Assembly: GCF_044704955.1 (NCBI RefSeq)
Contig: NC_091994.1
Location: 25,606,001 to 25,670,000, forward strand
Source of the DNA: Pristiophorus japonicus
Lineage: Eukaryota
Direction: 5' to 3'
Length of the DNA stretch: 64,000 nt
The notes beneath the pieces are model-generated. The model saw nothing but the letters and a program-made list of their open reading frames with translations, made no database searches and had not been told where the DNA came from. Made by a program: the position numbers and the translations under genes. Of the stretch, positions 1 through 64,000 are shown piece by piece (position 1 is the stretch's first letter; each line of letters begins with the position of its first letter).

Positions 1-412
1 CCCACTCATTCCCCAAATCCCTGCAATTTTTTCTCTTTCAAGTATTTATGTTTTGAAGGCCTCAATTGAATCTGCTTCCAGTTAGGATTTGGAATGGCAG
101 TGCATTCCAAATCCTAATCATTTGTTGCGTAAAGATGTATTTCCTCATGTCATTGCTGTTTTGCCAATCATCTTAAATCTGTGTCCTCTGGTTATTGACC
201 CTTGCCATTGAAAACAGTTTCTCTTTATTTATTTATTTTACCTACAACCGTCAGGATTTTAAACACCTCTATCAAACCTCCACTTAGTCTCATTTGCTCG
301 AAGGAGAATAACCACAGCTTCGCCAGTCTATCCAAGTAACTGTAATCCCTCATCCCTCGTACCATTCTAGCAAACCTCTTCTGTACTAGCTCCAAAGCCT
401 TTAAGTCTTTTC
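1..412 (-). mobile_element. Old CR1-type LINE 3' fragment
   Basis: Resembles the reverse complement of the CR1 ORF2 C-terminus/3'UTR (ggcagtgcattccaaatcctaa, cttaaatctgtgtcctctggtt); similar to 48592-48940. Confidence 0.75.
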
Positions 413-1490
413 ATAAGAAAATAAGAACATAGGAAATAGGAGCAGGAATAGGCAATTTGGCCCCTCGAGCCTGCTCCACCGTTCAATAAGATCATGGTTG
501 ATCTGATCCTGGACTCAGCTCCACTTCCCTGCCCGCTCCCTATAACCCTTCACTCCCTTATCACTCAAAAATCTGTTTATTTCCGCCTTAAATATATTCA
601 ATGACCCGGTCTTCACAGCTCTCTGGGGCAGAGAATTCCACAGATTTACAAACCACTGAGAGAAGAAATTCCTCCTCATCTCAGTTTTATATGGGCGGCC
701 CCTTATTCTATGACTATGTCCCCTAGTTTTAGTTTTCCCCATGCATTTACCTTGTTGAGCCCCCTCATTATCTTACATGTATCAAAAGATCATCTCTCAT
801 TCTTCTGAATTCCAATGAGTACAGGCCCAACCTGCTCAACCTATCTTCATATGTCAACCCCTTCATCTCAGGAATCAATCGAGTGAACCTTCTCTGAACT
901 GCCTCCAGAGAAGGAGGAGTATATCCCTCCTTAAATAAGACCAAAACTGTTATGTATGCTAATGTGTGTACTGTAACACTAGACCACTTAATGTGCCTTC
1001 ACACTGTATACACCATACCTGTACCACCAGCGAGTGCTACTGCACACTGCAGGTAACCAAGTATAAAAGGGAGCTCACCTCTTGGTGTCCTCACTCATGG
1101 AGCTGCAATAAACAGACTAAGGTCACTACAGTTCAAGTATTATACCCTTACCTCATGGAGTCATTATTAGAGTGCTTACATATACTACAAAAACTGTATG
1201 CTGTACTCCAGGTGTGGTCTCACCAATACCCTGTACGGTTGTAGCAGGACATCTCTGCTTTTATGCTCCATCCCCCTTGCAAAGGCCAACATTCCATTTG
1301 CCGTCCTGATTACTTGCTGTACCTGCATACTAACTTTTTTGTGTTTCATGCACAAGGATCCCCGGGTCCCTCTGTACTGCAGCATTTTATAATTTTTCTC
1401 CATTTAAATAATAATTTGCTTTTTTATTTTTTCTGACAAAGTGGATAACCTCACACTTTCCCACATTATACTCCATCTGCCAAATGTTTA
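413..1490 (-). mobile_element. CR1 LINE 3' fragment interrupted by a solo LTR
   Basis: Tail (cataagaa)n at 413; ORFs 515-742 (TRGHS..RRNFFSQ..VNLWNSLP) and 1185-1403 (QVQQVIR..ANGML..LVRPHLEY) match the CR1 RT C-terminus. Confidence 0.93.
948..1189 (+). mobile_element. Solo LTR (242 bp) with 5-bp TSD
   Basis: Begins TGT and ends ACA; flanked by aaaac at 943-947 and 1190-1194; internal TATAAAA (~1062) and AATAAA (~1107); CR1 sequence rejoins seamlessly when it is removed. Confidence 0.85.
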
Positions 1491-1496
1491 CCATTT

Positions 1497-1810
1497 GATG
1501 CCCAGAATTGGGCACAATACTCCAGCTGGGACCAAACGAATGTTTTTTATAGGCTTAGCATAACTTCTTGACTTTTGTCCTTGCGCCTCTATTTATAAAG
1601 CCCAGGATACCATATGCTTTATTAACTGCTTTGCTAATGTGTCCTACCATCTTCAAAGATTTGTGCATAAACACCCCCAGGTCTTTCCGCTCTTGTACCC
1701 CTTTTAAAAATTTTCATTCTTCCTACCAATATGTATCACCTCTCGCTTTTCTGCGTTGAATTTCATCTGCCATGTATCTGCCCATTCCAGCAGCCTGTTT
1801 ATATCCTCTT
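1497..1810 (-). mobile_element. Older CR1 RT fragment
   Basis: gcccagaattgggcacaatactccagctg is the reverse complement of the LEYCAQFW-type CR1 motif. Confidence 0.7.
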
Positions 1811-2594
1811 ATTTCATGTCTAACAGGTGCAAACCCAATGGTGACCACAAGCTGACACACAGTAACCACTGAACAAGAAAACCACGCAAAATTGATTCTC
1901 TTGCATCATCAGGACATGACCTGCAAGTTGGTGACCGCCTCCAGCAGTCCCTTATGGTTTTGTCAGCAGTGTGCCTGGGAAAACTGACCTCAGTATGCAC
2001 GCCACTTGCTGTCAACAGAACTGATAATGGGGAAAGAGGTACAAGGGGTGACTGGATCGATATTGCCCATTTTGCACTATTGCACAAAGTCAATAATTCG
2101 GTTGGAAAATACAAATTTTGGGAAAAGTTTAAAGTATAGGACTACAAAGTCCAGTTCACTTACAGTCAATACCATTTGAGGTCACCTCTGAAGAGTCCTG
2201 CTACTCTCCTCTCACTTCAACAAGATTTTAATTGGTTTGAATACAAGTCTAGATGCAAATGCTTGATATAAACAAAAACATAGTAAATATTAAAGTTTGT
2301 CATTGGTGGTGAAAGTGAAATGGTCAAGATGGGAATGGTGAATTTTTATGTTTGTCAAAGTGAAGGATATCACTATTGGGGAACAGAAATATTTTATACT
2401 TTGGAATCCCAGGACTTTAAAACCAGGTAAGATTACACACTTCAAAATGCAGTGTCAAGCTCAGTTTACTGTGCCCCATAAATCTTAGGCTAGCTCACAC
2501 AAACATCTCTCGTTTTGCCAGTGTGCATTTTTCTTTTTTCGAGTACCAGCCATCTTAGTGGGCTTTTTGAATGAATTGTTAATTTAACGCTAGT

Positions 2595-3003
2595 TAACGT
2601 CTCAATTTCAAAATTCTCATCCTTGTTTTCAAATCCCTCTATGGCCTTGTCCTCCCTATCTCTGTAATCTCCTCCAGCCCCACAACCCACCGAGATGACT
2701 GCGTCCCTCTAATTGTGCCCTCTTGAGCACAATTATAATCACTCAACCATTGGTGGCCATGCCTTCGGTTGCCTAGGCCCTAAGCTCTGGAATTCCCTGC
2801 CTAAACCTCTCCGCCTCTCTACCTCTCTTTCCTCCTTCAAGACGCTTCTTAAAACCTACCTCTTTGACCAAGCTTTTGCTCACCTGCCCTAATTTATTCT
2901 TATGCGGCTCAGTGTCAAATTCTTTGTCTCATAATACTCCTGTGAAGCACCTTGGGACATTTCACTACGTTAAAGTTGTTATATAAATACAAGTTGTTGT
3001 TGC
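2595..3003 (+). mobile_element. L2-type LINE 3' end
   Basis: Encodes FKILILVFKSLYGL..PYL..LWNSLP-like sequence; ends tataaatacaag(ttg)n; same family as 59222-59495. Confidence 0.8.
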
Positions 3004-4461
3004 TGTATTCATTTCCAGGCAATCTGGTGTTGGGAACTCAAGCTCAAGAGGAATTGGGGGAGCCTCACTTGTTGGTGGGGTGGAGGTCGATAGTGCCAAT
3101 ATATGGCCTTTCAAATTGTAATTTTAATGACTGGAAAGTTACGAGGGTCACAAAATCGAGCTTAATGTCCTCCAGACCTGGTTCTGTAATCTGCCTTTCC
3201 ATTGAGCGAGGTTCCCCGCCAGAAGCACAAACTGCTCGACCTTGTCCCTTTGTCATGACAGCTCCAAGCTCGACGCCGTTGGCCCAGAGGCAATGGTTAT
3301 ATACGAGAAATGCTAAAGGAGGGAAGAGGGCCGAAGCAGAATGGAATTCGCTGTGGAATCTCTTTAAATAAAAATGACTGAAATTAGATTGCAGAATTGG
3401 GTTGTGAAAGAAGCGGACACTTGGACGCTCTTTCCCCATTCTGTGATGTGCATGTGGATTGCATGTGCTTGCTTTCTAAACACGGCAGGAGACAATTAGC
3501 CCTAATATTTTTACACCACAGACCAATTAAAGATTATTAGGATCATGTTCATGCCCTCACATACACACACAGCAGGGCAACAGGGAGTAGAGCAATTCTA
3601 TTTAATAATCATTTTTGATGGAGTGAAAAAGGTTAGTATTGTCATATTCTCAGTGGAAAATGAAACCATTTAAGTGTCTGCAATATATTTCAAATTAGAT
3701 TCACTATCAATATTGTTACCTGCCTTATCAGATCAGATTTGATTAGAAAAAAATACCATGCCAATCAATATTTCAAATCAGTATGAGTTGTTTTGTTTCC
3801 AGAATGACTCATAAATACTGAACTATTGTTAAAGCTGCTAACTCCTGCTGCTGGCTTTCCTATTTCTAGGGAAAAGCAAAATCCTAAAAATATATTTTTT
3901 TCAATGTTCTCCCATCCGTGGCAAAGTATTTGCACTGTCAGTGGGCATTAACCGCATCACTTTGTGTGCTGGTGCAAGTGCCCTCTGTGTTTCCATTCCC
4001 CAATCCAGCCATTAGCTGGAATTCAAAGGTGAATTCATCGTTCATCCCACAAGCTGAACAAAATTCGCCTGTCATGCAGGACCTCCTTATTGGATGATGT
4101 TTGGTAGAATAATTTGACAGAACAGATTCTGGAGCTCCGCAGTTTTACAAACACCATCAGGCACTTGTCTACTGTAATTCTAAAGTATATGAAATATCCA
4201 TGATAAAAATGCTTTCAAATGTCACAAATAAAAATGGAATGCATAAATACACCAACATTGCATATCATGTTAGTCATACATTGATATCAAATATATTTAT
4301 TTATATATTACAATTTGTGTATAGCAAACACTGTGTATGTGGCTCACTTACCTCTGGCAGCACTTTCCCCATTACACTCTGTTAACATCGTTAATGTTAT
4401 AAAGCAGCGTATTCTCTCCCTCCCCATGGACAATGCCATAGGAATCTGCTAGCAATATATT

Positions 4462-5332
4462 GGGGGAGCAATTTGACTTTGGCGGTAGCACAAACCAGGA
4501 GGTGTTGCACCAGCCGCCTGTTACAGGCCCCGCTCAATATTTACTTCTATTCATAGAATCATAGAAATTTACAGCACGGAAGGAGGCCATTTTGACCCAT
4601 CGTGTCCGCGCCCGCCGGCCAAGAGTTATCCAGCCTAATCCTACTTTCCAGCTCTTGGTCCGTAGCCCTGTAGGTTACGGCACTTTAAGTGCACATCCAA
4701 GTATTTTTTAAATGGAGTGAGGATTTCTGCCTCTACCACCCTTCCAGGCAGTGAGTTCCAGACCCCCACCATCCCCCAGGTGAAGACATTTCCCCTCATA
4801 TCTCCTCTAAACCTCCTACCAATTACTTTAAATCTATGCCCCCTGACTGTTGACCCCTCTGCCAAGGGAAACAGGTCCTTCCTATCCACTCTATCCCAGG
4901 ACCCTCATAATCTTATACTCTTCAATAAGGTCTCCCCTCCTCTGTTCGAAAGAAAACAGACCCAGCATCTCCAATCTTTCCTCATAGCCAAAATTCTCCA
5001 GTCCAGGCAACATTCTTGTAAATCTCATCTGCACCCTTTCCAGTGCAATCACATCTTTCCTGTAATGTGGTGACCAGAACTACACACAGTACTCCAGCTG
5101 CGGCCTAACCAATGTTTTATACAGTTCAAGCATAACCTCCTTGCTCTTGTATTCCATGCCTCGACTAATAAAGGCAAGTATTCCACATGCCTACTGAACC
5201 ATCTTATCTACCTGGCCTGCTACCTTCAGGGATCTATTGCAGTCACTGGAACTGAATATTGGGCGGGGAGCATAATGGGCGGACAATGTGCTCCCGCGCG
5301 CTTTGTGGTACCGCCCAGACGCATTTCTACCC
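4462..5332. mobile_element. Palindromic MITE split by a CR1 insertion
   Basis: Left arm (ccgcctgttacaggccccgctcaatatt) is inverted relative to the right arm (aatattgggcggggagcataatgggcgg); uninterrupted relative at 20287-20474. Confidence 0.7.
4552..5232 (-). mobile_element. CR1 LINE 3' fragment
   Basis: Tail catagaatcatagaa; ORF 4641-4889 (RGHRFKV..VWNSLP); tctatt duplicated at 4546-4551 and 5233-5238. Confidence 0.9.
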
Positions 5333-6140
5333 TATTGAGTTTAAGAAGCCGTTATTGCACAACTCCACATCATATAATGCAAGGTAGAAGTAAAGATCCC
5401 AAATATTTAATGTTATCAGTATTTCACAGGTTAAAGCAGCCAGATGCTTATTAATAGTAGGTAATAATGTGTTATCAGTAGCTTGACATAATTCATTTTG
5501 GATTCTATATTCGCATGAGTTTGCTATAAAAAAAATAACTCTTTAAATGGATACAAGTTCTGAAAGTTAGATTTGAATTGCTAGAGCCTGGGTTTCATTC
5601 CCATGCTTCATTATTCTTTATCCATTGTATGCCTTTTAGACTGGGGCTTTCATGAACTGTGCAGGGAAGAAAACTATTCATAGGTTATTGCGACCCTGGA
5701 GGTGCACGCTCAGACCTACTCACAGTGTTATGCTGTAGTCAGAAAATGAGTAACATTGTTCACACAGAGCTAAAATGGCTGCCAGTCTGATCTTTTTGTC
5801 TTTGAAAAGATCAGGCTATAATGCAGATGGCAGTTTGATCAATTAATATAAAAGGTTTGAATTTACTGAGATTGACAGTATTGTAAATCTGACTTTTACT
5901 GCACACACCATACTTTTGACCACAGCACAATGATTACTTGATTTTTAGTTTCTAGGGGTCGTTCTGAGGGAAATGAATTATTTGAATGACCCATAGAATG
6001 ATTGATTGGTGGTAAACTACCTGATGAGGTTGTCAGCTATCGAATAAAAACAATACTGCACATTTTGTTTTGGAATTATTTTGTGCGGAAGACAGTGAAT
6101 CATCTTATAACTTGTTTATAATCACAGCAGAAAGATTGAA

Positions 6141-6840
6141 GTGCCAATTTAACTTTCCTCTACAATCCCCCCGCCCCCTCCCCCCCCCCGATCTGGTGGG
6201 AATATTGCGGGCACAGGTTAAAATAGCAGGGGATTCGTGGCACATTCCTGCCCCCCCACCATTTTAACCTGTCTGGACTCAGGCATGGGAAGGCCGCCCG
6301 CCCCAGAGGAGCAGGGACCTAATTTAAAATGGCAGAGTCGCGCCCTGAAGCGAGCACACCATATTAACCACAGTCTGACTAACGCTTGCACAGTCTCTGA
6401 CCCATCAGCAAAAGTTGGCAGAAGCATGGATCGGGTTATAGGAGACCCAGGTAAGTGATTTTAAAAAAAATTAAACTGTTCGTTGTGAGCCAGGAGGAGA
6501 TATCTTGGACCTCCCCTGCCCAAAGCTCCCCCCCCCACCCTCCTCCACTCCCCAATCATGGACTTGCTGACCCCGTCCCTAAAATCCTTACTTATCTTGC
6601 CAGGACCATCTGCGTGGTTCCTCTGCGACAGCCTAAGCCCTCACAAATCTTGACTCCCACTAGCTGGTTGTGACATTATTTTCACCGGCTTCTGGCAGGA
6701 ATCAATCTCGGGGCATATTAATAAGGCCCGGGAGTTAAAAATCTCCCAGGCCTCACACTCTGGTGGGAGAGGAGCCCACAATTTGCTGCCCCCTTCAGCC
6801 TTCCACACCCTGGATTCTAACCCCAAGGTAAAATTGGCCC
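6141..6840. mobile_element. Non-autonomous PIF/Harbinger-like element (MITE)
   Basis: Imperfect TIRs gtgccaatttaac ... gtaaaattggccc; GC-rich interior; no credible ORF. Confidence 0.6.
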
Positions 6841-6957
6841 TTAAAATGTTTAATATCAAACTTGTATATATAAATAGACTAAAAGAGTTTTAGTAACAGA
6901 TTCATTTTTCATTTATCATCAAGAAACTCGGAGAAATGGAACAAGGAGTGAAACAGA

Positions 6958-7640
6958 GGGGGCAAAATTGTGTTTTGCCCCACTTGGGGGCGGTAACCAT
7001 TGCGAGAAGGGTCTTCCTGCACCCGATGGGAAAGTCCCGTGCTGTGACCTAAATTCGGGTTACCGCCCCCAGCAGGAAGTGGAGCGCAATGTCGGGTGCT
7101 TTACTTCCCTCAGGGGCCAGGTCAGGGGCGCGAAGGGTGTGAAAGTCGGTGCACTACGTGGCCTCTCCGCATAGTGCTGAAGTGATCACAGGGCTCTCCC
7201 CTTCCGTCAAAGAGGAGGGCACGCTGCGAGCTATGCATGGGGTTGAGGGGCCTCCACTAGGCCACTGGGGATGCGGGGTGCTGTGGCCGCAAGCCTGGCA
7301 CTGAAGCGGAGTGCCGGGCTGCACCATCGCGGCATGGACCCTGCGGGAAAACTCACGGAGGCCAGACCGGTAAGTCAGAGGACAAAACAAAAGGGTGGCG
7401 TGCACCTCCCTTTTAAATTTTGCCCCGCGAGGGAAGTGTGGCTAGGTTCACGACCCGTGAGCCAGGGGCCGATGTTGGGTCACTGCACGGCGATGATGTC
7501 ATCGCCGGAGGCGCAGCGGCCCGGCGTGCTACCGGCGGGAGCGGGGCGCTACCGAATTTGCATCTCCGCTAACTCCCACGCAATTTCACGGGATCCTGGA
7601 GGCACTAGCGGGAGGCGCGCAGCAGGACAATTTTACCCCC
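6958..7640. mobile_element. Non-autonomous PIF/Harbinger-like element (MITE), CpG-rich
   Basis: TIRs gggggcaaaattg ... caattttaccccc; aga on both flanks (3-bp TSD). Confidence 0.8.
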
Positions 7641-8145
7641 AGAGAATGTGAAAGCCCGATAATACAATACTATGAAAACAATGTAGGAAGATTTCCTTTA
7701 TGAACAGTTGTAACAAAATCGTAAAACCATTTCTAAAAGTCCTTTCGATGGCAGTTGATCTGATCAGCTACACAAAGCAACCTTGATATCCAACATTTAA
7801 ACTCAACACCAAAACCATCATCTTTAGCGGCACAGAAAGGAAAAGCAAGAGTGGAAGATCGAACACTGGTAACGAGCCTTAAATTAGTGGAGGAAAATTT
7901 AGCAGCCTCCATTATAGGCGTGCAATCTTTCCTTTTCGGTTTGCCTCCCTGCGCTGAGAGGTGCTAAAAATTAAAATTTACTCCCTGTTTATGATTTTGC
8001 TATATACAACACGTCATCCCTTAATACTCCGATTAAATGCTTCCATTACACCACACTTGTTCCCTTGTACTTCTCTTCTATTTTGCCTATGATTTTCTAG
8101 TATGCTTCCCGCCCTCCGCCCCCCTCCCCTCCCCCACCATACCCC

Positions 8146-8500
8146 ACACACACACACACACACACATACACATACAGTTGGTGGGACTAGACCACAGAGA
8201 AAAATGGAAACAATTGTACCAATGTCTATGGTGGTTTCTCTCGTGTATGCAGGAAGAGTATTGATCTGAGGCAGTGCCATTAATGTTTCTTTTTCCCATT
8301 GTTCTTTTTATTTTTCCTCTATTTCTCTTTGCTCTTATTATTCATTAGTTTTAAGTCTCCAATTTCTAAAAGTCTCCTTTGTTCATTTTTCTGTGCCTCT
8401 CTTGTTTTTGCTCTCTGCTGCATCTCCACCGCTCCCTTTCTCTCTCTCTCTCTCTCTGCCTCTCCCTTTCCTGCTGTTTTTCTCCATCTCCCTCCCTCAG
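8146..8500. repeat. (CA)n microsatellite and long polypyrimidine/(CT)n tract
   Basis: (CA)n at ~8146-8170; pyrimidine-rich 8285-8500 including (CT)n. Confidence 0.9.
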
Positions 8501-9159
8501 CATCCTATTAGATTGCAGTGTGCTAGCCACATATTAATGGACCAATTACTGTATTAACAAAATCAAAATTTCCAGAATCATTGCTTATGATAGGACTCCT
8601 ATTGATTTCACTAGCTGCTTTTGTTTGTTTCTATCAGGTTTTAGCCATAGTTCTATTTTCACAACGGATGTTTGTGTAAACATCTTTTAGATGTATCACA
8701 CAAATGTAGTAACAGTGAAATGAGATTCCCTTCACAGCTATTTTCCTGCACGTAGCAGACAATCTAAATGATAGGAATGTTGCCACTAAACCACAGTGTA
8801 CTAATCAACTAAACTTATGATGAAACAGCAATTAGAGCAATTATACGTGGATGGATCTCATTTGAATGAACGAGACTGGCATGCATTTTTTAAATGGGGA
8901 GGTTAAACTTGTACAATTAAAGTCATATTGGAAATAAAATTTAATAGCTCAGTCTTTATAAATGAGATTACAATTTCATTATATCTGTACTTGATATACT
9001 GAGAAAATATTGAACTATTCACCATGATTTGGTTTTGGATCTTTTGCATAAGCACTACCTAGCTGCTAGTTATCCATCAGCAGAATCTCGTAACTGTTGC
9101 TTGAAAGTTATTCTAACCACTTCCTAAAGAGAGCCCCATCTTACCTCTGCATCGTCCTC

Positions 9160-9470
9160 CAGCTTAACTTCCCCTCTCACAACCTTCAGTTCCCCAACTG
9201 GCTTTTTGTGTATTGCCCTCCCTTTGGTGATATGAGCCTTCAGCCGCCTCAGTCTTACTGTCTGGATCTAACTACCTAAACCTCTCCGGCTCTTCACTTC
9301 TCTCGCCCGATTCAATGACCTTCTCAAAATCCATCTTTACAACCAAGCTTCAGTCAGCTCCTAACTCTTGCACTACAGTTTGTTATCTCTCCTTTATTCC
9401 CTTTTATTCTCGATGAAACCCTTAGGATGTTTCTTTTTACATTAAGGTGTTATAGAAACACAATTGTTGA
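9160..9470 (+). mobile_element. Degraded L2-type 3' end
   Basis: Diverged match to 2720-3003 (cctaaacctctcc, ttacattaaggtgttatagaaacacaattgttg). Confidence 0.6.
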
Positions 9471-9569
9471 GAAAAATGTATGATGATGTATAGCTATGCC
9501 ATTATATCACTAATCATGTTTGCCTTCAATTATCAGATGTATTATATTTTGCATAGTATAAATAAGAAC

Positions 9570-9828
9570 AATAGGTAAGAGCATAACTTTCAAATTAGAA
9601 CGAAGCAGTTCAAGGGTGATGTCAGGAAGCACTTCTTCACACAAAGGGTGGTGGAAATTCTTGTGCTTGCTCCCCCAAAAAGCAGTTGAAAATTGAAAAT
9701 TCCAAAACTGAGATTGATAGGTTTTTGTCAGGCAAGGATATTAAGGGTTATGGAACCAAGGTAGGTAGATGGAGTTAAGATGCAGATCAGCCAAGATCCA
9801 ATTGAATGGTGGAACAGGCTCGATGGGC
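9570..9828 (+). mobile_element. CR1 3' fragment
   Basis: aggaagcacttcttcacacaaagggtggtgg and gaatggtggaacaggctcga are CR1 3' motifs; the tail appears to resume at ~10127. Confidence 0.8.
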
Positions 9829-10124
9829 TGTTAGAAATCAGGGGTGTACAAAATGTATATGGTTATGCGACTAAAATTGTGTAGTGAAGAATACAGTGTT
9901 TAAATTGTAATGTTAAATTTGGAGCCAAAATGTCTCCTCAGACTAGTATTAGATGCTTAGAAATGCTAATGTTTTGGTAGCCTGCTGAGATATTATAGCA
10001 TTCTGCACTATGACAACCATTATCTGTTGTTTAAGTTAGCACTTCAATTTTGGATATGTATCTTTAAGATAATTTGTTATAGAAAGACTTAGGATGAATG
10101 GAAGTTGTTAGAGTTAATGTAAAC
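9829..10124. mobile_element. Possible LTR fragment inserted in a CR1 tail
   Basis: Starts tgttag, ends aaaca and interrupts the CR1 3'UTR; no TSD seen. Confidence 0.35.
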
Positions 10125-10708
10125 ATTTTCTACCTGTTCCTATATTTTTTTCCCAGATGAAAACTGCATTGCTATTGTTTATGCTGCCGCATTCTATATC
10201 TCTGTCTCCGCACGTAATTCCCCAGAAAGGCACCATGGCAGAATTTAAAGGGAGTTTCAAACAGGCTGTCCCTGACTATTCCAAGAAGTAGTTTCTTCAA
10301 AAAATCCTCAATATCAATGACAACTCTCCCTTAATCCGATAACCGAGTTAAAATAAATATGCTCTTTTAGGCAATGTTTGCCAGAGCATCTCTCAAGTCA
10401 ATATTTTTAACTGTTTTACATTTTCAAAATCCTTCTGCTTAATCCATTAACCCAATATTTAAAATGAATTTGAACAATAACCTTCCCAACACTGAAAAGA
10501 TGCACACAAAGGTCAAACTTATGGTGGAACACACCAAATAATTATATAGAAAAGGCACTGGAAAATTAGAGAGCAATTGCCTATCAATCACATGACTCAG
10601 TTACTTTATGCACAATCAGGGAACGTAATCTTCAAACTGTAAATAACCTGTGAGAAAGAGGGAGCTGAATGAACCAAATATTCTGCACTTGTTCATTATT
10701 CTCTTATT

Positions 10709-11355
10709 GGGGTTAAAATTAGTATGCAATGCACCTGTTTTACACCAGCAAAAAGGGGCACAAAGTGTCCCAATTTAATAATGGGATGGCCCAATCTGCA
10801 GTCGTGATCCCACTGCTAAATTTGTGTGGCCCTTTTTTTTTTAAGCATCCTGAGCAGATACCTAAAGCTGGCATTAGGCCCCTTGACTATGTTAAGGAGA
10901 GACTTAATGCCTGTTTATGGACCCCATTGCAAGATTAGTTATCGATGAGTGGGGCAGATATTGGACCTGCCCTGCTCAGGAACATTCAGCAACCCCTGTG
11001 GTCGCCAACTACAGGTAAATTTGTGTTTGTTTTTTATTAAACGTAAAATCCTTGTGGAGCCAGAAGGAGCAGGATTGCTCCTCAACTCCACAGGTGTCGT
11101 GATAGCACACCACCCCACCCCACCCCCACATCCCCCAAATCCCTCAGAGCCCACTCCAACTCTCCTCCAGAGACTTACCTGAGGGCCACTGCCAGCAAGG
11201 CAAATGGCCCTAAATTGCTTTTTGCCTTCGGGCGAGCTGCCTGTAGAGGCACGACCAGCACTAGCAGCTTGTTGGAAATGCAGTATGCAGATGAGGCCCG
11301 AGGACCATTTTCTATTGATGCTTGGGTCTCCTGGGCCCAAAGACATTTCTGCCCC
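10709..11355. mobile_element. Non-autonomous PIF/Harbinger-like element
   Basis: TIRs ggggttaaaatt ... catttctgcccc; att on both flanks (10706-10708, 11356-11358). Confidence 0.7.
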
Positions 11356-11689
11356 ATTAAGTCTGCAGCTGAAATGCAGAGGTTTATTGCTGCTGAGGAG
11401 GTGAATGCTTTTCACAGGATTTCTGGCAAGATTCCACAGTTATTAAATGATGAATAATAGAAAAATTCTCACAGCCTTAATGAAATATATGATAAATCAT
11501 TCATTATGCGTTATCCCTCATGAAGTGTTCATTTTATTACTACTTGTTAATGGACAAGAAAATTCAAGAGAAAGATGTAATTTTCTAAAATGGAAGGGGT
11601 GTCACTATTTAAAATGAGTTGTTGAGATACAAGTTCCATTAAGCTTACAGCTTTGTTTAATTCAAAGGCTAGAGTTAAGGAAGATACTT

Positions 11690-11978
11690 TTCTTCTTAGG
11701 CAGTCCCTCGTATCAAGGATGACTTGCTTCCACGCCAAAAAGGGTTGAGTTCACAGGTGTTTCAATGAAGGACCTAGTTTCCAGGTCCGAACTACATGTT
11801 GAAAGGTGGAAGATGCCCGTGCGTGGATTTTTTTTAAAAACATGTGGTGGCCGTTGCACCCCAGCCACCACACGGGCTTGACAGAGCTAGGTCTTGGTCC
11901 AGTGACAAGGATTAACCAAGACGACTGGAGACCAGCTCTGCTGCACGGACCTAGTGCACACACATATCGCAGTGTGGG
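11690..11978 (-). mobile_element. Short non-autonomous element with an RTE-type 3' tail
   Basis: Minus-strand 3' end gtggaagcaagtcatccttgatacgagggactgcct(aag)n matches the RTE tails at 31660-31710 and 34222-34270; upstream body is non-coding. Confidence 0.75.
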
Positions 11979-12387
11979 TTCTCGCCACAGATGTTGCCTG
12001 ACCTGCTGAGAGACTGTTTAGTGAACGTGGAATATTGGTTTTCAAAATGCTTCATTACCCAATCATTCATTTAGCCTTCACCAAGCTTCTCAAAGTCCTG
12101 CAATGATATGCAAATATTTACTTTGTCATTCTTCAACTTCCTGTAGTTTAATGACATTAAGTTTCTGTACCTGTACAACTTTTCTAAAAGAGTCAAAAGA
12201 TCCATATTTCTTTCTATAGTCACACCTGAGTTTCGCTTCCATTAAGATTTAATGGAATAAATTACAGCAACTTATCTTACTCTTCTAACTGATGATTAAA
12301 GATATTTTCTGCTACTGATCCTAGATGATCAAGTACAAACTTGCAATAAAGCAAAATCTATAATCCAAGAAAGACACCTATGCTTAC

Positions 12388-12816
12388 CTGAACTCCTTAT
12401 GCCTGTAATAATGTTTGATGCAAAATTGCCTTCTGTCATATCCTTCTTCTCATCTGCAATCCGTTGTAAAGTCTTGAATAAGTTTGAAAACTCATTATCA
12501 TCATAGGCAGTCCCTCGTAATTGAGGAAGACTTGCTTCCACTCTTCGCATGACTTTACTATTCTCAGGCAAAGAGACAAACAATTTTCTGTATTGCTCGT
12601 CGACACGATATGCTTTTAGGAAAAGGTTGAAAACTGCCTTTGTTTCATTGCTCAGATGACTCCTGAGGGCATAAGCTGGATACTAATGTAAATACCATTT
12701 CTTCTGGTGACATTTGATCTTTGCAGTCACTTTCCACCAAGGATCAGTAAAATGAAACCATCCAAACACCTTGTAATGTACACCGGAGACAAGGTCTTTG
12801 ATTGTAACGAACCACC
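12388..12816 (-). pseudogene. Decayed exon similar to the N-terminal region of DNA helicase B (HELB)
   Basis: Translation VTIKDLVSGVHYKVFGWFHFTDPWWKVTAKIKCHQKKWYLH*YPAYALRSHLSNETKAVFNLFLKAYRVDEQYRKLFVSLPENSKV..EFSNLFKTLQRI resembles recalled HELB (KVFGRFPITGAWWRVKV..GFPSYFLQSDMS..ALFLKEC..NFENLRETLRTF). Stop at 12683-12685; RTE-tail insertion; donor cag|gtaagc at 12388/12387; candidate acceptor ttggcag| at 12817. Confidence 0.7.
12494..12545 (-). mobile_element. RTE 3' tail-only insertion (~50 bp)
   Basis: catcataggcagtccctcgtaattgaggaagacttgcttccactc is nearly identical to the tail at 34225-34268. Confidence 0.85.
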
Positions 12817-13009
12817 CTGCCAACCGAAAGAGGTTGTGATGGAAGTTGCACCGTTGGACATAGGTACACGAGGTATGTGAACTTCAGGGTAAGGTGAATT
12901 GATTTCACAAGTTCCTTATCAATGTGCTATGTGAAGATTTAGGGATACCTTGGTGTCCAGCAATTGATAGTGGAAGTGGGGATAGTTCTTTGAGGAAGTG
13001 AGAGATATG

Positions 13010-13470
13010 ACAGATGGGAGAAATGCAGTGGATGTAGTGTACATGGATTATTAGAAAGCCTTTGACAAGGTAGCACACAGGAGACTACTGGAGCAGATGA
13101 AAGAATATGAAATAAAGGGAGGGTTGCTAGTTAGATTAAAAACTAGTTCGAAGGGAGGAAACAGAGAGTACAAGTTAAGGGCAGTTGGAAGTGTGGATAT
13201 AGAGCTAAAAGGAGAACTCCAAATTTGCAGACAATATTAAAATGGGAAAAACAGCAAATCATTCTGAGGACGGAAGGAATCTGCAAGGGAATATGTTTCA
13301 TGATTGTGAGTTGGGCAAAAAAGTGACAGATGGAATTCAATGTCAGCCAGTGTGAGGTGATATATTTTGGAAAAACAAATAATGATACTTTGAATGATGG
13401 AAGGTTGGGTGATGTGAAAGGAGAGGGGGATTTGGGGGTTCAGGTACACGAGACATTAAAAGCAGCACCT
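13010..13470 (+). mobile_element. Old CR1 RT internal fragments
   Basis: gcagtggatgtagtgtacatggattattagaaagcctttgacaagg = AVDVVYMDY*KAFDK; later WQMEFN..CEV-like sequence. Confidence 0.75.
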
Positions 13471-14632
13471 CAAGGGCATAAGGCCATATAACAGCGCCTT
13501 CCCAAAATGTTATTCCTGCCCAAACTTGCGGGCATAGACAGACAAGTTTTTCAGATTCATTCTTTTCGGATTCTACACAATCCATGAAATCTGTGCAGGC
13601 CGCAAAGGGGGACAGCCCTAGTTAGTGTACAGCCAAGGCAATAAAGGTTCATTTTGAAGCGGTTCACTCTTTCGTGTCTGTTTTGCGGGCTCTACAGATG
13701 TGCGACCAGCCAAAGCACTTCTTGGGAAGAATTCCTTCAGCAAGTTAGTTTATAATTTTGACAAGGCTTCTAAATCTCCTGCCAGTGCCCACCAAACTAT
13801 AGAATTGCCCATTCCCTGTGGCTGTAATTCCTCCTTTGCCCAGTCTTAACATAGGGATTCTCTTCTTTAGAGCCTGTCTGTCTACCTCAACGTCTTAACA
13901 ACAGCCAATCTTGTAACTAGACTGTGAAACGAGCACTGTGACATGGAGATCAGGAAATCCCAGTGCTTGGTTCACCAACAGTCAGGCTGTCTATTGCAAC
14001 GGTCTTGAAGTAAGCAGAGAATGAGGAGAAGGGGGTAGAGGGGAGAGGCCCCGATGGAAGAACCAGCTGGAAGGAGAAATCAGTGATCACATTCCAAGTT
14101 GCAACAACAGATATGCAGCAAGTGAAGTGTCACTTTGATAACTTGACAAAAAATTCAGAAAACCATATTCAGTGAGAAGCCATTACTGATAATTATAAGA
14201 CATTTAATGGAAAAAATTAATCACTGATAAATTAGAGTGTTTATAACTTCACGGTAATTGTTCACTGGCATGATGGTATGCAGCAGTCTATTCACTTCAT
14301 AGATCCTTATTAAAATGTGTTGCTATTGCTGTCCCCAGCTTTCGACATCAGCAAACCCAACAATACTAATTGTACCCAGTTGAGATTTACACTTGCTCAT
14401 TTCTATCTTTCTTATGTTTGAAAAAAAACGTTCTCATAAAACCAAACCAAACTCCATCAGCACAAAACCCCTGGAAAATACCATTACCACAATAACAGCC
14501 TGCTTTTTGTTTCAGCAACTCGGAAATCCTGAAGCAAACTCCAAAAGAAGGCGCAATTCTTTTCAAAGCAGTTGTAATATTTTATTTATCTGAACGAATA
14601 TAAAACAAAGACTACATTCTGTAACACCAGAT

Positions 14633-14725
14633 GCAACAACAACAACATGTATTTATATAGTGCCTTTAGCATAGTAAAATTTCCCAATGCGCTTCACAGG
14701 AGTATTATAAGACAAAAACTTTGAT
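14633..14725 (-). mobile_element. L2-type tail fragment
   Basis: (caa)n followed by atgtatttatatagtgccttta..cttcacaggagtattat is the reverse complement of 2930-3003. Confidence 0.7.
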
Positions 14726-15599
14726 GCAATCAGCAGAATGGTGATGCTGTGCCCCTGATTATGTCATAAGGTTCTCGTCACATTCTGGATGCGGGAGAAG
14801 TGTTCAAATGCCCCTGTGCCAGATCAGTAACCAGAAAAATGTTGTTAAATAACGGACAAAGGAATTTCATATGAATGCATTCACCACTACTTCAGGGTAA
14901 CTGACAAGCCATTTTATTATGATGACAATCTTTAATAATCAACTTAGAGAGTTTAACTGATAAACGTTTGCATTGGCTGTGTGCGGTTTTAGAGCGCTGT
15001 ATTTAAATAGTGCAGGCATTATAATATGCTTTTTAGAGGTCTGTATGTTTAATGCTTTTTTAAAATAATTATTCTAAACATGTGCTAGTAATTTGTATGC
15101 TTTTTTTTTTAAGACTAGAATAATTTTCTTTTACCATGAGCAGATTTGCTCAAATAAGCTAAACATAAAGAAACATGGCAATTTCAGAATCTGAGCTTGC
15201 CAACAATCACTGCGCTCAAAAAGCAACTCACTGTCTGGCATTGATTTGGAACGGTTCAATGATGTGAGATGACATATCAATGCGAGTCTTTCTTTCTTCC
15301 GTATTTGGAGATAGGAATTCGGAGAATGACAAATGCAGTCACTTTCCTCAAGGTGCTGAAACCAAGTAATAACAGCCATCTCCACCATCTTGATATACAA
15401 CATCTGAAATATTACAAGACCATTGCACCATCCTTATCGTCGTGGTTAAAGGCGGTTTCTTTCTAAATGATATTAATATTCAAAGAAAACCTTTTGGAAA
15501 CTGCATGATTAAAGCTGTTTTCTTTCTAAGGAATAATAAAAACGCACACTTTTCACTAATGGGTATGTTTTGTGACACATTATAACTTCTAGGAGTATT

Positions 15600-15655
15600 T
15601 GTAACCCCACTTTTTAAAAAAGGAGGGAGAGAGAAAACAGGGAATTATAGACCGG
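15600..15655 (+). mobile_element. Isolated 56-bp internal fragment of young CR1 ORF2
   Basis: Identical to 27248-27303 (VTPLFKKGGREKTGNYRP); flanks are unrelated to CR1. Confidence 0.92.
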
Positions 15656-16157
15656 CTACAAGTTTCCTTGCAACATGTGTGGCACAGCTTTGTAACTAGC
15701 TTCATGGTTACCTAAAGGCTGCAAAGCGAATTCCCCACCAGTACATAGAAGCATGACGGCTTGCAGATACGGTTAGTAGCATAATGGCAGGTGAAGAAAA
15801 TACGACTCTGGTGCATGCTGATCTCTCTGCCATGCCCTTATATCTTTTCCAAGTTCAATCCTGAAATACTGTATTTAGTGCACTTTAAACCGTTATCTGT
15901 AATTTTAGTTTAGACTTAATGACTGCCACAAGACTCTGAAGAATGCACTTAGATGCCTTGTTCTGCATGACCTCCTTTGAAATTTGTATTGTACTAGCTT
16001 CTTTTGCTTACATTTTTAATATGTATCATTTACAGGCAGTTTTCCAGTCAATTAGCAGATAAAATTGTCTATTATAGGTGCCATGTAAACGTAATGGCCG
16101 AGAAATTGGATAAGGCCCAAAAACGGGAGTAGGGTTGCGATACAGCCAGTTGTCGTA

Positions 16158-16502
16158 GTGCACATTGGTACCAACGACATAGGTAAAAAAAAAAGGGATG
16201 AGGTCCTACGAAACGAATTTAAGGAGCTAGGAGCTAAATTAAAAAGTGGGACCTCAAAAGTAGTAATCTCGGGATTGCTACCAGTGCCACGTACTAGTCA
16301 GAGTAGGAATCGCAGGATAGCGCAGATGAATACGTGGCTTGAGCAGTGGTGCAGCAGGGAGGGATTCAAATTCCTGGGGCATTGGAACCGGTTCTGGGGG
16401 AGGTGGGACCAGTACAAACCGGACGGTCTGCACCTAGACAGGACCGGAACCAATGTCCTAGGGAGAGTGTTTGCTAGTGCTGTTGGGGAGGAGTTAAACT
16501 AA
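16158..16502 (+). pseudogene. CR1 ORF1 C-terminal half (SGNH/GDSL esterase-like domain)
   Basis: HIGTND and PDGLHL blocks of SGNH hydrolases. Confidence 0.9.
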
Positions 16503-19484
16503 TATGGCAGGGGGATGGGAACCAATGCAGGGAGACAGAGGGAAACAAAAAGGAGACAAAAGCAAAAGACAGAAAGGAGATGAGAAAAAGTGGAGGGCAG
16601 AGAAACCCAAGGCAAAGAACAAAAAGGGCCACTGTGCAGCAAAGTTCTAAAAGGACAAAGGGTGTTAAAAAAAACAAGCCTGAAGGCTTTGTGTCTTAAT
16701 GCAAGGAGTATCCGTAATAAAGTGGATGAATTAACTGTGCAAATAGATGTTAACAAATATGATGTGATTGGGATTACAGAGACATGGCTCCAGGATTATC
16801 AGGGTGGGAACTCAACATCCAGGGGTATTCAACATTCAGGAAGGATAGAATAAAAGGAAAAGGAGATGGGGTAGCATTGCTGGTTAAAGAGGAGATTAAT
16901 GCAATAGTTAGGAAGGACATTAGCTTGGATGATGTGGAATCTATATGGGTAGAGCTGCAGAACACCAAAGGGCAAAAAATGTTAGTGGGAGTTGTGTACA
17001 GACCTCCAAACGGTAGTAGTGATGTTGGGGAGGGCATCAAACAGGAAATTAGGGGAACATGCAATAAAGGTGCAGCAGTTATAATGGGTGACTTTAATAT
17101 GCACATAGATTGGGCTAACCAAACTGGAAGCAATACGGTGGAGGAGGATTTCCTGGAGTGCATAAGGGATGGTTTTCTAGACCAATACGTCGAGGAACCA
17201 ACTGGGGGGAGGCCATCTTAGACTGGGTGTTTTGTAATGAGAGAGGATTAATTAGCAATCTCATTGTGCGAGGCCCCTTGGGGAAGAGTGACCATAATAT
17301 GGTGGAATTCTGCATTAGGATGGAGAATGAAACAGTTAATTCAGAGACCATGGTCCAGAACTTAAAGAAGGCTAACTTTGAAGGTATGAGGCGTGAATTG
17401 GCTAGGATACATTGGCGAATGATACTTAAGGGGTTGACTGTGGATGGGCAATGGCAGACATTTAGAGACCGCATGGATGAACTACAACAATTGTACATTC
17501 CTGTCTGGCGTAAAAATAAAAAAGGGAAGATGGCTCAACCGCGGCTATCAAGGGAAATCAGGGATAGTATTAAAGCCAAGGAAGTGGCATACAAATTGGC
17601 CAGAAATAGCAGCGAACCCGGGGACTGGGAGAAATTTAGAACTCAGCAGAGGAGGACAAAGGGTTTGATTAGGGCAGGGAAAATGGAGTACGAGAAGAAG
17701 CTTGCAGGGAACATTAAGACGGATTGCAAAAGTTTCTATAGATATGTAAAGAGAAAAAGGTTAGTAAAGACAAACGTAGGTCCCCTGCAGTCAGAATCAG
17801 GGGAAGTCATAACGGGGAACAAAGAAATGGCAGACCAATTGAACAAGTACTTTGGTTCGGTATTCACTAAGGAGGACACAAACAACTTTCCGGATATAAA
17901 AGGGGTCAGAGAATCTAGTAAGGAGGAGGAACTGAGGGAAATCCTTATTAGTCAGGAAATTGTGTTGGGGAAATTGATGGGATTGAAGTCCGATAAATCC
18001 CCAGGGCCTGATGGACTGCATCCCAGAGTACTTAAGGAGGTGGCCTTGGAAATAGCGGATGCATTGACAGTCATTTTCCAACATTCCATTGACTCTGGAT
18101 CAGTTCCTATCGAGTGGAGGGTAGCCAATGTAACCCCACTTTTTAAAAAAGGAGGGAGAGAGAAAACAGGGAATTATAGACCAGTCAGCCTGACCTCAGT
18201 AGTGGGTAAAATGATGGAATCAATTATTAAGGATGTCATAGCAGCGCATTTGGAAAGAGGTGACATGATAGGTCCAAGTCAGCATGGATTTGTGAAAGGG
18301 AAATCATGCTTGACAAATCTTCTGGAATTTTTTGAGGATGTTTCCAGTAGAGTGGACAAGGGAGAACCAGTTGATGTGGTATATTTGGACTTTCAGAAGG
18401 CTTTCGACAAGGTGCCACACAAGAGATTAATGTGCAAAGTTAAAGCACATGGGATTGGGGAAGTGTGCTGACATGGATTGAGAACTGGTTGTCAAACAGG
18501 AAGCAAAGAGTAGGAGTAAATGGGTACTTTTCAGAATGGCAGGCAGTGACTAGTGGGGTACCGCAAGGTTCTGTGCTGGGGCCCCAGCTGTTTACACTGT
18601 ACATTAATGATTTAGACGAGGGGATTAAATGTAGTATCTCCAAATTTGCGGATGACACTAAGTTGTGTGGCAGTGTGAGCTGCGAGGAGGGTGCTATGAG
18701 GCTGCAGAGTGACTTGGATAGGTTAGGTGAGTGGGCAAATGCATGGCAGATGAAGTATAATGTGGATAAATGTGAGGTTATCCACTTTGATGGTAAAAAT
18801 AGAGAGACAGACTATTATCTGAATGGTGACAGATTAGGAAAAGGGGAGGTGCAACGAGACCTGGGTGTCATGGTACATCAGTCATTGAAGATTGGCATGC
18901 AGGTACAGCAGGCGGTTAAGAAAGCAAATGGCATGTTGGCCTTCATAGCGAGGGGATTTGAGTACAGGGGCAGGGATGTGTTACTACAGTTGTACAGGGC
19001 CTTGGTGAGGCCACACCTGGAGTATTGTGTACAGTTTTGGTCTCCTAACTTGAGGAAGGACATTCTTGCTATTGAGGGAGTGCAGCGAAGGTTCACCAGA
19101 CTGATTCCTGGGATGGCGGGACTGACATATCAAGAAAGACTGGATCAACTGGGCTTGTATTCATTGGAGTTCGGAAGAATGAGAGGGGATCTCATAGAAA
19201 CATTTAAAATTCTGACGGGTTTAGACAGGTTAGATGCAGGAAGAATGTTCCCAATGTTGGGGAAGTCCAGAACCAGGGGTCACAGTCTAAGGATAAGGGG
19301 TATGCCATTTAGGACCGAGATGTGGAGAAACTTCTTCACCCAGAGAGTGGTGAACCCGTGGAATTCTCTACCACAGGAAGTTGTTGAGGCCAATTCACTA
19401 AATATATTCAAAAAGGAGTTAGATGTAGTCCTTACTACGAGGGGGATCAAGGGGTATGGCGAGAAAGCAGGAATGGGGTACTGA
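16503..19484 (+). pseudogene. CR1 ORF2 (AP endonuclease + reverse transcriptase), frameshifted
   Basis: LNARSI, GITETWL, YRPP, MGDFN, SDHN (APE); NYRPVSL, YLDFQKAFD, GVPQGSVLGP, FADD (RT); split over ORFs 16590, 16784, 17158 and 18465. Confidence 0.95.
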
Positions 19485-20286
19485 AGTTGCATGTTCAGCT
19501 ATGAACTCATTGAATGGCGGTGCAGGCTCGAAGGGCCGAATGGCCTACTCCTGCACCTATTTTCTATGTTTCTATGTTTCTAGCTATAAACTTATTTGAC
19601 AGTAACTCGAGCAAAACATTTAATTTTTACTCATTATTCGCATATAGTTCTCTTAAAAGAATATCTTACATAAAGATGTAATACATGCTGGAAACCCATT
19701 GGTAAATATAATTTATGTTTATTCCATTGTTTAAAGATGATAGGGCAGATCTGCTGTGCGCATTATGTGTAACAAAATCAGAAACACATTTCTTAGAAAC
19801 AGGTTTACAATTTTGTTACATGAAGCTCGTTTCCCCCCCCCCCAAAGAAAGGAAACACCTTCAGTAAGCACTCCCAAGACAAATTCCTAAAAGAAGAGGA
19901 CATAGGGAAGTTGGTATGAGAAGCTGCTGCCCTTAAGGAGTTGAGTTGGAGAGGAATTTCCAGAGCTTTTTCTGAAATGGCTTTAGCGCTGTTTTTCCTG
20001 GCACTTTGCCTTTCGCAGGAGATTTCATGGTTAGGGGGTAGATCAAAGGTGTACAAGGAAGGTTACAACATTGCCAAGATGGGTGGGTGTGATGGTCCTT
20101 TCCTGTCACTCTTTTTGCATGTTCCCTTGGCATTTACTGACGCGCAGCCTACTCATATGTCGATGTCCTGCCTTAGGATGAATCATCGGTTTGCTCCTTA
20201 CACTTTAGAAAATAAATCTATCAATGACCAACACGAGATAAATTCAGTTGCTACCTGGTGCTGCCATGACATTTTCAGAAAAGTAC

Positions 20287-20474
20287 TGGGAATAGACATC
20301 AGTCTCGGGTGATCGTACTAAACGACTGCTGTTGCATCGGTTGCCTGTTAAATGCCCCACTTGATATTCAGCTCTATTGCAGTCAAGGGAACTAAATATC
20401 GGGCAGGGAGTATAACGGGCGGAAGATACGATACTGCTGGGTTTATGCTACTGTCCGAGACACATTTCTCTCCT
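20287..20474. mobile_element. Palindromic MITE (same family as 4462-5332)
   Basis: Shares ctattgcagtca..ggaact.aatat.gggc.gggag.ataa.gggcgga with 5234-5283; arms are inverted. Confidence 0.65.
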
Positions 20475-23400
20475 CAATATCTCCTGCAGCAGCTCACCAA
20501 GCACTGGTCGGGTCTAATTCCATTTTTTTTTCTTAAAGATTTCAGCAATCATAAAGACTGAAAATAGTTGAATGAAATTCCTTCAAAATACACATTATTT
20601 CATGGGATGACCAATGAGATAAATGATATAGATTGTAACTCGTATGTCATTCTGAAAATACGTGAGCTTTGAAAATTATTGCATGAACAAGAGATAACAA
20701 CCCAACCAGACCTGCATTGTCATGAGCCACTAACAGTTTAAAAAGAAACTGAAAAGTCATGGTCTGCTCATCGTCAATGAGTGCCACGTGTCACCACGGT
20801 AACTTCCTCACCATAACTGCCTGAGTATTCTGGAGCATCAACATTATAGGAAATAGCCAACCTTCAAAAATTAGAATAAATATATATAGGTCCCACATAA
20901 ATGAAACCAAACCATGGGCAGAAAGTAACAGCCAGCACAAGCTAGCACCCCTCTGCCATAACCAAATGGCGAGTCATGAGTTTATAGGACCACCACAGTG
21001 ACTGCACCCAAGCTTCTGGGATGGTATTCCACAATACTCCACTTCACAAACAGAAGCAAAATACCGCACTCTCAGATGAATACCCTAATTATACCATGTG
21101 TAACATATTTGTTTATTTTTTAACATATACACACACATAGATCATGTAAATCACTCACAATGCAGTTCCCTTCATTCATAGAATAAACACTATATTGAAC
21201 ACTTCATATTTAGTGTTCTCTATATGATTGTAAAGCCTTTCTGCTGTTTGAGTCATGTAACCCAACAAATATAGAACCCTTTTTGTCGCTTTTATTCACC
21301 TAGTACACTCTTATTCAAAAATTCAAACATTAGATTAATGTAGCTAAAGATGAGAAGCATTCACCAAGCAAGGAGATTATTGACACTCTAACATTCTCTC
21401 AGTTCTGTCATGTTATCCCCCAAAAATACACTGCATTAGAAATGAAGAAAATAGCACAAAATAAACTTGAAATGAAAAACATGATTTTGCCAGTAATGAC
21501 ATGATTACTAACTCATTCTGCAAGCCTTTGCTATTTGCATTGTTCGATTACATCACACATTGTTCTCTTACACAGAAACAAAACAATAGAAAATGAACCT
21601 AACTGAAGCACAGATTGAAAGTGTGATGTGACCAACAATTTCATGATTACTAGCATCTCCTACCATCACACTCTAAATGCCTGCTTCCATTTAGAGATGG
21701 AGCTAAATTGATTTCACTCTAACCGGACAGTATAAGGCCCAAGCCTTGAAATGCATTGGACTTCTTGTATTAAAAATGGTCTCACATCAGCACCCAGTGG
21801 ATATAAAAAAATCACAACTGTTCAGACACTAAATTCTTTCTCATTGTAATATGTTTTTGCAAAAATATTAATGGAATTACATTAAATTTTTTCCTTCTTT
21901 CATCTTTGTAATTGTATGTTAAAAGACAATTTTTCCAATTACAGTGTATATCGGTACCAAAATCCTACAGGGCTGAGACTTCTTCTATACCATCTGATTA
22001 AATCATAAACCAAAGAAAACATTCTACACACTATAACTAACAGGATTTCTGACAGAGGATATCCTAGTGGATGTTTAGTAAAGGAGCAAAAAAACATATT
22101 ATGTTCATGAACAAAATGAGAAAACAATCAGCAGTCTGAGAGTGATGGGTTTCAAAATCGTTTATAAAACCTTTTGGTATCGTAATATGTAGATAAAATA
22201 AAGGATTCATTCGTGTCTCTATGTTAACTAGGATACATTTTACTGTCACAACAGTAGCCTAATAGCCACCATCACCTCACTGTCTACTATATGATATGAA
22301 AGCTGACCCACCTTTTAGATGTTTTAAAAATGGTTCTCTTCATCATACTCCTTGGCCGGTCACACTGCACCCAGTGTAAACTGTTAAAAAAAAAGTCTTC
22401 CTTAGGCCCAATTACTCAAATGGTCAGTGAAAGCTTCAGAATAAAAATGAGATTTATTGACCTTTTTGACCCTAAATCTGGTAAGGTCAGCCAGCAAGGT
22501 TTCAGGGGCAGTAAAATGCTGACCATCAGGGGTTGTCATGGCAACCTGTCCCTTGAGCAAGTTCTAAGTGTTTAGAGCAACTTACAGTTTCTCTTTAGAC
22601 CTGATCAGTTCAAATAACCTGCACCAGCTGCTGGGGTATCTGGGTAAATCCTATTCTGTTCAAATTATAACATTTCAGCTTTTCAAACCCACTCCTACTG
22701 GGAATATAGTGATCACCAAACCACAACTGTATTTAAAAGCGGTGTAATTCGTGTAGTGCAGACTGGCCTGTCCAATATGTAGCAGTATAATATAATCTCA
22801 GCTATTCTAATATGAGGAAAATAAAGAATTGGGTCACAGCCATTCAGAAGCATTCTTAGTCATAAAGCACTGAAGTAAAACTACAAGGTTTTTAAAAAAA
22901 AAATTTGGTATTGTCATTATATAAATATTGAATGACAGGGCAATCTTGAAATTTCAAAATAATGTGTATTTTCTCATACCTCTATTGGATATGTGCTGTG
23001 CAACTGGCAAATTTTTAGCCACCTGCAAACAACCTTGTGTCCTGAATGGGTCAAAGGTCATCAGTGGAACCATGTAATCATGTGGTACCAATAAGACACA
23101 TTATTTGCAAACTGTACGGCAGCTCATTTTATTTCAACTCATTCTGATTGATACAGGCCCACACTCACACAAAGCTTTAACAGATCTAAAACGCAGTTCT
23201 CCTATTTTACCGTTGTTTGATTGAAGAACAAATCCTACAGCCTTTGGTGGAAAAATGTCACCATTTGCATAAAAAGTGCGGACAACCGTATTTTAGCAAA
23301 TCAGCAGAAGCTTCCCGACTAGGGGCTGTAGTCACATGAAAAGGAGAAAAAACAATACAAATGCCAAATCTATTTCCGTTCATTCATACTAAAAGGGTAG

Positions 23401-23546
23401 GGGATAAATATTTTATACAGCTGGTTCCATAGTAATTTCCATTGATAGTGGCCTTAGATTAATATCAGCACATTCTGCCTGTAGCGTCGGGCGCCAGGAA
23501 ACTAGTGCTCAGTATCTGTCAAACTATTAAAAGGAACAGGCTCTTA

Positions 23547-24145
23547 GGCCCTGATTTTAACTCCCCCTGTCTGGCAGAAACCGGGCAAGGAGGCAGTTAA
23601 AATAAGGCAAGTCGTCTACCTTCTCTGATCCCACTATCTTCCCACCATGTCCGGATATTAACCTGATCTGCAATTTTAGTTGAATGACTGAGTGGGACAA
23701 TGATGATGGCTCCCCCATCAGACAAACCTGTCTGGAGCCATGTTGTGGGCCAGAAGAGGCCCAGGCTATGAGTTTTAAAGTTTTATTTTAGGTTACCTTG
23801 TGGGCCAGGGGTGGGGCCGGACAGGAGTGATCCTCTGCGCCTCACAGGGAAGGAAGCCTTGGGCCTTCCATGCTACAACCCTCCCGATCGCCCACAGTAT
23901 TCTTGCCCCCACTCAATCCTGCCAAGATCCTTCCCGCTGTACTGACTACCGGAGACCATTGTGGCCTCCTGCCGCGAGATGCCCACTGTCACCTGCTAGC
24001 CAGATAGGCATTTTGGCCGGGTGTTGGGTGGGACTCTGCAGAGATTTATTCAAATAAGGCCCTGCCGTTAAGATCGGCAGGGCTTTCAGATCCCCGGCCT
24101 TGCCGGGTTCATCGCTTATTGGGCTGCCCCGTAAAAATTAGGGCC
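23547..24145. mobile_element. Non-autonomous PIF/Harbinger-like element
   Basis: TIRs ggccctgatttt ... aaaattagggcc; interior resembles 6141-6840. Confidence 0.7.
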
Positions 24146-24704
24146 GATTGTTCTAAAATAATAATCAATATACAAGAGCGTAATTTTGTTTTTAAAAGGG
24201 TTTTAATAAGAGAATTTGTTTTCGAGACCCCATACAGTGCAAGCTGTGGTGTGCCAACTATTAATAACCATGCACTCTTACTGAAGGCTAAATAAGGTAG
24301 GGCCAATTTTCTGGTTGCCATGCCTGCTCATGGACCATCCAAGCCAGGAAATTGGGCTGAATCTCTACCCATTTTGCGCCGCCTATTATTTTCAGCTGGA
24401 TGCAAGACTGGCCTAAAGTTGTGTCACCCAAAAATGGGCAAAGACCTCTTATTTTAATACAAGACTCAATGCGAGAGGCGGCGGCAGTCCGAGAGGCAGG
24501 AGTGCGTGGTGTCGGAGCGGCCTATAAAAGGCCCAGCGGCAGCGAGAGGCGTACTTGTGCAGCGACAGGGAGAAGGCAAAAAAGAAGTAGAAAGAAACAG
24601 AAAGGTGACGTCACAGCCAAGGGGGTAAGTGATTGGCGAGTAGTTTTTCTTTTTTCTCAGTGAGTAAACTTTAGCATTGTTGTTGCCTATCTAAGGGTTA
24701 AGTC

Positions 24705-25621
24705 ATGGCAGGACAGCTCGGTCACGTGTTATGCTCCTCCTGTACCATGTGGGAACTCAGAGACGACTCCAGTGTCCCGGACGACTACGTGTGCGGGAAG
24801 TGTATCCGCCTCCAGCTCCTGACGGACCACGTTGCGGAGTTGGAGCAGAGGGTGGATGCACTCTGGAGCATCCATGATGCTGAGAATGATGTGAGTAGCA
24901 CGTGTAGCGAGTTGGTCGTACCGCAGGTGAAGGGTCCACAGCCAGATAAGGAATGGAAGACCAGCAGGAAGAGCAGTACAAGGAAGGTAGTGCAGGGGTC
25001 CCCTGTGTTCATCCCCCTGCAAAACAGATACACTGCTTTGAGTACTGTTGAGGGGGATGACTCATCAGGGGAGGGCAACAGCAGCCAAGTTCATGACACC
25101 GTGGCTGGCTCTGTTGCACAGGAGGGCAGGAAAAAGAGTGGGAGAGCGATAGTGATCGGGGATTCAATTGTAAGGGGAATAGATAGGCGTTTCTGCGGCC
25201 GCAACCAAGACTCCAGGATGTATGTTGCCTCCCTGATGCAAGGGTCAAGGATGTCTCGGAGTGGGTGCAGGACATTCTAAAAAGGGAGGGAGAACAGCCA
25301 GTTGTCGTGGTGCACATTGGTACCAACCTCATAGGTAAAAAAAGGGATGAGGTCCTACGAAATGAATTTAAGGAGCTAGGAGCTAAATTAAAAAGTAGGA
25401 CCTCAAAAGTAGTAATCTCGGGATTGCTACCAGTGCCACGTGCTAGTCAGAGTAGGAATCGCAGGATAGCGGAGATGAATACGTGGCTTGAGCAGTGGTG
25501 CAGCAGAGAGGGATTCAAATTCCTGGGGCATTGAAACTGGTTCTGGGGGAGGTGGGACCAGTACAAACCGGACGGTCTAGGGGGAGTGTTTGCTAGTGCT
25601 GTTGGGGAGGAGTTAAACTAA
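24705..25621 (+). pseudogene. CR1 ORF1: CxxC..CxxC zinc motif, coiled coil, SGNH esterase-like domain (disrupted)
   Basis: CSSCTM..CGKC; LQNRY..L; VIGDS; HIGTN. Frameshift ~25220, TGA at 25532-25534 and a 30-bp deletion removing the His of DGLHL. Confidence 0.92.
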
Positions 25622-28604
25622 TATTGCAGGGGGATGGGAACCAATGCAGGGAGACAGAGGGAAACAAAAAGGAGACAAAAGCAAAAGACAGAAAGGAGAT
25701 GAGGAAAAGTGGAGGGCAGAGAAACCCAAGACAAAGAACAAAAAGGGCCACTGTACAGCAAAATTCTAAAAGGAAAAAGGGTGTTAAAATAACAAGCCTG
25801 AAGGCTTTGTGACTTAATGCAAGGAGTATCCGTAATAAGGTGGATGAATTAACTGTGCAAACAGATGTTAACAAATATGATGTGATTGGGATTACAGAGA
25901 CGTGGCTCCAGGATGATCAGGGCTGGGAACTCAACATCCAAGGGTATTCAACATTCAGGAAGGATAGAATAAAAGGAAAAGGAGGTGAGGTAGCATTGCT
26001 GGTTAAAGAGGCGATTAATGCAATAGTTAGGAAGGACATTAGCTTGGATGATGTGGAATCGATATGGGTAGAGCTGCAGAACACCAAAGGGCAAAAAATG
26101 TTAGTGGGAGTTGTGTACAGACCTCCAAACAGTAGTAGTGATGTTGGGGAGGGCATCAAACAGGAAATTAGGGGTGCATGCAATAAGGGTGCAGCAGTTA
26201 TAATGGGTGACTTTATTATGTACATAGATTGGGCTAACCAAACTGGAAGCAATACGGTGGAGGAGGATTTCCTGGAGTGCAAAAGGGATGGTTTTCTAGA
26301 CCAATATGTCGAGGAACCAAATAGGGGGAGGCCATCTTAGACTGGGTGTTGTGTAATGAGAGAGGATTAATTAGCAATCTTGTTGTGCGAGGTCCCTTGG
26401 GGAAGAGTGACCATAATATGGTGGAATTCTGCATTAGGATGGAGAATGAAACAGTTAATTCAGAGACCATGGTCCAGAACTCAAAGAAGGCTAACTTTGA
26501 AGGTATGAGGCGTGAATTGGCTAGGATACATTGGCGAATGATACTTAAGGGGTTGACTGTGGATGGACAATGGCAGACATTTAGAGACCGCATGGATGAA
26601 TTACAACAATTGTACATTCCTGTCTGGCGTAAAAATAAAAAAGGGAAGGTGGCTCAACCGTGGCTATCTAGGGAAATCAGGGATAGTATTAAAGCCAAGG
26701 AAGTGGCATACAAATTGGCCAGAAATAGCAGCGAACCCGGAGACTGGGAGAAATTTAGAACTCAGCAGAGGAGGACAAAGGGTTTGATTAGAGCAGGGAA
26801 AATGGAGTACGAGAAGAAGCTTGCAGGGAACATTAAGACGGATTGCAAAAGTTTCTATATATATGTAAAGAGATAAAGGTTATTAAAGACAAACGTAGGT
26901 CCCCTGCAGTCAGAATCAGGGGAAGTCATAACGGGGAACAAAGAAATGGCGGACCAATTGAACAAGTACGTTGGTTCGGTATTCACTAAGGAGGACACAA
27001 ACAACCTTCCGGATATAAGAGGGGTCAGATGGTCTAGTAAGGAGGAGGAACTGAGGGAAATCCTTATTAGTCAGGAAATTGTGTTGGGGAAATTGATGGG
27101 ATTGAAGTCCGATAAATCCCCAGGGCCTGATGGGATGCATCCCAGAGTACTTAAGGAGGTGGCCTTGGAAATAGCGGATGCATTGACAGTCATTTTCCAA
27201 CATTCCATTGACTCTGGATCAGTTCCTATCAAGTGGAGGGTAGCCAATGTAACCCCACTTTTTAAAAAAGGAGGGAGAGAGAAAACAGGGAATTATAGAC
27301 CGGTCAGCCTGACCTCAGTAATGGGTAAAATGATGGAATCAATTATTAAGGATGTCATAGCAGCGCATTTGGAAAGAGGTGACACGATGGGTCCAAGTCA
27401 GCATGGATTTGTGAAAGGGAAATCATGCTTGACAAATCTTCTGGAATTTTTTGAGGATGTTTCCAGTAGAGTAGACAAGAGAGAACCAATTGATGTGGTA
27501 TATTTGGACTTTCAGAAGGCTTTCGACAAGGTCCCACACAAGAGGTTAATGTGCAAAGTTAAAGCACATGGGATTGGGGGTAGTGTGCTGACATGGATTG
27601 AGAACTGGTTGTCAGACAGGAAGCAAAGAGTAGGAGTAAATGGGTACTTTTCAGAATGGCAGGCGGTGACTAGTGGGGTACCGCAAGGTTCTGTGCTGGG
27701 GCCCCAGCTGTTTAGATTGTACATTAATGATTTAGACGAGGGGATTAAATGTAGTATCTCCAAATTTGCGGATGACACTAAGTTAGGTGGCAGTGTGAGC
27801 TGCAAGGAGGATGCTATGAGGCTGCAGAGCGACTTGGATAGGTTCGGTGAGTGGACAAATGCATGGCAGATGAAGTATAATGTGGATAAATGTGAGGTTA
27901 TCCACTTTGGTGGTAAAAACAGAGAGACAGACTATTATCTGAATGGTGACAGATTAGGAAAAGGGGAGGTGCAACGAGACCTGGGTGTCATGGTACATCA
28001 GTCATTGAAGGTTGGCATGCAGGTACAGCAGGCGGTTAAGAAAGCAAATGGCATGTTGGCCTTCATAGCGAGGGGATTTGAGTACAGGGGCAGGGAGGTG
28101 TTGCTACAGTTGTACAGGGCCTTGGTGAGGCCACACCTGGAGTATTGTGTACAGTTTTGGTCTCCTAACTTGAGGAAGGACATTCTTGCTATTGAGGAAG
28201 TGCAGCGAAGGTTCACCAGACTGATTCCTGGGATGGCGGGACTGACCTATCAAGAAAGACTGGATCAACTGGGCTTGTATTCACTGGAGTTCAGAAGAAT
28301 GAGAGGGGACCTCATAGAAATGTTTAAAATTCTGATGGGTTTAGACAGGTTAGATGCAGGAAGAATGTTGCCAATGTTGGGGAAGTCCAGAACCAGGGGT
28401 CACAGTCTAAGGATAAGGGGTAAGCCATTTAGGACCGAGATGAGGAGAAACTTCTTCACCCAGAGAGTGGTGAACCTGTGGAATTCTCTACCACAGAAAG
28501 TAGTTGAGGCCAATTCACTAAATATATTCAAAAAGGAGTTAGATGTAGTCCTTACTATTAGGGGGATCAAGGGGTATGGCGAGAAAGCAGGAATGGGGTA
28601 CTGA
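25622..28604 (+). pseudogene. CR1 ORF2 (APE + RT), disrupted; RT segment 26946-28604 still open
   Basis: Same motifs as copy A; stops at 25810-25812 and 26874-26876, frameshift ~26325; 552-aa open segment containing FADD. Confidence 0.95.
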
Positions 28605-28949
28605 AGTTGCATGTTCAGCCATGAACTCATTGAATGGCGGTGCAGGCTAGAAGGGCCGAATGGCCTACTCCTGCACCTATTTTCTATGCTTCTATGTTTC
28701 TATGTAAGAAGCACATGCACGACCCATCAATTTTCTCAGAGAATGCAGTGTTGAGGGCACCGATATAAAACAGATAATCATGTTCTGGTTTGACAAGATC
28801 CATGTTTAAAGGGGAAGCAACTTATTTGGAAAGTTTATCTTTCGGGGTTTATGATAACTGAACGTTTGCTTTTTTTAGCAACTTGTTTGTTTTTGCAAGT
28901 TTTTGCCTCAGATTTTTGACATCAAGATTTATTATTGCTTCAGTCAAAA

Positions 28950-31900
28950 TTCTGTTTTCTTATGCCTCAGGCTTGTTCCTAGCTATCCCAGGGATCTGGG
29001 CAACATCAGGCAATCGTAAGTGCATAGATACATCAAGCAAGTCACTGATGCATTGTTTGCCAAGGCAAACCACTTCATCATTCGCCCCCAGAAATTCAGC
29101 AGCCGAATGAGAGACCACTGCACTTTTTCACATTATAAATCTCCTCAATGTTCAGGCCTTGTTGTTGGTATTTATGTGGCGATCCCAGTCCCGGAACACA
29201 GTTCGATGCTCTTCATGAACTATAAATGGGCCCATCAATGTCCAGCTGGTTAGTACCAGGCTGTAGTCATGACACCTTCACAACCCTCTTCCTGCTCAGA
29301 AGCAATGCCGCAGAAAAGTCAACGCAGGGGCACTCAAAGACTCAGTTGAGAGAGCCCTATGCAGCCAGCGCCTCACTGCCAACCCTTGATGACCCCGAGT
29401 CGCAACGTGCCCACAGCGCCTGGTCTGCCCTCAAGGCCACCATAACCAGTGCCTGTGAAGAGACGCTCGGTCACTCAAGCAGGAAACACCAAGACTGCTT
29501 TGATGAGAATGACCAGGAGATCCAGGAGCTAATAAAACTCAAGCGCTGTGCATTTCTCAACTTAAAGCAGCAACCCAATTCGAGAGCAGTAAAGCAGCTC
29601 TACAGATGGCTGGAGGCTGAGGTCCAACAAAAAACCCGCGACCTAAAGAATAGATGGTGGGTGGAGAAAGCTCAGGAGATCCAGCAGCTGGCCGACAGCT
29701 ATGAAGTGCGATGATTCTTCACCGTAGTTAAGTCTACCTATGACCCAAGCACCTAAGGCCCCATCCCACTGCTGGTCAAGAACGGGGAGACACTCATTAA
29801 GGATACCGAAGCAGTCGGGGCACTTCAAAGATCTCCTTCATCAAGACTCTGCCTTTGACACGACTGTCCTCAACTCCATCCTGCAGCATGCTACCCACCA
29901 CCACCTCCACAAACGCCAACCCTGCACGAAGTAGAAAAGGCCATCCGTCAGCTCAAGAACAACAAGGCATCAGGAACAGATGGAATCCCCGCCGAGGCAC
30001 TATAGTATGGCGGAGAAGCACTATTGGCACGAAAGCATGACCTCATCTCTCTTATCTGGAAGGAGGAGAACATGCCGGGAGATCTCAGAGATGCTGTAAT
30101 CATGACCATTTTCAAAAAAGGGGAAAAGTCCGGCTGCGGCAACTACAGAGGAATCTCCCTATTGTTGGCCACTGGGAAAGTCATCGCTAGAATCCTCCTC
30201 AGCCATCTTCACCCTGTGGCTGAAGAGCTCCTCCCAGAGTCACACTGCAGATTCTGTCCACCAAGGGGTACAATGGACAACTACAAGAGAAATGCAGAGA
30301 ACAGCAGCAACCCTTGTATATGGCCTTCTTTGACCTCACAAAGGCCTTTGACACTCTCAACCATGAGGGATTATGGAGCGTCCTCCTCCATTTCAGCTGC
30401 CCCCAAAAGTTTGTCACCATCCTCCGCCTGCTCCACGATGACATGCAACCCATGATCCTGACCAACAGATCCATCACTGATGCAATCCACATCCGGACCG
30501 GGGTCAAGCAAGGCTGAGTCATCGCGCCAACGCTCTTCACGATCTTCCTCACTGCAATGCTCCATCTCACACTCAACAAGCTCCCCGCTAGAGTAGAACT
30601 AAACTATAGAACCAATGGGAACCTGTTCAACCTTCGTCGCCTCCAGGCTAGATCCAAGATCGTCCCATCCTCTGTCATCGAACTACAGTACGCAGACGAC
30701 GCTTGTGTCTGCGCACACTCAGAGGCCAAACTCCAAGCCTTCGTCAACATTTTCACCGAGGCGTATGAAAGCATGGGCCTTACACTAAACATCCGTCAGA
30801 CAAAGGTCCTCCACCAACCTGACCCCGCCTCACAACACTGCCCCCGCCTCGCAGCACTGCCCACCAGTCATCAAAATCCACGGCATGGCCTTGGACAACA
30901 TCGACCATTTTCCATACGTCGGTAAGCTACTATCAGCAAGGCCAGACATCGATGAAGAGGTCCAACACCACCTCCAGTGTGCCAGCGCAGCCTTCGGTTG
31001 TCTGAGGAAGAGGGTGGTTGAAGACCAGGATCTCAAATCTGGCACCAAGCTTATGATCTACAGGGAAGTAGTGATACTCATCCTCGTATATGGCTCAGAG
31101 ACTTGGACCATATACAGTAGACACCTCAAAGCGCTGGAGAAGTACCACCAGCGTTGCCTCCACAAGATCCTGCAAATCCACTGGGAGGCTAGACACACCA
31201 ACATCAGTGTTCTCGATCAGGCCAACATCCCAGCATCGAAGCACTGACCACACTCGACCAGCTCCGTTGGGCAGGCCATATCGTCTGCATGCCCGACACG
31301 AGACTCCCAAAGCAAGCACTCTACTCATAACTCCTACATGGCAAGCGAGCCCCAGGTACGCAGAGGAAACGTTCCAAGGACACCCTCAAAGCCTCCTTGA
31401 TAAAGTACAACATCCCCACCGGCACCTGGGAATCCCCGGCCCAAGACCACCCTAAGTGGGGAAGAACATCTGGGAGGGTGCTGAGCACCTCGAATCTTGT
31501 CGCAGAGAGCATGCAGAAAACAAGCGCAGACAGTAGAAGAAGTGTGCAGCAAACCAGACTCCCCACCCACCCTTTCCTCCAACCACTGTCTGTCCCACCG
31601 GTGACAGACTGTAACTCCCATATTGGACTGTACAGTCACCTGAGAATTCACTTTTAGAGTGGAAGTAAATCTTCCTCGATTTCGAGGGACTGCCTATGAT
31701 GATGATTATGACAACCCTCTGTGCCTCGGCAATTTAAAAGAGAAGGTAGACATCTACTAATGCTTTTTGGAGACCAAGACTACCTCCTTTAGCCCTGGCA
31801 CCATTGAGACAGCCATGAACAGCAACACAGCAAAGATAGAGCAAGGCTCATGTGCCATTAGCACCGTTATCGAACCATAGGCTTTGAAGAAGTACCTCAG

Positions 31901-32095
31901 ATGCTTGGGAGGATCAGTGGACATCTTCCAATATAACCCCTGGATGTTCTACAACTTTACTATACAAAGAGTCCTCGGAATGGAGCAGATGGAGGCCTAC
32001 CTGCAGCCAATGGTAAATCAAGACACTGATGATCAGCCAGAAGTTATCTCTGATGAAACATTGCAGGCAGCAAGAATTATATGCAGGTTTTCATA
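28950..32095 (+). pseudogene. Old PIF/Harbinger (HARBI1-like) transposase remnant split by an RTE insertion
   Basis: 28960-29279: YASGLF..VHRYIKQVTDALFAKANHFI..FMNYK..INVQLV..PGCSHDTF; 31721-32095: FGDQDYL..STVIEP..LKKYLRCL..QYNP. Same motif order as the transposase at 38509-40300. Confidence 0.75.
29290..31710 (+). mobile_element. RTE-clade LINE, 5'-truncated, decayed
   Basis: NYRGISLL, AFFDLTKAFD, TGVKQG, LQYADD, YGSETW; tail gagggactgcct(atg)n; 10-bp TSD acaaccctct at 29280-29289 and 31711-31720. Confidence 0.95.
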
Positions 32096-32269
32096 GAGCA
32101 GGCCTTCAGCTAACTGTCACATCTGCCCAATAAAGTAACAGTTCTCTCCACATGTGCACAATATAATGGCCTAAAATAGCTTCAATAATATTGACATCTG
32201 TAGTTACTCAGATATCAAGAATGCCAATCCACTGACCTGCCAATGTCTTATTCTACACCTTGGGAAGAT

Positions 32270-33905
32270 AGCCTATTCAGCACTTTGAGCCTGTTCCGCC
32301 ATTCAATTAGATTATGGTAGATCTGTAGCTTAACTCCAATTACCCACCTTGGCTTCATATCCCTGATAACTTTACCCAATGAAAAATCCATCAATCACAA
32401 ATTTGAAATTTTCAATTGACCTAGCATCAACAACTTTTTGAGAGAGAGTTCCAGATTTAACACTACGCTTTGTGTGAAGAAAAGCTTCCTGAATTATCTC
32501 AAACACCTCAATTAGATCACCCCTTAATATTCTAATACTCAGATCACCCCTTAATATTCTAATACTCAGATAAGAACATAAGAAATAGGAGCAGGAGTCG
32601 GCCAATTGGCCCCTTGAGCCTGCTCCACCATTCAATAAGATTATGGCTGATCTGATCATGGACTCAGCTCCACTTCCCTGCCCGCTCCCCATAACCCTTT
32701 ATTCCCTTATCACTCAAAGATCTGTCTATCTCCGCCTTAAATATATTCAATGACCCAACCTCCACAGCTCTCTAGGGCAGATAATTCCATAGATTTACAA
32801 CCCTTTGAGAGAAGAAATTTCTCTTCATCAGTTTTAAATGGGTGGCCCCTTATTCTAAGACTATGTCCCCTAGTTTTAGTTTCCACTATGAGTGGAAATA
32901 TCCTCTCTGCATCCACCTTGTCGAGCCCCCTCATTATCTTATATGTTTCAATAAGATCCCCTCTCATTCTCCTGAACTCCAATGGGTATAGGCCCAACCT
33001 ACTCAATCTATCTTAATAAGTCAACCCCCTCATCTCCAGAATCAACCTAGTGAATCTTCTCTGAACAGCCTCCAATGCAAGTATATCCTTCCTTAAATAC
33101 AGAGACCAAAACTGTACGCAGTACTCTAGGTGTGGCCTCACCAATACCCTGTACAGTTGTAGCAGGACTTCTCTGCTTTTATACTCTATCCCCCTTGCAA
33201 TAAAGGTCAACATTCCATTTGCCTTCCTGATCACTTGCTGTACCTGCATACTAACTTTTTGTGCTTCATACACAAGGACCCCCAGGTCTCTTTGCACTGC
33301 AGCACTTTGCAAATTTTTCTCCATTTAAATTATAATTTGATTTTCTATTATTTCTGCCAAAGTGGATAACCTCATATTTTCCCACATTATACCACATCTG
33401 CCAAATCTTTGCCCACTCACTTAGCCTGTCTATATCCCTTTGCAGATTTTGTGTGTCCTCCTCACAATTTGCTTTCCCACCCATTTTGTATCATCAGCAA
33501 ACTTGGCTACATGAAACTCAGTCCCTTCATCCAAGTCATTAATATAGATTGTAAATAGTTGAGGATCCAGCACTGATCCCTGCAGCACTACACTAGTCAC
33601 TTTTTCCAACTGGAAAATGACCCATTTATCCCGACTCTCTGTTTTCTGTTAGTTAGCCAATCCGCTAATATATTACACACAACCCCTTGAGCTTTTATCT
33701 TGTGCAGTAACCTCTTATGCTGCACCTTATCGAATGCCTTCTGGAAATCTCCCTGTCTACCCTATCAAATCCTTTAATCATCTCAAATACCTCAATTAGA
33801 TCAGCCCTTAATATTCTAATACTCAAGGGAATACAATCCTAGTCTATGCAATCTGTCCTCAAAATGTAACCCTTTTAGTCCCTTCATGAGAAAACTCTCT
33901 GAACA
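32270..33905 (-). mobile_element. Nested CR1 fragments (younger 32571-33749 inside an older copy)
   Basis: Inner copy has a (cataagaa)n tail and ORFs 32737, 33013, 33266 ([26 protein letters not shown]); older copy lies on both sides. Confidence 0.88.
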
Positions 33906-34217
33906 CAGTGGAAATAAAGTATAAGCAAATTTAAGTCCCTAAAAGTGACGAGTGTTGTGTAACCAGTGTTTTTTGCCCTGGTTCCTCCCCTTGGTGATGT
34001 ATGTTTTGTGTGCACCAATCCTAATCCTCTGCTCCTTCTTGGTACTTTACCAGTAGGAGTATGTAAGCAGATGGGACTGAGGTGGCCCTGTATCTCCTTG
34101 TGCTCAGTCATGAGATGGCCCAGCAGCATGTCTGCTCCAGCAGTGAAGGGTTGCTCCTGTCGGCTTGCCAGCATATAATTTGGCACTGAAGGGGCAATTG
34201 GATGGGGCAGATGTCAA

Positions 34218-36169
34218 TCAATCAATCATAGGCAGTCCCTCGGAATCGAGGAAGACTTGCTTCCACTCTTAAAATGAGTCCTTAGGTGGCTGAACAGTCC
34301 AATACGAGAACCACAGTCCCCGTCAGAGGTGGGACAGACAGTCGTTGAGGGAAGGGGTGGGTGGAACAGGTTTGCCGTACGTTCTTTCCGCTGCCTGTGC
34401 TTGATTTCTGCATGCTCTCGGCAATGAGACTCAAGGTGCTCAGCGCCCACCCGGATGCACTTCCTCCACTTAGGATAGTCTTTGGCCAGGGACTCCCAGG
34501 TGTCGGTGGAGATGTTGCACTTTTTCAAGGGGGCTTTGAGGGTGTCCTTGTAACGTTTCCTCTGCCCACCTTTGGCTCGTTTGCCATGAAGGAGTTCCAA
34601 GTAGAGCGCTGGCTTTGGGAGTCTCGTGTCTGGCATACGAACGACGTGGCCTGCCCATCGGAACTGATAAAGTGTGGTCAGTGCTTCAATGCTGGGGATA
34701 TTGGCCTGGTCGAGGACGCTAATGTTGGTGCGTCTGTCCTCCCAGAGGATTTGTAGGATCTTGCGGAGGCATCGTTGGTGGTATTTCTCCAGAGACTTGA
34801 GGTGTCTACTGTACATGGTCCATGTCTCAGCCATACAGGAGGGCGGGCATTACTATAGCCCTATAGGCCATGAGCGTGGTGGCAGTTTTGAGGGCCTGGG
34901 CTTTGAACACTCTTTTCCTCTGGCGGCCGAAGACTGCACTGGTGCACTGGAGGCGATGTTGAATCTTGTCGTCAATGTCTACTGTTGTTCCTGAGGTATG
35001 GCTAAGGGTCCACGTTGTCCAGGGCCACGCTGTGGATATTGATGACTGAGGGGCAGTGCTGTGTGGCGAGGACAGGCTGGTGGAGGACCTTTGTCTTACG
35101 GATGTTTAGCGTAAGGCCTATGCTTTCGTACGCCTCAGTAAATACGTCGACTATGTCCTAGAGTTCAGCCTCTGTATGTGCGCAGACGCAGGCGTTGTCC
35201 GCGTACTGTAGCTCGATGACAGAGGTTTGGGTGGTCACGGACCTGGCCTGGAAATGACAAAGGTTGTACAGGTTCCCACTGGTTCTGTAGTTTAGTTCCA
35301 CTCCAGTGGGAAGCTTGTTGACTGTGAGGTGGAGCATGGCAGCATGGAAGATTGAGAAGAGGGTTGGAGCGATGATGCAGCCCTGTTTGACTCCGGTCCG
35401 GACATGGATTGGGTCTGTAATGGATCCATTGGTAAGAATCACGGCCTGCATGTCGTCATAGTGCAGGTGGAGGATGGTGACGAACTGTTAGGGGCATCCG
35501 AAACAGAGGAGGACGCTCCATAGACCCTCGCGGTTGACAGTGTCAAAGGCCTTTGTATGGTCGAAGAAGGCCGTGTATAAGGGCAGGTGCTGTCGCGCTG
35601 CAAAAATCATGTCCCTTGTGCCCCGAAGGGGACGAAACCTGCACTCTGACTCCGGGAGGAGCTCCTCGGCCACAGGGAGAAGACGGATGTGGAGGACTCT
35701 AGCGATGACTTTCCCAATGGCTGATAACAGGGAGATTCCTCTGTAATTGCCGCAGTCAAACTTGTCCCCTTTTTTAAAGATGGCCGCGATCACGGCATCT
35801 CCCGGCATGCTCTCCTCCCTCCAGATGAGAGGGATGAGGTCATGTATTCGCGCCAACAGCCCTCTCCGCCATACATCAGTGCCTCAGCTGGGATTCCATC
35901 TGTTCCCGTAGCCTTGTTGTTCTTAAGCTGTCTTATAGCTTTTTCTATCTCGTGGAATGTTGGGGTTTTACTGAGGTGATGGCAAATAGCATGCTCCGGG
36001 ATGGAGTCGAGAACACTCGAGTCAAAGGCAGAGTCTCAATTGAGGAGATCTTTGAAGTGCTCATTCCAGCGGGCCCTGACTGCCTCGGTGTCCTTGATGA
36101 GTGTTTCCCCATTCTTGGCCAGCAGTAGGTGGAGTGTTTGGACCATAGGTAACCTTGACTGCAGTGAAG
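34218..36169 (-). mobile_element. RTE-clade LINE, 5'-truncated, decayed
   Basis: ORFs 35488 (NYRGISLL), 35158 (TGVKQG..LQYAD) and 34226 (ETWT..RWAGHV..CGSRIGLFSHLRTH); RTE tail at ~34222. Confidence 0.95.
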
Positions 36170-38508
36170 CTGAAGATGTGACATCCCCCTGGCAGGTGTC
36201 ACACATCCATCTATGGCTCCTCCACCCTGCTGCTGGATATTACCAATGCAAGTCCTTTGATCTGTGAAGGAGTAAATGTCTGGGCAGCCAATAAGGACTC
36301 TTTCCATCTGATCAGCAGCATATTGAAGCTGCACTAGAAAGCCTGTTGTAGATTGTCCAAAACCTCCAGAGCACCAGTGGGAATATAACATTTTCAAATT
36401 CTATGGAAAAGATCAAAACATTAGTTATTTCAAAATATGCTTTGAGTTAAAGCTTGCTTTAAAGCAGCTAGATTCTCGTGCTGTTTTGTGAATCCAAAGT
36501 CAGACAAAAGGCAATTAATACAGTAATTGCAAGTTGTTTTTCCCAGAGTCCAAACAATAAGCAATTCGGTGGCTTGTCTCCCTAATTGCTAAACATTTTA
36601 CGCCCATTGTATTAAAGGGTTTTGATCTCTTCCTGATTGCAAGCAGTCAAGAGTAAAGCAGAATGTTATATACCTTAAAAAGACAGTCTCGCTTCTGGCA
36701 GTCAGGCAACAAAAAACAGGTGACTAAAGTTTCGGCAGATGAGTGGGGAAAGTTCCATATGATTCCATGTATAATAATTGCCTTCTCTGTCTACTCTTTT
36801 CATTGAAATGGACACAATGTTTTCTCTTCCAATTTTTTTAAATGTCCAAATATATAGGAAAGAACAAAGAATTGGCAAATGTTTTTAATATAGCAATAGG
36901 GATAGACAATTTGGTAAAATCTTGACATATTTTGTTAATGCTTCAAAGCAATCCATTAATACAGGACCAGAGGGGCCGGATGATAGCATTTATATGAAGT
37001 CAGTGTCTGATGTTTAATGTTAAAGCAGTGACCTCCTGAGCAAATATGGACATCGCTGTCTTATTTTATAAAGGGAATGCCAGTTACCTTTTCAAGCCAG
37101 GATATAAAGTCCTGATGTTGATGAATTGGTGAAAAATAGAAAAAGGTCTGTTTTATCACCTGGACGGAAGAGAGAGAGAGAAAAATAGTTGCTATCTCAC
37201 CATTCTATTCCAGTGGCTGGTGCCCATTAAACAATAGTGGAAAATCAATAAATCATTAACAAAATCACGATTGTTGACAATACTGCTAATTGTCCTGGAT
37301 CTAAATCATCGTCATGGAATAATGCCCAAGAAAAACTCTCTCTGTTTTAAATTGAGACAAGTAAAAGTGATAGAAATAGGGTTCATCTTTTTTAAAGGGG
37401 AGGGTGAACACCAGTGAACATTAATGTATTCTGACATACACTATTTAAAAATATTTGTTCTTGGTGTGTGCCAAGGCTTCTTCGACAGCACCTCCCCAAC
37501 CCGTGACCTCGACCACCTCGAAGGACAAGTGCAGCAGGCGCATGGGATCACCATCATCACCAAGCTCCCCTCCAAGTCACACACTACACTGACTTGGGAA
37601 TATATCGCCATTCCTTCATCATCACTGTGTCAAAATCCTGGAATGCCTTACCTAACAGTACTATGGGCTCAATTTTCCCCGGTCATTTGCACCGTTTTTT
37701 TGCTGTGAGCCGCTTTTTTTGGCATAAGTTTTTAAGTTAAAGTTTCCCCAAGGAATCTGCGCCAGCGTAACCGAGTTAGTTACGATTTTTTAAGGTTTTT
37801 TGATGTTCCCTCATGTCTGCGCCAGTTTTTATCATTCTTCAAAGTTTGCCCAAAGTTTTTTTATCCTAGGTCGACGTATTTGATCACTCCCGAAAATCCT
37901 TCCAGTTAGTTAAGAGAAAGCAGCGCACATTAAAAATCAGCGCTGAAAGACACCATTGTTTTTCCTCGAAGTTTTGGAGGGGGATAAGAACACCTTAAAT
38001 ATGCATAATAAAAATGAAATGTTTGTACCTTACAACAGAGTCAATGGAAGTTTGATGGAATTCTGAACTTTGCATTTTTTTTTTAAAACTCACACCACCA
38101 CTGAACGCCTTCAACCAGGGCTGGAGGGTCGGAACATTGGCCGACAGAATCGTCCCTGCGCCCGGACCCAGGGGCTCAGGGCTCGGCTGCAAAACAAGCC
38201 TGGGAGGGCGGGGGGGGGTTGGGGTAGGTGGCGATCACAAGACTGCACTAGGCATCAAATGAGACCGGGGGGTTTGGGGGGTAAGGGGAGTGGGGGGGGG
38301 AGGAGGTGCTGTTGAACGTGATTGGAAGAAATCACAAGACTGCAATGAGCCCGGTGGGAGGGGGAGGGGGTGGTTTGGGGAAGGGGTTTCCTGATCACTG
38401 TGCTTGCTCAGACCTGGGTGTGGTCCATACAGACCTTGGGGGAGAGAGAACAAAGAACCTTCCCTGCCTTCCTGTCATTTTGAGCTTCTTGAACAGTAGA
38501 ATTTAGGC

Positions 38509-40300
38509 ATGGGGGCAATACTGACAATGCCATACCTTGTGCAAGTCTTCTGCATCATCGTGCAGCAGAGGAGACAATTCATTCAACGTCATCGCATGAG
38601 GAACCTCAGAGCCCATAGGGTGCTGGGCAGGAGGCCTTACCTCGGGTATATCGAGACAGGTGTTCATATCTGCACCTGAGTGATGCAGACTGTGTCAGAA
38701 GGCTGCGTTTCCGCAAATAAGTTGTAACTGAGATCTTTGCGTTGGTGCGACAGACCTGTAACTTAGAAGCATCAGCAGGACTGCTTTGTCAGTTGAAGTG
38801 AAGGCTACAGATGCACTTTGATTCTATGCATCCAGATCCTTCCAAACTACAACTGGGGATGTGTGCTCCATTTCTCAACATGCAACACATGTCTGCATTC
38901 AGCAGGTGACTGCTGCACTATATGCTCGGAGGAATTACTACAAAAGGTTCCCCATGACGGCCCAGGCAATGCGTGACAAGGCTGTGGGCTTCTACAGGAT
39001 TGCTGGCTTCCCAAAGGTACAGGGCCACATTGATTGTACCCACTTCGCCCTGCAAGAACCTTTGGAGGATTCCGAGATGTACAGGAACAGAAAATGCTTC
39101 CACTCCATTAATGTAGAGCTCTTGCGTGATGACATGCGTCACATCATGTCAGTTGATGCAAGATACCCTGGGAGCACCCATGATGCGTTCATCCTACGTG
39201 AGAGCATTATATCTGCCATGTTTCAGCAGCAGCCAGAAGGGCAGAGCTGGCTACTGGGAGACAAAGGGTACGGCCTCGCTGCCTGGCTCATAAGAACACA
39301 AGAACATAAGAAATAGGAATAGGAGTAGGCCATACGGCCCCTCGAGCCTGCTCCGTCATTCAATAAGATCATGGCTGATCTGATCATAGCTCTACTTCCT
39401 TGCCCGCTTCCCATAGCCCCTTATCATTTAAGAAACTTTCTATTTCTGTCTTAAATTTATTCAATGTCCCAGCTTCCACAGCCCTCTGAGGCAGCGAATT
39501 CCACAGATTTACAACCCTTTGAGAGAAGAAATTTCTCCTCATCTCAGTTTTAAATGGGCGGGCCCCTTATTCTAAGATCAGGCCCTCTAATTCTAGTCTC
39601 CCCCATCAGTGAAAACATCCTCTCTGCATCCACCTTGTCAAGCCCCCTTATAATCTTATACGTTTCGATAAGATCACCTCTCATTCTTCTGAATTCCAAT
39701 GAGTAGAAGCCCAACCTACTCAACTTTTCCTCAACCCCCTCATCTCTGGAATCAACCTAGTGAACCTTCTCTGAACTGCCTCCAAAGCAAGTATATTCTT
39801 TCATAAATATGGAAACCAAAACTGCACGTAGTATTCTAGGTATGGCCTCACCAATACCCTGTATAGCTGTAGCAAGACTTCCCTGCTCATGACGCCCCTA
39901 CACGTAACCTGGACGGAAGCTGACCGGGAATACAACATGTAGCACCTTGCGACGTGCGGCATCATAGAGAGGACCATTGGCATCTTGAAACAGCGTTTCT
40001 GATGTCTGGACCATTCTGGAGGCTACTTGCTAAAGTCCCCTGAGATTGTCGGTCAGTTCACTGTTGTGTGTTGTATGCTGCATAACTTAGTCATCATGAG
40101 GCAGCAGCAGCTGGTAGTAGAAGACCCACCTGAGAGCGGCTGATGATAATGATGAGGAAGATGCAGATGACAAGCAGGAGGAGGACGAGGAAGCCATGCA
40201 AGTACCTGAACCCGGAGCACGATGGCGAAGGAGGACGGGCCATCGTGCCCTTTTAACGATTTCTCGAGCCTTATGTCAGCAGCTCATCCGTGAATGCTTT
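38509..40300 (+). pseudogene. Harbinger DDE transposase (HARBI1-like), with stops, frameshifts and a CR1 insertion
   Basis: AGFPKVQGHIDCTH..YRNRKCFHSINV..ARYPGSTHDAFIL..LLGDKGY..WLMTPL..IIERTIGILKQRF*CLDHSGG..CCMLHNL; acidic C-terminus. Confidence 0.93.
39292..39884 (-). mobile_element. CR1 3' fragment inserted in the transposase
   Basis: Tail aagaacacaagaacataagaa; gctcat duplicated at 39286-39291 and 39885-39890; removal restores WLMTP. Confidence 0.93.
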
Positions 40301-40704
40301 GCTGCTTCAGCGGCAACTATTCCAAATGGACCATGTTTACTGTTTGGACCTGTTCCATAATATTGTGTTGTGTTAATGGAACAAATGATGAAAATTATTC
40401 TTGTTTAATTCAAAAGTTGTGTTAATAATCGAACAAATAATGTAAATGATTCAGTTATAATTTAAAATATATTTTATGCAAAAGTTTAACAAACATTTGC
40501 ACTTAACTTAAATAAAAATATTCTTGTATCAAACTGTAAAATTTTCAGTTAAGATCACATACAAACTTTAAGATAAGTTATTAACTTTAAACTTGTAAAT
40601 TTACATAAGTTACAAAAAACTTTTAATTTGAGAACAGTTACAACAACAACAACAACAACAGCAGCAGCAGCAAAGAAAGGCTGCATCCATCTCTCCTCCT
40701 CCTT

Positions 40705-42617
40705 ATTCTAAGACCACACGCTGTGCTTGGTCTTGATGACTCCACCACCTCTGCCCACAGGTGGTGGCACAGTGTTTCTGGCGTTGGTACTAAGCTTATT
40801 CATCTAACATCTCGGGTAATGCGCACCTGTTGAGGGGGGGGGGGGCTGGCAGGTGGCAATGTGGAGGGCCCGGCTTGGGGCTCTTCAGAGGCTGGTCTGG
40901 GGAATGGAGTGGGAGTGGCAGTTGATTCTGTCAATGAGCCAGAGGTCTGGGCATGTTCCCTTAATTGCAGCAGCTAACTCTAACATGCCCTCCCTAATGC
41001 GCAATGACAGTGTCTCAATTACCTCCAACATTCCCTGCCTTATGTTGAGCAAAAGTGTCTCAACTACCTGCAACATTCCCTCTTTCATGATCACTGAGAG
41101 TGTTTGAACTACCTGTGACATTCCCTCACTCATGTTCACTGTTTGAATGATCTTTGACATTCGCTCCCTCATGGTCACCGACAGCGCATCAGCTACCTAT
41201 GACATTCCCTCCCTCGTGTTCATTGACATGGCTTCAGCTGACTGAGATATTTCCTCAATCATGGTCCCGGACATCGTTCCCGTTTCTCATGAGAGCGTTG
41301 TTACTTCTCCCGACAGTCCCGATACCTCATCACCCACCCCACTAATGGTGTCCAGGAGTGATCGCATAAGGTCAATGCTCTCCGCACTCATTGCCGTCAT
41401 CTGAACCACATCTGTTAGATCCTGCACCTTAGGAGAGTGCTGTCGAGCTCTCCTTCTCCTCCTCACCCTGGGTGTGGCTCGCAGCATCCCAGTGGGACCC
41501 GCAGCCTCGGACGGTGGGGCCCTGGGCGTGCCTTGCTGCACCTCACCACTGGAACCCGCAGCCTCGGACGGTGGGGCCCTGGGTGTGCCTTGCTGCACCT
41601 CACCACTAGAACCCGCAGCCACGGAAGGTGGGAAACCATGGAATGTCCCACCAACACTCAAACCACTGGTCAGGGAAGGGGCTGGCAACTCAATGAGCGG
41701 CACCTGCACCTGCTCAAAAGTGAGTACAACAGTGAGGGCTTCACCCATCCCCTCTCCCTCACCCCCATGCTCTTGGTCTGGAAGGTGGGATTGAAAGATG
41801 TTCTCCTCTTCAGGTTCGTCCTCATCTGAATCTTCTTCTGCATTGTCAGGGTTGGCCTCAAGTTCTGCAAAATATAACAGAACAGTCAAGAGGTTAGCAG
41901 CAAAGGAGGTGGCAGGCTGGCATGAATAGGCTCACACAGCGCATGCAGCAGGCTGATTTGAAGGACCATGATGAGCTATAGCGCACTGCATCAACTGAAG
42001 TATAGCTGACAGAGACATCACCATGAACCGAAGCATGGCTAGCCCGCGCAGTACTTAACATTTAGCAAAGGCAGACTGTGGAATTTGCAGGACTTGCCCT
42101 CTCCCTCGAGTGTGGGCTCAGCTTGAGCAGTGGTGGTTGCTTTTCTCCAGGCAGGACCCATCAAAGCAGCGACCCTGTCTTCCAAGGGTGTCAGTGGCTG
42201 CAGATTTGCTGGGCCTCTTCCTTATCGAGTTCTTTCCCTTTTGTTATGTGCCACTTTCCTCTGCAATGATGAAAATACAACTTTTTCGAGAGGGTGTCTT
42301 TCTGCTGGATGGGACATATACAGCTGGTCACATTTACATTACAATTGCAATTGCATTGAATAAATGAAAATATTACATACACTAACTACTTGACCAAGGT
42401 CCTGCCACTTCTTTTTGCACTGGCCTCCAGATCTCGGGGTGGTCACCATTGCACAGTAATCTTCTGCAAGTTGGTTCCAGCATCTCTTCATTTCTTTGGG
42501 TGGAACTTCTATGTGACCTCTGCTAGTGTCCAGCTCCTGCCATCAGGCCTCAATCACAATAACTAATGCCTCCATTTCACCCTGTAAGAAATTCTTGGTC
42601 CTTGCACCGCATTGCAT
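40705..42617 (-). pseudogene. Harbinger Myb/SANT-like (trihelix) partner gene, 3 exons (~42617-42381, 42260-42098, 41864-~40705)
   Basis: Exon 1 MQCGARTKNFLQGEMEALV..CWNQLAEDY..RSGGQCKKKWQDL then gtatgt; exon 2 RKVAHNKRERTR*GRG..LTPLEDRVAALMG then gcaagt; exon 3 acidic, Pro-rich and coiled-coil-like. In-frame stops present; 3' end approximate. Confidence 0.85.
41497..41630. repeat. 57-bp coding tandem repeat (~2.3 units)
   Basis: Encodes PPSEAAGSSGEVQQGTPRA-type repeats in ORF 41287-41889. Confidence 0.9.
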
Positions 42618-43149
42618 CTTGCATTGCAGCTCCGATTTTTCCAATGTTCTCACACAGCAGTCAACGTTCTCACACACACAACTAGCTCTTTAAAAATGGC
42701 CCATTGCAGACTGGGAGCTGTACTGCGCATGCGCGCCCATAGTAAAAACATCAAAATCTTCCTTTTTTTTCGCGCATGTGCAGAAAGTGCAACATCGTTC
42801 TTTCGCCGCAGACAGCAGGTTCCACCCCGCCCCCGCCCCCCCCCCTCCCCCCCGGCAACTGGACAGGCTGCACAATGCCAATTTTGAGAAATACAGTGGG
42901 GAAACTTGGCACAAATACTTTCAGTATTTCTGGCCTTGAAAAACGGGTGTAACTCTGGCAATACGCCAAAAACCGGCTTTGGGCAAAATTGAGCCCATTG
43001 TCAGTAACTTCACCACATGAACTGCAGCTGTTCAAGGCGGTGGCTCACCACCACCTTCTCAAAGGCAGCTAGGGATGGGCAATAAATGCTGGCCTTGCCA
43101 GCAATGCCCAGATCCAAAGAATTAATAAGTAAAAAAATATATATAATGT

Positions 43150-43275
43150 CTCATCCAAAATGATGACAATGCAGCACTCCTTCACTGGAGTACCAACCTA
43201 GGTCGTGTGCTCAATTCTTGGAAGCAAAGCTTTCTGACTGAGAGGCAAGAATGCTACCACTGAACCAAGCTGGCA
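43150..43275 (-). mobile_element. SINE 5' fragment (DeuSINE-like tRNA-related head)
   Basis: gacaatgcagcactcc..ttctgactgagaggcaagaatgctaccactgaacca resembles the reverse complement of a SINE head with A-box ggttcagtggtagca. Confidence 0.55.
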
Positions 43276-43499
43276 CAAAAAAGGTCAACAAGAACCAAGA
43301 GCTCTCACAATAGCCACTATTAAAAGAAGATTTCATATGAAAAAAATATTGTACAGTCATTTTCACTCCTCACTTTCCTTGTTCTTTGTTATCCTTCCTT
43401 GATTCCTTTGTCATGTACAGCTTTATTTTCTGTTCTTTTCCTGTCTTCATTTTGTAATAGATTTTCACAGATTTCTCCCTTTTGCCTGAAGATTTTGCC

Positions 43500-43815
43500 T
43501 GATGCAGGTATATGTGTCCAAAGGCCAGCACCTCAGCTAAAAGGCCAGTCTTCATGAATAAACCTAGACAGTGAGTGTTGGCCAGGTATTCGACTGTGGG
43601 GAGACAATTAGTGGATCTGATCTTACTCTCAGCCGAATGTCCACACATGCACATCAACAGGGGTTACAGGATCGTGATCAGGATCATGTGACCTGGTCCA
43701 TTTTGCCTTCATAGCTCACGGGCACTGAGGCTAATTTCCGTGCTGTTCACTGGCCGAGCGGAGGTTGGCGTGCTCAGCATAGACAAGGAATGAAATATGG
43801 AGCATTTCTGGTCCA
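43500..43815 (-). mobile_element. LF-SINE-like element
   Basis: Minus strand reads cccacagtcgaatacctggccaacactcactgtctaggtttattcatgaagactggcc, matching the recalled LF-SINE core. Confidence 0.7.
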
Positions 43816-43873
43816 TTTATCAACAGAGTTATCAGAGGAACCACTTCCTCTTTCTGGTAATCATGGGATCCAG

Positions 43874-44172
43874 ATGTTAGTGAAAATAAATTCACATAGA
43901 CTCTGGTAAGGTAAGAGAGACAACTTTATTGCTAACAGAGCTCTGGGAGAAGAGTTGAGGTCCCGCGACCTGCGAATCACCTTCTCCCCGAGTGCCTTGT
44001 GCCGCGGGGTTATAAGCAGTTTACAGGGGGCGGAATACAATCATTTAAATTCATTTACATACAACCAATCAATCCATATAGCAATGCAATTCATTTATAT
44101 ACAACCAATCAATCCATATGGCAACGCAATTCATTTACATACAACTTTTTAGTCCTAGTGAAACCTGATAGC
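43874..44172 (-). mobile_element. Probable solo LTR with internal ~39-bp CCAAT-containing tandem repeat
   Basis: TG..CA ends; minus-strand AATAAA (~43925) and TATA-like (~44010); aattcatttacatacaaccaatcaatccatatagcaatgc repeated at 44048-44145; no TSD found. Confidence 0.5.
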
Positions 44173-44989
44173 ATGGCGCAAGTTTGGGGGCCCTTCCTCT
44201 GTATCTTCTTTTGTGGTTAGTTATTCTGTTGCAAAGCTTTCTATGAAACAGTGGCCTGCACCTGGCCAGGAGTCACTTGTTGCTGCAGAGTTCATATCAG
44301 GGACAGCAGATCGGCTTCTTGGTACAAAGTTCATTGAGTGGTGGCTTACCCCATCCTGCTTTGCTTTGACCGAAAATCCAATCCAACACAGAAAAGAAAG
44401 GAACAAGTAAACAAATGAACTCAATAAAACTGGCATTGTATGGTAGAACTGTAACTTTATATTTCAGTTTATTTCTACACATTGTAAATCTCTATGGATC
44501 TGGAAGGCTCTTCTGTTGCCTATAAATCATGTCAATTTTACACCCATATATCTCATCTCTCAATCTACACCTGAAACTTGAATAAAATATTTATTTAGGA
44601 AACAATGGTAGGGTCATTTTTACAGAACTAGGGCTGGAGCCAAAAAACTCAGCAATTAAAGAAAGATTGACTGAAGCAGGCATCAAAGATTTTTTTTCAA
44701 TGAACATTGTTTTTCAAGAAAGAAGCAGAGTTTTCTTTCTATTCTTACAAAATATACAATAAAAATAAAAGCTTTTGGATGACCGCCAAGAAATCCAGAT
44801 GTTCTAGAAATAATCATAAATGTTGACGATGTTGAATAGCCGCCAAGAAATCCAGATGTCAAAGAAATATTCGGTGGAAATCGTAAAAAAATAAGGCTGT
44901 GGCTTTTAGTTTATCTGTGTGCATTTCAATGGGCTGTTGGACAGTGTTGGCTCCATTTCTGATGTGTTATACAGACCTGCCTCATATAG

Positions 44990-45110
44990 TGCCGCAGCTA
45001 TACAATAATAGTGTAGCAGCTATACAGTAATAGTGTAGCAGCTAAACAGTAATAATGCAGCAGCTAAACAGTAATAATGCAGCAGCTATACAGCACTAAC
45101 ATGCAGCAGG
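44990..45110. repeat. 21-bp minisatellite (~5 units)
   Basis: Variants of gtgtagcagctatacagtaata in tandem. Confidence 0.85.
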
Positions 45111-45493
45111 GAAGCTCACATGGACGCCATCAATGGCAAGGACCTTCCACAAAACAATGAACCAAATGTAAGTGTATATAAACAAACATGCACAGAGCTT
45201 TTAAACAAGATTTATAGAAGGAAAACCAGAGACAAAGAAAATGATATGAAATTCTAATTTTTAATCGAAGAAAAAAAAAGGAGGTCATTCCTAATACTGT
45301 GCGCCTAATGCTAATGTTATCTGGACTGAAGTTATACTATTGGTGATGTGCGACTGTTATAATTCCTTTAGAGTGAAGCGCACATGCATGCCACATAAAA
45401 TACCTTTAAAATTCTAGGCAGCGGCCATATTCATCAGTTAGAGAATATCTTCTCCTAAACTAGTCATCGTGTCAATGATTAGCAAGTTATAAT

Positions 45494-46190
45494 GGGCTAG
45501 AAATTTGGTATCATCCAGGTTGGGACGTTGATCTTTGAGAATTTGGAAGTTTAGCACCAGGCGCTAATCATTCACGCTGCCCGCTAAATTCAGACTCAGT
45601 GCTCAAAGAATGCAGGGGAGCGCTAAATCAGGCGCTAATGGCGGAGGTGAGTGGCATTAGGCTCCAGGCAATAACGAATATGAGGTGTGTAATTGGGAGT
45701 GAGCATTGGCGAAGGTGCCTTCCAGCCATTAAAGGGGAGGGTCACTGGAGTCTGCACACCAGCCCCCAATGATTCAGGGAATGCAGAACGGCGATTTGCT
45801 GTGGGATGAAATGCACTCCCGGGACTAAGCAGCCTTTATTTGGCTACAGATACATCCTGCATTCTCTGACACTCATAAGTGACCTTTGGAACGGAAGTTC
45901 CTTGACTGCTGGGGTGCATCGTTTTAAAAGGCACCCCGCCAGCCGCCAGCCGCCTGGTTCACGCCTCCGCTCCCTGGCGCTGTTTGGCGCGAGGCGGTAA
46001 GATGGGGGAGACCTTATTGAAGTTTGCAGATCGGGCGGCCGTCATTGCACGTTCACTGACATCACAATCTGCATGGCGAAAGGTGCCTAGGCACTAACTG
46101 TTAATTGTCGTGCGGCGCAGGATTCGCCCTGCAGCAGCGTTACTTCCTGAGGTGCTAACTGGGGATGCAAACATGCTGAATTTCTCCCCC
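45494..46190. mobile_element. Non-autonomous PIF/Harbinger-like element
   Basis: TIRs gggctagaaatt ... aatttctccccc; CpG-rich with repeated gcgcta motifs as in 6958-7640 and 49596-50322. Confidence 0.7.
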
Positions 46191-46277
46191 AAAATGTTTG
46201 GCAAATGATACATTGAAGTGCCATTTTGTTAAATTGTTTCAGCTGTAAATTAAAGATATTCAGTTGTCCATTGATAT

Positions 46278-46389
46278 TGGGGTATGGGGAAGGAGCAGGG
46301 GAGTGGGACTAATTGGATAGCTTTTTCAAAGAGCCCGCACAGGCATCATGGGCCACATGGCTTCCTTCTGTGCTGTATGATTCTATGAT
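46278..46389 (+). mobile_element. CR1 3' tail fragment
   Basis: ggggtatgggga..gggcc..atggcttccttctgtgctgtatgattctatga. Confidence 0.75.
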
Positions 46390-48591
46390 ACGTTACCAAA
46401 GTAACTTTTTAAACCAGGTTCACTGAATGCAGAACCAGGGAACCAGGATTTGGAGTTAAGGAAGACATGGCTCAACATAGCTGAAGGAGTAACTGCTGCA
46501 CATTTGGAGATTTTTTACTTAGTGCGGTGGACATTTGCCTAGTTGAAGCATTCAAAAAGGAATGGATAGAGCCCTGATTCAGCAAGGAGTGGCGGGAGCT
46601 GAGCTGAGCAGCGTGGCGAGAGGAAAATGAAAATAATCAGAGCAGATCCAAGAGAGACTTTCCTTCTTCCGGCATTCTTACAGTCTGCTATTTTCGGGAT
46701 TGTCTCGAATGTTATAAATAGGGCACGGAAAATAAAGGAGACATTTTGTGGTTTCAAATCAAATGTTTTTCGCCACGTAGCTGACTTAAGGCTATAAATT
46801 AAGATACTTTCTTTGTTAACAAAAGACAAAGCTTATTAAAGGCCAAGTGTTTGATTTGCCACTGTTAGGCCCATCATAAAAAATTCAATAGTTTTAATAC
46901 GCATCTTTAATGTGCTTTTTAACTAAAACCATTCATCATTGCTTTTACACGAAGCCTTGATATTCTTTTTCATTGGTCTGAAGAGTACAGTGACCTGTTG
47001 TTAAAAATAGTATCGTAAATCAAATCTACATATCCCATTTACCCACTTTTGTTGGTGTCATTAAAGCTCTTCACAGTCACAACAATTCTACCAAAAATAA
47101 TTTGTGAGCTTCCTCCGAGTAAAGCAGACAAGAGTTTTCGCCGACTGCCGACATCTTAACATATTTAAATGACTTTCCTGAGAAATTAATTTATCTGCAA
47201 TGTGCCTCAATCTTAATTGATCGACTTCAAACAGCCAATTAATATTTAAAATCATTCTGCTAATCAATAATTAATATTGAATTAGTTTAAGTCTTGAAGC
47301 AGTAAATTGCAATGCGCTACAATGAAACCATTTTTTTCCCTTAAAATTCTGCATTCATTTGGTGCACACAGCCATTTAGGAGTGGTTGCATGCTCGCCAT
47401 TTTTTGATGTGCGCTGGTGGTGAGTGAGGCTCCATGCAGCCAGCGCTTATTCAAAATGCTTTGGCTATAATGCAAGGGATGAAATGGAATATAAATGTGG
47501 CCAGTGGAATAGAGCCACTGTTCATTCTAGCTGTTTTCATACTGGTGCTGTTTTAGTTGGGATTCCGGCAGATCAGTAATTTGGTGCAACATGCAAATAA
47601 AAAATCAAATTAAATTAAATTAAAAAACCAAATTAAAAACAGAAACATAATTAGCAAAAAGTGCACTTAAAAATATTTGAGTGGAGATGTTTCACATTGG
47701 TGTAATACAGGGTACTCTTTTTAATTTATGATTAGTATATGTTGGAACCTTATTCTGCATCTACTGACCTGAGAGTACTTGATACTAGCACCATATGCAA
47801 ATAGTTGGAAAATATGTTGTTTCCCATCAAAGAGATCCCCAAGTAATCAGTATCTGCTCCACAAACTGAAAATGTTGGCAAAGAGTCAAAATAAAATTAA
47901 CTGGTATTAGACAAAGTCCGTATGCAAGTTATTGCATTCTAGCCTTTGGCCTCCAGCAGTGGTACCAGGCCGGGTATGTATGTTTTACCATGAATTAGAA
48001 CATGGCATTGTGCTTATGCAGAAGATGCCAAGTTCTTCAAGTTGTCCATCTACAATTGGCACACATGTGGCCCAATTTGATTCAGCTCTGATTAGAAATG
48101 TTTTTGATCCAATCTAAGATGGCACAGGGATGGCTTTAAATGATGCAAAGCCACCATTTAATGATTGATTTTAGAGACAAGCAGTTGGAAATGTTTGAGC
48201 CAGCATTGCAACAATGCAAAAACTGCTCTGGGCAGTTCTGCTGCAGGAGCTCCTCAAACTGACAATTGGTTATATTTTCCCCCGCTCCTTAATTCCAGAG
48301 AAAAAGTAGACACATGTATCAGAAAAACAGGAAGCAACACTAAAACAATTAAGTAACTTAGGTGAAGGGGCAGGATGCCACCAAGATTGAAAAGTGTAGT
48401 TTAAAAGATGAGGTAAAATCAAGAAATAATGATTAGCTGACGTCAAGTTTAAGCTTTAAAAGCATGAAGCTTGTAGCAGAAGAAAATGCAGTGAAATATA
48501 TATACGGGATATACACGGTGAAATACATCACTCATTGAAAATTTGCACGTCCTACAGAGTACGATTACCCATATTTTGTATTTCCAGTATT

Positions 48592-48940
48592 ATCATAGAT
48601 TCATACAGCAGAGGAGGGGGGCATTTGACCATCATGCATGTGCCTGCTCTTTGAAAGAGCAATCTAAGTACTCCCACTCACACCCCTGCTCTTTCCTCGC
48701 AGCCCTGCAAAGTTTTCATTTTCAAGTATATATCCAATTCCCTTTTGAAAGCTACTATTGAATCTGCTTCTACCACCCTTTCAGGCAACGCATTCCAGAT
48801 CATAACAGCTTGCTGCCTTAAAACTTCCTCAGCTTTCTCCCCTAGTTCTTTTGCCAATTATCTTAAATCTGTGTCCTTTGATTACCAACCCTCCTGCCAG
48901 TGGAGACAGTTTCTTCTTATTTACTCTATCAAAACCTTAT
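48592..48940 (-). mobile_element. CR1 3' fragment
   Basis: catagattcatacagcagaggagg tail; accctttcaggcaacgcattccagatc encodes the reverse of IWNALPERVVEA. Confidence 0.8.
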
Positions 48941-49595
48941 CTATTCTGAGAAGATTATATTATGTGCAGATTCCATAGAATCCAATCTATTCATTTCACT
49001 TTGCATTAAAGATAAATATATATTTTTATTCTAACAATAAGTCTAACAATAAGTCATTATATTTTAGTGATTATACTGTTTTAAACGGTTAACCATGTGT
49101 TGCACAGAGAGTGCCCTACAATATCTAAGCTCCATTATATCGCAATCTCACTTCCACGCTGAACATGATCGGACAATTTGGCGAACTCACGTTATCCTCC
49201 CCCATACCCTTCAACCTCATTTGCAGTCATTGCAGTTTCCAGTGCACATATGTGACAGTTATTCCTTGTATTAGCTGCTAACATATGCTGTACTTGTCCT
49301 GATCCTTTGGTTCCAATGCTAGACCTGGTGTCATTCCGTGCAGACTGGGTCAGTTCAAGGGATTCGATGTGCATCCCATCACAAGGCACATTTCCTCTGT
49401 GAGATAATAATGTAAAAAAATGCATCCATCATTTCTTTTTTACAGAATTCTTTGCACTTATTTGCTTGTAAAATGTAGAAGTCACCCTTACGCATTATAA
49501 ACAGGTTGAAAGGCTGTGCTCCACACACAGCAGGAAGGAGGAAAGCCACACTGCTTGTTTTTTTCAAGACAAATATAAACTGGAAATAAAACATT

Positions 49596-50322
49596 GGGGG
49601 AAATTGACTATCGGCCCGCTTGGGGCGCTAATTTGTAAAAGATTGAAACGTTAGTGCCAGGCACTAACGATTTCAAACTTCTAAACAATTTGCCATTTTG
49701 CACTCCAAGAAGGAAATGGAGTGCTAGATCAAGCTCCACTTCCTTCTTAGAGTACAATTGGCAGCAGGCGGGGCGGTGAGTTCAGCAGCGTTGCACACTG
49801 GGCCGTGCAGCGCTGCCGCGTTCAAAGGCTTCTTCCCTCCCTTAAAGGGAATGGCCATCGCTGCAGGCTCTGCAAAATAAAAAGTACCTACCTGGACCAC
49901 CATGGCAACCGCGATCCCGCGCGACCAGCCCAACATTCAAGCAGAGTGCCGAGCTGATCGATCGTGGGCAGGATCCCGTGAAAAAAACTGGAACAATAAA
50001 AAAAAGATACTTAAAAAAAAAAAAGTCTTCTTACCTTGCCCACCTCAGCCCCCAATCTTCGCCCCCGAAGCAGCCAACCACCCGATGCATACCGCCTGTA
50101 GCCGCCGGTGTTTTCGCCCGGTGCTGCTGCAGGGGGCGGGGCGATGCGCACGGCAGATAATGTCACGGTCTCCAGGCGAAGGAAATCGGGGTGCAACGGC
50201 GTAGCACCGCTGCAAGACTCCTGCCGAATATGGTGGGAGTCGATGCCAGCGCCACGCCCGGTCGCAAAGCCATTAGCGCCCCGTTAGTGCGCGAGGCGCA
50301 AAAGGCACCCAATTCCGTCCCC
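49596..50322. mobile_element. Non-autonomous PIF/Harbinger-like element
   Basis: TIR-like gggggaaattg ... caattccgtcccc; CpG-rich; layout similar to 6958-7640. Confidence 0.7.
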
Positions 50323-51081
50323 TAGGTCCCAACTGTGTAGGATGCTGGGTTTTTTTTATACTGTAATTGTCAATGATCAATGTAGCTCCAGTTATAAGCA
50401 GCACGCAGAAACTGGAAATATCATTCTTAACAGGATTAGAAACCATTAAAGAGACAAATGAACAATTGCACCAGTGCATTCAGCCCAGAACAATTTATGA
50501 GCAGAGCAACAAACAACTCATCTGATAACATTTATTTTTAATCTGCAGGATTTTATTAGGCAGCCTTAGAATACATTTTAGTAAGAGGGCAGTGCAGTGG
50601 AGCCCCATTGTACTGCTTTATGGAATGGTTGGTCGTGGATTTGACCCCACGTTCTTCTGAGTTGTCAGTCTCAACTATTCCAGCACGGTGAGGCGCTGAG
50701 TTGTGTTGGAAACCCGCGCACGATCCCATCGCGCCACCGTTGGTGTTTTGTGGGTCGCAGCGCCAGTGCTACACATCGATCTACTTTAGGTTTGCAGCAG
50801 CTGTTCAGGAGTGAGCGGTGTAAAGTTATGGTCAGATCTGTGGACACGACCTTCTGTTATACTCCCCACACACCTCGGTTCATCAATACAACACATTTAT
50901 AAATGAAACTAGGTTGAGCAAAGCAGGAGGGTATAAGGCCTGGCTATTGGCTTCCTCAATGGCTCCACTGCTAAAACCAGTGATTACTTGCGCCATACTC
51001 GCCGGGACGATGCCAGGTTCAATCCCAAGTCTGTGCTGACTTACCTCATTTTAGCCAAGGCAACAGTAGAGGAAGCAATTT

Positions 51082-52218
51082 GGTCATTAAATCACTCCTG
51101 CCCTCCATCATATTGCAAACCTTCCCCTGCGTTCGGGGAAGGGCAGAAAAGAAGTAAAGGGAAGGCCTGTGATCGGGTGGAAGCCAGGAGTGATTCAATG
51201 ACAAAAGGTATGATCGTACAAAGCAAAAGGAGATGGTAATAGAACAAGTAAAGAAACAAGAGATGAATCTAGAAGAAGAGGTATAAATCACCAGCAGCCA
51301 TGTGAAAAAATAGGGGCAGAGGTTATGGTTTGAATTTTTTTTTCAAAATTCATTTTGAATGTGGGCGTCGCTGGCAAGGCCAGCATTTATTGCCCATTCC
51401 TAATTGCCCTTGAGAAGGTGATGATGAGCCACCTTCTTGAACCACTGCAGTCCGTGTGGTGAAGGTACTGTTGGGGAGGAAGTTCCAAGATTTTGACCTA
51501 GCAACGATAAAGTAATGGCGTCAAGTTAGGATGGTGTGTGACTTGGAGGAGAACTTTCAGGTGATGGTATTCCCATGTGCCTGCTGCCCTTGTCCTTCTA
51601 GATGGTAGAAATCGCGGGTTTGGGAGGTGCTGCCAAAGAAGCCGTGACGAGTTGCGGCAGTACATTGTTGAACTCAATGTGGAGTCCAGAGGGCTGTAAA
51701 GTGCCTAATCAAAAGATGAGGTGCTGTTCCTCGACTGTACATTGAGCTTTGTTGGAACAGTGTAAGAGGCCGAGGATGGAGATATCGGAGTGGGAGTGGA
51801 GTGGAGAATTAAAGTGACAGGCAACCAGAAGCTCGGAGTCATGCTTATGGACTGAACCGAGGTGTTCCACAAAGCGCTCACCCAATCTGTGCTTGGTCTC
51901 CCCAATGTAGAGGAGACTGCATCGTGAGCAGCGAATACAATTTACTAAACTGCAAGAAGTACAAGTAAATCACTGTTTCACCTGGAAGGAATGTTTAGGG
52001 CCCTGGACAGTGGGAAGGGAAGAGGTAAAAGGGCAGGTGTTGCATCTCCTGCGCTTGCATAGGAAGGGGAGGGAGTGTTAGGGGTGATTAAGGAGTGGAC
52101 CAGGATGTCGCGGAGGGAGCCATCCCTTCGGAATGCTGAGAGGGGAGGGGAAGGGAGTGTTTTGCAATCTTTTCTGTTTGTATTTCAGATTTCCAGCATC
52201 CGCACTGTTGTATTTTAG
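51082..52218 (-). mobile_element. Penelope-like retroelement fragment with GIY-YIG endonuclease remnant (~51665-52000) and inverted pseudo-LTR piece
   Basis: Minus strand reads FQVKQ*FTCTS..VNCIRCSRCSLLYIGETKHRLGERFVEHL..VACHFNS..EEQHLIF*LGTLQPSGLHIEFN; inverted repeat 51084-51105 vs 51178-51202. Confidence 0.88.
51335..51663 (-). mobile_element. LINE 3' end (same family as 37468/42997) inserted in Penelope
   Basis: Poly-T then atgtgggcgtcgctggcaaggccagcatttattgcccat; Penelope sequence resumes at attgttgaactc. Confidence 0.85.
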
Positions 52219-53349
52219 ACGGGGAAGTAACATTGGCCTTGCCAATGGATTATGGATGAGAAGATCAGTCAGGTCTACCATTCCCAATCGCAATCCAACA
52301 GCTTCTCCTGCAAGTGCCTGTGAGGATCTTGGGTCAGGACAGGATCAGGCTTTGCTGGGGTCTAATAGTCTGTTGGTGCTCCCTGTCTAGGCTCACAGAT
52401 AAAAATTGGCCACTTGGCTAATGTACTGGAGGGCATAGAACAGCATCACAGCATGGAGTCAACACCTCCGTGTTTTCTTTACAGGTGAATGAGGGGAAAA
52501 TTGGCAGAAAAAATAATTAGGAAAAATGAAAAGCACTATTCCCGCCATTCAGCTGCTGTCGAACATCCCTCCAGAGGGGTTTTGGCAGGAGTTATGTAAA
52601 ATTAAACAGCATTTAGAGAATTTAAAACCAAAACATGTCTGTCACTAAGTTTGACTTCACATGCTGGAGCCCAGGTACCCTAACTTGTAGAAATGTTACT
52701 GTGAAAGAGGCCAACTGTTGCAGTAAGACAGTCGGCATTTAGCCACCATGTTTTTCTCACACCGCAGATTCCGCAGTGGAGTCTGGCAGCGTTTACAGTG
52801 GCAGGAGGCAATTGAAATTAATAAATCTGATTTAATTCAAAACTCACCAACAAGCTCAACGTTGTGCAGTTCTAACTTCGAAAAAAGCAGAGCTAGATCA
52901 ACCAAAGCTATTGACGACAGTAAATAAGAATGAGGAGACCATCGAAATGTTATTTACTTTTTTTAAATTAATCTGTTTTTGAAATATTTTCATGACATTT
53001 CTTCTTTCTTCACATCAGATTGGCTGTGCCTGATCCCACAGAGAGTCTGGGAATGAAAACACAGTCTGATCACCATAGCAACAGTGTTGGTTTGTGCCTG
53101 TGGATGACGACAGCAGTATTGGAGTAGCATTTACCATCGTGAGGCGTCTGAATAATTGTACTAAGAATATGAATAATAATTGATTTGTCTCAAACACAGG
53201 ATATTCATATAAAAGTTTCTTCAGGAAGAGATCTCGTGTTTGAAATTGTCCAGACTCCTACTATTTAAAATGCACGGTGCACTTAAATTTTGCCACCATT
53301 ACTGATATACAAGTCAACCTCTAGAAGGATAAGCATTTTAAAGTATCTA

Positions 53350-53680
53350 ACAGAGTGAATCTGAGTTAGTTGATATCATCCAGGTCAATGGGACATTACA
53401 ATTGGCTTTGTGGGTGCTGGGCCATGCGAGAGATACATCAGTAGGCTTCCTGCCCCCGTTTGTAATCCTGTGGCAGCGGCTGAATATTGGGAAAGTGTGG
53501 ATGCCAGGTGAGGATTGCGCACTGTTCTGATGCCCTCCAGAGTTGAATAGCCTGTCAAAATTTACTGTCTAGGCTGACATATGAAGACCTACCAAATTGG
53601 CGAGATATCGGTGGGCAATTAATGCTGGAACCAAACAACAGCATTAATGCACCCAGGAGAGGAGGGAAGTAAACAGGAAA
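53350..53680 (+). mobile_element. LF-SINE-like element (diverged)
   Basis: gagttagttgatatc..tacaattggc..ggtgaggat..gaatagcctg..actgtctaggctgacatatgaaga..caggagaggaggg. Confidence 0.65.
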
Positions 53681-53829
53681 TAAGATCAGTGATGAAAATA
53701 CTGTCACATAACAAATGTTGCTCTATTAACTTAAATAACAGGGTTTTCAAAAGGTAAAATAAAGATCAAAGGAACAATATCAAAAGGACTTCACATCCAA
53801 AGTCTTCCTTCAGTTGAGAAGACCAACTG

Positions 53830-53960
53830 TGGGGAGTCGAGGGATATGGGGAACAGGCAGGAAAATGGAGTTGAAGCCAAGATCAGATTTTATTGAATGG
53901 CGGAGCAGGCTCGAGGGGCCATGTGGCTTACTCCTGCTCCTATTTCTTATGTTCTTATGT
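53830..53960 (+). mobile_element. CR1 3' tail fragment
   Basis: gaatggcggagcaggctcgagggg..ctcctgctcctat(ttcttatg)n. Confidence 0.85.
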
Positions 53961-55085
53961 TGTGCTGATTTTATGATTAGCCTCTTTACAGAAATCTCAT
54001 TTGAATAAGAACCAAACTTCTAAAGTCAAGTAAAGCTTTACAGGTTCTGAGCTGAATTTGTGTTACTTTGGGCAGCAGAGCATCTGCTCAATTATGCTTA
54101 GCACTTTTTACTTTAAATTTAAAGAACACTACCCTTCCTAAAATCAGTATATATATATATCTGTAAAATGTGTCCCAACTATAAAGTTAACAAAGAGACT
54201 GCAGCAGAACTCAGTCTGCTCAGTCTCCTGGAGCTTATAATGACAAAAGCATTAGCTGAAAAATATCCTCTTTTGAAACACTTTGGTAGGCAAGGCCCGA
54301 CAACTCAGAAATCAATTTGCTTTCGGTTTTCCAACGTTAAGTTCAGTTTATGTTGAATAATGCTGTCCAGGCTGCCCTGCATGCTCACTAATACTGAGCC
54401 ACAATTCTCTGCAGGTACCTGTCCCTTCCTGTACATTAATGAAAAGGATTGTCATAACTTTTCAGCTCAAAAATAGGCTGCACAGCAATTCGTGGCATAT
54501 CAAGTCATTCTCTTAACCCTTATCCTGGCACGCAGGAGAAAGGCGTGTGACATTTTCCATAGGATGGTTACATCAATATTACAGTATCTCTGGGGCTTTA
54601 GCCACTACTTGTAATATTGACAGTTGAAAGATTATGAGAAAAAAAGCAGTCGCTCAATGTGTTGGCCTATTGCACGGATAGTGTGCTTGCAATCCTTTGA
54701 GGATTCTGCTAGCATTTCGAACTGCATCAAAAATGTAATACAATTTTCAGTTTTATCGGAGAATATTCATAAGGAAGGGATGCTCTTTGTGCTGCATACT
54801 TTATAGTTATTGCTGAAATACTTAGCTTTATCCTTCATTTTCAGTTCTCTCGCATATTAGTTGGTGAAACATATTTGTGTTTAACCTTCAAAGTATATTC
54901 AGCACATCAAGCACCAAAGATTCTTACTACAGCGTTCACTTAATCATCATCATACAACTTAAATGAGAAGATTAGCCGTCATAATGTGCATGTGTTTAGC
55001 CATTTTTTGTTCTCTTTACCTTCTTATGCCTCTCTTTATGTGAGAAAGCAATGTGAATTAACCCTTTTAGTACTGAAAGATATTA

Positions 55086-55285
55086 GCCTAGAAATTACTG
55101 TTTGAAATATTGGTGCACAAAGGCTTAAAGCATTTGTGAGACGTTCCTCAGTCTGCTATTTTAACAGAGGCATGGTTCCATTTAAAAATGAATGAGTTTA
55201 TTCCTCCATTAAAATACCTGAGATAGGAATGTCACAAACACATTTAGCATGAATTCACAAATATCACAAACAGTACTTTCTAGGC
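55086..55285. mobile_element. 200-bp palindromic Tourist/Harbinger-type MITE with TTA TSD
   Basis: TIRs gcctagaaattactgtttg / caaacagtactttctaggc (1 mismatch in 19); tta at 55083-55085 and 55286-55288. Confidence 0.85.
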
Positions 55286-57659
55286 TTATATCAGCTGTTA
55301 AATTCTGATTTGTGTTCCTTCCCTCAGTTTGGAGATCAAGCTACTTTGATAAAATGATGAAACGTAAATCAAAAATGTACAAATGTTATCTCCCAAGGAC
55401 TGTGTACATTAACAAATTGCTGACTGTAATTGTTTCTGCAAGTTTCCATTTGATTCCTGGAATGTGACTGCCAGGTTCTGCTGAACGAAATCATCACAAA
55501 CTCCATTTTGATTTGAAGAAATTGAGACTTACCAGAGTTTGTCTGGAGCAAAGCCTGTTTAGATTGATGTGCTCAGATTAGTCGAGTTCGGTTCAGTACT
55601 CACCCACATCACGCAGCAGCTGAAGAAATGATTTTCTATAACTTTATAATGATGAATGTTGGAAGGTAGAATTAGAAAAAAATACACAGAACCAAAGACC
55701 ATAACCGATCGTATTTTGGGGGAATAAACTGACAGTTTATAAACTTCTAGTGTGATTGACTTTGGCAGAAAACTTCAATTGTTCTCCTCAAAAGGAAAAT
55801 GAAGAAGTGGGCGACTTGGAAATTTTATATAAAATGATTCATTAAGAAAAGTAAAAATAAATAGAATTAATAAAATATGATGAAACCTTGAGTTACAATG
55901 TGAAAAATATATGATTGATGACTTTTGTATTTTTCTCTTCAACCAATTTATCACAAAATAAGAGCAAGTACTTTTTCATTTCCCACAGTAAAACTGTGTA
56001 CTGTATTTTTATTTTGTTTTGCCTTCTAGGACTTTATCAAGGTAACTGTTTTAAAATGTATGTTGTGCATTTGTTTAATTGTGATTTAGAAGTTTGTCTA
56101 ACGACATGTGACTGGAGTTTCCTTTCAAGTAAACCTGTCTGCACTCCCAGCCCAGGTGCTTTCCATTACACTTAAAATCCTAACAACATTTGTGTTTCGG
56201 GCAGTATTTCACTCGTACATGTACATAAATTTATGTAGCGCCTCATATGGTTGCTTTTAGTGGTAGCTACATTTTCATTATTACACGATTTTACTCCTAT
56301 TCCAACAGTCATAAAAAAAAGCTATTTGGGCCGGACTTGTGAAAAAGAACATCTAACTTCGATTTCCTTGGTTTTGATCAACTGCCAAAGTCCGCAGAAC
56401 AGAACCAGACCACATTTGCCCTCACTTCCTCAGGTGTACACATGTGGAGACTTATGCCTGGGTGCCATGTGTGCGCCTGTTGAACAAATCACCGGCATTA
56501 GATTGATCTGGAGATCATAGCACCCGGTCCATGCTCTGTTACTAACGGCTCTTAGACTTGGCAAGCCCTTTGTTGTCTGAAGAACAACAGCCGTGATTTT
56601 CCTTGGAGCTGCTTCCACTCTGCCACTGGAATATCGTAACTGTGGCTTCTTCTTGAGCATACGACTAAGTTACGGCAGCGGAGTGAGAGCAGGTCCGAGG
56701 AAGTTCCGGGCAAACACTTTAAAGATGACGGTTTTTGTAATAAAACCCACAAGGTTCTCAAGTTATGCAAAGCATCTTGACAAATGGTTGTCATACTGTA
56801 GTGGCATGTTTTGAATATTATCATTATGAAAAGTAATAATTTATTCCTTCAAAGCCATCCATATGAGGAACTCCTGAGCATCTATTAACCTTCAGAGGAC
56901 TGTAGCGTTATTTCATCATCAAAATACAACATACATATAGAAGGGGATAGCTGTCAGTGAATTAAAAGGCAGTAATCCAATTGAAGGGTTCAAGCCGCAC
57001 CATTAACTAACACACCAAAGTTCAAGTGGTTTGTATTTGTCAGTAGCACCCCAAGATTGAATTGCAGCCAGTAATCATCAACAGCCATCTATAACTATTT
57101 ATAATATTTAAATCTTTGATACTTTTATCAAATAATTCTCAAGCCAGTCAGTTGTTTTGATGTCAGGAAGGTTCTTAATAAAACCAATTCTGTGTAATTG
57201 AGGACCTCACAGAAAATGACTTTCATGATATAGCTCCTCCGAGATTCCAGATTACTTCACACCACGAATTATATCAATAATTACTATCCCTTACCAATGT
57301 TTATCAGTCGTGTAGCTGGCGTCATCCATTCACTTCAAAGTATCAAAAAGTGTGTAAAAAAAAAAGTGAAGTAAACGCGATCATTTCATGTTGGTTCCTT
57401 CCAACTTGGAACAGGGAATTTACAACCACCTGCCAATCTTCTAACTTCCCTCGCAGACAATGATTAACCTCTAATTGACCCAAGGATGTGCCTATTTATA
57501 GCAATTAGACTTTACCATCTTAAAGGGACAAGCCAAGTTACACACAGCTACCTCTTAGCAGCAGAATAATATAGTGTACATTGCATAATGGAGCAATTCT
57601 GTTGTTATGAATCCTCCAACTCACTGTGATCTGCCAGCAAATTATCATGATACAGTTTC

Positions 57660-57925
57660 TCAATTCATTCCCTGTTGTCTCTTAATCACTCCTGCCTTGC
57701 ACCCTATCACAGACTTTCCCTTTTGTTCTTTCCTCCCCTCCCCCTTACCCTGTCCCTACTCTTGCTTAAAAAGCTATTACATTTCTAACTTTTTCCAGTT
57801 CTGACGAAGGGTCATTGACCTGAAAAGTTAACTCGGTTTCTCTCCATAGATGCTGCCTGACCCACTCAATATTTCCAGCATTTTCTGTTTTTATTTCAGA
57901 TTCCAGCATCCACAGTATTTTGCTC
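57660..57925 (+). mobile_element. Penelope pseudo-LTR fragment
   Basis: aatcactcctgcc..ctatcacagact matches the pLTR at 51090-51200; ends gatgctgcctgacc..tttccagcattttctgtttttatttcagattccagcatc as at 52170-52200. Confidence 0.8.
57796..57834 (+). ncRNA. Minimal type I hammerhead ribozyme motif (probably degenerate)
   Basis: agtt-CTGACGA(57801-57807)-agggtc att gacct (stem II)-GAAA(57822-57825)-agtt-aact; stem I agtt/aact. Confidence 0.65.
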
Positions 57926-59144
57926 TGGTTCTCATTTTATTCGGAGTGCTCAGAGTTCAGGCAGGTTCCCATGTTTGCTTCCACAGGGCAGGACTGTCCA
58001 AACTGCAATACATGGACCACCTGTGGTTCCTAAGCCTGAGCAATCAAACCTCGAAACCCAGGTAACGCAAGCCAATTAGAATTTTTTTGATACTTGTAAC
58101 AAACAACCCTCGTGCCAGTCAGTTTGGTAGGTGTCAGGACCTCACAGATGATGATGTGATACGAGATTATTTACAACAGTAAAAATACAAATAATGACTT
58201 ATTTGCTGGCTTGTCCTGCTTGAATTTTGTCTGTCTGAAGGTTGTTGCCTCACTGGTAGATTAATACTAAATCAGAACACTAGTGTCTGTTTGTGTCTGC
58301 ACCTTGTGATGTTATGTGAATTAATAGGAGCATGAATTTAAGGATACTTCCCTGGTGTGATCCAAGCTAATAAAAAGCTTGGGTACCACTGCCCTATGGT
58401 GCTCTAATTCTGTTTTATAAAACTAATTTTGGTTTTGCTACAGAAAACATACGTCAGCAGAAACCTAACAAAGATTATCCATCACACAGAAGGTTAAGAG
58501 AATGTATCATCGTATGAACCATGAAGGCCAGAATAAAATTGTATTGATCCAGCACTGAGAAACTTTCATTCTACATAAAATACCTATTTAACCAAGTCAG
58601 TTCCTCAGCCTCGCTGAGAATATACATTGCAGTGAAGTTGTAGCTTTACAGCTTCAGCTGTGGAACCGAGAGCCCATACGATTGGCTTCCACTCTGATCA
58701 TTCCTGGACACGGCATGAAGTCCTGCAGCAAATGCTACACTAACAGCATGTTGTGCAATTAGCTATCCAAGGGCCACAATTCTGTATAGAGACAGTGAAA
58801 AGACCAATTTCCCAGCAGATCTGGGTGATAAATCAATCCAACCAATAACTGTCTGGTCAGCCAGGAAAATTAGTAGTTGTAACAGAACATCTCATCTGAC
58901 AGGAGAGGAGAAACTGACAGATGGTCTTATTCAAGTCTGCTTCCTGTGAACTGATAGCAAGTGCCTCTGACAATGACCAGAGCATCCCATCACCTGTCTG
59001 AGGTTGGATTATGTAGTTGTGGAAAAGCAACAAAACGATGCAAAAACGTGATACATTAAAAGAACATTTTAAAAGACTTGCATGGACAAAAGTTTGATTC
59101 TATCAGAGGTTGATTGTAATCTTGAGATCCAATCAGCCTAGAGC

Positions 59145-59680
59145 AATAGAATTACATAGAATTCTATCGAATTTACAGCACAGAAACAGGCCATCTGACC
59201 AATTGGTCTATGCTGGTGTTTGAGCATCGCTGGTTATAATCGCTCAACCATTGGTGGCTGTATCTTCTGTTGCCTCGACCCTAAGCTCTGGAATTCCCTG
59301 CCTAAACCTCTCTGCTTCTGTATCTCTCTTTCCTCCTTTCAAGATTTCCCTTAAAACCTACATCAACTGCCCTAATTTCTCCTTATGCGGCTCAGTGTCA
59401 ATTTTTTAAATCTCATAACACTCCTGTGAAGTGGCTTGGGACGTTTCACTACGTTAAAGGCGCTGTATAAATACAAATTGTTGTTGTTGTTGTTGTGCTC
59501 CACATGAGCCTCTGCTCACCATACTACATCTAACCCCGTCAGCATAACCTTCTCGTCCTTTCTCCCTCAGGTATTTATCTAGCATCAATGCTACTTGCCT
59601 CAACTAGTCCATGTGGTGCCAAGTTACACATACTAACTGCTCTCTGGGTAAAGGAGTTTCAAGAATAAAGCCTCTTCATT
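59145..59680 (-). mobile_element. Old CR1 3' fragment containing a plus-strand L2 tail (59222-59495)
   Basis: catagaattctatcgaatttacagcacagaaacaggccat tail; inner ctctggaattccctgcctaaacc..aaatacaaa(ttg)n. Confidence 0.8.
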
Positions 59681-60678
59681 CAACTTCAGCCATTTTCTTT
59701 TCACTGCCCACATTGAAAGGTACCAGAAAACAACAAAAGTCCATTTCGTACACAATAAAGTGCAGTGAATGCCCCTATATATGGCTTCGATACTGTAAAA
59801 TAAAGATGGCAATTTATACATGAGTGCAAACATTTTACTTCTTTCTTCACTCTGTTTCCGAACCTGTTGTCACAGCGATATGAAATTAACAATTTCTGTG
59901 GTGCCCTTTCATGGAAATGATAGGTTTATGAGGAAACAAACATGGTGAGAATTGACAATCTGGACTCGCAGCAGGCAAGGGTGAGGCCTGAGGGGATGTC
60001 TGTCTTGTGGTCTTTTAACCCACTCTGCACATCAGCAAAGTCTGATTCATCGTGAAACGATTGGAATTCAGGTACTCAGAAGCACTGGGCCACAAATCAT
60101 GTCTGTGAGAAATACAGTCGTGTCTGCCTACTGTTATCCACTGTCAGACCGGACAAAATTATAACATCATACATACAGTAACATTAGAGAACCCTTCCTT
60201 ATAAACAATTGTAAACACCTCTAAACTGTTTGAAGGCATTTACAATTTGAAGGTTAAGGAAAAAAACATTAAAAATCCAATATTTTACTGTCATTTCACT
60301 GCATTAAGGGCTATTTTTATTTTGATCTGTTTTCTCTTCGGAATTGAATCACTGAGCAATTTGTTTTTCAATGTTTTCCCGATTTGATCACATTTTTGAG
60401 TCAAACAAGTCGCCTGATGAGCACTGCATAAAATATCGAATGTCAGAGAGCATCTTGAGTCAGGCTGCTGGAGTCAGAGAATCAGGAGTGATCATCTTCA
60501 AAATTACAGCTGTCCTCAATAATTTCATGTTTTAATTGCGGCTCAGGTCGGCTCAAAGCTTTGATGGATGTTCGGGTGATCAAAGAGTCATCGACTGCGA
60601 TGTAGTCGGACTGAGAAACATCAGCAGTGATCAGTCCTGTTTGCTGAAGTTGTTCCCAAGTGCTCTATAACTCAGGAT

Positions 60679-60956
60679 TAGGACTGAGATGAGGAGAAAC
60701 TTCTTCACTCAGAGAGTTGTTAACCTGTGGAATTCCCTGCCGCAGAGAGTTGTTGATGCCAGTTCATTGGATATATTCAAGAGGGAGTTAGATATGGCCC
60801 TTACGGCTAAAGGGATCAAGGGGTATGGAGAGAAAGCAGGAAAGGGGTACTGCAGGAATGATCAGCCATGATCTTATTGAATGGCGGTGCAGGCTCGAAG
60901 GGCTGAATGGCCTACTCCTACACCTATTTTCTATGTTTCTATGTTTCTATGTTTCT
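60679..60956 (+). mobile_element. Young CR1 3' fragment
   Basis: MRRNFFTQRVVNLWNSLP; (ttctatgt)n tail; TSD aggat at 60674-60678 and 60957-60961. Confidence 0.92.
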
Positions 60957-60991
60957 AGGATCAACTTCAATTTCTTCTCACTGCACCAATG

Positions 60992-61410
60992 AGGGTATTG
61001 TAGCATAGTGGTTATGTCACTGAATGAGCAATTCAAAAGCTGGTCTAAAAATCCAGAGACTTGAGTTCAAATCCTACCATAGCAGCTGGGGAATTTAACT
61101 TCTGTAATTAAATATCAGTACCATGAAACTATCGAATTTTTGTAAAAACCCAACTGGAACCTGCCGTCCTTACCCACTCCAGACCAACAGCAGTGGGACT
61201 GACTCTTTACTGCCCTCTGAAATGACCGAGCAAGCCATTCAGTTGTACCAAACCGCTGTGAAAAAGGCAGCACTATGCGAGTACCTTCACCACACGGACT
61301 GCAGCGGTTCAAGAAGGCGGCCCACCACCACCTTCCGAAGGCAATTAGGGATGGGCAATAAATGTCGGCCTTGCCAGCAACACCCACATCCCGTGAACGA
61401 ATACATTTTT
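60992..61410 (+). mobile_element. tRNA-derived SINE with LINE-derived tail
   Basis: A-box tagcatagtgg (61001-61011), B-box gagttcaaatcc (61063-61074); tail 61270-61400 matches the LINE 3' ends at 43005-43120 and 51355-51470. Confidence 0.85.
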
Positions 61411-62639
61411 TAAAAGTTATTTTATTCTTTGCTGACCATACCCGCGAGGCGTAAGCAGCTAGTCTTTTTTTCAACCAGAAACTTCTGATAGTGACCCTTG
61501 AAAAGCTTGGTAACTCCAGCATCCATTGGCTGAAGCTTGGAAGTGCTAGTCTTTTGGATGACAGGCAAGTTCCATATTAGCTAGGGTAGAAATTTCAGGA
61601 TTTGCAGGGCAGAGATTGAACATACCCCTCAAAAATTGTAAAAATCATCCAAGATCGCTGATTGAAACGGTAAATGAAAACATCTAGGCCGTTCCCTTTT
61701 ACTGATGAACAGAAGGGGGAAGCTTGTCAGGTCCGTTCATATTGGTGCTCAGATGAGTCATGCACTCCTCGGTCCTTTTCCCACCAAGGCGCTCCTTGTC
61801 GCGAAAGTTGCGAGCCCCCCCCCTGAACAGAAGCTTCTAGGAAAGTACCGCTTCATGGAAATTGAACCCATCGCACTTTTGAAATAATGCAGGCAAAGTT
61901 AATTAAATCATTCCTTTGTCATTCCAGGGATAACTTCATTGGCTTCTCTGACTATTTTCATTTGAATTATAGCATGAACATTTTCCAATCTCTTATCCAT
62001 CCCAAGTGGACCTTGGTGAGATTGCTAAACCCAATTTCTTATGCAATTTTGATGGCTTTTTCCAATAAAATTTATGCTGAAATTCCAGCTGGATTTGTAC
62101 CGCGCGCTGCCTTGAACCATTCAAGACATTCTGCTCCACTGTCCTTGAGTTTAGATGTGTACAACCATTTCATGTCACTTCTGAAATGTTTGCTTCTGGC
62201 CCATTTCAAGACAGAATCCCATTGCTTTTAGTAGATTTCGATGATGGCTGCCTGGAGATGCCAACTGTGGTTGGATGTGTCCTGGAGGTTTCATCACATG
62301 ACCTCTCACCTGCAACTGCTCCACCCAGCCTTACTTCCCCATCTTCAGTATTTTTATGAGTAATAGATGAAAGTGTTAAAAAAAATGAAAACAAAACCCC
62401 TTTTTTTAATGCCCCTCTGATTTTGCCACTGGGTTGCTTGCAGCAGTGTCAGTGACATTTTATCTTTAATTCCTGGAGACATTAGGACTATCCTCGAGGG
62501 TTGGCAACGCGAGTGACTCCATATTCTTATGCTAATGCAGTCAGTGGGTTTGACATTTTGTCCCAAGCAGCCTGTAATTTCTGTGCTGTAAATTTGATAT
62601 AATTCTATGTAATTTCATACATTTGAGCCACAAAGTAAA

Positions 62640-62765
62640 AAAAGAAAGACTTGGATTTATATAGCGCCTTTCACGACCACCGGACGTCTCAAAGCGCTTT
62701 ACAGCCAATGAATTACTTTTTGAAGTGTAGCCACCGTTCCTACATTACAATAGTGACTATACTTT
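62640..62765 (-). mobile_element. DeuSINE-like 3' tail with local inversion
   Basis: aaagaaagacttggatttatatagcgcctttcacgacc..gcgctttacagccaatga..gaagtgtag. Confidence 0.65.
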
Positions 62766-63427
62766 CTCTCTTATTTTAATTTCAACTTCGCAAAAATAAC
62801 ACCCGCTATGGGTGCTAAATTACAGACCCTTCTGAATAGCCTCCCATGCCCGCCCACCCTATAGGAAGCCTCATCTTGTAGGAATGTGGAGCAAATACGA
62901 GCAAACAAGCCAGATAGGTCAATCTGTGGTCATTAAAACTGCCACATGCAATGAAAACTTTGGAGATTTACACATCAACAGAGAGAGAGCTACACACCGA
63001 CAGAGAGCGAGAGAGAGAGAGCTAAATACCGAGAGAGTGAGAGACAGCTACACACGGACAGATAGAAAGTCACACACCGACTAAGAGCTAAATATCAAGG
63101 TGTCTTTACCCAGTAAACATTCAGGGAATCAGAATCTTTTAGGTTTTAGGCCTTTGCCCATTGGACACGCAGCGGGAGACTCATTAAAAAGAGGACAACT
63201 TCTGCTAAATTTGTGGTCCTTGATTTGTGGAGTGCTTTAATGTTTGGTGAGGTTGTTCATCCAGCGAAGTTCTGCACCTGTTGGCTAATAAGATATTGTT
63301 ACACTCGGGTACCAAGTGTAGAAATTTCTTGATCCATTCGACACAAGGTGCCTGGAGAAAGGGGGAAGGCCGTCAATTTATGACCAGGACATATTTCTTC
63401 TATTCTTCACAATGCAAGTTGTCGTTA

Positions 63428-63630
63428 GGAACATAGGAACAGGAGTAGGCCATTCAGCCCCTCGAGGCTGTTCCACCAATCAATGGCTGATCTGTATCCT
63501 AACTCCCATTTATCCACCTTGGCTCCAACATCCCTTCATACCCTTGGCCAGAAAAAATCTATCGATTTTGTTTGGAACACAGTATAACATTAATCGATCT
63601 TTTGTTAATTGGGACTGCAGATCTGCATAA
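63428..63630 (-). mobile_element. CR1 3' tail fragment
   Basis: ggaacataggaacaggagtaggccattcagcccctcgag. Confidence 0.8.
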
Positions 63631-63739
63631 CAATTAGACAAATTATAACATTATACGGCTATAACAAGACACAAACTCAAATGTGTACAAAACCTACCAA
63701 GCATGCTGACAGCAGCCACCATTATAACATTATACAGAT

Positions 63740-64000
63740 TATAACAATAGGTTTACAAGAATGGTTCCAGGGATTAGGGACTTCAGCTACGTGGATAGAT
63801 TGCAGAAGCTGGGGTTGTTCTCCTTAGAACAGAGAAGGTTGAGAGGAGATTTGATAGAGGTATTTAAATCATGAGGGGTCTAGACAGAGTAGATAGAGCG
63901 AAACTGTTCCCATTGGTGGAAGGGTCGAGAACCAGAGGACACAGATTTAAGGTGATTGGCAGAAGACCATAGGCGACATGAGGAAAAACCTTTTTACACT
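63740..64000 (+). mobile_element. CR1 ORF2 C-terminal fragment running off the window
   Basis: Encodes RMVPGIRDFSYVDRLQKLGLFSLEQRRLRGDLIEVF..TRGHRFKVIG. Confidence 0.9.

What the first reader, a model, noticed from the sequence alone, without database searches (positions are those of the whole stretch)
12388..12870. Orphan, decayed HELB-like exon stranded among repeats
Seen: a minus-strand frame (KVFGWFHFTDPWWKVT..*YPAYALRSHLS..VFNLFLKAY..LFVSLP..FSNLFKTL) ending at a strong cag|gtaagc donor, with one stop and an RTE-tail insertion. The ORF track shows only its 3' part. Established, from recall: this motif order matches the N-terminal region of vertebrate DNA helicase B, a RecD2-like SF1B helicase. 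I found no helicase-core exons (GKGGCGKT, APTGKAA, DEGS, TIHTFQGSE) elsewhere by eye. The retained donor argues against a processed pseudogene. Inference: relic of a lost HELB paralog, or a HELB-like gene carried by a large DNA element or virus. A multi-copy, TIR-bounded HELB cassette would be a new system.
Basis: partly seen in the sequence, partly recalled or inferred. Interest (0 to 1): 0.75.

Follow-up and report, generated by a model that had tools for sequence, protein, structure and literature searches.

The report
Semi-processed HELB retrocopy in a shark
This is a broken piece of the DNA-repair helicase gene HELB in a shark-type genome, likely pasted back from a half-spliced RNA (first intron gone, second kept) and apparently one of a few such copies, so it is probably an ordinary dead retrocopy whose only open interest is whether a small jumping element in the kept intron served as the handle.

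Summary
The HELB identity is confirmed (73% to sawshark HELB, E 1e-53), and no other HELB exon lies in the window. It is not a lone exon. About 53 nt of exon 1 (12860-12808) run straight into exon 2 with no intron, followed by the intron-2 donor and intron-2-like DNA. Intron 1 is inferred at that spot from 12 of 12 unannotated-contig homologues. A parent-like DNA contig also stops aligning exactly at 12808. An intact, spliced parent transcript is 7% different. The window copy carries a stop, two 1-nt insertions and a 60-nt RTE tail, and its differences look neutral (4 synonymous of 19). It is sister to sawshark HELB (100/99), so it is not an ancient paralog. At least two further decayed copies exist, with shared derived letters but not the window's 5' flank. 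No TIR, TSD or viral relative was found. Verdict: a 5'-truncated, semi-processed retrocopy in a small family. The retained donor does not argue against retroposition. An RTE-tailed SINE in intron 2 may have been the handle, but the copy's 3' end is unmapped.

The parts
12808..12860 (-). 3' tail of HELB exon 1 (5'-truncated), with two 1-nt insertions near 12820-12824 that break the frame
   Evidence: tblastn of P0002 residues 55-65; RNA-type contigs X5 rec 17 and X6 rec 30 align to 12860 with 2 gaps (tables 4 and 8)
12388..12807 (-). HELB exon 2, joined directly to exon 1 at 12808|12807 (intron 1 absent); decayed
   Evidence: intron-1 position inferred from 12 of 12 unannotated-contig homologues and from a parent-like DNA contig whose alignment ends at 12808 (table 3 from_end)
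12683..12685 (-). premature stop TAG where the other contigs laid there, DNA and RNA-type, read TGG (Trp)
   Evidence: table 3 row 12684
12495..12554 (-). 60-nt 3' tail of an RTE LINE inserted in exon 2, replacing 3 nt, in frame (+19 codons); absent from the other contigs that span the site
   Evidence: joint in all 4 runs laid (tables 5, 5c); 90% over 51 nt to 31656-31706 and 96% over 46 nt to 34225-34270; alignment
12011..12387 (-). retained 5' part of HELB intron 2, starting with the GTAAGC donor (identity as intron 2 inferred)
   Evidence: donor at the conserved S-G|GT position in homologues; DNA contig X1 rec 4 spans the donor with 6 differences; X6 rec 24 matches 11990-12351 with 20 differences and 1 gap
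11690..12010 (-). about 320-nt SINE-like repeat sharing its last ~65 nt with the RTE LINE tail; its 5' start is shared with other copies; candidate retroposition handle and candidate 3' end of the copy (untested)
   Evidence: (repeat joints at 12010-12011; non-window contigs X2 rec 9 and X6 rec 24 run to 11990)
12861..13500 (.). 5' flank, not HELB: 12881-12960 is covered only by window-identical contigs; old CR1 fragment on the + strand at 12986-13488
   Evidence: tables 2, 8

Best explanation
This is a broken copy of the 5' part of HELB that was likely made by reverse transcription of a half-spliced RNA (intron 1 inferred removed, intron 2 kept), likely cut short at its 5' end, and it appears to be one of a few related copies. 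Steps: (1) an RNA holding exon 1, exon 2 and the start of intron 2 was copied into DNA by a LINE reverse transcriptase (inferred). (2) The most likely handle is the RTE-type 3' tail of the SINE 378 nt into intron 2, which would set the copy's 3' end near 11690 (inferred, untested, about even odds). (3) The copies probably descend from one earlier, already mutated copy rather than each from HELB itself, since they share derived letters (inferred from contig tables). (4) The window copy then gained a stop, two 1-nt insertions and an RTE tail insertion (shown) and decayed neutrally (inferred from the substitution pattern). It lacks the start codon and the whole helicase core, so it is predicted to make no protein.
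For: Exon 1 runs into exon 2 without a break. Intron 1 is inferred there from two lines. (a) In alignment A1, 12 of 12 homologues called on unannotated Logan or JGI contigs (sources) have S, A, T or P just before the invariant Val, as a cAG|GT phase-1 acceptor would give; 2 of 6 annotated spliced models do. (b) A DNA contig bearing the intact transcript's letters at 12760, 12770, 12773, 12780 and 12799 stops aligning at 12808 in both DNA runs (from_end 39, 36, 29), only 9 nt past its last difference, too soon for a 31-mer bubble to close. Intact parent: X5 rec 17 aligns over 12384-12860 without the insert, 29 substitutions in 417 nt. Neutral decay: of 19 displayed in-frame differences 4 are synonymous, 14 missense, 1 nonsense (p = 1.0 against 25% synonymous); at 15 of 15 non-synonymous sites the RNA-type contig has the sawshark residue. 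Recent origin: sister to P0002, 100/99, branch 0.13 against 0.039. Siblings: X1 rec 8 / X2 rec 16 cross the junction unbroken with 9 differences and their own 1-nt deletion at 12788; X2 rec 14 aligns 12705-12813 and then has 120 unaligned letters; most DNA depth at 12770, 12773 and 12780 carries the window's derived letters; the flank 12881-12960 is covered only by window-identical contigs. Retrocopies are common in cartilaginous fishes (14,081; passages of 10.64898/2026.06.26.734816), and intron-ending semi-processed copies are described (PMC4151081 passages).
Against: No target-site duplication: longest exact match 7 nt, against 7-13 nt at 60 control points; best imperfect match reached by 31-91% of controls. 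No poly(A) tail at a demonstrated end. The intron-1 letters of the parent were not seen: table 3 gives only where the alignment ends, and the two DNA runs are one sample. The parent-like contig has about half the depth of the window copy (4.2-4.6 against 8.6-13), unexplained. X5 and X6 are not on record as RNA; I infer it from the spliced joins. Some RNA-only letters may be differences between individuals (X1 rec 3 shares two X6 changes but not 12200 or 12214). Depth is no copy number (tool's warning). The 3' end is unmapped, so the SINE handle is a guess.
Confidence: 0.8

Rival explanations
1. DNA-level (segmental) partial duplicate of a HELB gene that has itself lost intron 1 in this lineage, later trimmed by rearrangement.
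For: Intron-2 DNA and its donor are kept; several copies exist; no TSD or poly(A). A second DNA contig crosses the exon 1/2 junction unbroken (X1 rec 8, X2 rec 16).
Against: That contig has a 1-nt deletion in coding sequence, so it is not the intact gene. The parent-like contig stops at 12808. The intron position looks conserved in 12 of 12 unannotated homologues. The 5' flank is not shared.
Confidence: 0.1
2. One retroposition only; the sibling copies arose by segmental duplication of that first retrocopy and lost or changed their 5' flanks later. This differs from the best explanation in step 3 only and overlaps with it.
For: Siblings share derived letters with the window at 12436, 12676, 12770, 12773 and 12780.
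Against: No diverged contig covers the window's 5' flank at 80% likeness, and one sibling leaves the alignment at 12813; contigs show presence, not absence.
Confidence: 0.35
3. HELB piece carried as cargo by a TIR-bounded DNA element or a virus.
For: More than one copy exists; a Harbinger-like transposase fragment lies in the window, 26 kb away.
Against: No inverted repeat over 25 nt in 9000-15500. The 94-nt inverted pair 2915-3008 / 14631-14724 has a third copy at 59411-59489, so it is an interspersed repeat. No relative in viral contigs. Loss of intron 1 needs an RNA step.
Confidence: 0.04
4. Relic of an ancient lost HELB paralog, or an exon of the true HELB locus whose other exons lie outside the window.
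For: Shark introns can be long (own knowledge); the donor is intact.
Against: Sister to sawshark HELB inside cartilaginous fishes; only 7% from an intact transcript that lacks the stop, the frameshifts and the insert; exon 1 is cut at 12860 and its remainder is not found in the window.
Confidence: 0.03

Closest known systems
Semi-processed pseudogenes (rodent preproinsulin I; the TMF1 insertion in CYBB; PMC4151081, passages)
   Same: Some introns removed, one kept; the TMF1 copy also ends inside an intron; dead copy.
   Different: Those are L1-made mammalian copies; the TMF1 one has a poly(A) tail. Here no poly(A) or TSD was found, the host is a cartilaginous fish, and there seem to be several siblings.
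SVA_F1 (MAST2 sequence carried at the 5' end of a retroposon subfamily; PMC3287187, passages)
   Same: If the SINE handle holds: 5' exons of a host gene ride on a non-autonomous retroposon and amplify from a source copy.
   Different: SVA_F1 gained MAST2 by splicing into the element and has at least 84 copies. Here the link would be read-through of an unspliced intron, the driver would be RTE, only about 3-5 loci are suggested, and the shared 3' end is untested.
SINE/LINE pairs with a shared 3' tail, stringent recognition (PMC3747384, passages)
   Same: The 11690-12010 repeat shares its last ~65 nt with the RTE LINE tails in the window.
   Different: The mobilised unit here would be a host pre-mRNA fragment ending in the SINE, not the SINE alone.
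Vertebrate DNA helicase B (HELB), SF1B (10.64898/2026.07.16.738708, passages)
   Same: Sequence of the N-terminal region, which overlaps the predicted OB fold (human residues 1-115).
   Different: No start codon, a stop, frameshifts, and none of the helicase motifs; a derivative, not a working member.

Membership tests
HELB-derived sequence | significant similarity to the HELB N-terminal region | tested here: met
   E 1.2e-53, 73% to P0002; 38 relatives at E<=0.001
Functional HELB gene | open frame with start codon and SF1B helicase motifs | tested here: not met
   stop, two 1-nt insertions, cut at 12860, no core exons in the window
Ancient HELB paralog | branches outside the orthologues of related species | tested here: not met
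   sister to Pristiophorus HELB, 100/99, in a 20-row tree
Semi-processed pseudogene | at least one intron precisely removed | tested here: met
   exon 1 and exon 2 contiguous at 12808|12807; intron position inferred from homologues and from the parent-like contig ending at 12808; the intron letters were not seen
Semi-processed pseudogene | at least one intron retained | tested here: met
   GT donor at the conserved position and ~94% matching contigs beyond it
Semi-processed pseudogene | target-site duplication and poly(A) or LINE-type tail at the 3' end | tested here: inconclusive
   no TSD above chance; 3' end unmapped; an RTE-type tail lies at 11690
Semi-processed pseudogene | located away from the parent locus | not testable with these tools
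   no genome held; no other HELB exon within the 64 kb
5'-transducing retroposon subfamily (SVA_F1-like) | several copies with the same host piece and shared diagnostic changes | tested here: met
   at least two further decayed contig types sharing derived letters
5'-transducing retroposon subfamily (SVA_F1-like) | all copies end at the element's 3' tail | not tested
   no read data for the stretch below 11990
5'-transducing retroposon subfamily (SVA_F1-like) | independent insertion sites with differing 5' ends | tested here: inconclusive
   window flank unshared and one sibling leaves the alignment at 12813; later rearrangement not excluded
TIR DNA element or viral cargo | terminal inverted repeats and shared flanks, or viral relatives | tested here: not met

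The most novel reading that the evidence does not exclude
HELB exons 1-2, 378 nt of intron 2 and an intronic RTE-tailed SINE form a small chimeric retroposon family: a transcribed source copy ends in the RTE tail, and a tail-selective RTE LINE has pasted it repeatedly with different 5' ends. This would be 5' transduction by intron read-through under a stringent LINE, a shark counterpart of SVA_F1, and a general route by which any intronic SINE could turn a nascent transcript into a mobile substrate.
Probability: 0.3. Interest if true: 0.55.

Novelty: new member of a known kind. Interest (0 to 1): 0.3.

Why it matters
As a dead semi-processed retrocopy it matters little: such copies are a described class and sharks hold thousands of retrocopies. 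It would matter more if all copies end at the intronic SINE's RTE tail. That would help explain how genomes rich in tail-selective LINEs (CR1, RTE) still make gene retrocopies, and it is directly testable with the assembly. It is also a caution for annotation: a retained donor site does not exclude retroposition.

Tried and rejected
No whole genome is held, so copy count, synteny and the parent locus could not be read directly. Pfam gave no HELB family for P0001, only a below-cut-off astrovirus capsid hit, E 0.035, rejected. PDB sequence search: 0 matches. Rfam on 9000-16000: one chance-level match. The look-up of sequencing runs: no RNA holder listed; X7 and the small shares were not used as evidence until laid (X5, X6 laid; X3, X4, X7 never laid). 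Viral contigs: 14 pattern matches, 0 confirmed. Metagenome contigs: 116 and 231 pattern matches, 0 confirmed. TSD and poly(A) searches were negative; an apparent imperfect repeat near 12950 and the SINE's 3' flank did not beat controls. The 'cag' at 12819-12817 looks like an acceptor, but the other contigs that span it read G at 12818, so it is a private change. I first read X6 rec 24 (depth 23.5) as an abundant intron-retaining isoform and dropped that: the contig includes the SINE start, which can inflate depth, and the exon contig is not broken at the donor. Pfam was run on 17 of the 218 ORFs of 70 aa or more, so a host gene in the window is not excluded. Pol III box matches in the SINE at one mismatch were too many to mean anything. 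Paper searches: HELB / DNA helicase B / pseudogene / shark gave 17 papers, 15 listed, none on HELB pseudogenes by title or abstract start; some searches gave background only. Earlier-findings look-ups by place and by sequence found nothing on HELB.

Full report
Setting. The window is repeat-dense vertebrate DNA, 43% G+C, with CR1 LINEs, RTE LINE remains and a Harbinger-like transposase fragment (the CR1 and RTE labels rest on my recall of their ORF motifs and tails, supported by RVT_1). No whole genome is held. The protein matches point to a cartilaginous fish closest to the sawshark.

Observation. The frame, stop, donor and insertion are there. Read through with X at the stop (P0001), it matches Pristiophorus DNA helicase B at E 1.2e-53 and 73% identity, and two other shark HELBs at 53-54%. 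tblastn with these three proteins finds one significant place in the window. A profile of 21 full-length homologues over 858 six-frame segments finds only that place.

Homology does not begin at an acceptor. An 11-residue stretch at 12861-12829 in another frame matches P0002 residues 55-65. Contigs from two small runs (X5, X6; kind not on record, inferred RNA because they are spliced at the donor) align from 12384 to 12860 with two 1-nt gaps near 12820-12824. So about 53 nt that belong to exon 1 run straight into exon 2.

Where intron 1 lies. Of the 38 hits I aligned 12 short ORFs from unannotated Logan or JGI contigs (sources); four other short ones fetched start too far in to be informative and were left out of this count. 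All 12 lose similarity just before the invariant Val and have S, A, T or P in front of it, which is what a cAG|GT phase-1 acceptor encodes; 2 of the 6 annotated models do. The nominal chance is 1.5e-7, but the rows are related and their DNA was not seen. Ten of the 12 reach the exon end; nine read S-G and one S-R, as N|GT would give, matching the window's donor. My recall that human HELB has its first two introns at the same places is not a test. In the host itself, a DNA contig with the RNA-type letters at 12760, 12770, 12773, 12780 and 12799 stops aligning at 12808 in both DNA runs (from_end 39, 36, 29; the count calibrated on X5 rec 17). That is the last base an acceptor AG would match, and it is 9 nt past the contig's last difference, too soon for a 31-mer bubble to close. 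The two runs are one sample and the loose letters were not displayed. The window copy (X1 rec 7, X2 rec 15, 0 differences) runs through this point. Intron 1 is therefore inferred missing while the intron-2 donor and following DNA are kept.

State of the copy. X5 rec 17 differs by 29 substitutions in 417 nt and lacks the insertion. The insertion is 12495-12554, replaces 3 nt, and matches the RTE LINE tails at 31656-31706 (90%) and 34225-34270 (96%). Table 3 shows 21 exon sites where the RNA-type contigs differ (30 rows of the table were cut). I left out the 2 in the frameshifted stretch. Of the 19 others, 4 are synonymous, 14 missense and 1 nonsense (tallied by hand), as neutral decay predicts (p = 1.0 against 25%, p = 0.0007 against 60%). 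At all 15 non-synonymous sites the RNA-type contig has the P0002 residue. In a 20-row tree the copy is sister to P0002 (100/99) with a branch of 0.13 against 0.039. It is a recent, lineage-specific, dead derivative, not an old paralog.

More than one copy. Besides the window type and the parent-like type, the DNA runs hold a contig that crosses the exon 1/2 junction unbroken with 9 differences and its own 1-nt deletion at 12788 (X1 rec 8, X2 rec 16). They also hold one that aligns 12705-12813 with 5 differences and then has 120 unaligned letters (X2 rec 14). These are too different to be alleles (inference). Only 4.6 of 34 (X1) and 4.2 of 72 (X2) depth units at 12770 carry the parent letter, and none at 12436 or 12676, so the siblings share derived letters with the window. 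Summed depth in 12050-12450 is a few times that of the window type, which suggests 3-5 loci, but the tool warns that depth is no copy number. The flank 12881-12960 is covered only by window-identical contigs. Some changes are distributed incongruently among siblings (12760, 12799); both would be CpG transitions and may have recurred. Some RNA-only letters in the intron may be differences between individuals.

Mechanism. A missing intron calls for an RNA step, and a 5' end in mid-exon fits a truncated reverse transcript. The retained intron carries, 378 nt in, a repeat of about 320 nt whose last ~65 nt match the RTE tail, and non-window contigs run into its start (X2 rec 9, X6 rec 24). Non-L1 LINEs are thought to need their own 3' tail on the template (PMC3747384, passages), so an RNA ending in this SINE would be a ready RTE substrate. 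That would explain the retained intron, the lack of poly(A), and, with a transcribed source copy, the shared derived letters and unshared 5' ends. It is not shown: no read data cover the stretch below 11990, and no target-site duplication was found, although young Bov-B (RTE-clade) copies usually have one (PMC13295347, passages). Polyadenylation hexamers further down (11661, 11538, 11388, 11038) leave poly(A) priming open. I put the RNA origin at 0.8, the SINE handle at about even odds given that, and repeated retroposition against segmental copying of one retrocopy at roughly 55:45.

No inverted repeat over 25 nt lies in 9000-15500; the one long inverted pair around the locus is an interspersed repeat; viral and metagenome scans confirmed no relative (close relatives only).

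Comparison with what is known. Semi-processed pseudogenes are a described class, including a TMF1 copy that ends inside an intron (PMC4151081, passages). Cartilaginous fishes hold 14,081 retrocopies in a 244-genome survey, 95.7% species-specific (10.64898/2026.06.26.734816, passages; its supplements are closed and may list HELB copies). SVA_F1 is the closest model for a host 5' piece riding a retroposon (PMC3287187, passages). [quoted passage not shown] I saw no paper on HELB pseudogenes in sharks in the listing (15 of 17 shown); the library lacks most subscription papers. Earlier AI notes in this scan describe other shark retrocopies ending in SINE, RTE or CR1 tails, several in this genome. 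They are unchecked leads that make the handle idea less isolated, not evidence for it.

Verdict. Observation confirmed, interpretation partly supported. A new member of a known kind: a dead semi-processed HELB retrocopy in a small family. Interest 0.3. The boldest reading left open, an RTE-driven chimeric family built by intron read-through, has probability about 0.3 and would deserve about 0.55.

Noticed in passing
window 16095-19585 and 24702-28705 (+): Two young, near-intact CR1-type LINEs, 91-97% identical in the repeat blocks listed, 9.1 kb apart; ORFs of 450, 346 and 575 aa; RVT_1 hit in 18444-19481.
   Followed up: no
window 29226-31733 (+) and 34200-36400 (-): Two decayed RTE-type LINE copies in opposite orientation, about 81-86% complementary in blocks; their tails match the insertion in the HELB exon.
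   Followed up: partly
window 38822-39313 (+) and 41290-41931 (-): DDE_Tnp_4 (Harbinger-like) transposase fragment, E 7.9e-17, facing a second ORF with no Pfam hit.
   Followed up: no
proteins P0011 (Hucho hucho, 201 aa) and P0019 (Aquarana catesbeiana, 183 aa, 'DNA helicase B-like'): Annotated models made of HELB exon 1 plus exon 2 that end just past the intron-2 position; P0019 has a long branch (1.03). They may be truncated isoforms, annotation breaks or similar partial copies in other vertebrates.
   Followed up: no
run X6, record 24 (window 11990-12351): A 1110-nt contig in an RNA-type run matches the retained intron-2 stretch with 20 differences and runs on past 11990; its remaining ~750 nt would show what follows the SINE in the parent or a sibling.
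   Followed up: partly
window 15600-15655: 56-nt exact copy of an internal piece of the young CR1 at 27248-27303, standing alone.
   Followed up: no
P0002 residues 922-951 against window 33078-33167, 19068-18982, 28188-28105: Weak similarity (E 0.005-0.017) between the sawshark HELB C-terminal tail and antisense CR1 frames; probably chance.
   Followed up: no
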